Positions 1 through 64,000 of a stretch of DNA of 64,000 bases are shown in pieces. The first letter of the stretch is position 1. Each line of letters opens with the position of its first letter. The stretch spans positions 13,325 to 77,324 of the forward strand of contig DATBHB010000016.1 of the NCBI GenBank assembly GCA_036557705.1, in the 5' to 3' direction. This stretch comes from Xanthobacteraceae bacterium (lineage in GTDB: Bacteria > Pseudomonadota > Alphaproteobacteria > Rhizobiales > Xanthobacteraceae). Below the pieces are notes generated by a model. That model saw nothing but the letters and a program-made list of their open reading frames with translations. It did no database searches and was not told where the DNA came from. Made by a program: the position numbers and the translations under genes.

Positions 1-843
1 GCCGGCAAGGTCACCGCAAAGATCGTCAGCTGCACGCTCGATCACAACCTGCACACCGGCGCCAACATGGAATATCAGGCGCTGCCCACGGTGGACGTGT
101 TGATGGCAGCCCCCGGCGACGTGGTTGTGGCCGAGCTCAATGCGGCGCTCGGAAACAGCCGCAAGGACCCATGGAAGGCGAAAGTACCGCCCAAGACGAA
201 GCAGACGAACGGCGGCGCGCTCACCATGGAACATATTGCGCGGACGCTGCGCGATCAGTTCAACGATCCCGAAAACGTCACCTTCTGCACGCTGGGCCGC
301 GGCTGGCCCTTCGACGTATGGCCGCTCCAGAACGGCATGGCGTATCTGGGAAAGGATGGCGGCGGCGGATTGGGTTCCGGGCCCGGCATTTCGGTCGGCT
401 CGGCGCTGGCGCTCCATCATCATTATCCCGACCGTTACGCCATTTCGATGCTGGGTGACGGCGACTTCTGCATGGGCGCAACCGGAATCTGGAGCGCGGC
501 GCGGCATCGAATCCCGCTCCTCGTGCTGATCAACAACAACCGTTCCTATTTCAACGACGAACTGCATCAGGAGAATGTCGCGCGCACCCGGGGGCGCGAG
601 GTCAGGAATCGCTGGATCGGGCTGCGCATGGAAGACCCGGTGCCTAATATTGCCAAGCTGGCCGAGGCGCAGGGCGCCGTCGGCATCGGTCCGGTAACCA
701 GCGCGGCGGAAGCAGGGCAGGCGATCGCGAAAGGCGTTGATGTGCTCAAGAAGGGCGGCGTCTGCGTGATCGATTTTCATGTCGATCCGCCCGCGGAGCG
801 CCAAGCCAGCCATTCTCTCGGCCATCGCGCGACCGGAGCTTAA
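1..843 (+). CDS. Thiamine-diphosphate-dependent enzyme (acetolactate-synthase-like), C-terminal part; 5' end outside window
   Basis: Frame 1 is open from base 1 to TAA 841-843. ThDP/Mg motif LGDGDFCMG...LINNNRSYFND is present. Confidence 0.8.
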   Translation, partial: AGKVTAKIVSCTLDHNLHTGANMEYQALPTVDVLMAAPGDVVVAELNAALGNSRKDPWKAKVPPKTKQTNGGALTMEHIARTLRDQFNDPENVTFCTLGRGWPFDVWPLQNGMAYLGKDGGGGLGSGPGISVGSALALHHHYPDRYAISMLGDGDFCMGATGIWSAARHRIPLLVLINNNRSYFNDELHQENVARTRGREVRNRWIGLRMEDPVPNIAKLAEAQGAVGIGPVTSAAEAGQAIAKGVDVLKKGGVCVIDFHVDPPAERQASHSLGHRATGA

Positions 844-1208
844 TGAGCGACGCTGCCGGAAAACCGTGGCCGACGGAACTGCGTCTGCACAAGGACCGCA
901 AGACGCTCACCATCACGTTTGATGATGGCACAAGCTTCGAACTTCCTGCCGAATACTTGCGCGTGCGAAGCCCCAGCGCCGAGGTGCAAGGCCATTCGCC
1001 CGGCGAGCGCAAGACTGTGGCCGAGAAGAAGAAAGTCGTAATTCTGGAAGTGAATCCCGTTGGTAATTACGCGGTTCGTCTCGTCTTCGACGATCTGCAC
1101 TCGACCGGCATCTACAGCTGGGATTACCTGTTCGAGCTTGGCCGTAACCACGACGTCTATTGGCAAGAATATCTCGACGCGCTCGCCGAGAAGGGGCTTA
1201 GTCGGTAA
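843..1208 (+). CDS. DUF971 family protein (gamma-butyrobetaine hydroxylase N-terminal-like)
   Basis: 121-aa ORF. ATG 843 overlaps the upstream stop (TAATG). WPTELRLHKDRKTLTITFDDG...PAEYLRVRSPSAEV resembles DUF971 proteins as I recall them. Confidence 0.7.
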   Translation: MSDAAGKPWPTELRLHKDRKTLTITFDDGTSFELPAEYLRVRSPSAEVQGHSPGERKTVAEKKKVVILEVNPVGNYAVRLVFDDLHSTGIYSWDYLFELGRNHDVYWQEYLDALAEKGLSR

Positions 1209-1210
1209 CG

Positions 1211-1372
1211 GTAGCCCGGATTGAGCGGCGCTTTGTTCCGCTCTCGCCACATGCGAGCAACCTTGGGCGCCGCGAAATCCGGGGAGGCGCGCGCAACTCC
1301 CGGATTGCACGGTCGCGCGGCGAAGTTGGCTTAAGGCAGCGGCCTCGGACGCGACCGTGCAATCCGGGCTAC
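1211..1372. repeat. REP/REPIN-like unit: GTAGCCCGGATTG ... nested palindromes ... CAATCCGGGCTAC
   Basis: Terminal inverted repeats GTAGCCCGGAT / ATCCGGGCTAC. Internal hairpin CCCGGATTGCACGGTCGCG...CGCGACCGTGCAATCCGGG. Fills the convergent gap; the final CTAC supplies the TAG stop of the minus-strand gene. Confidence 0.85.
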
Positions 1373-2511
1373 ACCAGAACATGCGGCCCGATTTCCTCGA
1401 TGCGGTTGACCCCGCACAGCGCCATGCTCACATCGAGTTCGCTGCGGATCAGCTCGATGGCTTTCGCCACCCCGGCCTCCCCGCCCGCGCCCAGACCGTA
1501 GAGGTAGGCGCGGCCGATAAGGCAGGAGCGGGCGCCGAGCGCCAGCGCGCGCAACACGTCCTGACCGCTCCGGATCCCGCCGTCGAACATCAGCTCGATC
1601 TCCGCGCCGACCGCATCGGCGACTTTCGGCAAGGCCGAGATCGAGGACGGAGCGCCGTCGAGCTGGCGGCCGCCATGGTTGGAGATCACAAGCGCACTGG
1701 CCCCGGTTCTGGCCGCAACCTTGGCATCCTCGACATCGAGGACACCCTTGATGATGAGTTTGCCGGGCCATAATCCCCTGATCCAATCGAGGTCCTTCCA
1801 GGTGAGCGAGGGATCGAACTGGCCCGAAATCCACTTCGCCAGTGAGTTGACGTTTTCCATTCCCCGCACGTGACCGGCGAGGTTGCCGAAGGTCTTGCGC
1901 TTTCCGGCAAGCACGCTCAGCGCCCATGCGGGTCGGACAGCAATGTCGATGATGTTGGCGAGGCGCCATTCCGGCGGGACCGTCATGCCGTTGCGCACGT
2001 CGCGATACCGCTGCCCGAGCACCTGGAGATCGATGGTGAGCACGAGCGCGCTGCACTTGGCTGCAACCGCACGCTCGATGAGGGATCGCGAGAAGCCGCG
2101 GTCCTTCATGACGTAGAGCTGGAACCAGAACGGCCTTTCGACGGCGGCGGCGACATCTTCGATCGCGCAGATCGACATGGTGGAAAGGCAGAAGGGAATT
2201 CCTGCCGCCTGCGCGGCGCGGCAGGCCAGAATCTCGCCGTCGCCCCATTGCATGCCGCACAGGCCGACGGGGGCGAGCGCGAGGGGAAGTGCAGCCTTTT
2301 CGCCCACGATTGTCGCGCCAAGCTCGCGGCGCGAAACATCGACCAGCACGCGCTGGCGCAGCTTGATGCGGTCGAGGTCCGCGCGGTTTGCCTGGAGCGT
2401 CGCCTCCGAATACGATCCACCTTCCGCATAATCGAAGAACATTCGGGGGACCCGGCGGCGGGCGCGGTGCCGCAGGTCCTCGACGCACGTCATGGGACGG
2501 CTGATCGTCAT
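1369..2511 (-). CDS. FMN-dependent alpha-hydroxy-acid dehydrogenase (L-lactate dehydrogenase / glycolate oxidase family)
   Basis: Family hallmarks SNHGGRQLD, FDGGIRSG and PFWFQLY. The ORF track starts at TTG 2520; ATG 2511 or ATG 2493 are more likely, so the start is uncertain. Confidence 0.88.
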   Translation of the reverse strand: MTISRPMTCVEDLRHRARRRVPRMFFDYAEGGSYSEATLQANRADLDRIKLRQRVLVDVSRRELGATIVGEKAALPLALAPVGLCGMQWGDGEILACRAAQAAGIPFCLSTMSICAIEDVAAAVERPFWFQLYVMKDRGFSRSLIERAVAAKCSALVLTIDLQVLGQRYRDVRNGMTVPPEWRLANIIDIAVRPAWALSVLAGKRKTFGNLAGHVRGMENVNSLAKWISGQFDPSLTWKDLDWIRGLWPGKLIIKGVLDVEDAKVAARTGASALVISNHGGRQLDGAPSSISALPKVADAVGAEIELMFDGGIRSGQDVLRALALGARSCLIGRAYLYGLGAGGEAGVAKAIELIRSELDVSMALCGVNRIEEIGPHVLV

Positions 2512-2535
2512 AGGGTCCAAGCTAGCACGCAGCGC

Positions 2536-2561
2536 GGAACGTTGGGGGGCGCGCCCGCGTT
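2536..2561 (+). promoter_or_regulatory. EcfG (general stress sigma) type promoter GGAAC-N17-CGTT
   Basis: GGAAC 2536-2540 and CGTT 2558-2561. Lies in the divergent intergenic gap, 40-60 nt upstream of the small ORF. Confidence 0.55.
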
Positions 2562-2600
2562 AACCTCCTTTGCGACCTCGCGGGACGGAGCACGCAGCAA

Positions 2601-2789
2601 GTGGAAAACAGGCACACCAGCATGAGCGACGATGAGCCTGAGAAAGCGCACGACGAGGACGTACAGGAGCGCCTCGAACGATCGCTGGAGGAAGCATTGG
2701 AGGATACGTTCCCTGCTTCCGATCCGATCAGCGTGGTCCAGCCGCCCCCCAAATCGACCGATAAGCCGCACAGCCGCCGCCGCAAATAG
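2601..2789 (+). CDS. Small acidic hypothetical protein (55-62 aa), candidate GSR regulon member
   Basis: ORF from GTG 2601 (or ATG 2622) to TAG 2789. MSDDEPEKAHDEDVQERLERSLEEALEDTF... with a basic C-terminal tail; sits behind the EcfG-type promoter. Confidence 0.55.
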   Translation: MENRHTSMSDDEPEKAHDEDVQERLERSLEEALEDTFPASDPISVVQPPPKSTDKPHSRRRK

Positions 2790-2990
2790 CCGCGAAAGGG
2801 GGGCCATTGCGCCTCCGCCAACGCCATATGGGGTCGGTGGGTGGAGAGCGTTGGTTTTCACCATATGGCTACGTGACCCCTCCTATTTCCGCAGGAAATC
2901 TGGCATGAAAAATGCCGTATTCGCGGCATCCAAAACGAGGGTGGGCGTGTATCGGGTGCCGCGGAGAGTTCCCCGGCGGGGAGGGCTTTA

Positions 2991-4334
2991 ATGGCTCGTC
3001 GCTATTTCGGGACTGACGGTATTCGCGGCCGCGCCAACGGCGTTATCACGCCTGAACTGGCGCTTCGGGTCGGGCAGGCCGCCGGTCTTGTGTTTAAGAA
3101 CGGCGAGCACCGGCACCGTGTACTCATCGGGAAGGATACCAGGCTATCGGGTTACATGATCGAGACCGCATTGGTCGCAGGCTTCACCTCGGTCGGCATG
3201 GACGTTTTGCTTACCGGCCCCATTCCGACCCCCGCGGTAGCGATGCTCACGCGATCCATGCGCGCCGATCTCGGTGTGATGATTTCGGCATCGCATAACC
3301 CGTTCGACGACAATGGGATCAAGCTGTTCGGCCCGGACGGCTACAAGCTCTCGGACACCATCGAGGCGGAGATCGAAAATCTCATCGACTCCGATCTTAC
3401 AAAGAAGCTCGCGAAAAGCACTGACCTTGGCCGTGCTCGCCGCATCGACGGCGTCCACGATCGTTATATCGAATTCGCCAAACGCACTCTGCCGCGAGCC
3501 ATGAGCCTCGATGGACTGCGGATCGTGGTCGATTGCGCCCATGGCGCTGCCTATCGGGTTGTGCCGGAGGCGCTGTGGGAATTGGGCGCCGAGGTTATTT
3601 CAGTGGGCGTCGATCCCGACGGCTTCAATATTAATCGCGACTGTGGCTCGACAGCACCCGCCGAACTCTGCCGAAAGGTCCGGGAAATGCGCGCCGATAT
3701 CGGCATCGCGCTTGATGGAGATGCCGACCGCGTGCTCATCGCCGACGAGCGCGGGCGGATTATCGACGGGGACCAGCTGCTCGCCGTCATCGCCCAGAGC
3801 TTTCAGGAAGCTGGACGGCTGGCGAAGCCCGGAATCGTTGCGACTGTCATGTCGAATCTCGGGCTGGAGCGCCATCTTGGCGGATTGGGCCTGTCGCTTT
3901 CGCGCACCCCGGTCGGCGATCGTTATGTCCTCGAATATATGCGTGAGAACGGGTACAACGTCGGCGGCGAGCAGTCAGGGCACATCATCCTGTCGGACCA
4001 CACGACGACCGGCGACGGCTTCCTCGCCGCCTTGCAGGTCCTTGCGGTTGTCAAGCGGGAGGATCAGCCGGTCTCGAAGGTTTGCCACCGGTTCGATCCG
4101 CTTCCACAGGTGCTCAAGAACGTCCGCTACAAGAGCGGCAAGCCGCTCGATAACACGAATGTCCGTTCTGTCATTGCCCAAGCCGAACAGCGGCTTAACG
4201 GCAATGGCCGGCTGCTGGTGCGCCCCTCCGGCACCGAACCTGTCATTCGGGTGATGGGGGAGGGGGAGGATAAACTGTTGGTCGAGGAGATCGTCGACGG
4301 CATCGTCGACGCATTAACCGAGGCTGCAGCTTAG
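2991..4334 (+). CDS. glmM: Phosphoglucosamine mutase
   Basis: 447 aa. N-terminus [13 protein letters not shown], phosphoserine loop [13 protein letters not shown], Mg site DGDADR, and GEQSGH. Confidence 0.95.
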
Positions 4335-4478
4335 AGCAGATCCCCATCAGATTGACCGCTGGTCGGTCCTTCGCGGATCGGAGATTGGAATTCGTACAAG
4401 GATTGGGGTTTATGCTTGCGCCATGCCGCCCGGCTGCGTATTGATGGTTGCAATTGGAACTAGTGCCCCCCTGGTCCC

Positions 4479-4697
4479 ATGATCGTCTGTTCCTGTAACG
4501 TGTTCTCGGACCACGATGTCCGCACGGCGTTGACCGATCCCGACAGCGCCCCGCGCAGAACCGGGCAGGTCTACGAGTGCCTGGGCTGTAACCCCCATTG
4601 CGGTCGCTGCGCACGGACCATCAAACAGATTATGGAGCAGGCTTTGGCCAGCACCGCTCCCTGCGCGTGTTGTCCGGGCGGGCGGCATCGGGGTTGA
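4479..4697 (+). CDS. bfd: Bacterioferritin-associated ferredoxin (2Fe-2S)
   Basis: 72 aa. MIVCSCN...CLGCNPHCGRC supplies four Cys ligands; sits immediately upstream of bfr. Confidence 0.8.
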   Translation: MIVCSCNVFSDHDVRTALTDPDSAPRRTGQVYECLGCNPHCGRCARTIKQIMEQALASTAPCACCPGGRHRG

Positions 4698-4807
4698 CGT
4701 TGCGGCGGGGTTCACGCCTTGCGGCCTTCCATTAAGGCGGCCGGATTCGCTAAATTAATGTCAAACGGCGGTCGCGCTCGCTGCGGCGGCCATTGGGATG
4801 AACGACC

Positions 4808-5296
4808 ATGAAGGGCGACGCGAGAGTCATCGAATATCTCAATCGAGGGTTGCGGCACGAACTGACCGCCATCAACCAGTACTGGTTGCATTATCGTTTG
4901 CTCCACAACTGGGGCTACAAGGCCCTGGCCAAATATTGGCGCAAGGAATCGATCGAGGAAATGGAGCACGCGGATAAGCTCGTCGAGCGGATCATCTTCC
5001 TTGACGGCTTCCCCAATATGCAGGTGCTCGATCCGCTTCACATCGGCCAGACGGTCAAGGAAGTGCTGGACTGCGATCTGGCGCTCGAAAATGCTGCGCG
5101 CAACCTCTACCAGGAAGCGGCAACCCATTGCCATGCGGTCAAGGACTACGTGAGCCGCGACCTTTTCGAGAAGCTGATGCACGACGAGGAGGAGCATATC
5201 GACATCCTCGAGACGCAGCTCGATCTGGTGAGCAAGCTCGGTCTCGAGCTTTACGCCCAGCATCACATCGGCAAGCTCGACGACGATGATAATTGA
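4808..5296 (+). CDS. bfr: Bacterioferritin
   Basis: 162 aa. MKGDARVIEYLNRGLRHELTAINQYWLHYRL... and EEMEHADKL ferroxidase residues. Confidence 0.95.
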   Translation: MKGDARVIEYLNRGLRHELTAINQYWLHYRLLHNWGYKALAKYWRKESIEEMEHADKLVERIIFLDGFPNMQVLDPLHIGQTVKEVLDCDLALENAARNLYQEAATHCHAVKDYVSRDLFEKLMHDEEEHIDILETQLDLVSKLGLELYAQHHIGKLDDDDN

Positions 5297-5595
5297 GGTT
5301 TAATGGTTGAAGTTTCAGGACTAACGTTAAACTTCGCTTAGGACTTTTCTTTGACTGTTGACGCCGGCTGATCGGCCGCTCAGCGCGTTGCCTTCCACGC
5401 GCCGTTGGCGTCAGCGCCCCCCCCGGGTCGAGGCGCATTTGCCGAGTTCGACCGGGCGCGCCCATCATGCGCCAGATGGCCGGGGCAGAACCGCAACGGC
5501 CTGGAGATGGGCGAGCGCACAGTGGGCGGATCGTTTTACCGCTCATTAAGGTTAATCAATCACTATCGATTCGAACCCGCGCAGCAGGGGGTGTC

Positions 5596-6462
5596 ATGCG
5601 CCGATTCATTTTGATTCTCGGTCTTGTTGCGATGGCCTGGCAGGCACAGGCGAGTGACTACGATATCCCGGTATTGCGCGGTTCCTCGCCGGACGTCCCG
5701 ACACCTTATGTTCCGGCTCCACCCGTCTATGTCGGGTGGGCCGGCTTCTATGCGGGCGTGCAGGCCGGATTTTCTCGGGCCGGCGTGGATTTCAAGAGCA
5801 GCCTCACGCCGCTGATTTCCGACATCCTGCGCGACACCACGATCGAGCCGGACGTTCTAGGGTTTCATGTGCTTGGGCTTACCGACGATACCGGCTCATA
5901 CAATGTCGGCGGGTTCGTCGGCTTCAATACGCAGTGGGACGATGTCGTCGTCGGATTCGAGTTGAATTACGGTCACACCAATCTGAACAAGGCGGCCTCC
6001 GATACCGAAAGCCGGAGCTTCATCAACAACGGCCAAGCTCCGCCCAACACTACCTATCAATACAACGTAAGCGTAACGGGTTCGACATCGGTGCAGATTA
6101 CAAACCTCTGGACTGGCCGCATCCGTGCCGGATGGGTCGTCGATGGGTTCATGCCATATGGCTTCGTGGGGGGAGCAATTGGGCTCGCTAATGTATTCAA
6201 TTCGGTCACAATCACCGGAACAAGAACTGACACCGTTTCCAATAATCCCCCGACCACAACTGTTCTCGACCTGCCCGGGACCGTTACCGCAGGCCAAGGA
6301 AATGCCCCCACCTACGGTTACACCGGGGGGCTCGGGGCCGACTACATGCTCACCCCGGCCATATTCGTGCGCGGTGAATGGGAATATATCGGATTTCGGG
6401 ACGTAAAGAGCGCCAAGGTCAACATCAACACCTTCCGCAGCGCGCTCGCCGTGCGATTCTGA
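5596..6462 (+). CDS. Outer-membrane beta-barrel protein (porin / Omp25-RopB-like)
   Basis: Refined ATG 5596 gives signal peptide MRRFILILGLVAMAWQAQA. Alternating beta-strand pattern, aromatic girdle, C-terminal ...ALAVRF. The ORF-track start 5467 is an upstream extension. Confidence 0.75.
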   Translation: MRRFILILGLVAMAWQAQASDYDIPVLRGSSPDVPTPYVPAPPVYVGWAGFYAGVQAGFSRAGVDFKSSLTPLISDILRDTTIEPDVLGFHVLGLTDDTGSYNVGGFVGFNTQWDDVVVGFELNYGHTNLNKAASDTESRSFINNGQAPPNTTYQYNVSVTGSTSVQITNLWTGRIRAGWVVDGFMPYGFVGGAIGLANVFNSVTITGTRTDTVSNNPPTTTVLDLPGTVTAGQGNAPTYGYTGGLGADYMLTPAIFVRGEWEYIGFRDVKSAKVNINTFRSALAVRF

Positions 6463-6546
6463 GGGGACGGGGGTGTCCCGGGTGCGGCGCAGCGCGGCCA
6501 TCGCTCGCGATTGATCACAAATCGTAGGCCGCGGTGCGCTGCAGAC

Positions 6547-6582
6547 CCGGGACCGCCACAAACTCGTTCTTGGCGGTCCCGG
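6547..6582 (+). terminator. 12-bp GC-rich hairpin downstream of the porin gene (possible terminator, no T-run)
   Basis: CCGGGACCGCCA (6547-6558) pairs with TGGCGGTCCCGG (6571-6582). Confidence 0.35.
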
Positions 6583-6694
6583 ATCAGAGGTGCACCACTC
6601 GCGCGCGCCAAGTTGATGACTTCCGTCGTCCGTCCGCTGTCGTCCGTCTCGCTTGACGGCGCGCGCGTCCTTCCTTATTTCCGGCCGCGGGACA

Positions 6695-6727
6695 CCCCTC
6701 CCCACCGAGGGGCGCCTATCTGGAAGG
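6695..6727 (+). promoter_or_regulatory. 5'-UTR hairpin next to the serC Shine-Dalgarno (possible serC leader)
   Basis: CCCCTC 6695-6700 pairs with GAGGGG 6707-6712. SD GGAAGG 6722-6727, ATG 6735. Confidence 0.25.
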
Positions 6728-6734
6728 GTAGACC

Positions 6735-7907
6735 ATGGCAGATGCGATGCCGGGCGTGCGGCCGGTCGTTCCGCACTTCTCATCCGGCCCTTGTGCGAAG
6801 CGCCCCGGCTGGAATCTCCAAGCCCTCACCGATGCCGCTCTCGGACGCTCGCACCGATCCAAAGTCGGAAAGGCGAAGCTCAAGCGCGCGATCGATCTCA
6901 CTCGCGAAATCCTCGAAGTGCCCGCCGATTATCGGATCGGCGTCGTACCGGCTTCCGACACGGGCGCGGTCGAGATTGCCCTATGGTCGGTTCTCGGCGC
7001 GCGGCCGGTCACCATGCTGACCTGGGAATCCTTCGGGGAAGGCTGGGTCACCGACGTGACCAAGCAGCTCAAGCTCAAAAACGTTACCGTCTTCAAGGCT
7101 CCTTACGGCGAATTGCCCGATCTATCGCAGGTCGACCCCGCGACCGATGTCGTGTTTACCTGGAACGGCACGACCTCGGGCGTGCGCGTTCCCAACGCCG
7201 ACTGGATCGCGGCTGATCGGCAGGGGCTCACGATCTGTGATGCGACTTCCGCCTGTTTTTCCCAGGCGCTCGATTTCGGCAAGCTCGATATCGTGACCTT
7301 CTCGTGGCAGAAGGCGCTCGGCGGCGAGGCGGCTCACGGCATGCTCATCCTGTCGCCGCGCGCGGCCGAGCGGCTCTCGACCTACACGCCGCCTTGGCCG
7401 CTCCCGAAAATTTTTCGGCTCACCAGCGGCGGCAAACTGATCGAGGGCATCTTTCAAGGCGAGACTATCAACACGCCGTCGATGCTGTGCGTCGAGGACT
7501 ATCTCGACACTCTCGAATGGGCAAAGTCGGTGGGAGGCATCAAGGCGCTCATCGCGCGCTCGGATGCCAATGCCGGTGCGATCGCGGAGTGGGTATCGCG
7601 CACGCCCTGGATCGATTTCCTCGCCCGCGATCCGGCGATCCGGTCGAACACGTCGGTCTGTCTCAAGGTCGTCGATCCGGTCATCGCCAAGCTTCCTCCC
7701 GATGCTCAAGCCGGCTTTGTGAAGAGCCTGGCGGCTTTGCTGGAGACGGAGAAGGTTGCCTACGACATCGATGCCTATCGCGATGCTCCGCCGGGCCTGC
7801 GGGTCTGGTGCGGAGCCACCGTAGAGGCGAGCGACGTGCAGGCGCTCACGCAATGGCTCGATTGGGCTTTCGCCAAGACCAAGACTGCATTGGCGAAGGC
7901 GGCGTGA
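6735..7907 (+). CDS. serC: Phosphoserine aminotransferase (long alphaproteobacterial type)
   Basis: 390 aa. PLP-lysine region [10 protein letters not shown]; directly followed by serA. Confidence 0.9.
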
Positions 7908-7908
7908 C

Positions 7909-9495
7909 ATGACTCCCCGTGTCCTCATTTCCGATGCGCTTTCCGATGCCGCCGTGCAGATTTTCAAGGACCGCGGCATAGACACTGTTTTCCAGCCGAA
8001 GCTCGGGGGCGACAAGGAAAAGCTCGCGGAGATCATCGGAGATTTCGACGGGCTTGCGATCCGCTCGGCCACCAAAGTCACCGCCAAGCTGCTCGAGCGA
8101 GCGAGCAAGCTGCGTGTCGTGGGCCGCGCCGGCATTGGCGTCGATAACGTCGACATCCCGGCCGCGACGGCGCGGGGCGTGATCGTGATGAATACGCCGT
8201 TCGGCAATTCCATCACCACAGCCGAGCATGCCGTCACGCTCATGCTCGCGCTCGCGCGGCAGATTCCGCAGGCCGATGCTTCGACCCAGGCCGGCAAATG
8301 GGAGAAGAACCGCTTCATGGGCGTCGAGATCACCGGCAAGACGCTCGGCATCATCGGCTGCGGCAATATCGGCTCGATCGTTGCCGACCGAGCCCACGGA
8401 TTGCGAATGAAGGTGATCGCCTATGATCCGTTCCTTTCGGCAGAGCGTGCGCGCGATCTCGGCGTCGAGAAAATAGAGCTCGCCGAGCTGTTCAAACGCT
8501 CCGATTTCGTCACCCTCCACACTCCGCTCACCGACAAAACCACGAACATCATCGACGCCAAGGCGCTTGCGAACATGAAAAAGGGCGTGCGCATCATCAA
8601 TTGCGCGCGCGGGGGCCTTGTGGATGAGATCGCCTTGCGGGAGGCGCTCGACTCCGGTCGCGTCGCGGGTGCTGCGTTCGACGTGTTCGTCGAAGAACCG
8701 GCGACGAAGAATCCGCTGTTCGGCCACCCCAATGTGGTTTGCACACCGCACCTTGGCGCTTCGACGACCGAAGCGCAGGAGAATGTGGCGCTCCAGGTTG
8801 CCGAGCAGATGTCCGATTATCTGCTCAGCGGCGCCATCGCCAACGCGGTGAACTTTCCCTCGATTACGGCCGAGGAGGCGCCGAGACTCAAGCCATACGT
8901 GGCGCTTGCCGAGAAACTCGGATCATTTGCCGGCCAGCTGACCGAGACCGGCATCAACAAGGTGCAACTTGCCTACGAGGGGCACGTTGCCGGAATGAAT
9001 ACCAAGGCGCTCACTTCGGCGGCGATTGCCGGGCTGCTGCGTCCGATGCTCCAAGACGTGAATGTGGTCTCGGCGCCTGTTCTGGCCAAGGAACGCGGCA
9101 TCGTGATTGAGGAGGTAACTCGCGAGGCTGCCGGCGACTACGAGAGCCTGATGACGCTGACCATCATCACTGAGCGCCAGTCGCGCCATGTCTCGGGGAC
9201 GGTCTTTGCCGACGGGCGCCCGCGCATTGTCAACATCAAGGGTATCGCGATGGATGCCGAATTCGGGTCCTCGATGATCTACATTACCAATCAGGATAAG
9301 CCGGGTTTCATTGGCAGGTTTTCGTCCACGCTGGGCGATGCCGGCATCAATATCGCCACCTTCCATCTCGGCCGCGATGCCCCCGGCGGCAACGCCGTCG
9401 CCTTGATCGAAATCGACGGCGAGTTGCCGCCCGATGTGCTCAACAAGGTGCGCGCCTTGCCTCACGTGCAGCAGGCAAAGCCGCTGAGATTCTGA
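7909..9495 (+). CDS. serA: D-3-phosphoglycerate dehydrogenase (long form with ACT domain)
   Basis: 528 aa. NAD fold GIIGCGNIGS, catalytic TPHLGAST, C-terminal ACT-like region. Confidence 0.95.
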   Translation: MTPRVLISDALSDAAVQIFKDRGIDTVFQPKLGGDKEKLAEIIGDFDGLAIRSATKVTAKLLERASKLRVVGRAGIGVDNVDIPAATARGVIVMNTPFGNSITTAEHAVTLMLALARQIPQADASTQAGKWEKNRFMGVEITGKTLGIIGCGNIGSIVADRAHGLRMKVIAYDPFLSAERARDLGVEKIELAELFKRSDFVTLHTPLTDKTTNIIDAKALANMKKGVRIINCARGGLVDEIALREALDSGRVAGAAFDVFVEEPATKNPLFGHPNVVCTPHLGASTTEAQENVALQVAEQMSDYLLSGAIANAVNFPSITAEEAPRLKPYVALAEKLGSFAGQLTETGINKVQLAYEGHVAGMNTKALTSAAIAGLLRPMLQDVNVVSAPVLAKERGIVIEEVTREAAGDYESLMTLTIITERQSRHVSGTVFADGRPRIVNIKGIAMDAEFGSSMIYITNQDKPGFIGRFSSTLGDAGINIATFHLGRDAPGGNAVALIEIDGELPPDVLNKVRALPHVQQAKPLRF

Positions 9496-9508
9496 CGCCG
9501 AGCGCCGG

Positions 9509-9811
9509 ATGGCCGTCTATGTCGATGCCGCGATCTGGGCTTGGTCGGGTCTCAAATGGTGTCATCTCCTGGCCGACGATCTCGATGAGTTGCACCGTTT
9601 TGCGGCCCGGCTTGGGATCAAACGCAGCTCGTTCCAATGTCCGCCCAAGGCCGCCACGCCGCATTACGATCTTACCGGCTACGAGCGCGCGCGAGCTATC
9701 GGGCTCGGCGCGATTGTCTGCAACCGCGAACAGATCATTGCGGTGCGCCGGCGGATAACCGTGACACCGAGCCGTGTCGCTGAAACGGAGCGTCCGCGAC
9801 CAGCTTTGTGA
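9509..9811 (+). CDS. DUF4031 domain protein
   Basis: 100 aa. MAVYVDAAIWAWSGLKWCHLLADDLDELHRFAARLGI... is typical of DUF4031 as I recall it. Confidence 0.7.
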   Translation: MAVYVDAAIWAWSGLKWCHLLADDLDELHRFAARLGIKRSSFQCPPKAATPHYDLTGYERARAIGLGAIVCNREQIIAVRRRITVTPSRVAETERPRPAL

Positions 9812-9835
9812 CAGTTCTTAAGGGGTGACAGACGC

Positions 9836-10852
9836 TCAGGACCGGACGAACAGGGCCTTGATCTTCTCAGCAATCCCGCCCGAGGCTGTTTGGGGAGGAG
9901 GTTCCGTCCCAAGACGCTCGACAACAACGATGCGCTCGACCTGACCGCTCAGATACGCGTTCAGGAAAGCAGAATAGTCCTTGAATGACACACATCCATT
10001 CGATTGGCCGTTGGAACCGAGCATGTAGGTGTGTGCCAGTATCCCATCGCGGCCGTACATGTTGCCGCCGCCGACGGGAGTGAGACGGAGCGCGCGAACG
10101 CCATGGAAAAGACTCTCGCGTAACGAAAGCGCGTAGACATTCGGGGGCGTCGGCCCTTCACTCTTTGCGCTCACATAACGCGGATCGTCCATGTAGCCGC
10201 CCAGCCCCGAATGTGCTTCCAACCGCCGTCCGTCGGGCAGGTAAACTGTGCGCCCCGCAATATCATAGATCGCGGTGTGGCTATCGATTTCCGGAGTCGA
10301 AGTCGAATCAGGATTAGCTTCTGCGGTATGAATTCGCTTCTTGGGAACGCTGGCCCGTGTCGAGGAACTGGCTGGCGCGGCGCCGGGCTCCAAAGCGCGG
10401 ACCGCAGGACGGACCGTCAAACGATCGCCCGGATCGGCCAGCGCCAGGACTGTGCTCGGTTCCTCCGCTTCCACCAGTTGGATCCTGCCCGGCGCGGCTG
10501 CGGCCGCGAAACGGTCGCTGAAGGAATCCGAGCGCTCGGCAAATGACGGGAGACGCGGGTCGAAGAAAAGTTGGTCGAAGGCAGATCCGATTCGGCTGGA
10601 GCCAGCCAAATCGGACGACATCTCCTCGGTTTCCTTCTTTGGCTCCGAAACGATCTCCGATTCCAAGCTCGCCAATTGGAACCCGGCACGGACAGGGCTT
10701 GGCGAGTCCACGGAGGCCGCCAATTCCAGATTTGTTGGATGGATGGCCGTGAAAACTGAAATATTTGGAATCTCGCCCTGCAGTCCCAGGGCAAAACCGA
10801 AGCCCAGCGCCGCGACTGCGGCGCAGATCAATCGCAACCGGGGGCGGATCAA
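9836..10852 (-). CDS. Membrane-anchored DUF2778 / Tlde1-like (L,D-transpeptidase-fold) protein
   Basis: C-terminal domain ...EAHSGLGG...ILAHTYMLGSNGQSNGCVSF (His/Cys pair). Probable start TTG 10852 after AGGAGG, giving MIRPRLRLICAAVAALGF (signal anchor). The maximal ORF reaches 10945 (TTG). Confidence 0.7.
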   Translation of the reverse strand: MIRPRLRLICAAVAALGFGFALGLQGEIPNISVFTAIHPTNLELAASVDSPSPVRAGFQLASLESEIVSEPKKETEEMSSDLAGSSRIGSAFDQLFFDPRLPSFAERSDSFSDRFAAAAAPGRIQLVEAEEPSTVLALADPGDRLTVRPAVRALEPGAAPASSSTRASVPKKRIHTAEANPDSTSTPEIDSHTAIYDIAGRTVYLPDGRRLEAHSGLGGYMDDPRYVSAKSEGPTPPNVYALSLRESLFHGVRALRLTPVGGGNMYGRDGILAHTYMLGSNGQSNGCVSFKDYSAFLNAYLSGQVERIVVVERLGTEPPPQTASGGIAEKIKALFVRS

Positions 10853-11362
10853 CGCCCTCCTGTCTCGACGTAACGGCTTTACTGCCTTGCGGCGTGTACC
10901 CCGCACCCCAGCTCCCCCCGCTCCCGAGGGTATAAAACACAGCAATTGCGGCAGAAATTGTGCAGGATACTGTTTTGGAAGAGGTATTTAGCCCGCTTCG
11001 CCCGAGGCCGCGGCCAAGCGGGGCCTCGATGTCGGCGCCAGAGGTATTGGAATGGGCGTCCGGACCCCAAAAATTCGGTTTAGGGTTCGTTTTGCAAAAA
11101 TTGGCGGTAGCATAACACTTTCATCGAGCTGGATCGAACACCCGAACGGTGAGGCGTCGGTGTGCAAGCCCCGTATCGCTCGCAGCGTCCCGCAGCGGGA
11201 GCCGTTCAATGAGGTCAAGATGACCGACCGTGGTAGCGTGCCCGCCGTCGGGAACGCAGCCCGGTACCGGAGATGTTGCGGACATTCGGCAAGTTCGATT
11301 CGGAGTGCCGACCGGAGAAAATGACCCGGGCCGGAAATAATTCCGGCCGAGAGCGCCCCCTC

Positions 11363-11490
11363 GTAGCCCGCATTACCAAATCGGGTGCGCCTCTTGGTGC
11401 ACCCGATTTCGTAATGCGGGATCTGTCGTTGCGGAATCCCGGATTGCATAATCGCGCATTAAGGATGCGCGATTATGCAATTCGGGCTAC
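11363..11490. repeat. Variant REP pair (GTAGCCCGCATTACC... and ...GCAATTCGGGCTAC) with two long hairpins
   Basis: CCCGCATTACCAAATCGGGTGC / GCACCCGATTTCGTAATGCGGG and GCATAATCGCGCAT / ATGCGCGATTATGC. Confidence 0.7.
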
Positions 11491-11797
11491 GGTCCCTATG
11501 TCGGCTATTGGCACATCACTTCTTTCGCGGCCTGCACAAAAATAGCATCGCGATCGGGGGCACAGCGGACATAACCGGCCTGCGCGAATGAGAAGGTCGC
11601 GGTCTATCCGCAACTGCCCAGCCGGATTGCCTAATACCTTGGTATGGGCGGATTGCCGCTTGTATCGCGGCAAGCCAGACCTCTGTCGGCTGCAAGCGGG
11701 ACGTCTGTTGGATAGAAAGCGCCGGTGTCTTCTGCAATGTTTCTAATTGTAAGCGATCAAGGAAGGTCCTTGATCTCGGCACAAAGGAGACACGACC

Positions 11798-12013
11798 ATG
11801 TTGACCAACTCGAAGATCGCGCTTTGCGTTGCGCTCATTCTCGCCAGCGCTTCCGCAGCGCTCGCCGCTCCTAAGCACGCAGTTCGTCACCACGCCGCCG
11901 TCGCGCGGCAAGTTCCGGCCAACGCCTACCTGAGCTTCGCATCGGTGCGGCCGAGCGAGCCGGGCAACATGAGAATCCAGGACATCGGCTTCAAGGAAAA
12001 TCTCGGCGATTAA
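11798..12013 (+). CDS. Small secreted hypothetical protein
   Basis: 71 aa. SD AAGGAGA, ATG 11798, signal peptide MLTNSKIALCVALILASASAALA, followed by a hairpin. Confidence 0.55.
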   Translation: MLTNSKIALCVALILASASAALAAPKHAVRHHAAVARQVPANAYLSFASVRPSEPGNMRIQDIGFKENLGD

Positions 12014-12041
12014 ACCCGTCCTGCCGATAAGGTCCTTCCGG

Positions 12042-12075
12042 TTGCGGCCGACCCGAGGGTCGGCCGCAATTGCAT
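12042..12075 (+). terminator. Hairpin terminator candidate
   Basis: 12-bp stem TTGCGGCCGACC / GGTCGGCCGCAA followed by TTGCATT. Confidence 0.45.
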
Positions 12076-12327
12076 TATAGGACGCGAGCGCACCCGCCCC
12101 GATATCGCCGCGAGATCGCCCTTTAGAGAACCGATTCATGGGGCCTGTTCGCTTCATCAAGCTCGCGAAGGGGGACGCAAGGACGGCCTGCCCGTCCCAA
12201 AGCATTTAGGCAGGGGCGCGGCGCCTTGCCCGAGCCGGCGTCATCCGATAATTGCGGGAGGGCCCAAGCTTGGACAAGCCTCTGTCGACACGGGGGAATT
12301 TCTGGCCACGCGGAGGAATGGCGCCTC

Positions 12328-13620
12328 ATGGCCAATGTGGTTGTAGTCGGCTCCCAGTGGGGCGACGAGGGCAAGGGAAAAATTGTCGATTGGCTTTCCG
12401 AGCAGGCCGATATCGTGGTCCGCTTTCAGGGCGGCCACAACGCCGGCCACACCCTCGTCATCGATGGAGTCACCTACAAGCTCTCGCTGCTGCCTTCGGG
12501 AGTCGTGCGTCCGGGCAAGCTCTCGGTGATCGGAAACGGTGTGGTGCTCGATCCGCGCGCATTGATCGAGGAAATCGAACGCCTCGCGGCACAGGGTGTG
12601 ACCGTGACTCCGGCTAGCTTGCGAATCGCCGAGAATGCCACGCTGATCCTGCCGCTGCATCAGCAGCTCGACGTTGTGCGGGAGTCGGCGAGCGCTGCGA
12701 CGCGCATCGGCACGACGGGGCGCGGAATCGGGCCGGCCTATGAGGACAAGGTCGGCCGCCGTGCCATTCGGGTCATGGACCTTGCCGATCTCCCCGATCT
12801 CGACGGCAAGGTGGAGCGGCTCCTGTCTCATCATAATGCCTTGCGCCGAGGGCTGGGGCTCGAGCCCATTGCGGCAAGCGCTGTTCGCGAACAGCTCACC
12901 GAGGTCGCGCCGAGAGTACTTCCCTTCATGGACTCGGTCTGGTCGCTGCTTGACCGCAAGCGCCGCGAGGGCAGACGCATCCTCTTCGAAGGAGCCCAAG
13001 GCGGACTGCTCGATATCGATCACGGGACGTATCCGTACGTGACTTCGTCGAATACCGTGGCGGCCCAGGCGGCGACGGGATCGGGGCTGGGCCCGTCCTC
13101 GATCGATTACGTGCTCGGCATCTGCAAGGCCTATACGACCAGGGTGGGGGAGGGGCCGTTTCCGACCGAGCAGAAGAACGATATCGGCCGATTGATCGGC
13201 GAACGAGGGCGCGAGTTCGGCACCGTCACCGGCCGGGCGAGGCGCTGCGGGTGGTTCGATGCCGTCCTTGTGCGCCAGGCAGTGCGCACCAGCGGGATCG
13301 ACGGTTTGGCGCTCACCAAATTGGACATCCTCGATGGAATGAGCCAGATCAAGGTCTGCATTGCCTACAGATTGAACGGGCGCGTAATCGATTATCTTCC
13401 GGCCGGCGAGCATGCGCAGGCGCGAGTGGAGCCGGTCTACGAGACGATCGAGGGATGGCAAGCTCCGACTGCGCGTGCGAGGTCCTGGGCGCAGTTGCCG
13501 GCTCAGGCGATCAAATACGTCCGCCGCGTCGAGGAACTGGTCGGCTGCCCAGTCTCGTTGCTGTCGACCAGCCCCGAGCGCGAGGATACGATACTCATGC
13601 ACAACCCGTTCGAGAACTAG
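12328..13620 (+). CDS. purA: Adenylosuccinate synthetase
   Basis: Refined ATG 12328: [18 protein letters not shown] (P-loop), [16 protein letters not shown]. The ORF-track start 12226 is an extension. Confidence 0.95.
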
Positions 13621-13654
13621 GGCGCAAAGGGCATGCCGAACGTATAATTCTGCC

Positions 13655-15298
13655 ATGGCCGATTACTACCCGCTCATAGCCCGCGCTGTCGCCGGTCTCG
13701 AGAAGAACACCGGCGATACGCGTCGTGCCCTCTACGAGCGCGCGCGCGCCGCGCTCGTAGCGCAGTTGCGCAGCGTGTCGCCGGCCTTGAGCGAATCGGA
13801 CGTGACGCGCGAGCGACTCGCGCTCGAAGAGGCTGTTCGCAAGGTAGAGGCTGAATCGGTTCGACAGGCCCGACTGGGATCGCGTTCCGAGCCCAAGGCG
13901 AAGGTGAAGCCACCGGAAATGCCGCGCTGGGATGAGCCGCAACCGGCGCCACCCAGAGCCGCAGAGGAGCCGCCCAGTGCGCTGCCGCGTCGCGCAGGCG
14001 CGCTGCCGCGATCTGATAACGTGCAACGTGTCGCATCGCCGCGCAGCGAGAGCGCGTCAGAGCCTATCTCGACAGGGAGGGAGCGCGAGCAGCCCGACTC
14101 CGCGCTCGGTCTCGAAATACCCAGCCTGCCGGCGCCGCCGCCCTTCACGGCTCGACCGCAGCGTCCCCCGCTACGCGACCGGCCGACCACCGACCGCCAA
14201 TCCCTGCTCAACTCGGTCAACAGCTTCCGCAACTCGGTCTCGGAGACCGACGAGTTGCGCGAAGCACCAGCCCAATCGCCGAAATGGGCTCGTCGCAGCC
14301 ATCCGGAGGCTACGGCGCCGGCCCGCGATCTCGACCGCCTCGTGCCGCATGCGCTCGATCGCAACAGTTCCGATGAACTAATCCAGGATGCGCCCGCCCC
14401 GGAAATGCTCGAGCCCTCCCTTGGCATGGAGGAGCCGCGCCCCTTGCCGAACAGGCCGAGGCCGGCGCAGTTCGTTCGCGAAGAGGCGCCGAGGTCATTC
14501 GAGACTCGTGTCCGCCTCATCACGCTCGCTATGGGGCTCCTGATCGTTTCGGCAGTTGGCGGCGTGCTGGGTTGGCAATGGTCCAATTTGACGGATCTGT
14601 ATCGCTCATGGCGGGCGCCACCCGTCATGGAAGTCGCCGGTACCGAAACGCCCGCGCCGGCTTCGCGAACGAAGATTGCCGATCGGTTTGAACCTGGCGC
14701 CACAAACCAGCCGCAGCAGAAAACAACGCTGACGCCGGGCGCTTCGGAAGCTCCGACTGTTGCCCAGCGCGTGGTGCTCTACGAAGAGGATCCAGCCGAT
14801 CCGCAGGGCAAGCGCTTCGTCGGTTCGGCAATCTGGCGAACCGAAACAATATCGTCGGGGGCCGGCCAGCCGCCTGAAGTGGCGATTCGTGCCGATGTCG
14901 AGATTCCGGATCGCCAGTTGGCCATGACCTGGTCGCTGCGCCGTAATACCGACCCCACCTTGCCGGCGAGCCACACGGTCGAGATTACGTTCAAGCTGCC
15001 GAGCGACTTTGCATCGGGCGGAGTATCGAACGTGCCGGGCATCCTGATGAAGGAGGCGGAGCAGGCGCGCGGGGTCCCGCTTGCCGGCCTCGCGGTCAAG
15101 GTGACCAACGGCTTTTTCCTGATCGGGCTCTCATCGGTGGACGCCGACAAGGAGCGCAACATTGCGCTCCTCAAGGAGAAATCCTGGTTCGACATTCCGG
15201 TCGTCTATAATAACAACCGCCGCGCCATTCTGGCGCTCGAAAAGGGCACGCCGGGCGAACGCGTCTTTGCCGAGGCCTTCGCCGCCTGGCACCAATGA
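13655..15298 (+). CDS. Conserved-looking uncharacterised membrane protein (helical N-domain, Pro-rich linker, one TM, ~230-aa C-domain)
   Basis: Refined ATG 13655 (MADYYPLIARAV...); the ORF-track start 13412 would overlap purA. TM LITLAMGLLIVSAVGGVLGW. Confidence 0.7.
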   Translation: MADYYPLIARAVAGLEKNTGDTRRALYERARAALVAQLRSVSPALSESDVTRERLALEEAVRKVEAESVRQARLGSRSEPKAKVKPPEMPRWDEPQPAPPRAAEEPPSALPRRAGALPRSDNVQRVASPRSESASEPISTGREREQPDSALGLEIPSLPAPPPFTARPQRPPLRDRPTTDRQSLLNSVNSFRNSVSETDELREAPAQSPKWARRSHPEATAPARDLDRLVPHALDRNSSDELIQDAPAPEMLEPSLGMEEPRPLPNRPRPAQFVREEAPRSFETRVRLITLAMGLLIVSAVGGVLGWQWSNLTDLYRSWRAPPVMEVAGTETPAPASRTKIADRFEPGATNQPQQKTTLTPGASEAPTVAQRVVLYEEDPADPQGKRFVGSAIWRTETISSGAGQPPEVAIRADVEIPDRQLAMTWSLRRNTDPTLPASHTVEITFKLPSDFASGGVSNVPGILMKEAEQARGVPLAGLAVKVTNGFFLIGLSSVDADKERNIALLKEKSWFDIPVVYNNNRRAILALEKGTPGERVFAEAFAAWHQ

Positions 15299-16731
15299 GT
15301 CCCATGTATACGGATCTCGCACTCTATATCGACGGCGATTGGAAGAACGGCAACGGGCGTGACGGCGAGGAGGTCGTCAATCCTGCGACCGAGAAGCCGC
15401 TTGCACACCTGCCGCACGCAAACACAGCCGATCTCGATCTCGCTCTCGACGCCGCCAGACGAGGATTCGATGTCTGGCGGGCAACGAGTCCCTACGACCG
15501 CGCCAAACTGCTGCGCAACACAGCGGCGCTGGTGCGCCTGCGGGCGGATGCGATTGCACGCATCATGACCCAGGAGCAAGGCAAGGTTCTCGCCGAATCG
15601 CGCGCCGAGGTGCTGACAACCGCTGACATCATCGAATGGTTTGCTGAGGAAGGCCGCCGCGCCTATGGGCGCATCATACCGGGCCGCGGCAAGGGCGTGC
15701 GCCAACTGGTGGTGCAGGAGCCGGTCGGCGTGGTGGCAGCCTTCACGCCGTGGAACTTTCCTACCCTCACGCCCGCCCGCAAGATAGGTGCTTCGCTTGC
15801 CGCGGGCTGCGCAATCATCATCAAGGCATCCGAGGAGACGCCGGGAAGCTGCGTCGAACTCGTGCGGTGCTTTGTCGAAGCCGGTCTGCCGCCGGGTGTG
15901 CTCAATCTGGTCTTCGGCGTCCCGGCAGAAGTCTCCGAGCATCTCCTCGCCTCGGACATCGTGCGCAAGATATCTTTCACCGGGTCGGTTGCCGTCGGCA
16001 AGCATCTCGCCGGCCTTGCCGCCAAGGGGATGAAACGCGCCACCATGGAGCTTGGCGGCCACTCGCCGGTGGTCGTTTTCGGCGATGCCGATCCGGAGAA
16101 GACGGCCGATACGATCGCTGCTTTCAAATATCGCAATGCCGGTCAGGTTTGCATTTCTCCGACGCGGTTCTATGTGCAGGAGCCGGTCTACAACCGATTC
16201 CTGAAACGGTTCACCGAGTACGCCGAGCGCATCAACGTCGGCGATGGTCTCGAGAGCGGAATCACCATGGGCCCTCTCGCCAATCCTCGCCGCCTCGATG
16301 CCATGGAGGCGATCGTGAATGATTCGAAAACTCGCGGCGGCACCATCATGACCGGCGGAAAGCGCCGCGGCAATCAGGGTTATTTTTTCGAGCCGACCGT
16401 GGTTGCGGACTTGCCGGACGATTCCAAGCTGATGACTGAAGAGCCGTTCGGGCCGATTGCTCCCATCGTGCGGTTCAAGACTTTCGATGAAGTCGTCGCG
16501 CGTGCGAATTCGCTGAAGTTCGGGCTCGCCGCCTATGCGTTCACCGGCTCCACGAAAACGGCCAACGTGATCGGCGATGCGCTTGAGGCCGGAATGGTCG
16601 GCGTCAACAGCGTCGCGATCTCGACTCCCGAGACTCCGTTCGGCGGCGTCAAGGAGTCCGGCTACGGCCACGAAGGCGGCATCGAGGGGCTGGAAGTCTA
16701 CACGGTACGGAAATTCATCGCACAGGCGTGA
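15295..16731 (+). CDS. NAD(P)-dependent aldehyde dehydrogenase (succinate-semialdehyde dehydrogenase-like)
   Basis: 478 aa. ELGGHSP, catalytic Cys in NAGQVCISPTR, EEPFGP. ATG overlaps the upstream stop (ATGA). Confidence 0.9.
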   Translation: MSPMYTDLALYIDGDWKNGNGRDGEEVVNPATEKPLAHLPHANTADLDLALDAARRGFDVWRATSPYDRAKLLRNTAALVRLRADAIARIMTQEQGKVLAESRAEVLTTADIIEWFAEEGRRAYGRIIPGRGKGVRQLVVQEPVGVVAAFTPWNFPTLTPARKIGASLAAGCAIIIKASEETPGSCVELVRCFVEAGLPPGVLNLVFGVPAEVSEHLLASDIVRKISFTGSVAVGKHLAGLAAKGMKRATMELGGHSPVVVFGDADPEKTADTIAAFKYRNAGQVCISPTRFYVQEPVYNRFLKRFTEYAERINVGDGLESGITMGPLANPRRLDAMEAIVNDSKTRGGTIMTGGKRRGNQGYFFEPTVVADLPDDSKLMTEEPFGPIAPIVRFKTFDEVVARANSLKFGLAAYAFTGSTKTANVIGDALEAGMVGVNSVAISTPETPFGGVKESGYGHEGGIEGLEVYTVRKFIAQA

Positions 16732-16800
16732 ACCTCATACAGCCGTAGGATGGGTGAAACCGGAGGCACAACGCGCCGGGCAAGGGCACGGCGTGAGCCT

Positions 16801-16940
16801 GTAGCCCGGATTGGAGCGCGCCCGATCGAGGGCGCGCTCCAATCCGGGGCCAAACGGCGGACACTGCCCCGGATTTCGCGGCGCCCGCCAAGCTGTCGGA
16901 AGATTGATAGAATTTCGGCGCGCCGCTCAATCCGGGCTAC
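16801..16940. repeat. REP/REPIN-like unit
   Basis: GTAGCCCGGATTGGAGCGCGCCC-GATCGA-GGGCGCGCTCCAATCCGGGG ... GCTCAATCCGGGCTAC. Confidence 0.85.
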
Positions 16941-17119
16941 GCACTTATACAGGCCGGCGGTCACCAGGCGCGGTTAATGCGCGCTGCTCATGCACGGACC
17001 AAAACCTCGGTTCCTCATCCTCGGCAGCGCATCACAAAGTACACGGGTCAAGTATTATTACAAGTACACGATGCGGAATTCATCTCGCAGGCGTAGGCAG
17101 CATATTTTCGTTAGTCCTG

Positions 17120-17215
17120 AAGGGTGGGCAAAATCGCGTCCGGAGTGTTTCCGCGCGCTGAGCCATAGCCGCGATTTTGCCCACGCGGTCGGCTTTGAAA
17201 TTGGGTGCGCGTAAG
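17120..17215. repeat. Degenerate copy of repeat family 2 (GGGTGGGCAAAATCGCG ... GCGATTTTGCCCACGCGG)
   Basis: Shares arms with copies at 31085-31225, 41136-41267 and 59692-59856. Confidence 0.55.
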
Positions 17216-17340
17216 CAAAATCGTTTGGGCGCGGTTCTATGCTCAATGCCACGTCAGGCGTTTTGCCCATCTACGGTGTCGCAAAAATTAAATGGCCGGG
17301 ATCGCTCCCGGCCATTACTTTGCTTGATCGAGTTTTGCTC

Positions 17341-19017
17341 TTAATCGAGCGGCTCGACCCGGATGATCGCCGAGCCGTGATTATTCCCGACCCACAGCAC
17401 CGGGTGCGGGCCGGTCTCTTGTACGAACACGCGGCGGATATTGGTGGTGTGCGGGAGAAGATAATCGACGGTCTGTTCGGTCTTGGTGTCGAGCCGGGTG
17501 ACGTGGTCGTTCGACATCGAGCCGGTCCACACTTCCGCGCCGCCTTTGCTCGGCACCACGTCATAAGGATTGCTCCACGGAACCGTGAGCGGGTATTCCT
17601 TCATCCGCTCGGTCGCCGGATCGAACATGCCGATCGCGTTGCCGGCATATTCGGCGAACCACAACCGGCCCTGATCGTCGAACCGGCCGCGGCGCGGCCG
17701 CGAGCGCTGGATCGGCGTTGTCCAGATCTTGACCTCGCCGGTCTTGGCGTTGCGCATGCCGATATTCGCATTTCCGAATTCGAGCATGTAAACGTTGTTA
17801 TCCTTGTCGCTGGGAAGTCCGTAGCCGCTTATCTGCCGGTCGGCGACCTTGGAGATTCCGAGATTCTCCCATTTGCCGGTCTTGATATCGAGCCGGTAGA
17901 GATTGCGGGTGGCCGTATCCGTCATCCAGATCTTGCCATCCACATACATGTGGGTCGGCGTGACCATGTTGGTCTGGGTGGTGAGGTCGAGCCATTCCTT
18001 GTTAAGCGGGTACGTCGTGACCTGTTTGGTCTTGCGGTCGATCTTGGCGGCGCCGCCCTGATAGGACAGCCCGATCCAGATATTTCCGTCCGGATCGAAT
18101 TCCAGGTCGAGCGATCCTTTCGGCTGCTCCGGCCGCAACAACGGGAGCGCGTGATCAGTGACCTTGCCGGTCTTTGGATCGAGCTCGCCGATGAACTGAT
18201 TTCCGAAATCGCTGTACCAGGCGTGACCGTCGGCATCGACGATCACGTCATGGGGCAGCGCCTCCTTGCGCGGCAGGTCATATTCCGTGATTAGTACTTT
18301 GGTTGCCCTGCCGGTCGGCCGCGGCAGCATCTTGAAGTCGTATTCCGGGCGATCCGGATTGCTCAGATTGACTCTGGCGAGGAACTCCGATGCGGGCTTC
18401 ATCATGTCCGGCCGCACCCGCGGGCGCTCGCTGCGCAGCCCGCCCTGCACGATCAACTGCGGCCGGGCCGGTACGCTCTCGGGCGCATAGCGGCCCATGC
18501 GCGTGAAGACCTGCTGGAATTCGTCCGCGGTATGCGGGTTGGTGAAAATGCGCTTGACCGTATGGCAGCCCTGACAATCGAGCAGGAACGCGGATTTGAG
18601 CCGGTTGTCGCCGGGGGAACTCATCAGCCATTCGGCATTGGAGAGTTGGGCGGTGATGTTCCTGGTCCTGGCGAGCTTGATGTCAGCGGTCGCGCCCGAG
18701 GCTCCGATGTCGACGCTCTTCGGCCCGACCAGATCATAGCCCGCGGCGCGGATCGTGATGGTGTACCTGCCGGGGTCGAGATTTGCCGCAGCGAAGCTGA
18801 AACGGCCCTTGTCGTCGCTGACGACGGTCTTGGCGATGGTCGAGCCTTCCTTCTTGGCGCTCACCAGCACGCCTTCCATCGAGCCTTCCTCTGTCGAGGA
18901 AACCTGGCCGCTGAGAGAAGGCGCGGTTTGCGCCTGGGCGCTGATGGAGAGCCCGGCCGAGAGAAGGATGCCGCCGAAGCCGACGGTCGTCGCAAGCAAC
19001 AGAGTCTTTAGTGACAT
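17341..19017 (-). CDS. Periplasmic CarboxypepD_reg-like / haem-c (CQGCH) / Vgb-NHL-like beta-propeller fusion protein, paralogue 1
   Basis: SD GGGAGA + ATG 19017. Signal MSLKTLLLATTVGFGGILLSAGLSISAQA. GQVSS..MEGVLVSAKKEGS..DDKGRFSF..PGRYTITIRAAGY, then CQGCH...FTRMGRY, then repeated blades (DGHAWYSDFGNQFIGELDPKTGKVT...). Confidence 0.85.
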   Translation of the reverse strand: MSLKTLLLATTVGFGGILLSAGLSISAQAQTAPSLSGQVSSTEEGSMEGVLVSAKKEGSTIAKTVVSDDKGRFSFAAANLDPGRYTITIRAAGYDLVGPKSVDIGASGATADIKLARTRNITAQLSNAEWLMSSPGDNRLKSAFLLDCQGCHTVKRIFTNPHTADEFQQVFTRMGRYAPESVPARPQLIVQGGLRSERPRVRPDMMKPASEFLARVNLSNPDRPEYDFKMLPRPTGRATKVLITEYDLPRKEALPHDVIVDADGHAWYSDFGNQFIGELDPKTGKVTDHALPLLRPEQPKGSLDLEFDPDGNIWIGLSYQGGAAKIDRKTKQVTTYPLNKEWLDLTTQTNMVTPTHMYVDGKIWMTDTATRNLYRLDIKTGKWENLGISKVADRQISGYGLPSDKDNNVYMLEFGNANIGMRNAKTGEVKIWTTPIQRSRPRRGRFDDQGRLWFAEYAGNAIGMFDPATERMKEYPLTVPWSNPYDVVPSKGGAEVWTGSMSNDHVTRLDTKTEQTVDYLLPHTTNIRRVFVQETGPHPVLWVGNNHGSAIIRVEPLD

Positions 19018-19199
19018 GAGTTTCTCCCTATTCTGTAAGCTTGTCGTCATCCCATTGAATCACGTGACAAGTACCGAGAGTCGCGTGCAGCGAGCGCCAC
19101 ATTCCCCCCATCAGCGCGTAAACGCGCTGACGGGGGAGAGGGAGCGCACCGAGTTCGCGGCACGGCTGTGCATCTATCACAGACGGAAACATGAGGTTG

Positions 19200-20846
19200 C
19201 TAATCCAGCGGCTCGATCCGCACGATCGAGGCGCCGTGATTGCTGCCCACCCAGAGCACCGGGCGGGGCCCGGTCTCCTGCACGAACACCCGGCGGATGT
19301 TCGTGCTCCTGGGCAGGAGATATTCGGTGATCTCTCCGGTCTTGGTGTCGAGACGCGCGACCAGATCGTTGAGCATCGAGCCGGTCCAGACTTCCGAGGC
19401 GTCCTTGGTCGGCACGACATCGTATGGATCGCCCCACTTGGTCGGGAGCGGATATTCCTTGATTTCGGCGGTCTTGGGATCGAAGACGCCGATCGCGTTG
19501 CCGCCATATTCGGCAAACCACAGCCGGTTTTGCTCGTCGACCCGGCCGCGGCGCGGTTTCGAGCCTTGCGTTGGCGTTCGGTAGATCGTGACCTTGCCGG
19601 TCTTGGCGTCGCGTAGCCCGATGCTGGTGCCGCCGAATTCGAGCTGCCACAGGTTATTCTGTCGGTCGGTCGGCATGCCATAGGCGCTGATCTGCCGCCC
19701 ACCCGGATCCTTGCTTGGTCCCAGGTTCTCATACTGGCCGGTCTTCACATCGAGACGATAGCTATCGTGCGGCTCCTGGTTGTTGGTCCAGACTTTGCCG
19801 TCCACATCGGAGTGTTGCGGCGACACCATCGAGGCCTGAGTGTTGCGGCCCCACCACTCCTTTGGGAATGGATAGGTGGTGATTTGTTTCGTCTTGCGGT
19901 CGATCCTGGCGATTGCCGACTGATACATCATCGATATCCAGAGATTCCCGCTCGGGTCGAGCTCCAGGTCGAGCGTGCCCTTGGGCTGCTCCTCGCGCAC
20001 GACCGGCAACGCATAGTCAGTGACCTTTCCGGTCCTGGGATCGAGCTCGCCGACGAAGAGCGAGCCGAAATCGGAATACCAGGCGTGACCGTCGGGATCG
20101 ACGATGACGTCATGGGGCTCCGCGTTTTTGCGGGCCAGATCGTATTCGGTGATGATGACCTTCGTGGAGCGTCCCTTCGGCCGCGGCAGGGTCTTCAAAT
20201 CGTATTCCTTGCCATCCGGATTGGAGAGGTTGACGCTGAAAATGTAGTCGGCCGCCGCCTGCGCCCGATTCGCCGCAACCCGCGGGCGTTCGCTGCGCGC
20301 CCCGCCAGTGACCAGGAGTTGGGGTTGTGACGGCACGCTGCCCGGATAATAGCGCCCCATCCGCCGAAAGATCTGCTGGAATTCCTCGGCCGTGTGCGGA
20401 TGGGTAAACACCCGCTTAAGCGTGTGGCAGCTCACGCAGCCGGGGAGGAAGGCTTTCTGGTTGTCCGAGCCGGGCGCGCTCATGAGCCATTCGGCATTGG
20501 AAAGCATGCCGGTGATGTTGTGCGCCTTGTCGAGCTTAAGATCGGCGGTCGCTTTGCCGGCTCCGGTGATCTCGACCGATTTCTGGCCATCGAGCACGTA
20601 GCCGGCCGCCCGGATCGCAACAGCGTAGCGGCCGGGCTCGAGCCGGTCGGCCGGGAAGCTGTATTCGCCTTTGTCGTTGCTTACCACCGTGGTGTCGATG
20701 GTCGAGCCTTCCTTCTTGACGCTGACCAGGACGCCTTCCATGCGGCTTTCCTCGGCGGACGAGACCGTTCCGCTCAGCGCCTGGGCCGAAGCGCCGGTCG
20801 ATGCCGCGACCATCGCGCCGACTAGCAGCCAAAGATGTCTGTACAT
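19200..20846 (-). CDS. Same fusion architecture, paralogue 2 (haem motif CVSCH)
   Basis: SD GGAGGA + ATG 20846. Signal MYRHLWLLVGAMVAASTGASAQA. Collinear with paralogues 1 and 3. Confidence 0.85.
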   Translation of the reverse strand: MYRHLWLLVGAMVAASTGASAQALSGTVSSAEESRMEGVLVSVKKEGSTIDTTVVSNDKGEYSFPADRLEPGRYAVAIRAAGYVLDGQKSVEITGAGKATADLKLDKAHNITGMLSNAEWLMSAPGSDNQKAFLPGCVSCHTLKRVFTHPHTAEEFQQIFRRMGRYYPGSVPSQPQLLVTGGARSERPRVAANRAQAAADYIFSVNLSNPDGKEYDLKTLPRPKGRSTKVIITEYDLARKNAEPHDVIVDPDGHAWYSDFGSLFVGELDPRTGKVTDYALPVVREEQPKGTLDLELDPSGNLWISMMYQSAIARIDRKTKQITTYPFPKEWWGRNTQASMVSPQHSDVDGKVWTNNQEPHDSYRLDVKTGQYENLGPSKDPGGRQISAYGMPTDRQNNLWQLEFGGTSIGLRDAKTGKVTIYRTPTQGSKPRRGRVDEQNRLWFAEYGGNAIGVFDPKTAEIKEYPLPTKWGDPYDVVPTKDASEVWTGSMLNDLVARLDTKTGEITEYLLPRSTNIRRVFVQETGPRPVLWVGSNHGASIVRIEPLD

Positions 20847-20910
20847 CGTTTCCTCCGACTTTCTTTGCACCGTTATCGCACGTCGCCGGTTCCGGCGCTA
20901 TGGCAACTTT

Positions 20911-21075
20911 GTAGCCCGGATTGCACGACCGCATTTACGGTCGCGCCGCAACCGGAGCTTTGCAAGGCGGTCGTGCCATCCGGGGGCTGCCTCACCCGTG
21001 GTTACCCCCGATTTCGCGGCGCGCAACGTTTTCACCGACTGCAAGCACGTGCGGGCGCCGCTCAATGTGGGCTAC
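20911..21075. repeat. Degenerate REP-like unit
   Basis: GTAGCCCGGATTGCACGACCGC...GCTCAATGTGGGCTAC. The right end is mutated relative to the consensus CAATCCGGGCTAC. Confidence 0.5.
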
Positions 21076-21078
21076 GAT

Positions 21079-21290
21079 TTATGCCGTGAAGAATTTCAAG
21101 AAGTGATCGTAGACGCCGTCGGGGGCTTCCACTTGGAGGGCATGGCCGGTCGGGAGCGGCTGCGCATCGACGAGATTGCTCGCGAACTGGCGCCAGACGG
21201 TGGGCGTGCCGTGCTCACGCGTCGGCGAGGGCGCTACTATCCACTCTACGAAACTCTTCTGACGGAGTAAATCTTGCCATTGATGCTTTC
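21079..21290 (-). pseudogene. Probable remnant of the C-terminus of an alpha/beta-hydrolase gene
   Basis: Minus-strand frame reads ...HGTPTVWRQFASNLVDAQPLPTGHALQVEAPDGVYDHFLKFFTA*, like hydrolase C-termini (catalytic His context GH.LQ.E.P). There is no start codon and an in-frame stop about 87 codons upstream. Confidence 0.35.
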
Positions 21291-21415
21291 TCGCCGCCTG
21301 CGCGGCGGTCGGCCGCAGCCGCTGACATGGTATTCCTATTTAGAATGACGTGGCGTAGCTTCGCTTCAAGCTGCCTCACGGATGTGTCGTTATAGCTTGA
21401 TACGATAGAACGCCC

Positions 21416-22396
21416 ATGACCCTCGCGCGACGCTCATTTTTGCAACTCGCAACAGGCGCCGCCGTACTGCCGGGAGCAAGCCGGCTCGCATCGGCGCAGA
21501 CGTATCCGGCGCGGCCGATCACCATGATCGTTCCATTTGCTCCGGGTGGCCCCACCAGTGTGCTTGGACGGCTCGTGGCCGAGCGGATGGGAACGGCGAT
21601 CGGCCAACCAGTTGTTGTCGAGAACGTCGGCGGAGCGGATGGCAGCATAGGCAACGTCCGGGCAGCACATGCGAAACCCGACGGTTACACGATCGAGCTC
21701 GGCACGACTTCAACACATGTGCTCAATGGTGCTTTTTATTCGGCTCAATACGACGTGCTGAAAGATTTTGCGCCTATTGTGCTACTGGCGACGAGTCCCA
21801 ATGTACTTTTTGCAAAGAAAACGATGCCGGGAAACGACTTGGCGGAAATGATCGCCTGGTTGAAAGCCAATCCCGGTAAAGCCTCGGCCGCAACCTTCGC
21901 GACCGGTATCCGCCTCGTCACCGAAGTTTTTCAGAGAGAAACCGGGACGCATTTTGCAATCGTGCCGTACCGCGGCAGCGCCCCTGCATTGCAGGATTTG
22001 CTGGCCGGTCAGATCGACCTCTCATTCGACGGGGCGTTGCAATTGTCCCAGGTGCGGGCGGGCAACATAAAAGCCTATGCGATAGCCAGCGACTCGCGCT
22101 CGGCGCTTGCCCCCAATATTCCGACCTTTCGGGAAATGGGATTGCCTTCCGTTTCATACGTCACCTGGTGGGGCCTCTTCGCGCCCAAGGGCACGCCGAG
22201 CGACATTATCGCCCGGCTCAACCGGGCCGCCGTGGAAGCAATGGCCGACACCGCGCTCCGCTCACAACTTGCCGATCTCGGGTTCGAGGCCGTCCCCCGC
22301 GAAACTCAGACTCCGAAGGCGCTTGCCACGCTGCAGAAGGCCGACGCCGAGAAATGGTTGCCGCTGATCAAGGAATTCGGGATCAAGGCGGAGTGA
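21416..22396 (+). CDS. Bug-family (TctC-like) tripartite tricarboxylate transporter substrate-binding protein
   Basis: 326 aa. Tat-like signal MTLARRSFLQLATGAAVL; ITMIVPFAPGGPTS motif region. Confidence 0.85.
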   Translation: MTLARRSFLQLATGAAVLPGASRLASAQTYPARPITMIVPFAPGGPTSVLGRLVAERMGTAIGQPVVVENVGGADGSIGNVRAAHAKPDGYTIELGTTSTHVLNGAFYSAQYDVLKDFAPIVLLATSPNVLFAKKTMPGNDLAEMIAWLKANPGKASAATFATGIRLVTEVFQRETGTHFAIVPYRGSAPALQDLLAGQIDLSFDGALQLSQVRAGNIKAYAIASDSRSALAPNIPTFREMGLPSVSYVTWWGLFAPKGTPSDIIARLNRAAVEAMADTALRSQLADLGFEAVPRETQTPKALATLQKADAEKWLPLIKEFGIKAE

Positions 22397-22427
22397 ATTG
22401 TCTAAGCTTCGGCCATTGGAGGAGCTG

Positions 22428-23399
22428 ATGAAAGCTTCGTGTCGATTCCTTTGCACCGCCATCGTTGCCTTCGTTTCGCTCTTCGGGGTGGGTGCCTCAA
22501 GCGCATGGTCGCAGTCGGCAGCGACCATCAAGCTCGTTGTTCCCTATCCGCCGGGAGGCGGCATCGATGCGTTGGCCCGGATTATCGCCGAGCAGGTTGG
22601 GCGCGCGCAGGGACCGGCCATGGTCATCGAAAACCGTCCTGGAGCGGGCACCGAAATCGGTACCGAAGTCGTGGTGCGCTCCATGGCCGACGGCAATACG
22701 CTGCTGGTCAATAATGCGGCGCTGCTGCTCCTGCCGCATCTGCGAAAGGTCGACTACGATCCGTTCGCCGATCTTGCCCCGATCTGCAATCTCGCGAGCA
22801 CACCCAACATCCTTGTGGTCAACAGCAACTCTCCGTTCAAAAACCTCGACGATTTCCTGCGCGCCGCACGGGGCAAAGCTGGCGGACTGACCTACGGCTC
22901 GGCGCCCGGAGGGCTCGCTAACGTGGCTTTTGAAATGCTCGCGCATCGCGCCGGCATCCGCCTGACCTTCGTGCCGTTCGGCGGCACGACGCCAGCGATC
23001 AACGCGCTGCTCGGCGAGCATATCGATGCTGCGATGGCGGACTATCCGGCCGCGGCCGGTCAATTGAAGGGCGGGAAATTGCGCGCGCTTGTTGTCACCT
23101 CGCGCAAGCGGATGGAGGCGCTTCCAAACGTTCCAACCGCAGAGGAACTGGGGTACAGAGATTATGAAGTCGAGGTATGGTACGGCATGTTCGCTCCGGC
23201 GAAAACGCCGCCGGAGGCGATCTCTCGGCTTTCGGACTGGCTCAGTAGCGCGATACGGGCTCCCCAAGTCAGAGCAAAGCTGGCGGCGCAGGAAATCACT
23301 CCGGTTGCCGCCTGCGGCGCCGATTTCGCCACCTATCTGCGTAAACAATCCGACGACTACGGCCGCGCAATCCGCGAGAGCAACATGAGGGCTGAGTAG
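22428..23399 (+). CDS. Bug-family (TctC-like) substrate-binding protein, second copy
   Basis: SD GGAGGA + ATG 22428 (ORF-track TTG 22398). Signal MKASCRFLCTAIVAFVSLFGVGASSAWS; VVPYPPGGGID. The stop TAG lies inside the REP GTAG. Confidence 0.85.
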   Translation: MKASCRFLCTAIVAFVSLFGVGASSAWSQSAATIKLVVPYPPGGGIDALARIIAEQVGRAQGPAMVIENRPGAGTEIGTEVVVRSMADGNTLLVNNAALLLLPHLRKVDYDPFADLAPICNLASTPNILVVNSNSPFKNLDDFLRAARGKAGGLTYGSAPGGLANVAFEMLAHRAGIRLTFVPFGGTTPAINALLGEHIDAAMADYPAAAGQLKGGKLRALVVTSRKRMEALPNVPTAEELGYRDYEVEVWYGMFAPAKTPPEAISRLSDWLSSAIRAPQVRAKLAAQEITPVAACGADFATYLRKQSDDYGRAIRESNMRAE

Positions 23400-23534
23400 C
23401 CCGGATTTGCCCTTGCAAATCCGGGGAGAAGTCGCGGTCCCGGATTGCGCGATCGTCCGTTGCGCAAGTCTCGCGGTTACGTGCCATCGCGCAATCCGGG
23501 CTACGGTCGCGTGCCATCGCGCAATCCGGGTGGC
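23396..23534. repeat. Composite REP array (left flank of RAYT)
   Basis: GTAGCCCGGATTTGCCCTTGCAAATCCGGGG ... CCCGGATTGCGCGAT ... GCGCAATCCGGGCTAC GGTCGCGTGCCATCGCGCAATCCGGG. Confidence 0.9.
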
Positions 23535-23536
23535 CG

Positions 23537-24070
23537 TCAGGAACGTTCGCCGAAGCTTCCTTGACCCTGAGTGAAATCTCCGCCCCAGTCCTGCGGCAAT
23601 AGTCCACATCGGACGTAGTCATGAAACGAGGAATGAGCCCAATCTCGTACGCGAGAGACGAGGCCATGCTTCACCGGATTGAAATGAATGTAGTCCACGT
23701 GCCGCTCGAAATCTCTGTCATCGCGGATGGTGTGCTCCCAGAATCGACGCTGCCACAGTGCAGCCTCTCCGTTTTGGCGGCGCGCGACAGTTGTGCCTGA
23801 TCGCACGACCGCGGCGGTAAAGCGCCGTTTGATGAGCCGCCATCTATTCGAGTAGTCGGTATCATCCTCTGGTAGGGTCATGATCATGTGCAGGTGATCG
23901 GGTAAGATTACGACGGCATCGATAATGAACGGGTGCGAGCTGCACGTCAGTCTCGTGGCAATGCGCAAGCCCTCGATGTGATCGATCAGCGCTCGTGAGT
24001 TACGATTGGCAAGGGTCAGGGTAAAGAAGAACTTTCCACCTGGAACCAAATTCCGCCGGTACCTGACCAT
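23537..24070 (-). CDS. REP-associated tyrosine transposase (RAYT; IS200/IS605-like Y1 HUH enzyme)
   Basis: SD GGAGGAG + ATG 24070, 177 aa. HUH motif LPDHLHMIMTL; Tyr region VDYIHFNPVKHGLV. The ORF-track N-terminal extension to 24217 merely translates REP DNA. Confidence 0.85.
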   Translation of the reverse strand: MVRYRRNLVPGGKFFFTLTLANRNSRALIDHIEGLRIATRLTCSSHPFIIDAVVILPDHLHMIMTLPEDDTDYSNRWRLIKRRFTAAVVRSGTTVARRQNGEAALWQRRFWEHTIRDDRDFERHVDYIHFNPVKHGLVSRVRDWAHSSFHDYVRCGLLPQDWGGDFTQGQGSFGERS

Positions 24071-24128
24071 CCGCCTCTCCTCCGCAGTGACGAGCACCCG
24101 CGGCCCCCCGATTGCGGAATGCGCGATC

Positions 24129-24265
24129 GTAGCCCGGATTTGCGTCTTCGCAAATCCGGGAACGCCCCCGGATTTGCGCGACGAGACAGCGAAGTAACTC
24201 TCGCGATTATGCGCCATCGCGCAATCCGGGCTACGGTCGCGTGCCGTCGGCGAAATCCGGGCTAC
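24129..24265. repeat. Composite REP array (right flank of RAYT)
   Basis: GTAGCCCGGATTTGCGTCTTCGCAAATCCGGG ... GCGCAATCCGGGCTAC GGTCGCGTGCCGTCGGCGAAATCCGGGCTAC. Confidence 0.9.
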
Positions 24266-25215
24266 GGCAACGTGAAGACGATCAATTCATTCGTGGCGCC
24301 GGCCCCGCCGGGAGTAAAGGAGCCGCCTGCGACATAGACGTGCTCGCCGTCGGTGGCAGCGCCGGTGGCGTGGCGGCTGTGAGGCATCGGCGCCAGCTTG
24401 CGCCAGCTCTCGGTCTTTGGATCGAAGGCTTCGTTCTCCGCATTGGTGATGTTGGGCGGGTACTCGCCGCCGAGCACGAGGAAAAGGTCCTTGTAAACGG
24501 TTGCGGCCAATCCGCTGCGCGGCGTCGGCATCGGCGGTGCCGATGTCCAGCTGCCGGTCTTCGGATCGTAGACGTCATGCATGCCTGTACGCTCGGTTGC
24601 AGGACCGAAGCGCCCGCCGGCGATGTGGATCTTGCCCGCGATCGCGCCGGCCGCCAAATGGTCGCGCGCCTTCGGCAGGGGCGCCAGCTCATTCCAGGTG
24701 TTGGTCGCGGGGTCATAGGCTTCGTGGGTCGAAACTGCCGTCCCGCTGCCGTTGCGGCCGCCGATGGCGTGAATCTTGCCGTCGAGAGCCACCGCGCCGA
24801 CCGAGCCGCGTTCGGTTTTCATCCGCGGGAGGATGCGCCAGGTGTCGAGCATCGGGTCGTATTCGAATGCGGCGTTCTGCGCTTCCCGGTCGGCGCTGCG
24901 CGCAAAGCCGCCGATCAGATAGATCTTTCCATCGAGGACCGCAGTGCCCATGTGATCGAGCGCGCGCGGAAGCGGGGCGCGACTCCGCCATTTGTCCGTC
25001 ACCGGATCGTATTCAACGTGGTACGGGCCGATGAAGCCGAGCACGCTCCCGCCCATGACGTGGACCTTGCCATTCGCATAGGCGACCGAGACCTGGGAGA
25101 GCGCCGCAGGAACCGGCGTTTTCATCGCCCAGCTTCCCGTTGATTGGGCCCACGCGTTTGCGGTCAGTGCGCCCAGCACGATCATGCCGGCGACAAATAA
25201 ATTTCTTTGAGACAC
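24262..25215 (-). CDS. Secreted Kelch-repeat beta-propeller protein
   Basis: SD GGGGAGGA + GTG 25215. Signal ...NLFVAGMIVLGALTANAWA. Repeated ...DGKI(Y/H).IGG... Kelch blades. The stop TAG lies inside the REP CTAC. Confidence 0.8.
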   Translation of the reverse strand: MSQRNLFVAGMIVLGALTANAWAQSTGSWAMKTPVPAALSQVSVAYANGKVHVMGGSVLGFIGPYHVEYDPVTDKWRSRAPLPRALDHMGTAVLDGKIYLIGGFARSADREAQNAAFEYDPMLDTWRILPRMKTERGSVGAVALDGKIHAIGGRNGSGTAVSTHEAYDPATNTWNELAPLPKARDHLAAGAIAGKIHIAGGRFGPATERTGMHDVYDPKTGSWTSAPPMPTPRSGLAATVYKDLFLVLGGEYPPNITNAENEAFDPKTESWRKLAPMPHSRHATGAATDGEHVYVAGGSFTPGGAGATNELIVFTLP

Positions 25216-25237
25216 GATATCCTCCCCGATATTTGGC

Positions 25238-25564
25238 GTAGCCCGGATTTGCGTCTTCGCAAATCCGGGGACGAGTCCCGGATTGCGCGATAGACAGTGA
25301 GGCAACTCTCGCGGTTATGTGCCGCGCGCAATCCGGGCTACGGCCTCTGTAGCCCGGATTTGCGTCTTCGCTAATCCGGGAACGCCCCCGGATTGCGCGA
25401 CGAGACAGCGAGGTAACACTCGCGATTATGCGCCATCGCGCAATCCGGGCTACCGTAGCCCGGATTTGCGTCTTCGCAAATCCGGGTAGGTCTTGACGAT
25501 CCCGGACTGCGCGATCAGGCAGCGAAGTAACTCTCCCGATTATGCGTCGCGCAATCCGGGCTAC
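25238..25564. repeat. Three tandem composite REP (REPIN-like) units of about 104-110 bp
   Basis: Units 25238-25341, 25349-25453 and 25455-25564. Each runs GTAGCCCGGATTTGCGTCTTCGC(A/T)AATCCGGG ... CCCGGA(T/C)TGCGCGA ... GCGCAATCCGGGCTAC. Confidence 0.9.
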
Positions 25565-25569
25565 GGATT

Positions 25570-26046
25570 TCAGGCTCCGTCGCCGCTGCGGGAAATCTGG
25601 ACGTTGATGCCGTCGGGATCCTTGACGTGCACTCCGGCATAATCCCCCTGTAACGGAGTTAAGCCGCGATCTTTCAGATAACGCTGAGCCGCTTCATTGC
25701 TGATGCGGGGCACTCCTATCGCGAAGTGATCGACGATGCCGGCCGGGGCTCCATGGTTGAGAGAAACCAGCATTTTCGAAGGGGTGCCCAGGCGAATGAT
25801 ACCGCGCGACGGCTCTTGGCTTTTCACCGAAAAGCCGAAGCTCTTTTGATAAAAGTCCACGGAACGTTGCAGGTCCGATACATGAATGCTGACGTGGTCG
25901 ATGTCGGCACTCTTGAAATCAACGTTTTCCTGCGCGGTGGCAGCGGTTCCGCTCGCTGCGATCAGCGCGAGACCGGAAACCAGATCGCGCCGGCTGAGCG
26001 AGCCTTTTTCGAATCGGGTCACGAGATCGGAAATAATCGATTCCAT
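25570..26046 (-). CDS. VOC (glyoxalase/bleomycin-resistance/dioxygenase) family protein with twin-arginine signal
   Basis: SD GGGAGGAAG + ATG 26046. MESIISDLVTRFEKGSLSRRDLVSGLALIAASGTAATAQ, then a single VOC module (IDHVSIHVSDLQRSVDFY...). Confidence 0.75.
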   Translation of the reverse strand: MESIISDLVTRFEKGSLSRRDLVSGLALIAASGTAATAQENVDFKSADIDHVSIHVSDLQRSVDFYQKSFGFSVKSQEPSRGIIRLGTPSKMLVSLNHGAPAGIVDHFAIGVPRISNEAAQRYLKDRGLTPLQGDYAGVHVKDPDGINVQISRSGDGA

Positions 26047-26085
26047 GGTGACTTCCTCCCTGATCGTTGACTTGACGTTTTGATT

Positions 26086-26253
26086 GTAGCCCGGATCGGC
26101 GCTTGCGCCCATAACCGCGTTTGCGCGCGTCTTCGGCACGCTATGGCGCGGGCGCGAATCCGTGGATGCCTTCGGAGCCCCTGGATTGCGTGATCGCGAT
26201 CAGCAGCAGCGCGTTCTGGTGCGGGCGTAGCCGCGATCACGCAATCCGGGCTA
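26086..26253. repeat. Degenerate REP-like unit
   Basis: GTAGCCCGGATCGGCGCTTGCGCC ... CCTGGATTGCGTGATCGCG...CGCGATCACGCAATCCGGGCTA. Confidence 0.7.
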
Positions 26254-26318
26254 TCGATGCAAATGGCCGGACCATTCGGGGCCCGGCCATTCGAAATTAC
26301 CCGATTACCTCATTCGCT

Positions 26319-28010
26319 TCAGTCGAGCGGCTCGACCTTCACGATCGAAGCGTCGTGGTTGCTGCCGACCCACAGCACTGGGCGCGGTCCCGTTTCCTGG
26401 ACGAAGACCCGGCGGATATTGGTGTTGGTCCTGGGCAGGAGATATTCGGTGTACTCCCCGGTCTTGGTATCGAGCCGGTCCACCAAGTCGTTGACCATCG
26501 AGCCGGTCCACACTTCGGAAGCGTCTTTGTTCGGCACGACGTCGTACGGCGCGCCCCACTTGCTCGGCAGCGGATATTCCTTGATCTCGGCGGTCTTCGG
26601 GTCGAACATGCCGATCCCGTTGGCGCCGTATTCGGCAAACCACAACCGGTTCTGCGAGTCGACCCGGCCGCGGCGCGGCTTCGAGCCCTTCGTGGGTGTG
26701 ATGTAGATCGTGACCTTGTTGGTCTTGGCGTCCCGGATGCCGATGCTGGTGCCGCCGAAGTTCAACAGGTAGACGTTATTCTGCTGATCGGTCGGCATGC
26801 CGTAGGCGTCGATCTTGGTGCCCCGCGCATCGATGGCCTCGCCCACGTTCTCATATTTGCCGGTTGCGACGTCCAACCGGTAGTGCGCGTGATTTTCCTG
26901 GTTGTTGGTCCAGACCTTTCCGTCGACATCCGAATGCTGCGGCGAAACCATCGAGGCCTGCGTCGAGGGCGACTGCCATTCCTTCGGGAACGGATAGGTG
27001 GTCACCTGGTGGGTCTTGCGGTCCACTTTCGCAATGCCGGCCTGATACATCATCGAGAGCCAGACGTTCTGCTGTTGCGCATCGAACTCGATGTCGAGAC
27101 CGCCTTTGGGCTGCTCAGGCTTGAGCACCGGGATCGGGATATCGCTCGCCGCGCCGGTTTTCGGATCCATCACGCCGACGAACTGATTGGCGAAATCGGA
27201 GTACCAGACCTGACCGTCGCGATCGACGATGACATCGTGGGGCTGCGTCTCTTTGCGCGGCAGGTCGTATTGGGTGATGATGACCCTGGTCGCGCGGCCG
27301 GTCGGACGCGGCTGCAACTTGAAGCTGTACTCGATGCCCTCCTGATTGCCGAGCGTGACGCTCGCGAGGTAGGCCGAGGCGGGGCCCATCTGGTTGGCGG
27401 CGATCGGCGGCCGTTCGCCGCGCGGACCTGGGAGCAGCTTTTGCGGGTGCGCCGGCACCGTGCCGGGGGAATAGGTGCCCATCCGGTGGAATACCTGCTG
27501 ATATTCTTCCGGAGTATGCGGATTGCTGAGGATCCGCCTCACCGTATGGCAGCCGACGCAATTGGTCATGAACTGCTTCTGCGCGTCGCCTCCGGGCACG
27601 CTGTTGAGCCATTCGGCATTTGACAGCATGGGAAGAATGGCGCGCCTCTGCACCCTGCCGAGCTTGACGTCGGCCTTGGCGGCCGTGCCGGCGGCGACGG
27701 TGGCCTGCTTCGGGCCGACAAGCGTATAACCCGAGGCGCGGATCGAGATCGCGTAGGTGCCGGGGGCGAGGCGGTCGGCCGGGAAACTGAAATTGCCCTT
27801 GTCGTCGGACACCACCGAGACGGTGATATTGGAGCCCTCCTTTTGGGCGCTGACGATGACACCTTCCATATTGCCTTCCTCGGCAGAGGAAACGGTGCCA
27901 GTCAGCGCCGCGGAGGTTTGCGCGAACGCACTATTCGAGGCCAATCCGGCCTGGAACAGAAGGGCGCCGAAACCGACGCTCGCCAGAAGGCCGAAATTTC
28001 CAAGTCGCAT
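26319..28010 (-). CDS. Same fusion architecture, paralogue 3 (haem motif CVGCH)
   Basis: SD GGGAGA + ATG 28010, 563 aa. Signal MRLGNFGLLASVGFGALLFQAGLASNSAFA. Long runs identical with paralogue 2 (TQASMVSPQHSDVDGKVWTNNQE, NIRRVFVQETGPRPVLWVGSNH). Confidence 0.85.
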   Translation of the reverse strand: MRLGNFGLLASVGFGALLFQAGLASNSAFAQTSAALTGTVSSAEEGNMEGVIVSAQKEGSNITVSVVSDDKGNFSFPADRLAPGTYAISIRASGYTLVGPKQATVAAGTAAKADVKLGRVQRRAILPMLSNAEWLNSVPGGDAQKQFMTNCVGCHTVRRILSNPHTPEEYQQVFHRMGTYSPGTVPAHPQKLLPGPRGERPPIAANQMGPASAYLASVTLGNQEGIEYSFKLQPRPTGRATRVIITQYDLPRKETQPHDVIVDRDGQVWYSDFANQFVGVMDPKTGAASDIPIPVLKPEQPKGGLDIEFDAQQQNVWLSMMYQAGIAKVDRKTHQVTTYPFPKEWQSPSTQASMVSPQHSDVDGKVWTNNQENHAHYRLDVATGKYENVGEAIDARGTKIDAYGMPTDQQNNVYLLNFGGTSIGIRDAKTNKVTIYITPTKGSKPRRGRVDSQNRLWFAEYGANGIGMFDPKTAEIKEYPLPSKWGAPYDVVPNKDASEVWTGSMVNDLVDRLDTKTGEYTEYLLPRTNTNIRRVFVQETGPRPVLWVGSNHDASIVKVEPLD

Positions 28011-28409
28011 ACGGGTCTCCCAGATTTCCCTAGAGGGCTTGTTGACTTTACCGATCTATCCAACTGCGGTTTGCAGTCCGGATACGAAATTCCACGCACG
28101 ATTTCAGTCGCCGGCGCGCCGCCGGCACTGGCTGGAACTCTTTTCTGAATCGCGCCGCGGCAGTATCGGGCTTCGGACGCCTCGCTGCAAGCCCAGCCCA
28201 GCCGAATGCAAAACACTGCTTGTCGGCAACGCCGAGCTGCTGCGCAAGGGGCGCCCGCCCGAGGGCTGGGGCGCGCTGATGAAGGTTGTTCGTCCCCTTG
28301 CAACGCCAAAGCTCGAAGAACGCTAAGGGGGGTCTGTCGCGGCGAAAGCTATTTTCCGTCGTCCGCGATCATGGTATTCTTGTTGAGGATAGTCCAACTG
28401 GAGCGGATC

Positions 28410-28826
28410 ATGACCAGGAAAGCTTTCGGCCTTGCCGCCATGGCCGCCGCATTGCTGGCGGCGCCCGCGGTGGCCCATCATTCCTTCGCCATGTTCGATC
28501 AGACGAAGACGCTTTACCTTACCGGTACGGTGAAGGCATTCGACTTCGTCAACCCGCACGCCTGGCTCAATGTCACCGTGGCCAACGACAAGGGCGAGAC
28601 GGTGACATGGTCGTTCGAGGGGGGCTCGCCTTCGCAGCTCGTGAGGCTCGGCTGGTCGAAGGACAAGCCCAGAACAGGCGAGAAGATCGAAGTCGGTTTT
28701 CGCCCCCTCAGGGACGGCTCCCACGGCGGTCAGCTGATGAGCGTCAAGCTTCCGGCCGGCGATCGGCTGTGCTCGAACCGGGGCTGTGGCGACGGCACCG
28801 GCACCATTCTCAACGGGACTAACTAA
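28410..28826 (+). CDS. DUF6152-like small periplasmic protein (mature N-terminus His-His)
   Basis: Refined ATG 28410. Signal MTRKAFGLAAMAAALLAAPAVA | HHSFAMFDQTKTLYLTGTVKAFDFVNPHAW.... The ORF-track start 28206 is an extension. Confidence 0.7.
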   Translation: MTRKAFGLAAMAAALLAAPAVAHHSFAMFDQTKTLYLTGTVKAFDFVNPHAWLNVTVANDKGETVTWSFEGGSPSQLVRLGWSKDKPRTGEKIEVGFRPLRDGSHGGQLMSVKLPAGDRLCSNRGCGDGTGTILNGTN

Positions 28827-28830
28827 ACTA

Positions 28831-29077
28831 GTAGCCCGGATTTGCGCTTGCAAATCCGGGGAAGGCAGCGGTCCCCGGATTGCGCGATCAGCAGTGAAGC
28901 CGGCTTTGCAGCGTAAGGGGGCCGCGCAATCCGGGCTACAGTCTGTGAGAGCTAGCCGTATCTCCCTCGTAGCCCGGATTTGCGCTTGCAAATCCGGGGA
29001 AGGCAGCGGTCCCCGGATTGCGCGATCAGCAGTGAAGCCGGCTTCGCAGCGTAAGGGGGCCGCGCAATCCGGGTTAC
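28831..29077. repeat. Two near-identical 109-bp composite REP units in tandem
   Basis: Units 28831-28939 and 28969-29077 differ at two positions by eye. The last one supplies the stop of the minus-strand gene. Confidence 0.9.
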
Positions 29078-29604
29078 TAATCGAACCGCCCGTCAGGCGG
29101 AAAGCGGATGGTCTGATCGTAACGCGACGGGACGGTCATATCCTTGTCGCCGCGCGCCGGAAGCACCACGGCCTCGGCGATATAGAGATGGCCCTTGTGG
29201 TAATAGAGCGAGTCGCGCACCCGGCTGCCGTCCTTGCGATCGACCACGATCGAGACACCGAAGACCGACTTCGCATCCTGATAAACGCGCGGAAAATCGG
29301 TAAAGATCACGTTCCCCTTGCGCATCAGCTCGTAGCCCGCTTCGTTGACGAAGCTCGACCCCTGATCGGGCCGGCTGCTCACATCGACAGCGGTCAACTT
29401 GTAAACGACATGGTCGTCTTCGGCCGAATAGACCATGGCCGGCAGGCCCTTGGCATAGATCGAATCATAGGTCGATTTCATCGCCTGCGGCTTTACCGGA
29501 AACTGGATCGCGACCCCCTGGTCGAGGTAAATGTATTCCTCCCAGGCCGATGCATCGCCGGCGCCAATCAACAGCCCCGCCACGACGAGCGGAATGATAC
29601 GCAT
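29077..29604 (-). CDS. Hypothetical periplasmic protein
   Basis: SD GGGAGGAG + ATG 29604. Signal MRIIPLVVAGLLIGAGDASA. No recognisable motif. Confidence 0.65.
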   Translation of the reverse strand: MRIIPLVVAGLLIGAGDASAWEEYIYLDQGVAIQFPVKPQAMKSTYDSIYAKGLPAMVYSAEDDHVVYKLTAVDVSSRPDQGSSFVNEAGYELMRKGNVIFTDFPRVYQDAKSVFGVSIVVDRKDGSRVRDSLYYHKGHLYIAEAVVLPARGDKDMTVPSRYDQTIRFPPDGRFD

Positions 29605-29670
29605 GTAACTCCTCCCTCTTGACCGATGCATTCTAGCACGCGGCCAGCCCCAGCAACAAATTGGCGCCGG

Positions 29671-30888
29671 TCAAAACAAGCTCAGCTGAGCCGGCTCCGG
29701 GCGCGGCGGCGAGAAGTGATCGGTCGTAAGTTTCGGGGTCGCCTTGTTGAGGCCGTGCTTCTCGCAGGCAGCCTCGAAGCGGCGGCCGATCATCCAGGCG
29801 ATCGGACCGGCTCCGGTCATCCGCTTTCCAAATTCTGAATCGTAATCCTTTCCACCGCGCATGTCGCGGATGAGCTTGAAGACGTGGCGATAGCGGTCGG
29901 GAAAATTGGCCATCAGCCACTCGCGGAAAAGGTCGCGCACTTCGAGCGGCAGGCGAAGGAGCACGTAGCCGGCGCCGATCACGCCGACGGCGGCTGCGGC
30001 ATCGAGAATGCGCTCGATCTCGGCATCGTTGATCGCCGGAATGATGGGCGCGACCATGACTGAGGTGGGCACTCCTGCCTGCGAAAGCTCGCGCAGCGCC
30101 TGGAGACGGCGCGCTGGCGTCGGCGCCCTCGGCTCCATGACCCGCGCCAGCTTGGCATCGAGAGTCGTGACTGAGAGCGCGACCTTCACCAGATTGCGCC
30201 TGGCCATGCGCGAGAGAATATCGAGATCGCGCAGCACCAGCGCGGATTTCGTCACGATCCCGACCGGATGGCCGAAATTGTCGAGCACTTCGAGAATGCG
30301 CCGCATGATCTGATGCTGCCGCTCGATCGGCTGATAGGGATCGGTATTGGTCCCGATCGCAATCGTGCGCGGCGAATATTTCGGATCGGAGAGTTCGCGC
30401 TCGAGGAGTCGTGGCGAATCGGGTTTTGCGAACAGTTTCGATTCGAAATCGAGCCCGGGCGAGAGCCCGAGATAGGCATGGGTCGGCCGAGCAAAGCAGT
30501 AGATGCAGCCGTGCTCGCAGCCGCGATAAGGATTGATCGAGCGGTCGAATGAGATATCCGGAGAATCGTTACGCGTGATGATCCGCCGCGTCGCATCGGT
30601 CGAGACCGTCGTCTTGAACGGCGACAGCTCTTCAAGCTCCTGCCATCCGTCATCGAAGGCAATGCGGGCGAGCGGCTCGTAGCGGCCCGATGCATTCGAT
30701 TGCGCGCCGCGGCCACGGCGGCGACCCGCCTCGATCGCGACCGTTGTGTCGGGGGGCATGTCGAGATCGACCGCCGCTGGGTGCGGCGGGACCAGATCGG
30801 CCGCCGGGCTGCGGCGCGCAAAGGCGCCCGCGGACGAGGCCACTTGAACCGCGGGCGAACGGCGAAGAGCTGAAGACGAGCGACTCAT
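29671..30888 (-). CDS. Radical SAM protein (PA0069-type)
   Basis: CEHGCIYC (CX3CX2C) in SINPYRGCEHGCIYCFARPTHAY. Start is ATG 30888 or TTG 30918. Confidence 0.85.
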   Translation of the reverse strand: MSRSSSALRRSPAVQVASSAGAFARRSPAADLVPPHPAAVDLDMPPDTTVAIEAGRRRGRGAQSNASGRYEPLARIAFDDGWQELEELSPFKTTVSTDATRRIITRNDSPDISFDRSINPYRGCEHGCIYCFARPTHAYLGLSPGLDFESKLFAKPDSPRLLERELSDPKYSPRTIAIGTNTDPYQPIERQHQIMRRILEVLDNFGHPVGIVTKSALVLRDLDILSRMARRNLVKVALSVTTLDAKLARVMEPRAPTPARRLQALRELSQAGVPTSVMVAPIIPAINDAEIERILDAAAAVGVIGAGYVLLRLPLEVRDLFREWLMANFPDRYRHVFKLIRDMRGGKDYDSEFGKRMTGAGPIAWMIGRRFEAACEKHGLNKATPKLTTDHFSPPRPEPAQLSLF

Positions 30889-30942
30889 CTGCCGAATGTA
30901 GCTCCCCGCCTGGAACAAATCAAGAACATTTTTTTGCTGGGC

Positions 30943-31225
30943 GTAGGGCGGATTAGCGCGGCCGAGCCGTACATTGCATGCCGCTCTCGTCCCGCGCGTA
31001 ATCCGCCGGGAAGGCGGGTTACGGCGCGCCCTGGAGCGGGCATGCGCAGGGGGGCGCGCCTAATCTTACTGAGTCACAACCTTCGTAGGGTGGGCAAAAT
31101 CGCGTGGCACCGCCTGACAGCGTGGGCAATCAGCGCGTTTACGCGCGTCTTCGACGCGCTATGGGCGCACGGCGCGATTTTGCCCACGCGGTCGGCATTG
31201 GAGAAGGCGCCGTTGCCCACCCTAC
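30943..31225. repeat. Composite repeat region: GGCGGATTAGCGCG / CGCGTAATCCGCC palindromes plus a family-2 element (31085-31225)
   Basis: Family-2 termini GTAGGGTGGGCAAAATCGCG ... CGCCGTTGCCCACCCTAC. Internal module CAGCGCGTTTACGCGCGTCTTCGACGCGCTATGGG. Confidence 0.8.
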
Positions 31226-31256
31226 GATGTTTCTGACGCAGTAAGACTAACCAGCC

Positions 31257-31820
31257 CTACACCGTTGCGCCTTTGGCCTTGGCGCGGCGCAGATGCTCGT
31301 CGAGCCGCGGCATGATCTCGACGAAATTGCAGGGAGCGTAGCGGTAGTCGAACTGGTGCACGAGGATTTCGTCCCAGGCATCGCGGCAGGCGCCCGGCGA
31401 TCCCGGCAAGCAGAAGATGTAGGTCGAATTGGCAACGCCCGCGGTCGCGCGCGTCTGGATCGCCGACGTCCCGATCTTGCGGAAACTGACCATCAGGAAC
31501 AGGACCGCAAAGGCGTCCATCTTCTTCTCGAACAACGGCTCGACCGCCTCGGGGGTCACATCGCGGCCGGTAAATCCTGTGCCGCCGGTGGTGATGATCA
31601 CATCGATGGCCGGGGCTTCGATCCATTCCTTGACCCGCGCGCGGATCGCCTGGACGTCATCAGGCACGATAGTGCGATCGGCAAGGTAATGTCCGGCAGC
31701 CTTGATCCTCTCCGAGAGCGTCGCGCCCGATTTGTCATCCGCCAGCTGGCGCGTATCGGAGACGGTCAGGACCCCGAATTTGAGGGGGATCAATTGCTTG
31801 CTTTCGTCAATTCCTGGCAT
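31257..31820 (-). CDS. moaB: Molybdenum cofactor biosynthesis protein B (MoaB/MogA family)
   Basis: 187 aa. ITTGGTGFTGRDVTPEA motif. Confidence 0.85.
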   Translation of the reverse strand: MPGIDESKQLIPLKFGVLTVSDTRQLADDKSGATLSERIKAAGHYLADRTIVPDDVQAIRARVKEWIEAPAIDVIITTGGTGFTGRDVTPEAVEPLFEKKMDAFAVLFLMVSFRKIGTSAIQTRATAGVANSTYIFCLPGSPGACRDAWDEILVHQFDYRYAPCNFVEIMPRLDEHLRRAKAKGATV

Positions 31821-31911
31821 TGCACGTCAAGAGCTGGGATGTCAGTCGGGATCTCAGTCGGTCCGCATTGGGATTTAACTCTTAAACCGCGCGGGTTCAA
31901 CCGTAAGCCCG

Positions 31912-32430
31912 TTACTCCTTGAGGTAGAGCGAATGGCAGGTGTCGCAGGCAATGCCGAGCGCCCTGTAGAGCCGCTTGATCTCGTCCTCGTCCATCGCGC
32001 GGCTCAACTCGTATGCGGTGTTCGCGGCCGCCGTCGAGCGGCGATAAAAGTCGCCGAAATCCGTCCAGATATCCGGCGATGCCGTGGTAGCGGTAGCGGG
32101 GTCGAGTTCGGCATCCTCCCGCCACTGGTTCGAGTTGGGTGGAAACAGATGTGGAAATGCCATCAACATCACCGAAGCATCATCGGCGTCCTCGCGAGCG
32201 GCCTGCACATCGATTTTCCGCTGCGAGATCATGCTGCCGATCTTGTCCATCTTGTCCATGATGGAATTCATCAGGGTCTTGCGGGCGACGATCACGTCGC
32301 TTGCCGCGGCGGCAGTCTGGTCTTCACTCGAAGCCGAGAAGCTAAAAGCCACCGAGCATGCCAGCGCGCAGGCGACCACAACCGCCATGCGGCTCCTTGA
32401 ACGCCAGACGCTTCGGCCTTCGCCCGTCAT
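31912..32430 (-). CDS. Class II c-type cytochrome (cytochrome c' / c-556 type)
   Basis: Single C-terminal haem site CDTCHSLY and a four-helix-like sequence. Start is ATG 32430 or ATG 32388 (SD AGGAG); the ORF-track TTG 32445 is less likely. Confidence 0.75.
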   Translation of the reverse strand: MTGEGRSVWRSRSRMAVVVACALACSVAFSFSASSEDQTAAAASDVIVARKTLMNSIMDKMDKIGSMISQRKIDVQAAREDADDASVMLMAFPHLFPPNSNQWREDAELDPATATTASPDIWTDFGDFYRRSTAAANTAYELSRAMDEDEIKRLYRALGIACDTCHSLYLKE

Positions 32431-32458
32431 CGCGTTGGTTTCCAAGGCGGGGGTTGGA

Positions 32459-33349
32459 CTACACCGCCGCCCTTGTTACTGCGGGAGATCGATGGTCGTC
32501 TTCGAAGAGTCCGCGTTCGTGCAGCCACTGCTGAGTCCCGCCATAGACCGAATCGGTATACGGCAGAAACACGATGCGCTCCCCTGTCGAGAACCGTCGG
32601 ACGTCGATACCAGGCTTGTACCGGTCCGGAATCTCGTTGGCATAAAAGTGTTTGTAGTGTTCGGGTTCGAAATCGAGATCCATCTGCGCGCGGCGCAAGC
32701 CGTTCATGTAGCGTTTGACATTCTCCGCGGCCACTCCCGCCGGGAACATGAAGGCGATCATGAATGTGCTGTCCACGATCCTCCGAAATCCCAATTGCTC
32801 CAAGACCTGATAGCTCAATCCCCAGACGCTGGTCGCCGGAACGTCGCGATCGACCGCGACGTCCACGCGCGCCCAGATCGAACCGACGAATTTCAGATTG
32901 ATCTGGTCAGGAGGCAGAAATGGCTCGAGCGACTGAATGGTCGTGAAATGGCTGCCGGAGTGATAGCCGACCGCGATGTCCCGCGCGGCGAGATCCTCCG
33001 GCCGGCGGATGTCGGAATCCGGCGGCACCATGATGCCGCCGGGAGTGACCACATAGGAATCCCGCCACATGACCCCGATCTGCTGAGCCGAGGCCTGGCC
33101 GATTGCCCAATGGCAAGCGCACGAAATATCGGACTTGACGCCCTTGTTGCCTCCTGCGTGCCTGTAGGCTTCAAAGGCACCGGCCCGTACCTCTCTGATC
33201 CGCCCAGAGACGTCGATCGCCTTTCGACTCTGCGCCGCCCAGCCGGTCTGGAACTCGTAGTCGAGTCCCTCGTCACGGAAATAGCCCTTCGCATCGGCAA
33301 TCCATTCCTGAAGCCTGCCATGCGGTTGGATGATGAATTTTGACACCAT
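32459..33349 (-). CDS. Periplasmic-binding-protein-fold (NMT1/THI5-like) protein without signal peptide
   Basis: SD GGAGGA + ATG 33349: MVSKFIIQPHGRLQEWIADAKGYFRDEGLDYEF.... Family assignment is tentative. Confidence 0.5.
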   Translation of the reverse strand: MVSKFIIQPHGRLQEWIADAKGYFRDEGLDYEFQTGWAAQSRKAIDVSGRIREVRAGAFEAYRHAGGNKGVKSDISCACHWAIGQASAQQIGVMWRDSYVVTPGGIMVPPDSDIRRPEDLAARDIAVGYHSGSHFTTIQSLEPFLPPDQINLKFVGSIWARVDVAVDRDVPATSVWGLSYQVLEQLGFRRIVDSTFMIAFMFPAGVAAENVKRYMNGLRRAQMDLDFEPEHYKHFYANEIPDRYKPGIDVRRFSTGERIVFLPYTDSVYGGTQQWLHERGLFEDDHRSPAVTRAAV

Positions 33350-33569
33350 TATCCTCCGTAATGCTCGCGTCCCGGCATCGACCCCGCGCGGCGCAGGATA
33401 GGGCCGACCGGGGAGCCGTACCAGTCGGATTTGGCCCCACTCCATCGCATTGACAACACCGGTTTCTGCCCTACCACAGCCCGAAGCATCGAGTTAGCTG
33501 CTAATCGAGGTGCTGGCCAAGAGACTTCCCGGCCTACAAGAAACGCGGTAGCCGGCTTGGGCTTTGGCA

Positions 33570-34850
33570 ATGGCGGGTGTATCGCCTGGTCAAGTTTTGG
33601 AAATGCAGCAGCGGCGCACCAGTTTGAGCGAATCACCAGCACAAGTGGCGCGCGCGCCAAACGCCCTGTTTGCTGTGGCGCTTGCATCGATATCGCTGAT
33701 TGGGCCGCTGGCCATTCATCTGTTTCTCCCGGCCATACCGGCGGTGAAAGCAGCACTTGATCTCTCCGATGCGCTGGCGCAGCTCACGTTCAGCGTCGCA
33801 CTGTTAGGGATGGGGGGTGCGAACCTGTTCTACGGTGCGCTTTCGGACCGCTTTGGCCGGCGCCCATTGTTGCTGTCGGGCCTCTGCCTCTTTCTCGTCG
33901 GAAGTTTCGTCTCATTGCTGGCGACTTCGATTTGGGTGCTGGTGGCGGGACGGCTGCTGCAGGCAATCGGCGCCGGCTGCGGCGTGACGCTGGCGCGTGC
34001 GATAGCCTCGGATGTCTACGGCCAGCGCTCTCTCGCCAAGGCGATCGCGTACCTCACGATGTTCTATACGCTCGGCCCAATGATCTCGCCGTTGATTGGC
34101 GGGATTCTCATCGATGCCTATGGATGGCGGAGCATCTTCGTCTTTGCGATCCTGGTCGGAGGTCTCATCCTCGTCAACGCCTATGGAGCAGTTTTCGAAA
34201 CTCGTTCAGTGCGCCAAGCGGCTTCCCCCAAGGTGCTCCTGCAAGGTTTCGGAGAACTCTTCGGAGAGGCGCGGTTCATGTCGTTCGTCCTGCAAACCGG
34301 ATTTAGCACCGGCACTTTCCTCGCGCTTGCCGCCGCCGCTTCGAGTCTGATGAAGGAGCTACTCGATCGGCCCTCGTCCGAATTCGGCGTCTATTTCCTG
34401 CTGTTTCCGCTCGGGCTTCTGAGCGGCAATTTTATCTCGACACGGCTGAGCGGCCGGTTTGCGAACGAATCAATGGTGCTTGCCGGCTCGACAATGTCTC
34501 TGAGCACAATTGCGATTCAGTCCGGTTTTCTCTTGGCCGGACATGTGACGCCGCTCACGCTGTTTTTGCCTGGCTTTCTCATCAGCTTCGCTCAGGGAAT
34601 TGCCCTGCCGTTCAGCCAGGCTGGAGCCATAGCGGTCAGACCCCACCTCGCGGGGGCCGCTGCAGGAATTGGCGTCCTGGCCCAGAACCTTTGCGGTGCC
34701 GGCTTCGTACAGCTCTATGGCCTGGTCGCAAACGGCACGCCTCTGCCCCTGGTTGCAACGACCTCGATCTCGGCTTTTCTCTGCTTCCTTGCAGGCGCTG
34801 CCGCGTATCGGTTGAGGCAGCCGCCAACCGCCCCGGGGCGGGCCGACTGA
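33570..34850 (+). CDS. MFS transporter (Bcr/CflA-like drug efflux)
   Basis: About 12 hydrophobic segments and MFS motif A GALSDRFGRRP. Start uncertain (TTG 33564, ATG 33570 or ATG 33603). Confidence 0.85.
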   Translation: MAGVSPGQVLEMQQRRTSLSESPAQVARAPNALFAVALASISLIGPLAIHLFLPAIPAVKAALDLSDALAQLTFSVALLGMGGANLFYGALSDRFGRRPLLLSGLCLFLVGSFVSLLATSIWVLVAGRLLQAIGAGCGVTLARAIASDVYGQRSLAKAIAYLTMFYTLGPMISPLIGGILIDAYGWRSIFVFAILVGGLILVNAYGAVFETRSVRQAASPKVLLQGFGELFGEARFMSFVLQTGFSTGTFLALAAAASSLMKELLDRPSSEFGVYFLLFPLGLLSGNFISTRLSGRFANESMVLAGSTMSLSTIAIQSGFLLAGHVTPLTLFLPGFLISFAQGIALPFSQAGAIAVRPHLAGAAAGIGVLAQNLCGAGFVQLYGLVANGTPLPLVATTSISAFLCFLAGAAAYRLRQPPTAPGRAD

Positions 34851-35184
34851 CGCACCTCTCCGGCAGGGCGGCGTTTGGGCGGACCGGGGTCTCCACACGC
34901 TCCTGAGACGATCAAAATGCCGCGTCCGCCGTTGACATGGAGCGGTGGACGGTCTTCAAGTCCGCTGAACGGCACCCCGTCCATAGCGCCCGTCGCGGTT
35001 GGCCATCGGCATCCGTGCGGGAGTGAATTGCCGGCGACGAGCTGGCCCGGTCGCAGCCTACCCGGTCAAAACAAGGAGCCCTTCGTGACCGCGCACCCCG
35101 TCCGATTTGGCGGATCCGGTTTCCATTGCCGGCTTGCGCAAGGCCGCGGCCGGGATCCAATGCGTCCGATTTGAGACTGCTGCC

Positions 35185-35541
35185 ATGTACACGATCTCCA
35201 AATCTTTCGCATTTTCGGCCTCGCACGTGATTGGCGGCTTACCGGCGGATCATCCCTGCGCGCGGCTGCACGGCCACAATTACGAAGTCGTCGTCGTCTT
35301 GGAGGCGGCCGCCCTCGATACGGTGGGATTCGTGCGCGATTATCACGAACTTTCGGCGGTGCGCGACCTCATCGAGGCGACGTTCGACCACAAGCATCTC
35401 AACGACGTGCTCGGCCACGACCGGACCACCAGCGAAGTGATCAGCAAGTGGCTGTACGACTGGTGCAAGGCGCGTTGGCCCGAGGTTGCGGCCGTGCGGG
35501 TGAGCGAGACACCGCGGGTCTGGGCCGAATACCGGGCATGA
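35185..35541 (+). CDS. queD: 6-carboxy-5,6,7,8-tetrahydropterin synthase
   Basis: Refined ATG 35185, 118 aa. [11 protein letters not shown] zinc/His motif. Overlaps queE (ATGA). Confidence 0.9.
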
Positions 35542-36266
35542 ATGCCATCCGTGTCAGTGAAATCTTCGGGCCGACCATCCAGGGCGAAGGGCCGCTGATC
35601 GGCCGCCCGACTGTATTCGTGCGGACCGGCGGCTGCGATTATCGCTGCGCCTGGTGCGATACTCTCTATGCGGTGCTGCCGAAATACAGGGATGAATGGA
35701 GATTGATGGGCCCGGTCGAGATTATGGCGCGGGTCGATGAACTCGCCGGCGGCAAGCCGGTCCTGATTTCGCTGTCCGGCGGCAATCCAGCCTTGCAACC
35801 GCTGGCCCCGCTGATCGAGCTTGGCCGGCGCAGCGGCCATGGTTTGCTGTTGGAGACGCAGGGCAGCGTCGCTCAGCCCTGGTTCGCCGCACTCGATTGG
35901 CTGATTCTCAGCCCGAAACCGCCCTCCGCGGGCACGACGGCTGACTGGGATGCCTTCGCAGCATGCCTCAAATCCGCAAGGGGGCGGCCGCGCTGTGCTC
36001 TCAAGATCGCTGTGTTCGATGAGGATGACTACAGGTTTGCCCGGGAGGCGGCCGGCCGTCACCCGGAATTGCCGGTCTACTTACAGGTCGGAAACCCTGC
36101 ACCGTTGAGCGCCGGCGGCGGCCTCCTTCCCGAGCCGGCTGACATTGAGGATCTGCTCCGACGCTTCCGCTGGCTGGTCGACATGGTGACGGCCGACCAT
36201 TGGTTTACCGCAACCGTTCTTCCGCAGCTTCATGTATTGGCTTGGGGCAACAGACGGGGCGTATGA
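35538..36266 (+). CDS. queE: 7-carboxy-7-deazaguanine synthase (radical SAM)
   Basis: Refined ATG 35538. [36 protein letters not shown]. Confidence 0.9.
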
Positions 36267-36312
36267 ATCGTCAGCCGGGTTCAGGAGTCGCGGCCCAGTG
36301 TGGAAGCCGAAC

Positions 36313-36588
36313 CTAGGACTCGGGCTGTTGAGGTCCCATCCCGGGGGGGTCGTCACGGAATGCGCTCGAGGCGACCAATCCAATCCCGGCGATGATCGCG
36401 AACAGCGCCGTGCAGGCTGCCGCGATCAGGCAGGCGGTGCCGAAAATGAAGAACGCGCTCGCGTAACCGGCGATCCACTGCTCGAACAGCACATCCCCCG
36501 CAATCGCCAGGAAGGCGATGACGCCAATTGACTGGCCGAGCCGCATGAAGGTGCGGCGCACTCGGCGCGCGGGGGATAATGCGTTCAT
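36313..36588 (-). CDS. Small hydrophobic membrane protein (hypothetical)
   Basis: ATG 36588, 91 aa with two or three predicted TM helices (IGVIAFLAIAG..., FIFGTACLIAAACTALFAIIAGIGLV). Confidence 0.45.
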   Translation of the reverse strand: MNALSPARRVRRTFMRLGQSIGVIAFLAIAGDVLFEQWIAGYASAFFIFGTACLIAAACTALFAIIAGIGLVASSAFRDDPPGMGPQQPES

Positions 36589-36888
36589 AGCGGCGATTGG
36601 AATGCACCTTGGACTGGACAGAAGTGTGACGCCAAAGCTTCCGTTTGGAGGCACCGAAAAGGCTGCTCGCCAGCTCCGGCTGCAACCATAGCGTGTGCCG
36701 TCCTGCCGGGCCGCAGACCCGGACCGGGCCGAGCCATGGGTCTTCGGTGAGTTGACGGCATCGCCCACTGCCGTGGTGCATCCCATCGCCCACAGGCGCG
36801 CACTTGATCGGGTACTCGGGTCATGCCATTCGGCGGGATCGGAGGTCGAAACAGTCGCGCGAGTTCACCAAACCAGGGGAGAATCCAA

Positions 36889-37314
36889 GTGAATAAACTT
36901 GCATCGTTTATCTGTTCGGTCGCAGTATGCGGACTCGCTGTTGGACATGCTCAGGAACCGGGGCAACGCACAACACTGAGCGGAGTCTTCACCGCCGTGC
37001 AGGCAAAAAACGGAGAGCGGCTGTTTCAGGCACGCTGCGCGCCCTGCCATGGCGCCGACCTCCATGCCGTCGATCCTGATGCTCCGGACCTGACCGATGA
37101 TGGTTTCAAAACCGGCTGGCTCGGACAGACAGTCGCGAATCGGTTTCGCAATATTCGCATCGCGATGCCGGCCGACGCCCCCGGCAGTCTCGACAACGAG
37201 ACTTACATCGCGATCATTGCCTATATTCTGCAGTTCAACAAAATGCCGCCGGGCAATCAGAAACTGACGCCAGATGTCGAGGCGCTGGAGAAGATCGTTA
37301 TCACGGCTCCCTGA
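36889..37314 (+). CDS. Periplasmic class I c-type cytochrome
   Basis: SD AGGGGAG + GTG 36889. Signal VNKLASFICSVAVCGLAVGHA, haem site CAPCHG, distal Met in FNKMPPG. Confidence 0.75.
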   Translation: MNKLASFICSVAVCGLAVGHAQEPGQRTTLSGVFTAVQAKNGERLFQARCAPCHGADLHAVDPDAPDLTDDGFKTGWLGQTVANRFRNIRIAMPADAPGSLDNETYIAIIAYILQFNKMPPGNQKLTPDVEALEKIVITAP

Positions 37315-38548
37315 TCTCTTCCGGCGGCTTGATATGCCGGAATGAGAACAGCAGCGCCAGATCGTAGGCGATCTTTAGGCATCCGCAGATCATCAGGGGT
37401 AAAGCCGAAAACGAGCTTGCCAGCAGCGCGCCGGAGAGTGCCGGGCTGACCGAGGACGCCAGGCTGCGCGGCACCGCGGTAACGCTTGCGGCGGCGGTTC
37501 GCTCGGCCGGCATGACGAGCGCCATCACGTAGGATGTTCTTGTCGGCACATCCATTTGCGAGAAACCGGACCTCACCAGGAGTAGAATCAAAACGACCAC
37601 GAGGTTTGTGGAAAAGGCAGCAACAATCAGACAAACGCTCGACGGGATATGGGTGAACACCATGGTATTGACGAGGCCGAAACGCGCTCCGAGGCGCGCC
37701 GCTACCGGGTAGGAAAAGGCGGCGAGGACATTCGACCAGAAGAAGAACGTGCTCGCTGCAGCGAGCGACAGATCGAAGCGCTCGAACAGCCAAAGCGCCA
37801 GCAGCGACTGGACCGTAAAGCCCCCGGCAAAGGAATCGATGCTGAACAGGGCTGCGAGCTGGTAGACTTTCTTGCGCGAGGGTCCAAGGCCGGTCCGCTT
37901 CGGGGAATCCGCTGGGCTCGGTGAGCGGGAAAGCAAGGAATAGAACCCGGCTGCCACAAGTCCAAGGGCGGCATAAGCGAAGAACATGGATTGCAAGGCT
38001 CGGGTCCTCGATACTCCTGTCGAGGCCAGGACATCCGGCAAGCCCGCCGCCAGAGCGCCGGCCGCGATGGAAAGCGCTCCGATCAAGCTGTAACGAGCAA
38101 AAACATGCGTCCGATCCTGATCGGAGGCTTGCTGTGCCAGAGCGGCATGTTCGAGCGGAACGTGCACCCCGATGTCGCCGGTCGTTGGATTGATGGTCCC
38201 GAAGAAGGCGACCGCCGCAATGAAGGCCACATGCTGGGACGCCGGCATGGCGATGCCGGTTGCAAGCATCAGCAGCGCGCACGCGAGGAGGAGACTGCGC
38301 GCGTCATACCGCGGCGCGACGAACCCGATTGCAAGAGTCAACGCTGCCGATCCGAGCAGCGCCGCCGTTGCCACTAGGCCGATCTCAAACGGATTAAAGC
38401 CGATCTCGATCAAGTAGGCCGGCAGAACGATGGCGGCGAAGCCGTCGCCGAAGCCACGGGCCGCACGTGCCGCATATAGGTAGAGAGCGTCGGACGGCCG
38501 TTTGCCGGCCAACCAGGCGAGGTAAGAGGAGGAGGGAATGCCGCCCAT
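37301..38548 (-). CDS. MFS transporter
   Basis: SD AGGAG + ATG 38548. About 12 hydrophobic segments. The 3' end overlaps the convergent cytochrome gene by 14 nt. Confidence 0.75.
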   Translation of the reverse strand: MGGIPSSSYLAWLAGKRPSDALYLYAARAARGFGDGFAAIVLPAYLIEIGFNPFEIGLVATAALLGSAALTLAIGFVAPRYDARSLLLACALLMLATGIAMPASQHVAFIAAVAFFGTINPTTGDIGVHVPLEHAALAQQASDQDRTHVFARYSLIGALSIAAGALAAGLPDVLASTGVSRTRALQSMFFAYAALGLVAAGFYSLLSRSPSPADSPKRTGLGPSRKKVYQLAALFSIDSFAGGFTVQSLLALWLFERFDLSLAAASTFFFWSNVLAAFSYPVAARLGARFGLVNTMVFTHIPSSVCLIVAAFSTNLVVVLILLLVRSGFSQMDVPTRTSYVMALVMPAERTAAASVTAVPRSLASSVSPALSGALLASSFSALPLMICGCLKIAYDLALLFSFRHIKPPEEIREP

Positions 38549-38774
38549 ACGCAAGCTCCTTGATCAGGTGCTGCGCAGAGCTTGGACGGTTGGCCGTCTG
38601 CCGGGGCGTCTGCAAGCCCCACCGCCATCTTTTAGCAACTTCATTTCTTGTTGCAAGCAAATCCCGGAGGAGCAGGCGAAATGATTGTGCACGGCAGCAG
38701 TTGTCGGCTTCACGTCCGGGTGTTACGAACAGCAAGCTGACTCAACGCCGTTCTTAGTCTTTTCAGGAGGAATC

Positions 38775-40007
38775 ATGTCGATCCGTTCACTGCTGCCGGC
38801 GCTCGCAGCGGCATCTTTGAGTGCCGCGTTGCCGGCGCAAGCTCAGCAAGCGCGCCAGGATTTTCCCGATGGCCCGGGCAAAGAGATTGTGGTCTCGGTG
38901 TGCAACGGCTGTCATGACGCCAATCGCGTGCGCGCCGGCTACACCCCGGAAGGCTGGCGCACTGTGATTCAGATGATGAAAAACCAGGGTGCGCCGGTGC
39001 CGCCGGATCAGTGGGACACGGTGGCCGCGTATCTGACCAAGAATTTCCCTGAAAGACCAAGACCTCCGGCTGCGGTGATCGAAGGACCCACGCAAGTCAC
39101 GATGAAGCTCTGGGATGTTCCGACTCCAGGGTCGCGGCCGCATGATCCGCGCGCCGCCAGGGACGGGACCATCTGGTACACCGGGCAGTTGGCAAACAAA
39201 ATCGGCCACCTCGATCCGAAAACCGGAGAGATCAAAGAATACCCGCTCAAGACGCCGCGCACCGGTCCGCACGGACTCGCAGAGGACCGGGACGGCAATA
39301 TCTGGTTCACCGGGAACAGTTCCGGGCTTATCGGCAAGCTCGATCCAAAGACCGGCAATGTGACCGAATACAGAATGCCGGATCCGACCGTGAGAGATCC
39401 GCACACTCTGAATTTCGATCAGAGCGGCATATTGTGGTTTACCGCCCAGGTCGGCAATCGGATCGGACGGCTGGACCCCGCGACCGGCGAGATCAAGCTG
39501 GTGGCGCCATTAACGCCGAATGCGAGGCCCTACGGGCTTCAGATAAACTCAAAGGGTATTCCCGTTATCGTTCTCTTCGGTACCAACAAGGTTGCGACGG
39601 TCGATCCGAAAACCCTTGCGATCAAGGAATATGCGCTGCCGGATGCAGCCAGCCGCCCACGCCGGCTTGCGCTGGCCAGCGACACCATCATGTACTACAC
39701 GGACTTTGCCCGCGGCTATCTGGGCCGCCTGGATCTTACGACCGGCGCGGTCAAGGAATGGCAGTCGCCGAGCGGACCGAAATCACAACCGTACGGGATC
39801 GCCTTCACCAAGGGCGCGGTCTGGTACGACGAGGCGAATGCGAAACCAAACGCAATCGTGCGGTTCGATCCGATCACCGAAAAATTTGAGACCTGGACAA
39901 TACCGGGCGGCGGCGACATCGTCCGCAACATGGATGTCGATCGTGACGGCAACATCGTGACTGCGCACAGCCTGGTCAACAAGATCGGACTTGTCACGAT
40001 CAGGTAA
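38775..40007 (+). CDS. Periplasmic haem-c (CNGCH) / Vgb-like beta-propeller protein (short homologue of the 17-28 kb paralogues)
   Basis: SD AGGAGGA + ATG 38775. Signal MSIRSLLPALAAASLSAALPAQA. CNGCHDANRV...VIQMMKNQG, then about seven blades (DGTIWYTGQLANKIGHLDPKTGEIKEYPL...). Confidence 0.85.
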   Translation: MSIRSLLPALAAASLSAALPAQAQQARQDFPDGPGKEIVVSVCNGCHDANRVRAGYTPEGWRTVIQMMKNQGAPVPPDQWDTVAAYLTKNFPERPRPPAAVIEGPTQVTMKLWDVPTPGSRPHDPRAARDGTIWYTGQLANKIGHLDPKTGEIKEYPLKTPRTGPHGLAEDRDGNIWFTGNSSGLIGKLDPKTGNVTEYRMPDPTVRDPHTLNFDQSGILWFTAQVGNRIGRLDPATGEIKLVAPLTPNARPYGLQINSKGIPVIVLFGTNKVATVDPKTLAIKEYALPDAASRPRRLALASDTIMYYTDFARGYLGRLDLTTGAVKEWQSPSGPKSQPYGIAFTKGAVWYDEANAKPNAIVRFDPITEKFETWTIPGGGDIVRNMDVDRDGNIVTAHSLVNKIGLVTIR

Positions 40008-40054
40008 CTCGTTTCTGACGCGCTCCCCGGCGCATCTGCTCCTTATCGACGAGC

Positions 40055-40085
40055 ATCAAACAGTCGGCACTGCCGACTGTTTGAT
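40055..40085. repeat. Perfect 15+1+15 bp palindrome ATCAAACAGTCGGCA-C-TGCCGACTGTTTGAT
   Basis: Read directly from the sequence. Lies between stop 40007 and the next start 40116. Confidence 0.9.
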
Positions 40086-40115
40086 AAGTCGTGAGCACGG
40101 CGCGAAGGATTTGTG

Positions 40116-41123
40116 ATGCGCATCATCCTTGCCTACAATCACTTCTTTCCCAGGCGCTATTTCGATGCGCTCTTGGACAGTCCGGCGGCCGCCAAGGACC
40201 TGGGCAAGCGCGTGCGCGGGATCCCCGCCCTGTTCGATCTCGATTGCAGGCTGCGCGTGGTCGATCAATTCGAGGGCTATGCCCAGGTCCTCTCGCACGG
40301 CTTGCCGCCCATCGAGCGGCTGTTCGGCCCGGACAAATCCCCGGAAATGGCCCGTATCGCCAACGACGGCCTCGCCGAGATCGTCGCCCGGCACCCGGAC
40401 CAGTTCGCCGGCTATTCGGCACTGCTGCCGATGAACGCGCCGGAGAAGGCGGTCCGAGAAGCCGAGCGCGTGCTTGAGAACGGCGCCAATGCCATCCAGC
40501 TTGCCACGAATGCCAACGGGGTGCCGCTCGATCAAGCGCAGTTCTGGCCGATCTATGAGGTCATCGAGAAATCCGGCAAGCCGATCCTGCTTCATCCCGC
40601 GCGCACCCGCCAGATGCCGGATTATCCGACCGAAACCTACTCGAAATATGAAATCTGCAGCGTGCTCGGCTGGCCCTATGAAACCGGCGTGACGCTCGCC
40701 CGCTTCGTGTTTTCCGGCATCATGGATCGTTTCCCAGAGCTCAAAATCATTTCGCATCACCTGGGCGGAGTCATTCCTTATCTTGAAGGCCGTGTCGCCC
40801 ACAGCTTCGACCAGCTCGGGGCGCGCACATCGGACGAGGACTATGGCGCTCTGCTCAAAAACCTCAAGAAGCGGCCTTACGATTACTTCAAGGAATTCTA
40901 TGCCGATACTGCGGTCGAAGGGGCGCGCGCCGCGACGATTTGCGGGATTGAGTTCTTCACTGCCGATCACGTGCTGTTTGCTTCCGACTGCCCGTTCGAC
41001 AAGGAGAAGGGTCCCGGTTACATACGCGACACCATCAACGTGATCGAGTCGCTCGACCTTGCGCCCGCGGACAAGGAGAAGATCTGCTATAAAAATGCAC
41101 AGCGGTTGTTTGGGGTGATATGA
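40116..41123 (+). CDS. Amidohydrolase_2 (ACMSD-like metal-dependent decarboxylase/hydrolase) family protein
   Basis: SD GAAGGA + ATG 40116. LLHP, ISHHLGG and FASDCPFD motifs. The N-terminal HxH is replaced by Y-N-H (ILAYNHF). Confidence 0.75.
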   Translation: MRIILAYNHFFPRRYFDALLDSPAAAKDLGKRVRGIPALFDLDCRLRVVDQFEGYAQVLSHGLPPIERLFGPDKSPEMARIANDGLAEIVARHPDQFAGYSALLPMNAPEKAVREAERVLENGANAIQLATNANGVPLDQAQFWPIYEVIEKSGKPILLHPARTRQMPDYPTETYSKYEICSVLGWPYETGVTLARFVFSGIMDRFPELKIISHHLGGVIPYLEGRVAHSFDQLGARTSDEDYGALLKNLKKRPYDYFKEFYADTAVEGARAATICGIEFFTADHVLFASDCPFDKEKGPGYIRDTINVIESLDLAPADKEKICYKNAQRLFGVI

Positions 41124-41135
41124 AGCGACACCGCT

Positions 41136-41267
41136 GTAGGGTGGGCAAAGGCGCGATCCATACGCACGAGCCGTGCCACACGCAGAAAAGAGCGCCGTGC
41201 CCACGCGCATCCGTCCGCGTGGGCACGGCGGACGCGCTAAAGCGCCTCGCGCCTTTGCCCACCCTAC
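41136..41267. repeat. Repeat family 2 element (132 bp, MITE-like)
   Basis: Termini GTAGGGTGGGCAAAGGCGCG ... CGCGCCTTTGCCCACCCTAC. Internal palindrome CGCCGTGCCCACGCG...CGCGTGGGCACGGCG. Confidence 0.9.
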
Positions 41268-41301
41268 AGAATCTCTTGTAACCCAGTGATGCTACCCGCC
41301 C

Positions 41302-42249
41302 ATGTCCTCCCCCCGCCGCATCGATTTCCATTTTCATCTGATCCCACCGTTCTATCGCGATGCCGTATACGAGGCCGGTGGCGGGCCGGCAATCGGTCGC
41401 TATCCGGACTGGTCGCCGCAAATGGCGCTTGAGATGATGGACCAGAACGGGATCGAAATTGCTCTGCTCTCGCTGGCGCAGCCCGGCGTCCAGTTCGGCG
41501 ATCCTGCCAAGGCCTTGGCTCTGGCGCGCCGTTGCAACGATTACGCTTCGCAACTGAGATCGGATTGGCGGCGGCGCTTCGGCGCATTGGCGGTGGTGCC
41601 GATGTGGAATCCACAAGAGGCTGTAGAAGAAATCGCCCGTTCGCTCGATCAACTCAAGCTCGAAGGCGTATGCCTGTTCGCGAGCTACGGCGAGAGATTT
41701 CTCGGCGACCCCGTTTTCGATCCGGTTCTCGAAGCTCTCAACGACCGTGACGCCGTTGCTTTCATTCATCCGGCTCTGCATCCGTCGAGCCGCAGCCTTG
41801 CTTTGCCGTGGCCAGGCTTCGTGATGGAATATCTTTTCGATACCACGCGAGCGGCCGTCAATCTCGTCTTCGGCGGCGCCATTGAGCGCTTTGCGCGCAT
41901 CAGATTCGTGCTGGCGCATGCCGGCGGGCTTATCCCGTATTTCGCCTGGCGGCTCTCGGTTTCGCCGATGATCGACAGTCGCATGCAGCAACTGTCACGC
42001 GATGAGGTTTACCGGCGGCTACGCTGCTTCTGGTATGACAACGCGCTTGCTCCGGCGCCGGAGACGCATGCGTGCCTCAACACCATAGCCGCGCCCGACC
42101 GCCTTGTATTCGGCAGCGATTGGCCGTTTGCAAATGTGAACGTGGTCGCCGAAGCCGTGCGGACCTACCGGGGCGTGGCTATGTCGCCGGCGCAACGCAG
42201 CTCCATTGACCGGGGCAACGCACTCGCGCTTTTCCCCCAGTTTGGCTGA
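41302..42249 (+). CDS. Amidohydrolase_2 (ACMSD-like) family protein
   Basis: 315 aa. Canonical IDFHFHLIP (HxH), AHAGG and FGSDWPF. Confidence 0.8.
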   Translation: MSSPRRIDFHFHLIPPFYRDAVYEAGGGPAIGRYPDWSPQMALEMMDQNGIEIALLSLAQPGVQFGDPAKALALARRCNDYASQLRSDWRRRFGALAVVPMWNPQEAVEEIARSLDQLKLEGVCLFASYGERFLGDPVFDPVLEALNDRDAVAFIHPALHPSSRSLALPWPGFVMEYLFDTTRAAVNLVFGGAIERFARIRFVLAHAGGLIPYFAWRLSVSPMIDSRMQQLSRDEVYRRLRCFWYDNALAPAPETHACLNTIAAPDRLVFGSDWPFANVNVVAEAVRTYRGVAMSPAQRSSIDRGNALALFPQFG

Positions 42250-42288
42250 CGATATGATCGCCCGGGCGACCCAAAGCAGCGAGCTCCC

Positions 42289-43254
42289 ATGACGCAGATC
42301 CGCAGCTTGGCGCAGTCGGCGCCGCGCCGTCCTGGCGCGCTTGGCGTGCATTCGCTTGACCATGTGAACATCTCGGTCCCCGACGTAAACGAAGCTCGGC
42401 GATTCTATGCCTCCTTCGGGCTTGATCTGCGGGAAGAAGGAAACAGGCTCGACATTCACACGCGAGGTCACCCGCATCGCTGGGCCTCTGTTATTGAAGG
42501 TCCGCGTAAAAAGCTGCAGTTCATCTCCTTTGGAGCTTTCGAGGATGATTTGCCGCGGTTTCGTGAGCGCCTGGAGAAGCTCAACATCGAGCGGATCGAT
42601 CCGCCGCGGGGAGCGGAATCGAACGGGATCTGGCTGCATAACCCCGACGGGGTGCCGATTGAGATCCGTGTTGCCGAAAAATCCTCGCCCAACGAAAAAT
42701 CGTCGCACGAGAGCCTCTCCTCGCCACCGGGCATTGCCGGCGCGCCGAGCCTTAGCACGAAACCCTTTGTACAGCCGCGGCGGCTTGCGCATGTCCTGGT
42801 CTTCACGCGAGACGTGCCCGCGGCGATCGCCTTCTACAGCGATGTCCTCGGGCTGCGCTTGTCCGATCGGTCAGGCGACATGATAGGTTTCATGCATGCC
42901 GTTCATGGCAGCGACCATCATGTGATCGCGTTCGTAAAGGCGGATGGCCCCGGTCTACATCATTTGAGCTGGGACGTGCCCTCGATCAACCACATCGGCC
43001 TGGGCGCCATGCAAATGGCGGACAAGGGCTTCACCGCCGGGTGGGGAGTTGGGCGACATGTGCTCGGGTCGAATTATTTCCATTATGTCCGCGATCCGTG
43101 GGGCAGCTATTGCGAGTATTCGTCGGACGTCGATTACATTCCGTTCGATCACGATTGGAAGAGCGGCGATCATCCGCCCGAAGATTCATTCTACGTCTGG
43201 GGGCCGACTCCGCCCGCGGATTTCGCCTTCAATCACGAACTGGGAGCCGCATAG
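42289..43254 (+). CDS. Two-module VOC protein, extradiol (catechol 2,3-) dioxygenase-like
   Basis: 321 aa. Two VOC modules begin at HSLDHVNISVPD and LAHVLVFTRDV. His/Glu ligand candidates (HH.SWDV, ...YCEY). Confidence 0.75.
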   Translation: MTQIRSLAQSAPRRPGALGVHSLDHVNISVPDVNEARRFYASFGLDLREEGNRLDIHTRGHPHRWASVIEGPRKKLQFISFGAFEDDLPRFRERLEKLNIERIDPPRGAESNGIWLHNPDGVPIEIRVAEKSSPNEKSSHESLSSPPGIAGAPSLSTKPFVQPRRLAHVLVFTRDVPAAIAFYSDVLGLRLSDRSGDMIGFMHAVHGSDHHVIAFVKADGPGLHHLSWDVPSINHIGLGAMQMADKGFTAGWGVGRHVLGSNYFHYVRDPWGSYCEYSSDVDYIPFDHDWKSGDHPPEDSFYVWGPTPPADFAFNHELGAA

Positions 43255-43300
43255 CGCGGATTGGAGCTGGCGCGGGTGCGCAAGCGCAAATCCGGGCTAC
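43255..43300. repeat. Half REP (…GCGCAAATCCGGGCTAC)
   Basis: GCGCGGATTGGAGCTGGCGCGGGTGCGCAAGCGCAAATCCGGGCTAC in the convergent gap. Confidence 0.7.
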
Positions 43301-43309
43301 GCGAGAGAT

Positions 43310-45082
43310 TTACTTCACCGTACGACTCGCATCGCTTGCCGTCGCCGATGCGGCAATACCGGGCCAGCGCTCGTGCGTGATCGGCACGATTAGCTTCACG
43401 TCGAGACCCTCCGGACTGAAATTCTGCTCCACCTTGCCATTGAGTTGGCGCTCGATCGAGAGATTGATGAGCTTGGAGCCGAGGCGAGCGCGAGGGGCGC
43501 GTCTGGGACGCGGTCCCTGCCGTTCCTTCCAATCGATCGTCAGGGTCGGACCGAGTGCGGTACGACTGGCGAACCAGGTGACTTCGACCCGACCGTTGCG
43601 GCCCGACAGGCTGCCGTGCTGCAAGGCATTGGTCGCCAGTTCATGGACTGCGGTACTCAGACCGAAGGTCACATCCGGCTCGAGGAAGACGCTCGATCCG
43701 CTGAGCGAGATGCGGTCAAGATAGGGCCCGAGCAGCGTGTTCAGAAGTTCGGCGAGCGAGGCTGATTTCCAGCCGCCTTCGGTGATCAATCGATGCGCGC
43801 TTGCGAGCGCCAGCACCCGTGCCTGGTATTTGGTCGCCAATTCGGGAATGTTCTTCGAAGTCTTGGCTGTCTGCGAGAACATCGCCAACAGCTGCGCAAA
43901 CAAGTTGCCGGAGCGGTGGCGTAGTTCACGGATCATCAATTCCTGGCGCCGGTCGCTTTGCAGCCGCGCGATCGCGCCTGCAACTACGCTTGCCACTGCT
44001 GTGATAAACGACACGTCGTGCTCGCTGAACTTTCGCAGCGTCCGGCAATGCGCGGTGAGCACGCCGTAGGCGCGGCCGTCGCGGCCCGCAATAGGCACGG
44101 CAATGCCGCTGACGACACCGTTGTTGTGTAACAGCGGCGAACCGGCGAAACGTTTCTCGTTGGCGAGATTTTCGAGAATGATCGGGCGGCCGGAAGCCAG
44201 GGTAAAGCCGGCATGGGTGTCGCGGGCCGTCGAGACGTGTGCAGTCCCGATCAGTTCCGGTTTCCATCCGACTCCGGACCGCAACAGCAGTTCGGCGTCG
44301 CCGGGTATGAGTTCCAGGATTTTTACGAGCTCCGAATCAAGGACTTGGGCGACCGTAGCCACGGCTCCATCGCAGAATTTTTGCAGATCGTTTTCGGTCA
44401 GCGCGCGCTCGCCGAGACGTGCAACGGCCTCCTGTTGGATCGCGCGCTGTCGCAGCTCATTATGCGTCTTGGCACGGTCAGTAACGTCCCGGCAAAGGCC
44501 GACGAGTCGCACTGCCCTGCCGCTCTCGACCTGGGCCATCGCCAGAGTCTCGATCCAACGCTGGGCTCCTCCCGGGCGCGGCTGCAAACGATACATGATG
44601 CGGCGCGGAGTAAGCGTCTGAACCACTTCCTGCATCGTCGCCAGCACGGCCGGCCGATCGTCCGGATGCACGTCGCTTTCGAATACGGAGGTGGTGCCCG
44701 CCAGCGAACCATGCGGCTTGCCGAGCACGCTTTCGAGATTGGCCGACCACGTAACCTCTTTCGATCCGATATCCCAGGACCAGCAGGCAAACCCTGCGGC
44801 TTCGAGCACGCTCGGGATCAGCTCGGAGTGAGCAAAGAACGGTTGCGGTGCAGGGAGCGCGTCGCGAGAAGCATCGTCGCTGCTTTGCGTGCCTGGCCTT
44901 CTCGCACCCATTGATTGATCGCCTGCGCAGCGGGACTCCGAATCCAAATTGATTTGCTCCGCTGACCGGTCGAACGTCAACCTCGATGGATTCCGCGTCC
45001 CGGGCAGCCGAGCCGTGACATCCCCCAACTGCCCTCCCGACATATCTCCTCGTCGAGATGCCATCGCGAGCCGCCTGACCAT
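43310..45082 (-). CDS. HWE-family sensor histidine kinase with PAS and GAF domains (PhyK-like GSR kinase candidate)
   Basis: H-box IRELRHRSGNLF and HELATNALQHGSLS (HWE/HisKA_2 type). PAS (AGFACWSWDIGSKEVTWS) and a GAF-like region. Start uncertain: ATG 45082, 45064, 45043 or TTG 45265. Confidence 0.85.
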   Translation of the reverse strand: MVRRLAMASRRGDMSGGQLGDVTARLPGTRNPSRLTFDRSAEQINLDSESRCAGDQSMGARRPGTQSSDDASRDALPAPQPFFAHSELIPSVLEAAGFACWSWDIGSKEVTWSANLESVLGKPHGSLAGTTSVFESDVHPDDRPAVLATMQEVVQTLTPRRIMYRLQPRPGGAQRWIETLAMAQVESGRAVRLVGLCRDVTDRAKTHNELRQRAIQQEAVARLGERALTENDLQKFCDGAVATVAQVLDSELVKILELIPGDAELLLRSGVGWKPELIGTAHVSTARDTHAGFTLASGRPIILENLANEKRFAGSPLLHNNGVVSGIAVPIAGRDGRAYGVLTAHCRTLRKFSEHDVSFITAVASVVAGAIARLQSDRRQELMIRELRHRSGNLFAQLLAMFSQTAKTSKNIPELATKYQARVLALASAHRLITEGGWKSASLAELLNTLLGPYLDRISLSGSSVFLEPDVTFGLSTAVHELATNALQHGSLSGRNGRVEVTWFASRTALGPTLTIDWKERQGPRPRRAPRARLGSKLINLSIERQLNGKVEQNFSPEGLDVKLIVPITHERWPGIAASATASDASRTVK

Positions 45083-45465
45083 ACCGCGTTTTGCCGCGGA
45101 TTTTCGAATAATTGCACTCGTCGAAACGACGCTCGCCGCCCGAACTCCATTGCTACTCGCCCTGGGAAAATGCACGACCCGCAGCACGTCACCGTCGGTT
45201 GGCAGAGCCGGAGCATTGCACCCACGTGCTTTAATAAGGGCGGAGCGAATCGAAAGTTCCAGCAACCGGTGGGTTGCGGATCGTCCGCTGGCATCGAGCG
45301 GCTAACCAAGTCAGCCAGCCGGCCCGGTTCCACTGACCGATTTGTCATGGAAATGGCGCCCTGGGTGAAAATCAAACCATGGTGCACCGGAACCAACCGG
45401 CGCTTTTTGCATTGGTAGGACGACCGGCCGCCCATTTCCCCCTCCCCGTGCTCGGTCGGTCTTAA

Positions 45466-45507
45466 GGGCGTAGTCGATATTACGATCGGCTACGCCCCTG
45501 TTTTTTT
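45466..45507 (+). terminator. Intrinsic terminator on the plus strand with no annotated plus-strand gene upstream
   Basis: 13-bp stem GGGCGTAGTCGAT / ATCGGCTACGCCC (one G-U pair), 6-nt loop, then CTG + TTTTTTT (45501-45507). Confidence 0.6.
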
Positions 45508-45602
45508 CGGGTCGTCCAGCTTAATTTGGAGCGCGGCGACAAAGACGGCTCACGCCTGCCTGCCGAGCGAGCATGCGCCGAACATTCCTGAGGTTGAAGC
45601 AA

Positions 45603-46406
45603 TCAGGCGAGGATACGGCGTTCGCGCCGCTTGGCGCTGCGTTCGAAGAACAATGCCTGGCTCGCGATTGCCGAGACCGTCGAAGGCTGGAATGGTTTTG
45701 CAATCAAAAAGGCGGGCTCCGGCCGTTCGCCGGTGAGAAACCGCTCGGGATAGGCAGTAATGAATATCACCGGAACCTCGTGACTGCCCAGCAATTCGTT
45801 CACGGCGTCGAGCCCGGAGCTATTATCGGCAAGCTGAATGTCCGCCAGGATAAGTCCGGGCGCCTTCTTCTTCGTCAACGAGATGGCTTCTGAATGCGTG
45901 CGCGCGATTCCGAGCACGCGATGACCGAGGCTTTCCACCAGGCTTTCTAGCTCCATGGCGATAAAAGAATCGTCCTCGATGATCAGAACGTCGGTTGCAA
46001 TCTCGGCTGCGAGTTCGCGGCCAGACTCCTCGATCAAACCGCGCAACGTTGCTACGTCTATATCAAGTATTCTGGCTGCATCTCCTTCCGAGAATCCCTC
46101 CAGCGCCACCAGCAGGAAGGCTTGCCGCGGCAACGGAGTGATGTTGGCGAGCTTCTGTTCTCCGGGAAGCTTGCTCTCGTTAGTGCTGCCGGGGCCGTTC
46201 AACGAGATCGAATTCCAGATCCGGGTGAACAGTCGATAAAGCGCAACGCGGGAGCCGCTGTCTTCCTTGATGACCGATGGATCTGCAATAAGCGCCTCGA
46301 GAGTGGCTGCCACATAGGCATCCCCCGAGGCTTGGCTTCCCGTCAGCGCACGCGCATATCGACGCAAGAAGGGCAAGTATTGAGCGACTGTTCTGGAATC
46401 CGCCAC
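45603..46406 (-). CDS. phyR: PhyR anti-anti-sigma response regulator (sigma-like N-domain + receiver)
   Basis: YLPFLRRYARALTGSQ (sigma-like) and a receiver VLIIEDDSFIAMEL...LILADIQLAD. GTG 46406 lies 8 nt after GGAGG; the ORF-track TTG 46412 is too close to the SD. Confidence 0.92.
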   Translation of the reverse strand: MADSRTVAQYLPFLRRYARALTGSQASGDAYVAATLEALIADPSVIKEDSGSRVALYRLFTRIWNSISLNGPGSTNESKLPGEQKLANITPLPRQAFLLVALEGFSEGDAARILDIDVATLRGLIEESGRELAAEIATDVLIIEDDSFIAMELESLVESLGHRVLGIARTHSEAISLTKKKAPGLILADIQLADNSSGLDAVNELLGSHEVPVIFITAYPERFLTGERPEPAFLIAKPFQPSTVSAIASQALFFERSAKRRERRILA

Positions 46407-46446
46407 CGGCAAAACCTCCGTGTCCCCCCATCAGATTAACTCGGCC

Positions 46447-46471
46447 AACGCCCCTCTGCAAAAAAAGTTCC
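46447..46471 (-). promoter_or_regulatory. EcfG-type promoter of phyR: GGAAC-N16-CGTT (perfect consensus)
   Basis: Minus-strand GGAAC = 46471..46467 and CGTT = 46450..46447, exactly 16 nt apart; about 40 nt upstream of the phyR start. Confidence 0.75.
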
Positions 46472-46481
46472 AAACCGGGCC

Positions 46482-46506
46482 GGAACGAAATATGGCGCTT
46501 TGAGTT
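46482..46506 (+). promoter_or_regulatory. EcfG-type promoter of nepR-ecfG: GGAAC-N16-AGTT
   Basis: GGAAC 46482-46486 and AGTT 46503-46506. Divergent from the phyR promoter, with 10 bp between the two -35 boxes. Confidence 0.6.
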
Positions 46507-46568
46507 GCGCTTCAATGAGCACAAGAGGGGCTCCGCTAGGCGTCACCGGCTGCCGGCGGGGAATGACT

Positions 46569-46946
46569 ATGAGTGAACAGAAGCCCGCCAGACCAGGACC
46601 GATGCCGCAGAATGTGCCTGGACCCACCGCGCTGGGGGACAAGGACCCAGCCGCCAAGGGGGTGGATAACAGGCCGATGCGGCCGGTCCGACACGAGCCG
46701 CCAGGGATAAGGCCGACCATGCGACCCGCTCTTCAGACACGCAGCGACCCCCTGAATCGCAGGGGACGGGGCCGGCTCAGCCGAGAAACATTGAACAAGC
46801 TGGGTAAGGTACTTGAGGCCTATTTCGACGACGTGCGCGGGCAAGGAGTGCCGGACCGCTTCAAGGAGCTTCTGCAGGAGTACGACCATCGCAGCGAAGA
46901 CCATCGCCGGGAAAATGCTCGGGAAGATTTTGAAGGATCGAGCTGA
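46569..46946 (+). CDS. nepR: NepR anti-sigma factor
   Basis: Conserved NepR core LSRETLNKLGKVLEAYFDDV...VPDRFKELL. Start is ATG 46569 or 46563, which must lie downstream of the promoter. The TGA overlaps the ecfG ATG. Confidence 0.8.
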   Translation: MSEQKPARPGPMPQNVPGPTALGDKDPAAKGVDNRPMRPVRHEPPGIRPTMRPALQTRSDPLNRRGRGRLSRETLNKLGKVLEAYFDDVRGQGVPDRFKELLQEYDHRSEDHRRENAREDFEGSS

Positions 46947-47497
46947 TGACCTTGGCCCCCTCCGTGCGTGAGGCGATGCTGGCTGCTGTTCCGAGCTTGC
47001 GAGCGTTCGCGATCTCGCTCAGCGGCAACGTCGATCGCGCCGACGATCTGGTCCAGGAGACACTTTTGCGGGCAATGGCAAATATCGATTCGTTCCAGCC
47101 GGGAACGAACATGTCCGCTTGGCTGTTCACTATCCTTCGCAACCTGTTCCGCTCCGAGTATCGCAAACGACGGCGCGAAGTCGAGGACACCGACGGGAGC
47201 TATGCTGAGACGCTCAAGTCGCATCCGGAGCAGCACAGCCGAGTGGAATTCGAGGAATTTCGCGTCGCGCTCGCCAAGTTGCCCCCGGATCAGCGCGAGG
47301 CTCTACTGCTGGTCGGTGCTTCAGGGTTCTCCTACGAGGAGGCAGCGGCCATTTGCGAATGCGCCGTCGGCACCATCAAGAGCCGAGTCAACCGCGCACG
47401 AACCCGGCTCGCTGAACTCCTGGCTATCGACAGCGCCGACGATTTCGGGCCCGACCAATCGACTCGCGCCATCATGACGGCGAGCGGCCCCAGATAA
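46946..47497 (+). CDS. ecfG: ECF sigma factor of the EcfG (general stress response) group
   Basis: 183 aa. Region 2 (DDLVQETLLRA...FQPGTNMSAWLFTILRN) and region 4 (GFSYEEAAAICECAVGTIKSRVNRAR). Genomic context is phyR-nepR. Confidence 0.9.
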   Translation: MTLAPSVREAMLAAVPSLRAFAISLSGNVDRADDLVQETLLRAMANIDSFQPGTNMSAWLFTILRNLFRSEYRKRRREVEDTDGSYAETLKSHPEQHSRVEFEEFRVALAKLPPDQREALLLVGASGFSYEEAAAICECAVGTIKSRVNRARTRLAELLAIDSADDFGPDQSTRAIMTASGPR

Positions 47498-47567
47498 TCA
47501 GAAATCAGTTATCAGCGATCAGGCATCAGCAGCTGACTTCTGATCCCCGATTTCTGATCTCTGATCA
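47497..47567. repeat. Mirrored heptad array: 5 x (NNATCAG) then 5 x (CTGAYNN) filling the whole convergent spacer
   Basis: ATCAG at 47497, 47504, 47511, 47518 and 47525. CTGAC 47533, CTGAT 47540, CCGAT 47547, CTGAT 47554, CTGAT 47561. Spacing is exactly 7 nt on both arms. Confidence 0.9.
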
Positions 47568-48638
47568 GGGGTGCACATCCTCAGTGAACCACTCGGTCGG
47601 AAGCTGGTGGCCAAGGCCGGTCTCTCTGGCCTTCCGGTATACCACTGAACCGGCAGCGGCGAATTGGTAGCCCAATCCGATATTGTTCATAAAGCAGGTA
47701 ATCTCGCCGTCGCTTTGTCGCCCGGCTGCGCTCCCGACGATCAGTTCCGGCAGGGTTGCCAGCTTATCGAAATTTATTTCTCTGCTTGTTGTCCAGGCGT
47801 GCTCGCGGGCTTTCCTGGCCAGCGCAAGATCGCGCGTGGTGACATGGATGGGGCCTGCTTCCCGGGCATGCAGGACGATCCGATCGGCGCGCTTGAGCGC
47901 CTTGACCTCGATCTCAGGCTGCTTGATCGAGCTCAAATGAACGCCGGGCTCGAGCCAGGATTCGAAGAAGATGGCATCGAGACTGTTGCTCGCGCACATC
48001 GCGATATCGGCGCCGCTGATAGCTTCTTCCGGCTGACCGACCGGCTGCACTTCGATGCCGAGCGTCGCGCTCATCTGCCTGCAGAAAGCTTCGCGATTAG
48101 CCCCGGTCGGGCTGAAACAGCGAATCGATTTGATATCGCGCACGGCGCAAGCCGCCATCAGTTGGGCCCCGGCCTGCCAGCCGGAGCCGAGTATGCCGAT
48201 GGTGCTTGCATCCTTGCGCGCCAGATACTTGACGCCCAGGCCATTGGCTGCCCCGACGCGCATGCGCTGCATGACACCGTCCGGAAAAATTGCAAGCGGC
48301 TCCCCATTCTCGGAAGAGAACAGCAGCACAAGACCGGTGTAACGGCTGTTGGGTGCGGCCGGCACCTTCTCGCGCACGATGTTGTTTCCTTTTTTTGGGA
48401 AAGTCACGATGTCGGAATTGATCCGTATGGCGCCGATGCCGAGCTTCGGAATCACCCCGTCCATGGATTTCAGCCCATAGATCGCATTGGGGTTGTTCGT
48501 CGGAGTTATGCAATCAGAGCGTGTTCGGCTTACCCCGCGCCCCTCGGCCAACTCGACATAAGCCTCCTCCAGAACGGAGATGCATTCGGACATCGTCAGG
48601 AGCTTTTCGATATCGCTGTTGGAAAGGATTAAAGTCAT
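47565..48638 (-). CDS. Ornithine cyclodeaminase / mu-crystallin family protein
   Basis: ATG 48638 (ORF-track GTG 48662). Rossmann segment IGILGSGWQAGAQL and overall family resemblance. Confidence 0.8.
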   Translation of the reverse strand: MTLILSNSDIEKLLTMSECISVLEEAYVELAEGRGVSRTRSDCITPTNNPNAIYGLKSMDGVIPKLGIGAIRINSDIVTFPKKGNNIVREKVPAAPNSRYTGLVLLFSSENGEPLAIFPDGVMQRMRVGAANGLGVKYLARKDASTIGILGSGWQAGAQLMAACAVRDIKSIRCFSPTGANREAFCRQMSATLGIEVQPVGQPEEAISGADIAMCASNSLDAIFFESWLEPGVHLSSIKQPEIEVKALKRADRIVLHAREAGPIHVTTRDLALARKAREHAWTTSREINFDKLATLPELIVGSAAGRQSDGEITCFMNNIGLGYQFAAAGSVVYRKARETGLGHQLPTEWFTEDVHP

Positions 48639-48964
48639 GCCAATCCCGCCTGTGGCCGCCACTTAGGGCACAATAGCAAAGCGTGTTGCGCCGTCCTCTT
48701 GCAATGTCTCGATTCGACGGATTACGCTTCGCTGATCCGCCTACGCGGCCATGAGGTCTGGCAGAGGCGACCGAAGGAAGCAAGCCACGACGGAGGGAGA
48801 TCACGGCGTCAATCAAGGCGGCATTAACTATCAATCGTAGCGCGTTAATGATATCGTTCGCTTCGTCGCGATGCTACCTAATGATACCTCTACCTTTGCG
48901 CCCAGCGGGCTAGTGTGAACTTTTCCGACGGCTAGGCGTTGCATGCACGCTGCATCGGGGAATT

Positions 48965-50563
48965 TTGATCTGCACGGTCCAACTTCACTCACGCGGAATG
49001 CTCGCCCGCTATGCTATGATAGTGTCGAGAGACTCGGTGTCGTCCGCAAAACGAACAGGTTTGTCCATGGTGGGGCGTTTGGTAGGCAAGGTCGGGGTGG
49101 CCTCTGATGGGGCCAGCCGGAAATCCACGTTGGTTCGTAACGCGCTGGCGGCCGGGGTCGCTCTAGCCGTGTTCGGGCATTTCGGCGCTGCGCATGCAGC
49201 GCCCTTCTTCGGCGGCGCCTTTGATCCCGGGCCGCGTTTCGGGGGCACGGATTCAGGGCCGCATTACGCGCCCTCCCCCGATACGTACCGGGTGAGGCCG
49301 CACTATGCTCCATCGAGGCGGGTGGGCACGAAGTCCGCCAAGAGCCGGGAGAGCGAGAAGAAGACGCCGGCCGCTGAAGTGCCGAAGGGAACGCTGCAAA
49401 TCGTGGTTTCGATCGGGCAGCAACGCGTTGCACTTTACAGTAACGGCACTCGCGTCGCTCAATCGGTGGTGTCGACTGGGATGCCCGGTCACCCGACGCC
49501 TATGGGCGTCTTCAGTGTCATCCAGAAGGATCGCTATCACCACTCCAATTTGTACAGCAATGCTCCGATGCCCTACATGGAGAGAATCACCTGGTCGGGC
49601 GTCGCGCTGCACGAAGGACCATTGCCCGGCCATCCGGCTTCGCACGGCTGCATCCGGTTGACCCACGAATTTGCTGCCCGGCTTTGGACGACCGCAAAAC
49701 TCGGCGCCCGCGTGTTTGTGCTGCGCAACGATATGGCGCCCGAGGATTTCAGCCATCCCAAGCTATTCCAACCGATCGAAAAACGTCCGGAAGTCGCAAC
49801 TGCAAAGCCAAACGATGACGCCCGGCCGATGCCGGTCACCGTCGCCCAAAGCGAGACCCGACAAGCCGGTTCTGGGGCCGACCTTCCCGGCCAGCCCTCT
49901 ACGGCGTCCGGCCCGGCCCCCAATGCGGTCGAGCCGCCGGTGGCGGATACGGGTGACAGCGGCACGGCGACTTCGGTGTCGTCGCCGGAAGCCTCCTCCG
50001 CACCGCCCGTTCCGGCTGCTGTCATCCCAGTCAAAACCGACGATGCGCCGAAGCCCGCTCCAGCCGTGTTCGAGCCGCTAAAGCCATCTTTGCCCGCAAG
50101 CCGAACCGCAGAACCCGCCAAACATTCAGGCCAGGTGGCGGTCTTCGTCAGTCGCAAAGAGAAAAAGGTGTTCGTGCGGCAAGGCTTCGAGCCGCTCTTC
50201 GACATGCCGGTCGAGATCGCCAACCCCGACGCGCCTCTTGGCACCCACGTCTTCACTGCCCTGGAACTGATCGATGGCGGATCGCGGATGCGCTGGAACG
50301 TGCTCTCCGTTCCGGGCGCGGAGCCGCGTACGAAGGCCGTCCGTGAGGCCAGGAAAGGCAGCAGAAGATCGGTGGAAGGGCCGGTCGTCGATTCGAGACC
50401 TGCGTCAAGCGCGGCAGACGCGCTCGATCGCATAAGCCTCCCTCAGGAGGCCATCGATCGGATCGACGAACTCCTGGTTCCCGGCTCCTCGCTCGTGATT
50501 TCCGATTACGGCCTCGGGGGCGAGACCGGGCGCTCCACCGACTTCATCGTTGTGACGCGCTGA
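48965..50563 (+). CDS. L,D-transpeptidase (YkuD domain) with Pro/Ala-rich linker and C-terminal domain
   Basis: Catalytic region GVALHEGPLPGHPASHGCIRL and TM/signal ALAAGVALAVFGHFGAAHA. Start uncertain (TTG 48965, ATG 48998, 49016 or 49067). Confidence 0.85.
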   Translation: MICTVQLHSRGMLARYAMIVSRDSVSSAKRTGLSMVGRLVGKVGVASDGASRKSTLVRNALAAGVALAVFGHFGAAHAAPFFGGAFDPGPRFGGTDSGPHYAPSPDTYRVRPHYAPSRRVGTKSAKSRESEKKTPAAEVPKGTLQIVVSIGQQRVALYSNGTRVAQSVVSTGMPGHPTPMGVFSVIQKDRYHHSNLYSNAPMPYMERITWSGVALHEGPLPGHPASHGCIRLTHEFAARLWTTAKLGARVFVLRNDMAPEDFSHPKLFQPIEKRPEVATAKPNDDARPMPVTVAQSETRQAGSGADLPGQPSTASGPAPNAVEPPVADTGDSGTATSVSSPEASSAPPVPAAVIPVKTDDAPKPAPAVFEPLKPSLPASRTAEPAKHSGQVAVFVSRKEKKVFVRQGFEPLFDMPVEIANPDAPLGTHVFTALELIDGGSRMRWNVLSVPGAEPRTKAVREARKGSRRSVEGPVVDSRPASSAADALDRISLPQEAIDRIDELLVPGSSLVISDYGLGGETGRSTDFIVVTR

Positions 50564-50799
50564 CCTTTAGCCTGCTTCGGGGCGGGCCGCAGAGGGAGCC
50601 GGACGGCGGTGTCTTCCTGACTCGCCGCTGGCTCCGCAGTTTATTGGAAAGCGCCGTCGCCCACAGCGACACTCGGGCGCAGTATCGGCGGCGCCCTCGC
50701 GGCGCCGCAGAACTTTTGCTAGTGATCGCAGTCCTGCCGGCTCTAGTCCGGCGTGCATCGCCGAGCCCCGTTCTACCCAGTTGCGCGACGGATCGACGG

Positions 50800-51849
50800 A
50801 TGGAGTCCGAATCAGCCGATCGGTGGCGAGCAACCCTGGCCGCGGCGCGCACGATCACGCAATTCTGTGACGAAAAGATCGGCTGGAACCGGCTCGGCGT
50901 CCTCATCAGCATCACGATCATCGCGATTGCAGTTGCGGCGCTGTACGGCATTCTCCAGGACATCGACCCCGAAGAGGTCCTCGAAGCGCTGCGCAGCAGC
51001 GATCCCCGAAACATCGCGATCGCCGCGCTGTTCGTTGCTGCGGCCTATTTCACACTGACCTTCTATGATTTGTTTGCGCTGCACACGATCGGGCGCAGCG
51101 ATCTGCCCTACCGGGTGGCTGCGCTTGCCGGATTCACCAGCTATTCGGTGGGCCACAACGTTGGAGCGAGCGTCTTCACCGGCGGAGCCGTGCGCTACCG
51201 CATCTATTCGGTATGGAGTCTCGACGCCATCGAAGTCGCCAAGCTCTGTTTCATTGCGGGTCTGACCTTCTGGCTTGGAAACGCGACCGTGCTCGGACTG
51301 GGTATCGCCTACGACCCGCACGCCGCTTCCGCCATCGACCAGCTGCCGCCGTGGTTCAATCGGCTTGCTGCGATCGCGGTCCTCGCGATCCTGACGAGCT
51401 ATATCGCCTGGGTATGGCGGCGTGCGCGCATCATCGGTCGCAGCGGCTGGAAGGTCAGGCTTCCTGGCGGTCCGTTGACGTTACTGCAGATCGCGATCGG
51501 CATCGTCGATCTCAGTTTCTGCGCGCTGGCAATGTACATGCTGGTGCCCGACGAGCCGAATATCGGTTTTGTTACGCTCGCGGTAATTTTCGTTGCGGCG
51601 ACGCTGCTCGGCTTTGCCAGTCACGCGCCAGGCGGAATTGGGGTGTTCGACGCCGCGATGCTGGTCGCGCTATGGCAATTCGATAAGGAGGATCTGCTCG
51701 CCGGGCTGCTCCTGTTCCGGCTGCTTTACTACATCGTTCCATTCATACTTTCACTGCTGATACTGGGGCTGCGCGAGCTTATGCTGGCAGTGCGCCCGCC
51801 GCCGACGCTCTCGCATGCGCGGCCGGACGGCGAGACTGCAGCCGAATGA
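50800..51849 (+). CDS. UPF0104 / lysylphosphatidylglycerol-synthase-TM-region family membrane protein
   Basis: Refined ATG 50800. About 8 TM helices, with N-terminal ...KIGWNRLGVLISITIIAIAVAALYGIL typical of the family. Confidence 0.7.
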   Translation: MESESADRWRATLAAARTITQFCDEKIGWNRLGVLISITIIAIAVAALYGILQDIDPEEVLEALRSSDPRNIAIAALFVAAAYFTLTFYDLFALHTIGRSDLPYRVAALAGFTSYSVGHNVGASVFTGGAVRYRIYSVWSLDAIEVAKLCFIAGLTFWLGNATVLGLGIAYDPHAASAIDQLPPWFNRLAAIAVLAILTSYIAWVWRRARIIGRSGWKVRLPGGPLTLLQIAIGIVDLSFCALAMYMLVPDEPNIGFVTLAVIFVAATLLGFASHAPGGIGVFDAAMLVALWQFDKEDLLAGLLLFRLLYYIVPFILSLLILGLRELMLAVRPPPTLSHARPDGETAAE

Positions 51850-51872
51850 GGGCCCGGCGTCGCGCAGTAAGA

Positions 51873-52076
51873 CTAATGCGACGCACTGGCTGCGCCTGAG
51901 GGACGTGCTTCGGCCAACTCCCCCTCCATCTCGGCTTCGCTTGCGGATGCCATTCGCTCGAAGGCCTTGGCTGCCCCTTCAGCGGGTCGCGCGAGCCTCG
52001 ATTTGAGAGCCGCATATCCCTTCGCCAGGACGCGATACCGCCGGGCGCGATTTTGGTATTTCGGTGGCTGTTTCAT
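51873..52076 (-). CDS. Small hypothetical protein (67 aa)
   Basis: ATG 52076, SD-like GAGG 7 nt upstream, near-EcfG promoter upstream. No recognisable motif. Confidence 0.35.
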   Translation of the reverse strand: MKQPPKYQNRARRYRVLAKGYAALKSRLARPAEGAAKAFERMASASEAEMEGELAEARPSGAASASH

Positions 52077-52307
52077 CCTCCAACCTCGTGAATGGGGAAA
52101 CGCCGATCCGGCCCGACGGTTTCCGGGTCAACCTGCAATTCGTCAGCGCGATTGAGCTGCCGCATTTGAGCACATCGGATTTGCACTGAATACTCGCCTC
52201 TCGGGCCTGTGGATAAACCCAACGGCCTGACATTGGTGACGGACGCTCTGGAATCGCGCGCTCTGATCGGCCAGAACACCCCAACGTTTGTTGTCGTCCG
52301 ATCTCGC

Positions 52308-52658
52308 TTAAGTTGCCGTTCGGCGCGCCAGCACGGCACGCGCCTGATCCTCCGACCGCACGATCGGCAATATTTCCTGCAATCCGGAAGTAAACAGGAC
52401 TTCGGTAACCATCGGATTGGGATCAAGCAGCACGAGCATTCCGGCGCCGCGCGCGACTGCTTTTGCCGCCATCACCAGATGCCGAATTCCTATGGAAGCA
52501 ATGAAATCAACCCCGGCCATATCGACGACCATGTTGCGCTGCGACTCGGCCACTTTAGCCAAAGGATTATCGATCTTTTCTGCACCCGAGATATCCAACT
52601 TGCCGACCAGAATGACCTTCGTGCCTAAATCGCCAAACTCGCTGACGGTCATTTCCAT
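52308..52658 (-). CDS. STAS-domain protein (anti-sigma-factor antagonist-like)
   Basis: SD GAGGA + ATG 52658, 116 aa. ...VILVGKLDISGAEKID...VVDMAGVDFIASIGIRHLV.... Confidence 0.75.
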   Translation of the reverse strand: MEMTVSEFGDLGTKVILVGKLDISGAEKIDNPLAKVAESQRNMVVDMAGVDFIASIGIRHLVMAAKAVARGAGMLVLLDPNPMVTEVLFTSGLQEILPIVRSEDQARAVLARRTAT

Positions 52659-52856
52659 CGCTTGAGTCCTCGGATGCCAGCAGGTGAAAGATAGTAGCAG
52701 ATGGGTGACAGTTTTATGACTGGCAGACCGACCCTTGCCATGCACTCGAAAACTCCTTGTGGGTGCTCACTTTTCCGATTATGGCCGCTGCCATGTTGAG
52801 GCTGTCGCAGGATTTTCTCGCCTCCGTGCGCCAGAGATAGCTTCGGATAGCGCCGA

Positions 52857-54167
52857 ATGAATGTGACCCAGGAAGCCGCGCGTCGCCGGACCGGCCAATG
52901 GTGGGGGCGGCTCCGGTACAATCGCGTTCGGTTCGCGCTAATCAGTGCGGCCCTGGTGCTCGCCGGGTTCTGGGTTGCCGACCTCATTCCTTTGCTGCCG
53001 GCACTGGCGTGCTATGCGCTGGTTGTAACAGCAGCAGTGATCGGAAGGGGCACTGTCGAAGCAGCGCGAGTTGATGGATCGCAGGATGAAGCGCCGGCAT
53101 CACGGCTTGGCAATCCGCGGATCGAAGCTGTCCTCTCCGGGCTCCCCGACCCGGTGGTCGCGCTGGATGAGCGCGGCGAGGTTGTTGCCGTCAATGCGCC
53201 GATGATTGCGATGGCCCCGGCGCTTCGACGCGGGGAAGCAGTCTCGCTCGGTTTGCGCAATCCGGAGGTGATCGAGGCGATTCGGCGCGCATCGGCGGCC
53301 GGTACCCTGGAGCGGGTGGAGTTCTTCGTTCGAGTCCCCGTCGAGCGTTGGTATGAGGCCACTGTGATGCCCGTCCAAATTGCCGCGAGCGAAGGCGCGA
53401 AACCGGAAAGGCTATTGCTTGCGACATTTCACGATCTTACGCCGCTGCGCCGGGTCGAAGAAATGCGCGCTGACTTCGTGGCCAATGCCAGCCATGAGCT
53501 GCGCACTCCGCTCGCGGCGCTCTCCGGGTTCATCGAGACTTTACGCGGCCCTGCCCGCGACGATCCGAGCGCGCGCGATCGCTTTCTCGCAATCATGCAG
53601 GCGCAGGCGACCCGGATGGCGCGATTGATCGATGACCTGCTCTCGCTATCTCGCATCGAACTCAACGCGCATTTGCGTCCCGATAAGGCAGTCGATCTTG
53701 TGCCGATCATACGTCAGGTCGTCGACGGGTTGCAGATGCTGGCGAGTGATCGCGGCGTGGACGTACAAACAAACGTGCCGCCGGGTCGGCTGCTCGTCCT
53801 TGGCGACCGCGACGAGTTGCTCCGTGCGATTGAGAACCTGGTTGAGAATGCGCTGAAATATGCTGCATCCGGCAAGCGCGTCGAGATTTGGCTGACGGTC
53901 GCCGAAGGCGTTGATGCGACGGCCGAAGCGCGCATTGCCGTCAAGGATTACGGCCCCGGAATTCCTCCCGAACATCTGCCGCGACTCACGGAGCGGTTTT
54001 ATCGCGTCGACGTTGCCGAGAGCCGGGCGCAGGGCGGCACCGGGCTCGGGCTCGCGCTGGTCAAGCACATTCTCAACCGCCACGGTGGACGGCTCTCTAT
54101 CGAAAGTGCGGTGGGGCAGGGCGCGACGTTCACGGCCCATCTGCCGCTTCGGCGAGCCATCCTGTAG
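52857..54167 (+). CDS. phoR: Phosphate regulon sensor histidine kinase
   Basis: 436 aa. PAS, H-box FVANASHELRTPL, N/G boxes (NALKYA, GTGLGLALV). Adjacent to pst-phoU-phoB. Confidence 0.92.
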   Translation: MNVTQEAARRRTGQWWGRLRYNRVRFALISAALVLAGFWVADLIPLLPALACYALVVTAAVIGRGTVEAARVDGSQDEAPASRLGNPRIEAVLSGLPDPVVALDERGEVVAVNAPMIAMAPALRRGEAVSLGLRNPEVIEAIRRASAAGTLERVEFFVRVPVERWYEATVMPVQIAASEGAKPERLLLATFHDLTPLRRVEEMRADFVANASHELRTPLAALSGFIETLRGPARDDPSARDRFLAIMQAQATRMARLIDDLLSLSRIELNAHLRPDKAVDLVPIIRQVVDGLQMLASDRGVDVQTNVPPGRLLVLGDRDELLRAIENLVENALKYAASGKRVEIWLTVAEGVDATAEARIAVKDYGPGIPPEHLPRLTERFYRVDVAESRAQGGTGLGLALVKHILNRHGGRLSIESAVGQGATFTAHLPLRRAIL

Positions 54168-54173
54168 CCGTTT

Positions 54174-54202
54174 CTGTCATATGCCCGTCATTTGACTGTC
54201 AT
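54174..54202 (+). promoter_or_regulatory. Pho box: three direct 7-bp repeats at 11-bp spacing
   Basis: CTGTCAT (54174-80) atgc CCGTCAT (54185-91) ttga CTGTCAT (54196-202). Inverted TGACAT at 54211-16. Upstream of pstS. Confidence 0.8.
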
Positions 54203-54387
54203 AACAACGATGACATGGGCGGGTTAGGGGTTGGCAGGCTTTGATGGGTTCCGCGGGGAGGCGCGGTTCCCGCTCAAAGCGTGTTGCGACAGTGTCGTCA
54301 ACTCACCGCGAACCCGGAGATTGCAGCCGCAGATACGATTCGGCGTTTGCGATTCCACTTGGCATTTTTGAACGACAGGAGAGAGCG

Positions 54388-55428
54388 TTGAGACACATCC
54401 GCAGTTTGCTTGCAGCCGGCATCGTCGTTGCCGCGCTGACCCCCGCATCAGCTGCCGAAATTTCGGGCGCCGGAGCCACGTTCCCGTATCCGATCTATGC
54501 CAAATGGGCGGACGCGTACAAAAAGGAGACCGGCACCGGGCTTAACTATCAGTCGATTGGTTCCGGCGGCGGCATCAAGCAGATCCAGACCGGTACGGTT
54601 ACATTTGGCGCGAGCGACATGCCGCTGCCAAAAGCTCAGCTCGACAAGGATGGCCTTGCTCAGTTCCCGACCGTGATGGGCGGCGTGGTACCTGTGGTTA
54701 ACCTGCCAGGAGTGACTCCGGGAGAACTCATTCTTGATGGACAGACCGTCGCCAGGATTTACCTGGGCGAGATCAAGACCTGGAACGACGCCGCAATTGC
54801 GAAGCTCAACCCCAATGTAAGGCTCCCTGCCCAGGCGATCGTGGTCGTGCACCGATCCGATGGCTCGGGCACAACGTTCCTGTTCACCGATTACCTGTCT
54901 AAGGTCAATGCAAAGTGGAAGGCTGACGTGGGCGCGAGTACGGCGGTCGAATGGCCGACTGGAATCGGCGCCAAGGGCAATGAGGGCGTGTCCGGCAATC
55001 TTGAGCAGGCCAAGGGCGCGATCGGTTACGTCGAATACGCCTATGCCAAGCAGAACAGGCTCGGATTCGTCAAGATGGTCAATAAGGACGGAAAGGTGGT
55101 CACTCCGGAGGCCGCGACCTTTGTGGCGGCTGCGGCTAATGCGAACTGGGAAGGCACTCCCGGTTTCGGTGTAATCCTGACCGATCAGCCCGGCGCAGAA
55201 TCGTGGCCTATCGCAGGTGCAACCTTCATCCTGATGCGTAAGAAGGCACAGAAGCCTGCCGATTCGGCCACCGCGCTCAAATTCTTCGCCTGGGCTTATA
55301 AGAGCGGCAGCAAAATGGCGGAGGACCTTGATTACGTTCCAATGCCCGCGAAAGTCATTGCTGCGATTGAGAACAGTTGGTCGGAAATCAGGGATTCGAG
55401 CGGTAAGCCCGTTTACACCGGCCAGTAA
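54388..55428 (+). CDS. pstS: Phosphate ABC transporter substrate-binding protein
   Basis: SD GGAGAG + TTG 54388. Signal LRHIRSLLAAGIVVAALTPASA. GAGATFPYPIYAKW and SIGSGGGI. Confidence 0.92.
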   Translation: MRHIRSLLAAGIVVAALTPASAAEISGAGATFPYPIYAKWADAYKKETGTGLNYQSIGSGGGIKQIQTGTVTFGASDMPLPKAQLDKDGLAQFPTVMGGVVPVVNLPGVTPGELILDGQTVARIYLGEIKTWNDAAIAKLNPNVRLPAQAIVVVHRSDGSGTTFLFTDYLSKVNAKWKADVGASTAVEWPTGIGAKGNEGVSGNLEQAKGAIGYVEYAYAKQNRLGFVKMVNKDGKVVTPEAATFVAAAANANWEGTPGFGVILTDQPGAESWPIAGATFILMRKKAQKPADSATALKFFAWAYKSGSKMAEDLDYVPMPAKVIAAIENSWSEIRDSSGKPVYTGQ

Positions 55429-55481
55429 ACATGCAGAGCGCTGGAAACCCTCGCTGTTCCTTGATCCCCTCCGCGTGCAAT

Positions 55482-55507
55482 GTGAAGCGGCCACTTGGCC
55501 GTTTCAC
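55482..55507 (+). terminator. Intercistronic hairpin between pstS and pstC (partial terminator / mRNA stabiliser candidate)
   Basis: 11-bp stem GTGAAGCGGCC / GGCCGTTTCAC with loop ACTT. Confidence 0.45.
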
Positions 55508-55563
55508 CCGGTTTGCCATAACGGAGTCAGGGAAAATCCTTATCCGGAGTCGGAAGACGGTCG

Positions 55564-56556
55564 ATGGCTGATATAGCTCTGCCGATGGATGCGGCCGGCT
55601 ATGATCTCACCTTGTCGAGAGCCAAGGCGCTCGATCGCCTGCGGCTATGGGATGCGATCTTCCGGGTCCTCACCCGGGGCGCATCGATTGCCGTATTGCT
55701 GATCCTCGGCGGCGCCCTGGTGGCGCTGCTGATCGGCGCGCTGCCCGCATTTTCAGCTTTCGGGCTGGGGTTCGTGATCGACCAGCGCTGGAACCCGGTG
55801 ACCGAAAAGTTCGGTGCCCTGCCGGCGATCTACGGTACGTTGCTCACCTCTTTGATCGCGATGCTCATTGCAGTTCCCGTCGGGATCATGATCGCTTTTT
55901 TCCTGACCGAGCTTTGTCCGCGATGGCTACGTCGTCCGATCGGCATTGCGATTGAGCTGCTGGCCGGCATTCCCAGCATCATTTACGGAATCTGGGGATT
56001 GTTCGTCTTTGCTCCGTTTCTCCAGGAGACGTTGCAGCCGTTCCTGATCTCGGTGTTCGGCGAGATACCGGTTCTGTCGTCGATTTTCGAAGGACCGCCC
56101 TATGGGATCGGCATGCTTACCGCCGGGCTGATTCTCGCCGTCATGGTGCTGCCCTTCATCACTTCGATCTCCCGCGACGTGTTCGACGCCGTTCCTCCGG
56201 TGCTCAAGGAGGCAGCCTTCGGAATCGGCTGCACGAGCTGGGAAGTATTTCGCAATGTCGTGCTGCCCTATACCCGCGCCGGCGTCATCGGCGGGGTGAT
56301 GCTCGGACTGGGCCGCGCGCTCGGCGAGACAATGGCGGTCACCTTCGTCATCGGCAACGCCCATAAGATTTCCACCTCCATTCTCGCGCCCGGGACGACG
56401 ATCTCGGCCACGATTGCAAATGAGTTCACCGAAGCGACCGGCGATCTCTATACCTCGGCCCTGATTGGGCTCGGTCTCATTCTTTTCGTGATCACGTTCG
56501 TCGTCCTCGCCATCGCGCGATATTTGCTGCTGCGGATTGAACGGCGTGCCGGGTAA
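55564..56556 (+). CDS. pstC: Phosphate ABC transporter permease
   Basis: 330 aa, multi-TM. EAA-like loop region REAAFGIGCTSWE. Confidence 0.92.
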   Translation: MADIALPMDAAGYDLTLSRAKALDRLRLWDAIFRVLTRGASIAVLLILGGALVALLIGALPAFSAFGLGFVIDQRWNPVTEKFGALPAIYGTLLTSLIAMLIAVPVGIMIAFFLTELCPRWLRRPIGIAIELLAGIPSIIYGIWGLFVFAPFLQETLQPFLISVFGEIPVLSSIFEGPPYGIGMLTAGLILAVMVLPFITSISRDVFDAVPPVLKEAAFGIGCTSWEVFRNVVLPYTRAGVIGGVMLGLGRALGETMAVTFVIGNAHKISTSILAPGTTISATIANEFTEATGDLYTSALIGLGLILFVITFVVLAIARYLLLRIERRAG

Positions 56557-56559
56557 GCC

Positions 56560-57399
56560 ATGAACAAGCTTTATCATCGACGCCGCCGTCGCAACACAAT
56601 CGCGGTTGGCCTTTCTGTCTTCGCTGCCGTTTTCGGGTGTGGCTGGCTGGTATTGATCCTCTCTGCGCTGCTCTGGAATGGATTTGGCGGCCTCTCGATC
56701 CACGTATTCACTGAAATGACGCCGCCGCCGGGGTCAGCCGGCGGCCTGCTCAATCCGATAGTGGGCAGCTTGATTCTCACGGTGCTCGCGGTCGTCATCG
56801 GCACTCCGATCGGAATGCTGGCCGGGACGTTCATGGCCGAATACGGCCGCTACGGCCGGCTTACCTCGGTCGTCCGCTTCATCAACGATATCCTGTTGAG
56901 CGCGCCGTCAATCGTCATCGGACTGTTCGTTTACCAGGTCATGGTAGCGCCGATGGGCCATTTTTCAGGTCTCGCCGGCGCTGTTGCGCTAGCCCTGATC
57001 GTCATTCCGGTGGTTGTCCGCACCACAGAGGACATGTTGATTCTGGTGCCGAACCAATTGCGCGAAGCTGCTGCCGCGATTGGTTTGCCGCGGGCCTTCA
57101 TCATCATGCACGTGTGCTATCGCGCCGCCCAGGCCGGGATGATCACCGGAGTCCTGCTTGCGGTCGCCCGGATCAGCGGCGAGACCGCGCCGCTGTTGTT
57201 CACCGCGCTCAACAATCAGTTCTGGAGCACCGATCTTGACGCGCCGATGCCGAGCCTACCAGTCGTTATCTTCCAGTTTGCGCTCTCGCCATACCCAGAA
57301 TGGCAGTCGCTCGCCTGGACCGGTGCACTCATCATCACCTTAGCCGTGCTTTCGTTGTCGATATTGGCGCGGACGCTTTCCACGAGGCCACAATCGTGA
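56560..57399 (+). CDS. pstA: Phosphate ABC transporter permease
   Basis: 279 aa, multi-[15 protein letters not shown] loop. Confidence 0.92.
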
Positions 57400-58211
57400 A
57401 TGTCGCATCATTAGCGGTTCCGTCCGTGTCCCAAAGTCGCGGCGCCAACACAAATTTGGAGCCGAAGGTTTCGATTGGCCACCTCAGTTTCTTTTACGGT
57501 CAGACGAAGGCGCTCAAAGACATCACCTTGCCGCTCTATCAGGCCAGGGTTACCGCCTTCATCGGCCCATCCGGGTGCGGAAAATCGAGCCTGCTGCGCA
57601 TCCTAAACCGGATGTACGATCTCTATCCTAACCAGCGCGCTGAGGGCGAAGTGCTGCTCGATAGCGAGGACATTCTCTCGCCCAAGCAGGATTTGAACCT
57701 TTTGCGGGCGCGCATCGGCATGGTTTTCCAGAAGCCGACTCCGTTCCCGATGTCGATCTTCGAGAACATCGCGTTCGGTATCCGGCTTTACGAGAAGTTG
57801 TCCAAATCCGAATTGGCGGGCCGTGTGGAAATGGCCTTGCGCCGCGCCGCATTGTGGGAGGAGGTCAAGGATAAGCTTTCTGCGAACGGGCTCAGTCTGT
57901 CGGGCGGCCAGCAGCAGCGGCTGTGCATCGCGCGCACCGTCGCGGTCAAGCCCGAGGTCATTCTGCTCGACGAGCCTTGCTCGGCGCTCGATCCGATTTC
58001 TACTGCCAAAATCGAAGAGCTGATCGATGAATTGAAAGCCGACTACACGATCGTGATCGTGACCCACAACATGCAGCAGGCGGCTCGCGTGTCCGACTTC
58101 ACGGCGTTCATGTATCTGGGCGAGGTTGTGGAGTTCGACATCACGAGCAGACTTTTCACCTCGCCGCGCGATCGGCGGACGCAGGATTACATCACCGGCC
58201 GATTTGGCTGA
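57396..58211 (+). CDS. pstB: Phosphate ABC transporter ATP-binding protein
   Basis: GTG 57396 overlaps the pstA TGA. Walker [10 protein letters not shown], signature LSGGQQQRL, Walker B ILLDEP. Confidence 0.92.
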
Positions 58212-58230
58212 GATGGCCAGGAAAGACGAC

Positions 58231-58959
58231 ATGGCAGCGATGATGAGCGAACACACGGCCAAGGCCTTCGATGCCGACCTGCAGGACATCACCCGGATGG
58301 TCGCAGAGATGGGCGGTTTGGCCGAAAAGCAGATTGCCGATTCCATCGATGCTCTCGCCAGGCGCGATGCGGAACGCGCCAAGGGGGTGATGACGAGCGA
58401 TCCGGCGATCGACCGTCTGCAGCATGAAATCGAAGAAAAGGCCGTCCTGACCATCGCGCGGCGACAGCCGATGGCGGTCGATCTGCGCGAGATCGTCGGT
58501 GCATTGCGCGTTGCCAACGATCTCGAACGCATCGGCGATCTCGCCAGCAATATCGCCAAACGAGTGCCGGCGATTTCGGGAAATTTTCACCCGCAGAAGC
58601 TCATTCGCGGCCTCGAGCACATGGCGGCAATGGTGCTCGGTCAGCTCAAGGAGGTCCTCGACAGCTACGCCGGCCACGACGTCGCCAAGGCCATGTCGGT
58701 CTGGAAGGGCGATGAGGAGGTGGACTCGATGTGCACCTCCCTTTTCCGCGAACTCCTCACCTACATGATGGAGGATCCACGCAATATCTCTTTCTGCATC
58801 CACTTGATGTTCTGCGCCAAGAACATCGAGCGGATGGGCGATCATGCCACCAACATCGCCGAAACGGTGTACTACATGGTCGAGGGCCGCATGCTCGCCG
58901 ATGCTCGGCCGAAGGGAGATACCACCGCGTTCACTTCGGCTCTCGCGGCGGACCGTTGA
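58231..58959 (+). CDS. phoU: Phosphate signalling complex protein PhoU
   Basis: Two PhoU repeats (DLERIGDLA..., NIERMGDHATNIAE). Start is ATG 58231 (alternatives 58213, 58243). Confidence 0.9.
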   Translation: MAAMMSEHTAKAFDADLQDITRMVAEMGGLAEKQIADSIDALARRDAERAKGVMTSDPAIDRLQHEIEEKAVLTIARRQPMAVDLREIVGALRVANDLERIGDLASNIAKRVPAISGNFHPQKLIRGLEHMAAMVLGQLKEVLDSYAGHDVAKAMSVWKGDEEVDSMCTSLFRELLTYMMEDPRNISFCIHLMFCAKNIERMGDHATNIAETVYYMVEGRMLADARPKGDTTAFTSALAADR

Positions 58960-58975
58960 TCGAGAGCACACGCCG

Positions 58976-59677
58976 ATGGATCCACGCATTATGATCGTCG
59001 AGGACGAAGACGCCCTGGCACTGCTCTTGCGCTACAACCTCGAAGCCGCCGGGTACCAGGTCGAGACGGTCGCCCGCGGCGATGACGCCGAAGTGAGACT
59101 TCACGAGAGCAGCCCGGATCTCCTCATCCTGGATTGGATGCTTCCCGGCATTTCGGGGATCGAGCTTTGTCGCCAACTGCGCGCACGGCCGCAGACGCGG
59201 CAACTGCCGATCATCATGCTCACTGCGCGCGGGGAGGAGAGCGAACGCGTTCGGGGCCTTGCTGTCGGGGCCGACGATTACGTCGTCAAGCCGTTCTCGG
59301 TCCCCGAACTCATGGCCCGGGTGAGCGCGCTCTTGCGCCGCGCCAGTCCCGAGCGCGTTGCCGATGTTCTTGCCTTTGGCGATATCGAGATGGATCGCGA
59401 GAAGAAACGGGTCTCGCGCGGCGGCCGCGCGGTGGATCTAGGGCCGACGGAGTACCGGCTGCTCGAATTCCTGCTCGAACGTCCGGGGCGTGTCTTCACT
59501 CGCGAACAGCTTCTCGACGGTGTCTGGGGCAACGATATCTATATCGACGAACGCACGGTCGATGTCCACGTGGGGCGCCTGCGCAAAGCGCTCAACCTCG
59601 GCTATTCCCGCGATCCGATCCGCACGGTGCGCGGCTCAGGCTATGCTCTCGACGACCGTTTTGGAAAAGTGGCGTAG
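58976..59677 (+). CDS. phoB: Phosphate regulon response regulator
   Basis: Refined ATG 58976. Receiver IMIVEDEDAL...LLILDWMLPG and winged helix RTVDVHVGRLRKAL. Confidence 0.92.
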   Translation: MDPRIMIVEDEDALALLLRYNLEAAGYQVETVARGDDAEVRLHESSPDLLILDWMLPGISGIELCRQLRARPQTRQLPIIMLTARGEESERVRGLAVGADDYVVKPFSVPELMARVSALLRRASPERVADVLAFGDIEMDREKKRVSRGGRAVDLGPTEYRLLEFLLERPGRVFTREQLLDGVWGNDIYIDERTVDVHVGRLRKALNLGYSRDPIRTVRGSGYALDDRFGKVA

Positions 59678-59691
59678 TAATCGTCAGTTGC

Positions 59692-59856
59692 GTAGGGTGG
59701 GCAAAGGCGCAACGCGCTTTAGCGCGTGCGCCGTGCCCACGCGGACAGTCGCGCGTGGGCACGGCGCTCTTTTCGACGTGTGGCAGGGATCGTGCGTGTG
59801 GACCGCGCCCATAGCGCGTCGAAGACGCGCGTAAACGCGCTGATGGCCCACCCTAC
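59692..59856. repeat. Repeat family 2 element (165 bp, with extra module)
   Basis: GTAGGGTGGGCAAAGGCGC...CGCCGTGCCCACGCG..CGCGTGGGCACGGCG... plus the module CATAGCGCGTCGAAGACGCGCGTAAACGCGCTGATGG, then CCCACCCTAC. Core is inverted relative to copy 41136-41267. Confidence 0.9.
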
Positions 59857-59885
59857 GGAAGCTCGCCTGAAGCAGTTAGTAACGT

Positions 59886-60380
59886 TCAGCCCGCCAGTGG
59901 CGATCGCCGCTCACGGCGCAGATGCGACGGCTGATAGGCGATCCGCGAGTGATGAGCGCAATACGGCATGTCAGGGAGCGCCCGGCCGCCGCAAAAGAAA
60001 AAATCAGCATTCCCTGGATCGCCGATCGGCCAGCGGCATGTTTGCGCCGTCAGTTCGAGGAGCGTGCGCCGCTGACCCATGGGGATCACATTGTCCACGA
60101 TCTCCGGTTCGACATCTGTTTCGTATTCATATATCTGGGCGAGTACGGTATTGCCTCGGACCGCCGGGCGCGAGACCCGCAGGATCTGGCCGCGCGGTTT
60201 ACGCGGCCGCGAGCCGGCCGAGGACGGCGATTTGGCACGGCCAGCCAGACCGAGGCGGTGAACCTTGCCGATTACGGCATTGCGAGTGATCCCGCCAAGC
60301 GTGGCGGCGATATGACTGGCGGAGAGTCCCTCGGCCCACAGCTTCTTCAGCATCTCCACGCGTTCGTCCGTCCAGCTCAT
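59886..60380 (-). CDS. gcrA: Cell-cycle transcriptional regulator GcrA
   Basis: Refined ATG 60380. MSWTDERVEMLKKLWAEGLSASHIAATLGGITRNAVIGKVHRLGL... and a conserved C-terminus ...CRWPIGDP...FFCG. Confidence 0.92.
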   Translation of the reverse strand: MSWTDERVEMLKKLWAEGLSASHIAATLGGITRNAVIGKVHRLGLAGRAKSPSSAGSRPRKPRGQILRVSRPAVRGNTVLAQIYEYETDVEPEIVDNVIPMGQRRTLLELTAQTCRWPIGDPGNADFFFCGGRALPDMPYCAHHSRIAYQPSHLRRERRSPLAG

Positions 60381-60726
60381 CGTCCAAGCCCCCCGGTTGT
60401 CCCGCGGCAACAAAGTCCGACAGAATCCACTTGCTGGTCTGGGCAAACGCTTGTTCGCCCGACGCGTACTTCGCACCCACGATGACTCTTGTGACTCAGG
60501 TCCGCCGCAACAAGATGTCGTACTTGACGAGGGAAAGGCTACAACGCTGCAAGAGTTGCGCGCAAGACTCGCTGTCCCGGCGTCCACATGTTCTGCGTCA
60601 GAGGGCACATGCATCCACATCTTTCACATGGTTGGGCCGCATCGGCTTTTTTGCGCTTGCTCTGTTGCGCTCTTGCCTCAATGGCCCCGATGTACAAGCG
60701 ATCATGCTGACCGCTCATGTACCGTG

Positions 60727-60754
60727 TTGACACTACCCGACGTTAGAATAAAAT
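60727..60754 (+). promoter_or_regulatory. Near-consensus sigma-70 promoter TTGACA-N16-TAAAAT upstream of argD
   Basis: TTGACA 60727-60732 and TAAAAT 60749-60754, in an unusually AT-rich patch. Confidence 0.45.
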
Positions 60755-60760
60755 AAGTTC

Positions 60761-60793
60761 GTGCCGCCCGAAGAGGCGGCACATTTCATTTTT
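60761..60793 (+). terminator. Terminator-like hairpin + U-run at the predicted 5' end of the argD transcript
   Basis: GTGCCGCC (60761-68) / GGCGGCAC (60775-82), then ATTTCATTTTT. About 20 nt before the argD ATG. Confidence 0.45.
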
Positions 60794-60811
60794 CCGAGGA
60801 TTCTCATCGCG

Positions 60812-62026
60812 ATGAGCCGGACATCCCACCTTTTGCCGACCTATGCGCGGGTCGATCTCGCTTTTGAGCGTGGAGAGGGCGCCTGGCTCGTCGCTGAGAA
60901 TGGCGACCGCTATCTCGATTTCACTTCCGGGGTGGCTGTCAATGCCCTTGGCCACGCCCACCCGAGCCTCATTACGGCCATCAGCGAGCAGGTCAAGAAA
61001 CTGTCGCACGTTTCAAATCTTTATCGCATTCCTCAGGCCGAGCAGCTGGCTGGCCACCTTTGCGCGGCGAGCTTTGCCGACGTGGTATTCTTCTGCAATT
61101 CCGGCGCTGAGGCGATGGAATGCGCGATCAAGATGGCGCGCAAATACCACACGACAAAAGGTCGGCCGGAGCGGTACCGGATCATTACTTTCGAAGGCGC
61201 CTTTCATGGCCGCACGCTGGCGACGCTGGCGGCCGGCGGGCAGCAGAAGTACCTTGAAGGCTTCGGTCCTGTGGTCGAAGGCTTCGACCAGGTGCCGTTC
61301 GGGGATCTGCCGGCAGTCAGGCGCGCGCTCAATCCGGCGACAGCCGCGATCCTGATTGAACCGATCATGGGAGAAGGGGGCGTACGCGTGTTATCGCCCG
61401 AGTTCCTCCGCGAACTGCGGCGGCTCTGTGATGCGAACGGGCTCCTGCTGATCTTCGATGAAGTGCAGACCGGGATCGGTCGGACCGGTGAACTGTTCGC
61501 GTATCAACGGAGCGGGGTGCGGCCCGACATAATGGCGCTCGCCAAGGCGCTCGGCGGCGGATTCCCCCTCGGAGCTTGCCTCGCCACTGCCGAGGCAGGC
61601 ATGGGCATGACTGCCGGAACCCATGGCTCTACTTTCGGCGGCAATCCGCTCGCAATGGCGGCGGGTAACGCGGTCCTCGACGTGGTACTCGCCGATGGAT
61701 TTCTCGATCGCGTGCGGCGAGTTTCGATTCTGCTCAAGCAGAAGCTTGCCGAAATCAAGGACCGCTACAGCGAGGTGATCGCCGAAGTGCGCGGAGAAGG
61801 GCTGCTCATCGGCCTGCGCACCGTGCCGCCGAGCGGTGAGCTGGTCGATGAGCTGCGCACCGAAAAGATGATCGTAGCTGCCGCCGGCGATAATGTCGTG
61901 CGGTTGCTGCCGCCCTTGATCGTCACCGAGGAGGAAATCGCGGAGGCAGTTCGGCGGCTCGATCGCGCGTGTGCGCGCATCGCCAGTCGGCACGAGCGAC
62001 CGCGGCTGCAGGGAGCGGCCGGATGA
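60812..62026 (+). CDS. argD: Acetylornithine aminotransferase
   Basis: Refined ATG 60812. [31 protein letters not shown]-Lys region [11 protein letters not shown]. Confidence 0.92.
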
Positions 62027-62949
62027 CCGCCAACGGCATCCGTCATTTTCTCGATCTGTCGGAAATTCCGAAAGCCGAGTTGCGCGGGATGATCGATGCG
62101 AGCCGCGCCATGAAAAAACAGACTCGAAATCGAACACGGCTTCCCCTGGCCGGCAAAACGCTGGCGATGATCTTTGAAAAGGAGTCGACCCGCACGCGCG
62201 TCTCCTTCGAAGTGGCGATGCAGCAGCTCGGCGGGCATGCGATCATGCTCACAGGCAAGGAGATGCAGCTCGGCCGCGGTGAGACCATCGCGGACACTGC
62301 GCGCGTGCTCTCGCGCTATGTCGATGTCATCATGATCCGGGTTCTCGACCACGAAGCGCTCACCGAACTCGCCGTTCACGCCACCATTCCGGTAATCAAT
62401 GGGCTGACGCGCCGGTCGCACCCCTGCCAGGTCCTTGCCGACGTGATGACGTTTGAGGAGCATCGCGGCCCGATATGCGGCCGTATCGTTGCCTGGTCCG
62501 GCGATGCCAACAACGTTCTGACGTCCTGGATGCATGCCGCCGAGCGCTTCGATTTCCGCCTGCGCGTCGCCACTCCGCCGGAGCTGCGCCCGAACCGTCG
62601 GCTGACGGAATGGATCAGGAAATCGGGTGCCGATATCGTGATCGGATCCGACCCTGAGGAGGCGGTCAAGGATGCCGACTGCATTGTCACCGACACCTGG
62701 GTGTCGATGGGCGATCGGGACGGCTCGCGCCGCCACAACCTGCTCAGGCGCTATCAGGTCAATGAGCGGCTCTTCGCGCGGGCAAAATCTGACGCGCTGT
62801 TCATGCACTGCCTGCCTGCCCACCGTGGTGAGGAGGTAAGCGCCCCCGTAATCGACGGCCCTCGGTCGGTCGTATTGGATGAAGCCGAGAACCGCCTGCA
62901 CGCGCAGAAGGCCATTCTGGTCTGGTGTCTCGCCGGCGATGATCGCTGA
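62023..62949 (+). CDS. argF: Ornithine carbamoyltransferase
   Basis: Refined ATG 62023 (ATGA overlap with argD). STRTR, HPCQ and HCLPA motifs. Confidence 0.92.
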
Positions 62950-63008
62950 CGGCCGGCGGACTGCGTGTCGGGCTCGCATTTGTCCGGCCGAAGGCCATAT
63001 AGGTCAGG

Positions 63009-64000
63009 ATGACTGAGATTGACATTCCCGTCCGCGAGCCCGCTGCAACTTCTGCCGACGATACCGTCCTGCCGTTCGCTGTCGAAGCGTTGGACCTCCG
63101 CGGCCGCTTGGTGCGGCTTGGACCGGCTGTCGATACCATTCTGCGGAGCCACGCCTATCCGCTGCCGGTCGCAAAGCTGCTCGGCGAGGCAATCGCCCTT
63201 ACCGTTCTCCTCGGCTCTGTCCTGAAATTTGAGGGCCGTTTCATTCTTCAGACCCAGACCAACGGGCCGGTCAGCATGCTGGTCGTCGATTTCCGAACAC
63301 CGGGCACTGTGCGCGGCTGTGCGCGGTTCGACCGCGAGGCCATTGCTGCCGCGACTGCCGCTCGCAAGGACGACGCCGGCGCTCTCCTGGGCCATGGCCA
63401 CTTGGCGATGACCATCGACCAGGGACCGGAGAGAAGCCGTTATCAGGGGTTGGTGGCGTTGGAAGGCAAGAACCTGGAGCACGCTGCTCATGAATATTTT
63501 CTGCGCTCCGAGCAGATCCCGACCAGGGTCCGCCTTGCCGTAGGCGAAGAGTTGAGCGCCGGCGTCGATGGGACGCGCCATCGCTGGCGCGCCGGCGGCA
63601 TGGTGCTTCAATTCCTGCCCAAGGAGACTTGGCGCGCGCAGCAGGCCGACCTCGATCCGGGCGATGCTCCAGCCGGCGTCGAGGCGCATGTTGTTCCCGA
63701 GGATGATGCCTGGGTCGAGGGCCGCTCGATGGTGGCCACGATCAGCGATCTTGAACTGATCGATCCGGCAGTTTCGGCCGAGCAACTGGTGTACCGGCTC
63801 TTCCACGAGCGCGGGGTGCGGGTCTATCGCAGCCGTCCGCTCTCGGCCCAATGCTCCTGTTCACGCGGCGGCGTTGCGACGATGCTGAAGAATTTCACCC
63901 AGGACGACCGCGACCACATGGTTGAGAATGGCGTCATCACCGTCACCTGTGAGTTCTGCAGCTCGACTTATGTATTCGAGCCGGGCGAAGTGACGGGGTG
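63009..64000 (+). CDS. hslO: Hsp33 redox-regulated chaperone, 3' end outside window
   Basis: ATG 63009; the frame is open to the window end. C-terminal zinc centre CSCSRGG...CEFCSSTY. Confidence 0.88.
   Translation, partial: MTEIDIPVREPAATSADDTVLPFAVEALDLRGRLVRLGPAVDTILRSHAYPLPVAKLLGEAIALTVLLGSVLKFEGRFILQTQTNGPVSMLVVDFRTPGTVRGCARFDREAIAAATAARKDDAGALLGHGHLAMTIDQGPERSRYQGLVALEGKNLEHAAHEYFLRSEQIPTRVRLAVGEELSAGVDGTRHRWRAGGMVLQFLPKETWRAQQADLDPGDAPAGVEAHVVPEDDAWVEGRSMVATISDLELIDPAVSAEQLVYRLFHERGVRVYRSRPLSAQCSCSRGGVATMLKNFTQDDRDHMVENGVITVTCEFCSSTYVFEPGEVTG

Follow-up and report, generated by a model that had tools for sequence, protein, structure and literature searches.

Vgb, the streptogramin B lyase of S. 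aureus and S. cohnii (PDB 2z2n, 2z2p and 2qc5), is a seven-bladed propeller homologous to that of the proteins described here. It has a single domain of about 300 aa. The holoenzyme of quinohaemoprotein amine dehydrogenase (QHNDH; PDB 1jju and 1jmx) brings together cytochrome c, Ig-like β-barrel domains and a seven-bladed propeller. These parts are on separate subunits; a third subunit, gamma, which is cross-linked and whose formation involves a radical SAM enzyme, carries the redox cofactor CTQ. cd1 nitrite reductase and the type II quinohaemoprotein alcohol dehydrogenases carry a class I-like cytochrome c and a propeller in one polypeptide. The central pocket of their propellers is the site of the reactive centre; it is lined with Arg, His and Tyr and binds anionic haem d1 or PQQ. 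SorB, the cytochrome c subunit of the sulfite dehydrogenase SorAB (PDB 2blf chain B), is a small monohaem domain that docks on a periplasmic molybdenum subunit, the catalytic one, and relays its electrons onward. L-NosZ, the lactonase-type (clade III) nitrous oxide reductase, is a recently described redox family on a lactonase-type propeller (PMC13477213).

The window (the whole stretch of DNA analyzed, 64,000 nucleotides from a Xanthobacteraceae bacterium) contains four genes, W1 to W4, that encode propellers of the Vgb type. Whereas Vgb consists of the propeller only, the window proteins are exported and have an N-terminal β-sandwich and a haem-c domain in front of it; W4 has no β-sandwich.

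Architecture and spread of the family

The four open reading frames named in a preliminary description of this DNA were all present at the coordinates given there. The motifs that it quoted were found as well: CQGCH, CVSCH and CVGCH, with CNGCH in W4; FTRMGRY, FRRMGRY and FHRMGTY; and PHDV..D.DG..WYSDF blades. The features are as follows.

17341..19017, minus strand: W1, a 558-aa precursor with signal peptide, CarboxypepD_reg domain, haem-c domain and seven-bladed propeller (open reading frame and translation)
18928..19017, minus strand: W1 signal peptide, residues 1-30, ending in SISAQA with predicted cleavage before Q (hydrophobic core and AXA motif)
18667..18918, minus strand: W1 CarboxypepD_reg domain, a transthyretin-like β-sandwich, residues ~34-117 (Pfam PF13620, 1.2e-11)
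18304..18666, minus strand: W1 haem-c domain, residues 118-238, made up of five or six helices and the conserved LPRP linker
18562..18576, minus strand: W1 haem-attachment motif CXXCH, here CQGCH, residues 148-152
18493..18501, minus strand: W1 R-M-G, with Met174 as presumed sixth haem ligand
17344..18303, minus strand: W1 seven-bladed Vgb-type β-propeller, residues 239-558 (Foldseek and profile)
19200..20846, minus strand: W2, a 548-aa paralogue, with CVSCH at 20424-20438 and RMG at 20355-20363
26319..28010, minus strand: W3, a 563-aa paralogue, with CVGCH at 27546-27560 and RMG at 27477-27485
38775..40007, plus strand: W4, a distantly related protein of 410 aa: signal peptide, then a haem-c domain like those of SorB and QHNDH (CNGCH, 38901-38915), then a seven-bladed propeller

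Pairwise identities among W1, W2 and W3 were 59-67% (W2 and W1, 64%; W3 and W1, 59%), and W4 was 27% identical to W1. A GGGAG Shine-Dalgarno sequence was located 7 nt ahead of the W1 ATG at 19017. Sec-type signal sequences with AXA sites were read by eye in W1, W2, W3 and W4, in agreement with the earlier view that the proteins are secreted. The AF2 model of W1 had a pLDDT of 89 and a pTM of 0.88, the latter suggesting that its three-domain arrangement is fixed. In this model, residues 1-30 were disordered (pLDDT <50), and the CarboxypepD_reg domain was all-β (pLDDT >90).

Pfam analysis identified CarboxypepD_reg in W1-W3 (E ~1e-11 to 1e-12) and Vgb_lyase (PF24684) in all four proteins (E 1e-23 to 1e-43; W1, 3.7e-28; W4, 1e-43), and it called no cytochrome domain in W1-W4. 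For W4, Vgb_lyase was the only call. The order of parts first ascribed to all four genes was therefore found in W1-W3 and not in W4, which has no CarboxypepD_reg domain, so that haem domain and propeller alone are common to W1-W4. The propeller, first put at about 380 aa, has seven blades and about 320 aa.

This architecture is not rare but belongs to a very large metagenomic family. At E<=1e-30, the family comprised 491 clusters (50% identity); it has thousands of soil-bacterial relatives and was found in soil MAGs from many phyla. W4 is part of its own large subfamily, and the Microvirga ossetica megaplasmid encodes a W4 homologue with 48% identity. As the preliminary description had supposed, no characterized member was found in the PDB or in the literature searched. 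The automatic names of family members are "virginiamycin B lyase" and "streptogramin lyase" (JGI, NCBI). A sister family of ~720 aa has the same N-terminus of CarboxypepD_reg and CXXCH with a different C-terminal domain, and its genes adjoin those of the present family in three loci (L018, L028 and L047). This sister family suggests that CarboxypepD_reg plus haem c is a reusable module.

The haem-c domain

Conservation was analyzed with 48 diverse full-length members (45 representatives and W1-W3), down to ~29% identity. The CXXCH motif (C148, C151 and H152 of W1) was at the same position in 48/48. No other conserved Cys was observed in these members, and 19 of the 48 had no Cys apart from the motif. 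Met174 of W1 was conserved in 47/48 and Arg173 in 39/48. CXXCH was also present in W4 and in its Microvirga homologue. Met174 aligned with the RM in the haem motif of QHNDH alpha, which is consistent with a role as haem ligand. As cytochrome c maturation requires export, the Sec-type signal peptides on all four proteins fit haem attachment. The PRP linker was at least 90% conserved and was retained in W4.

Every cytochrome sequence match of the haem domain was under the curated thresholds. The best Pfam cytochrome match in W1-W4 was PF00034 in W3 (E 0.025). In a set of 20 members, Dehyd-heme_bind was the most frequent sub-threshold Pfam match (5/20), and Cytochrome_CBB3 was matched in 3/20. 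A haem-domain profile searched against the PDB gave the QHNDH alpha subunit (1jju_A, E 6.6e-4), c553 (0.02) and SorB (0.26). On NCBIfam, W4 matched SorB with 4.7e-7 over 78 of 80 model positions (29.8 bits, cut-off 93) and QH_alpha with 0.0018. These separate models point weakly, and consistently, to electron-relay cytochrome domains.

The best match, a weak one, was thus the haem-binding domain of the QHNDH alpha subunit, which shares the motif C..CH...R....TPE.W....RM with the family. The E-values are marginal, and each family protein has one haem site whereas QHNDH has two haems. A QHNDH-type operon (gamma subunit with CTQ, radical SAM maturase and propeller beta subunit) was absent from the window and from the recurrent neighbours; the radical SAM gene at 29671-30918 is of the PA0069 family. 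The N-terminal domain of W4 resembles SorB. In contrast to SorB, which docks on another subunit, the family haem domain is fused to its propeller. When the W1 haem domain was modelled alone, the pLDDT was 85. Foldseek analysis of this haem-free model gave no cytochrome c match (best E 0.58).

The propeller, its pocket and a proposed function

Vgb was the best PDB match of the family (profile, E 3e-52; W4, E 4e-46). With Foldseek, the W1 propeller matched Vgb 2z2n/2qc5 at E ~1e-20, TM (target) 0.87 and 18% identity. Structure modelling plus Foldseek thus recovered the propeller but not the cytochrome. The blade motif P-x-G-I...DG.(I/V)W(F/Y)...IG.(L/I)D is common to Vgb and the family.

For the active-site alignment, the Vgb sequence was rebuilt from HMMER output. 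In the MAFFT register, Vgb H228, E268 and H270 corresponded to R442, N483 and Y485 of W1; in the blade-for-blade register, H228 and H270 corresponded to Y485 and R528. In Vgb, His228, Glu268 and His270 are catalytic or Mg2+-binding residues; PDB entry 2z2p describes the H270A variant, in its title, as inactive. The residues replacing His228, Glu268 and His270 are themselves conserved in the family. As all three are replaced in either register, the lyase chemistry of Vgb is not retained.

The pocket of W1 consists of H256/D257, G301, Y399, R442/R443, Y485 and R528. These residues were conserved at 88-98% across phyla and are located where propeller blades canonically carry active-site residues. 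His256 was the only well-conserved His of the propeller in the 48 full-length members. A haem-less Ralstonia homologue kept most of the pocket (PHD, PYG, ARR and VR, with His in place of Tyr485) and had no PRP-type motif ahead of its first blade. About 2 kb from its gene is an ORF whose GNQDTLF motif resembles that of pectin methylesterases.

No redox cofactor site was evident in the propeller, and no match was obtained to Pfam or NCBIfam models for PQQ, d1 or copper families. Among the Pfam models, Cytochrom_D1 (PF02239), the PQQ repeat and GSDH had no match in W1-W4. The sole PQQ/GSDH-type signal was a local match of W4 to TIGR03606 (26 bits, cut-off 434), and pqq genes were found neither in the window nor among the recurrent neighbours. 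cd1 nitrite reductase and the type II quinohaemoproteins follow the same design logic, but their propellers are eight-bladed and of unrelated families, whereas the present one is seven-bladed and of the Vgb type. The NCBIfam L-NosZ model (NF052460) gave a weak local match to W4 (18 bits, cut-off 700) and none to W1-W3. A His-rich copper pattern is expected for CuZ of L-NosZ, whereas the W1-type propeller has one conserved His. The solved propeller relatives were lyases, lactonases/hydrolases (such as DFPase, Drp35 and PAL), sensor/kinase domains (such as HTCS and PknD) and designed proteins; the PDB sequence and fold matches included no redox enzyme and no polysaccharide lyase.

We propose, at a probability of roughly 0.4, that W1-W3 and the shorter W4 are periplasmic oxidoreductases with a built-in haem relay. 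The Sec signal peptides would take them to the periplasm, where a single haem would be attached covalently at CXXCH and would probably be six-coordinate, with His152 and Met174 as ligands. The Pro-Arg-Pro linker would fix the haem domain onto the seven-bladed propeller, presumably with the haem close to the pocket. In place of the lost Mg2+-dependent Vgb lyase site, the conserved cationic pocket (His256-Asp257, Tyr399, Arg442-Arg443, Tyr485 and Arg528) may hold an anionic organic substrate or a non-covalent anionic cofactor. Electrons released by its oxidation, or needed to reduce it, would travel via haem c between the pocket and a soluble carrier in the periplasm, as they do in quinohaemoprotein dehydrogenases, SorAB and cd1 nitrite reductase through the cytochrome domain.

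We favor this reading because CXXCH is invariant and Met174 almost so among the 48 members, 19 of which have no other Cys, because the nearest, though weak, haem-domain matches (QHNDH alpha, Dehyd-heme_bind and SorB) are electron relays, and because the PRP linker is kept even in W4 and absent from the haem-less Ralstonia homologue. The predicted fixed arrangement, the signal peptides, the reused haem module and the loss of the Vgb residues also argue for it. It is weakened by a propeller with no visible cofactor site and solved relatives that are all non-redox, by the pocket residues of the haem-less Ralstonia homologue, and by the sub-threshold sequence matches and the Foldseek result for the haem domain.

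Neighbouring genes weaken it further. No conserved operon partner and no conserved neighbour encoding a redox partner were found among the related loci, so the neighbourhood yielded no partner. A Moco gene recurs upstream of some relatives, but its product has no signal peptide. Two small c-type cytochromes had been put forward as redox partners. Both are real (31912-32445, minus strand, cytochrome c', PF01322, 1.9e-16; 36823-37314, plus strand, class I cytochrome c, PF13442, 1e-11), but nothing links them to W1-W4, and homologues of the class I cytochrome were present in only two related loci. The preliminary view of a redox enzyme rather than a lyase is partly supported: the Vgb catalytic residues are lost and the haem site is conserved, but the propeller has no solved redox relative and no evident cofactor site.

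A somewhat less likely alternative is that the propeller is a non-redox enzyme (a metal-independent β-elimination lyase, lactonase or hydrolase) acting on a carboxylate-bearing substrate, with the haem domain as an accessory. Arg would neutralize the charge, His and Tyr would serve as base and acid, and the haem would be structural, a stabilizer, or a redox or gas sensor gating activity. The homology to Vgb and the lactonases/hydrolases among the other solved enzymatic relatives are consistent with this. So are the Ralstonia homologue with its nearby pectin-methylesterase-like ORF and the His/Tyr/Arg pocket, which, with no obvious metal site, resembles those of metal-independent uronate lyases. 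The PL24 and PL25 propeller lyases are such enzymes. A precedent for a non-redox cytochrome c on a propeller protein is TfcP with PilY1 (PMC8833165). However, a haem site found across phyla with an electron-carrier-like His/Met pattern would be an expensive accessory, and its closest relatives are relay domains of dehydrogenases; the lack of a polysaccharide lyase among the PDB matches and the loss of the Vgb catalytic residues also argue against such an enzyme.

It is unlikely that the proteins are non-catalytic, acting as periplasmic electron carriers or adaptors whose propeller and β-sandwich dock a protein, polymer or surface while the haem shuttles electrons. NHL- and Vgb-type propellers are often binding platforms, as in the HTCS sensor domains and PknD, and domains of the CarboxypepD_reg fold commonly mediate interactions or act as spacers. 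The high copy number, the reuse of the CarboxypepD_reg and haem cassette on another C-terminal domain and the absence of an evident cofactor site fit this role too, but the strongly conserved pocket at active-site positions has the look of a site for a small molecule, not of a protein interface, and no partner gene is conserved.

The automatic annotation as true streptogramin B (virginiamycin B) lyases, antibiotic-resistance enzymes, draws on the Pfam Vgb_lyase matches, the JGI/NCBI names and Vgb as best PDB match, but it is contradicted by the active-site test and is highly improbable given NCBIfam Vgb(A)/Vgb(B) scores of 50-104 bits (cut-off 600), the low propeller identity, the export and the two extra domains.

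To return to the oxidoreductase reading, we tentatively suggest that the proteins might form a new class of periplasmic haem-c-linked oxidoreductases on a Vgb/lactonase-type propeller, whose cationic His/Tyr/Arg pocket would accommodate an anionic substrate or a cofactor held non-covalently, for instance a quinone or a tetrapyrrole. If true, such enzymes would be widespread, and present in multiple copies, in uncultured soil Alphaproteobacteria, Acidobacteriota and other phyla, and the reusable β-sandwich plus haem c module would also occur in at least one further uncharacterized family, that of ~720 aa.

History of the copies

The pocket core was identical in W1, W2 and W3, so any diversification of the kind suggested earlier, in substrate or partner, would be confined to loops. 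The multi-copy expansion itself was confirmed. In a related locus (L001), three orthologues are directly in tandem, in the same order and beside the same aldehyde dehydrogenase. W2 shared 71% identity with the middle copy of this triple and W3 72.5% with the first. Judged from these sequences, W1-W3 are old, retained paralogues. Two intergenic features were noted.

17291..17316, minus strand: terminator-like hairpin, 11-bp stem then T-rich tail (pattern match only)
20871..26318, no strand: W2-W3 gap of ~5.4 kb with two TctC genes, an IS200-like remnant, a Kelch protein and a VOC/glyoxalase gene (Pfam)

The hairpin, 25 nt past the W1 stop, is in the space that separates W1 from the convergent aldehyde dehydrogenase gene; across the region, terminator-like sites were no more numerous than expected from shuffled sequence. 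The segment between W2 and W3 is read as an insertion into the ancestral tandem triple.

Gene content of the window and the triplication

The window (G+C content about 61%) encodes four related proteins with a propeller resembling virginiamycin B lyase (Vgb):

17341-19017, minus strand, W1, long ORF
19200-20846, minus strand, W2, long ORF
26319-28010, minus strand, W3, long ORF
38775-40007, plus strand, W4, fourth ORF

A longer ATG start at 19050 is possible for W1, yet a GGGAG Shine–Dalgarno sequence sits before 19017. W1–W3 shared 59–67% pairwise identity, and W4 was 27% identical to W1. All motifs quoted in the preliminary description were found in the four translations. Its claim of one domain order in four proteins held for W1–W3, which matched CarboxypepD_reg (E about 1e-11 to 1e-12) and Vgb_lyase (PF24684, E 1e-23 to 1e-43) in Pfam, and failed for W4, in which Vgb_lyase was the sole Pfam domain called. 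Pfam called no cytochrome domain in W1–W4. Each N-terminus carried a hydrophobic signal sequence ending in an AXA site, and the four are predicted to be exported proteins.

W1 was modeled with AlphaFold2 from 56 input sequences (mean pLDDT 89, pTM 0.88). The model contained a disordered signal peptide (residues 1–30), a β-sandwich (~34–117), a helical domain surrounding the CXXCH (~118–238) and seven blades of four strands each (239–558). The top PDB matches in Foldseek were Vgb structures (2z2n, 2z2o, 2z2p and 2qc5; E about 1e-20), with target-normalised TM of 0.83–0.88 and 18% identity. No PDB chain in Foldseek extended beyond the propeller (query-normalised TM ≤0.48). No solved structure spanning the whole architecture was found in the PDB, and no curated family model specific to it in Pfam or NCBIfam.

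A related contig from a metagenome-assembled genome (L001) carries three copies (a, b and c) directly in tandem, adjoined by a convergent aldehyde dehydrogenase gene. Best-match identities to these copies were 74% (W1 with c), 71% (W2 with b) and 72.5% (W3 with a), whereas paralogues were just 56–67% identical. The copy order in the window is that of L001, beside the same aldehyde dehydrogenase gene (15295-16731). Because cross-locus pairs exceed paralogues in identity and this arrangement is shared, the triplication is judged to be old and retained. At least two family copies were present in 15 of 81 loci.

W2 and W3 are about 5.4 kb apart, separated by two TctC genes and the following:

23537-24217, minus strand, weak match to IS200-like Y1 transposase (E 1.3e-4, slightly under the Pfam cut-off)
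24262-25305, minus strand, 347-aa Kelch-repeat propeller protein (Kelch_1, E 1e-47)
25570-26139, VOC/glyoxalase-type gene adjoining the Kelch gene

The first may be the remnant of an insertion event. Part of the Kelch protein weakly resembled GlxA, a radical copper oxidase (E 2e-8, far under the cut-off). In the 182-bp W2–W1 spacer, the minus strand at about 19098-19130 reads as a GC-rich inverted repeat, CCCCCGTCAGCGCG-TTTA-CGCGCTGATGGGGG, with no T-run. It was missed by the terminator scan and could be either a repeat element or a hairpin with an attenuating role.

Haem domain and propeller pocket

The haem site was compared in 45 full-length representatives with identity down to about 29%. 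All 45 had a single CXXCH, always at the same position, and no further cysteine was present in 18. After alignment with W1–W3 (48 sequences, W1 numbering), both the CXXCH and the RM of the RMG motif noted in the preliminary description proved conserved: Cys148, Cys151 and His152 were present in 48/48, Met174 in 47/48 and Arg173 in 39/48.

When a haem-domain profile was searched against the PDB, the best match was the α subunit of quinohaemoprotein amine dehydrogenase (1jju_A, E 6.6e-4; 1jmx_A, 0.015), which aligned over the entire motif C..CH...R....TPE.W....RM. Cytochrome c553 (0.02) and then SorB, the SorAB cytochrome c subunit (0.26), followed. Scanned singly against Pfam, 20 haem domains gave sub-threshold matches to Dehyd-heme_bind (5/20), Cytochrome_CBB3 (3/20) and Cytochrom_C (2/20). 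The W4 domain matched the NCBIfam SorB model over 78 of 80 positions (E 4.7e-7) and QH_alpha with E 0.0018. Modeled alone (pLDDT 85), the haem domain had no significant Foldseek match. The sequence evidence, consistent but weak, leads us to read it as a probable divergent monohaem cytochrome c domain, closest to the electron-relay domains found in periplasmic dehydrogenases.

The family profile matched Vgb in the PDB with E 3e-52. Its further PDB matches were NHL/Pizza designs, HTCS sensor domains, PknD, DFPase, Drp35 and PAL, with no redox enzyme among them. Vgb residues 5–291, rebuilt from HMMER alignments, were aligned with the family. We take His228 and Glu268, from published Vgb structures, to be Mg2+/catalytic residues.

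Family residues at Vgb active-site positions in two registers
His228: MAFFT, Arg442; blade-for-blade, Tyr485
Glu268: MAFFT, Asn483; blade-for-blade, no assignment
His270: MAFFT, Tyr485; blade-for-blade, Arg528

PDB 2z2p, by its title, identifies His270 as essential. The Vgb Mg2+/catalytic residues are therefore missing from the family in both registers. NCBIfam Vgb scores were 50–104 bits, against a cut-off of 600.

Innermost-strand residues of the seven blades in 48 members
Blade 1: P-H-D, His256 45/48, Asp257 43/48
Blade 2: Gly301 47/48
Blade 3: variable
Blade 4: Tyr399 43/48
Blade 5: P-R-R, Arg442 47/48, Arg443 46/48
Blade 6: P-Y-D, Tyr485 42/48
Blade 7: N-x-R, Arg528 42/48

The conserved residues form a predicted cationic His/Tyr/Arg pocket, in which a multi-ligand metal site is not obvious. 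The pocket core is common to W1–W3, and their loops differ. A Pro-Arg-Pro linker precedes blade 1 in 43–44 of 48 members and also in W4.

On its megaplasmid, Ralstonia GMI1000 encodes a haem-less homologue that retains PHD, PHG, PYG, ARR and VR and has a His in the blade-6 position, indicating that most of the pocket also occurs outside haem-fused proteins. Pro-Arg-Pro is absent ahead of the first blade of this homologue. The gene lies about 2 kb downstream of an ORF with a GNQDTLF motif (L088, 25-621 and 2650-3885). We take this motif to be pectin-methylesterase-like, a possible hint at uronate/pectin chemistry for the haem-less branch.

Candidate functions

We rank first, with a probability of about 0.4, a periplasmic enzyme in which electrons would move between a reactive pocket and a periplasmic carrier. 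Three features favor it: absolute retention of the haem site, predicted export of the proteins and the resemblance of the haem domain to relay domains. Against it, the solved enzymatic relatives of the propeller are all non-redox, no cofactor site is visible, and haem-less relatives keep most of the pocket. The last objection is tempered by PQQ enzymes, which occur both with and without fused cytochromes. The main rival, somewhat less probable, is an enzyme without redox chemistry, a lyase or hydrolase whose substrate would be anionic; the haem would then be a sensor or structural part. Third, and less probable again, the proteins would be non-catalytic carriers or adaptors. A real streptogramin lyase is effectively excluded by the replaced catalytic residues and by NCBIfam scores far under the cut-off.

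Cytochrome-fused propeller enzymes are a small set (cd1 nitrite reductase, quinohaemoproteins and cNosZ), and an electron-passing enzyme of this family would add a new catalytic scaffold to it. L-NosZ, cd1 nitrite reductase and PQQ dehydrogenase were themselves ruled out, as no model matched. The components of the family are of known kinds, and a cytochrome-plus-propeller enzyme is a known design. The statement that no characterised member was known agreed with the literature, in which no haem-fused Vgb-like protein was found, most subscription-journal papers lying outside the search. A preprint on PQQ-6-blade proteins concerned a different propeller family. Teneurin-like proteins have a transthyretin-like domain followed by an NHL propeller, a likeness that is architectural only (PMC6425310). 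What makes the family notable is its size, its misleading annotation and its openness to direct experiment.

Relatives and neighboring genes

At E ≤1e-5, a word-indexed search gave over 6000 clusters, with soil metagenomes as the source of nearly all. JGI names, where given, were "virginiamycin B lyase" or "streptogramin lyase". An exhaustive search of 50%-identity representatives returned 11,038 proteins at E ≤1e-3, 3,712 at E ≤1e-10 and 491 at E ≤1e-30. A family of this size, with 491 clusters spanning many phyla and often in tandem copies, is likely to have a common role in soil periplasms. The name "virginiamycin B lyase" misleads for thousands of soil proteins, predicted to be exported haem proteins without the catalytic residues, and resistome surveys relying on such names would put soil streptogramin resistance too high.

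Scanning a single genome per species turned up at least 230 relatives, and the 80 best were almost all labelled metagenome-assembled genomes. They came from Alphaproteobacteria (Xanthobacteraceae, Beijerinckiaceae and Micropepsaceae), Acidobacteriota, Beta-, Gamma- and Deltaproteobacteria, Binatia, Verrucomicrobiia, Elusimicrobia and, by label, Actinomycetota. A search of the plasmid collection gave no full-length W1-type gene. W4 belongs to a separate large subfamily. A W4-type homologue (48% identity, CTGCH) is carried by a megaplasmid of cultured Microvirga ossetica (NZ_CP016617.1; L089, 5917-7170). It has the same blade pocket, except that Arg replaces the blade-1 His. This rhizobial relative would offer an experimentally tractable host.

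A sister family of about 720 aa was present at four loci, three of which were examined directly:

L018, 3061-5223 and 5442-7643
L028, 989-3151, 3177-5072 and 6133-7830
L047, 9603-11765

Its CarboxypepD_reg domain is homologous to that of W1 (31% identity, E 2e-7), and its one CXXCH lies at about residue 175. The large C-terminal domain is unlike that of W1 and had no Pfam or PDB match. The genes are often in tandem and adjoin W1-type genes in Verrucomicrobiia, a deltaproteobacterium and Terriglobia, which suggests that the β-sandwich plus haem c is a reusable module.

Neighboring ORFs of the window and of 83 related loci (1154 in all) were clustered, and no conserved functional partner emerged. 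TctC (17 loci) was rejected as a very large family in these lineages, and ParE and aldehyde dehydrogenase (6 loci each) look like lineage synteny. The proposal that the window's small cytochromes are redox partners gained no support, since CXXCH-bearing neighbors occurred in 18 loci only and were heterogeneous. The window contained no pqq genes or maturases of the quinohaemoprotein amine dehydrogenase (QHNDH) type; its radical SAM genes belong to the PA0069 family or resemble QueE. The remaining window neighbors (purA, moaB, the PA0069-family gene, queD/queE, MFS transporters and Amidohydro_2) are unrelated housekeeping or catabolic genes.

In 11 loci the gene of a CoxL-like molybdenum (Moco) large subunit precedes the family gene on the same strand, and in seven of these the two lie no more than about 320 bp apart. 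This CoxL/xanthine-dehydrogenase-type subunit (about 780 aa) stands alone (L001, 3667-6009; L015, 5463-7799; L021, 5545-7881; and eight more loci), with no adjoining FAD or FeS subunit genes noticed. In L021 its gene overlaps the family gene by 30 bp. The protein lacks a signal peptide and is therefore cytoplasmic; as its gene is also absent from the window, it was rejected as a partner.

DUF6152 genes neighbored the family in seven loci. In the window, one is divergent from W3, 196 bp away:

28206-28826, plus strand, DUF6152 protein, true start probably near 28410 (MTRKAFG...)

Its predicted mature N-terminus, after a signal peptide ending in APAVA, is His-His-Ser-Phe, and relatives start with AHHS or GHHS; His at this predicted N-terminus could point to metal binding. 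In six other loci, which come from distant phyla (Vicinamibacterales, Terriglobia, Bryobacteraceae and Micropepsaceae), a homologue is found no more than 5 kb from a family gene. No PDB relative of DUF6152 and no paper on it was found. A secreted family of about 300 aa with no Pfam domain, present at eight loci, adjoins DUF6152 and/or lies directly upstream of family genes; tblastn found no copy in the window. Its genes include:

L027, 5934-6791
L050, 5941-7649
L038, 6941-7876
L063, 1498-2589
L067, 10831-11844

One further ORF in the window has coding-like GC3 and no Pfam or NCBIfam match:

13412-15298, plus strand, 628-aa ORF

At these coordinates, the ORF shares about 200 nt with the 3′ end of purA (12226-13620), and its start is therefore probably later.
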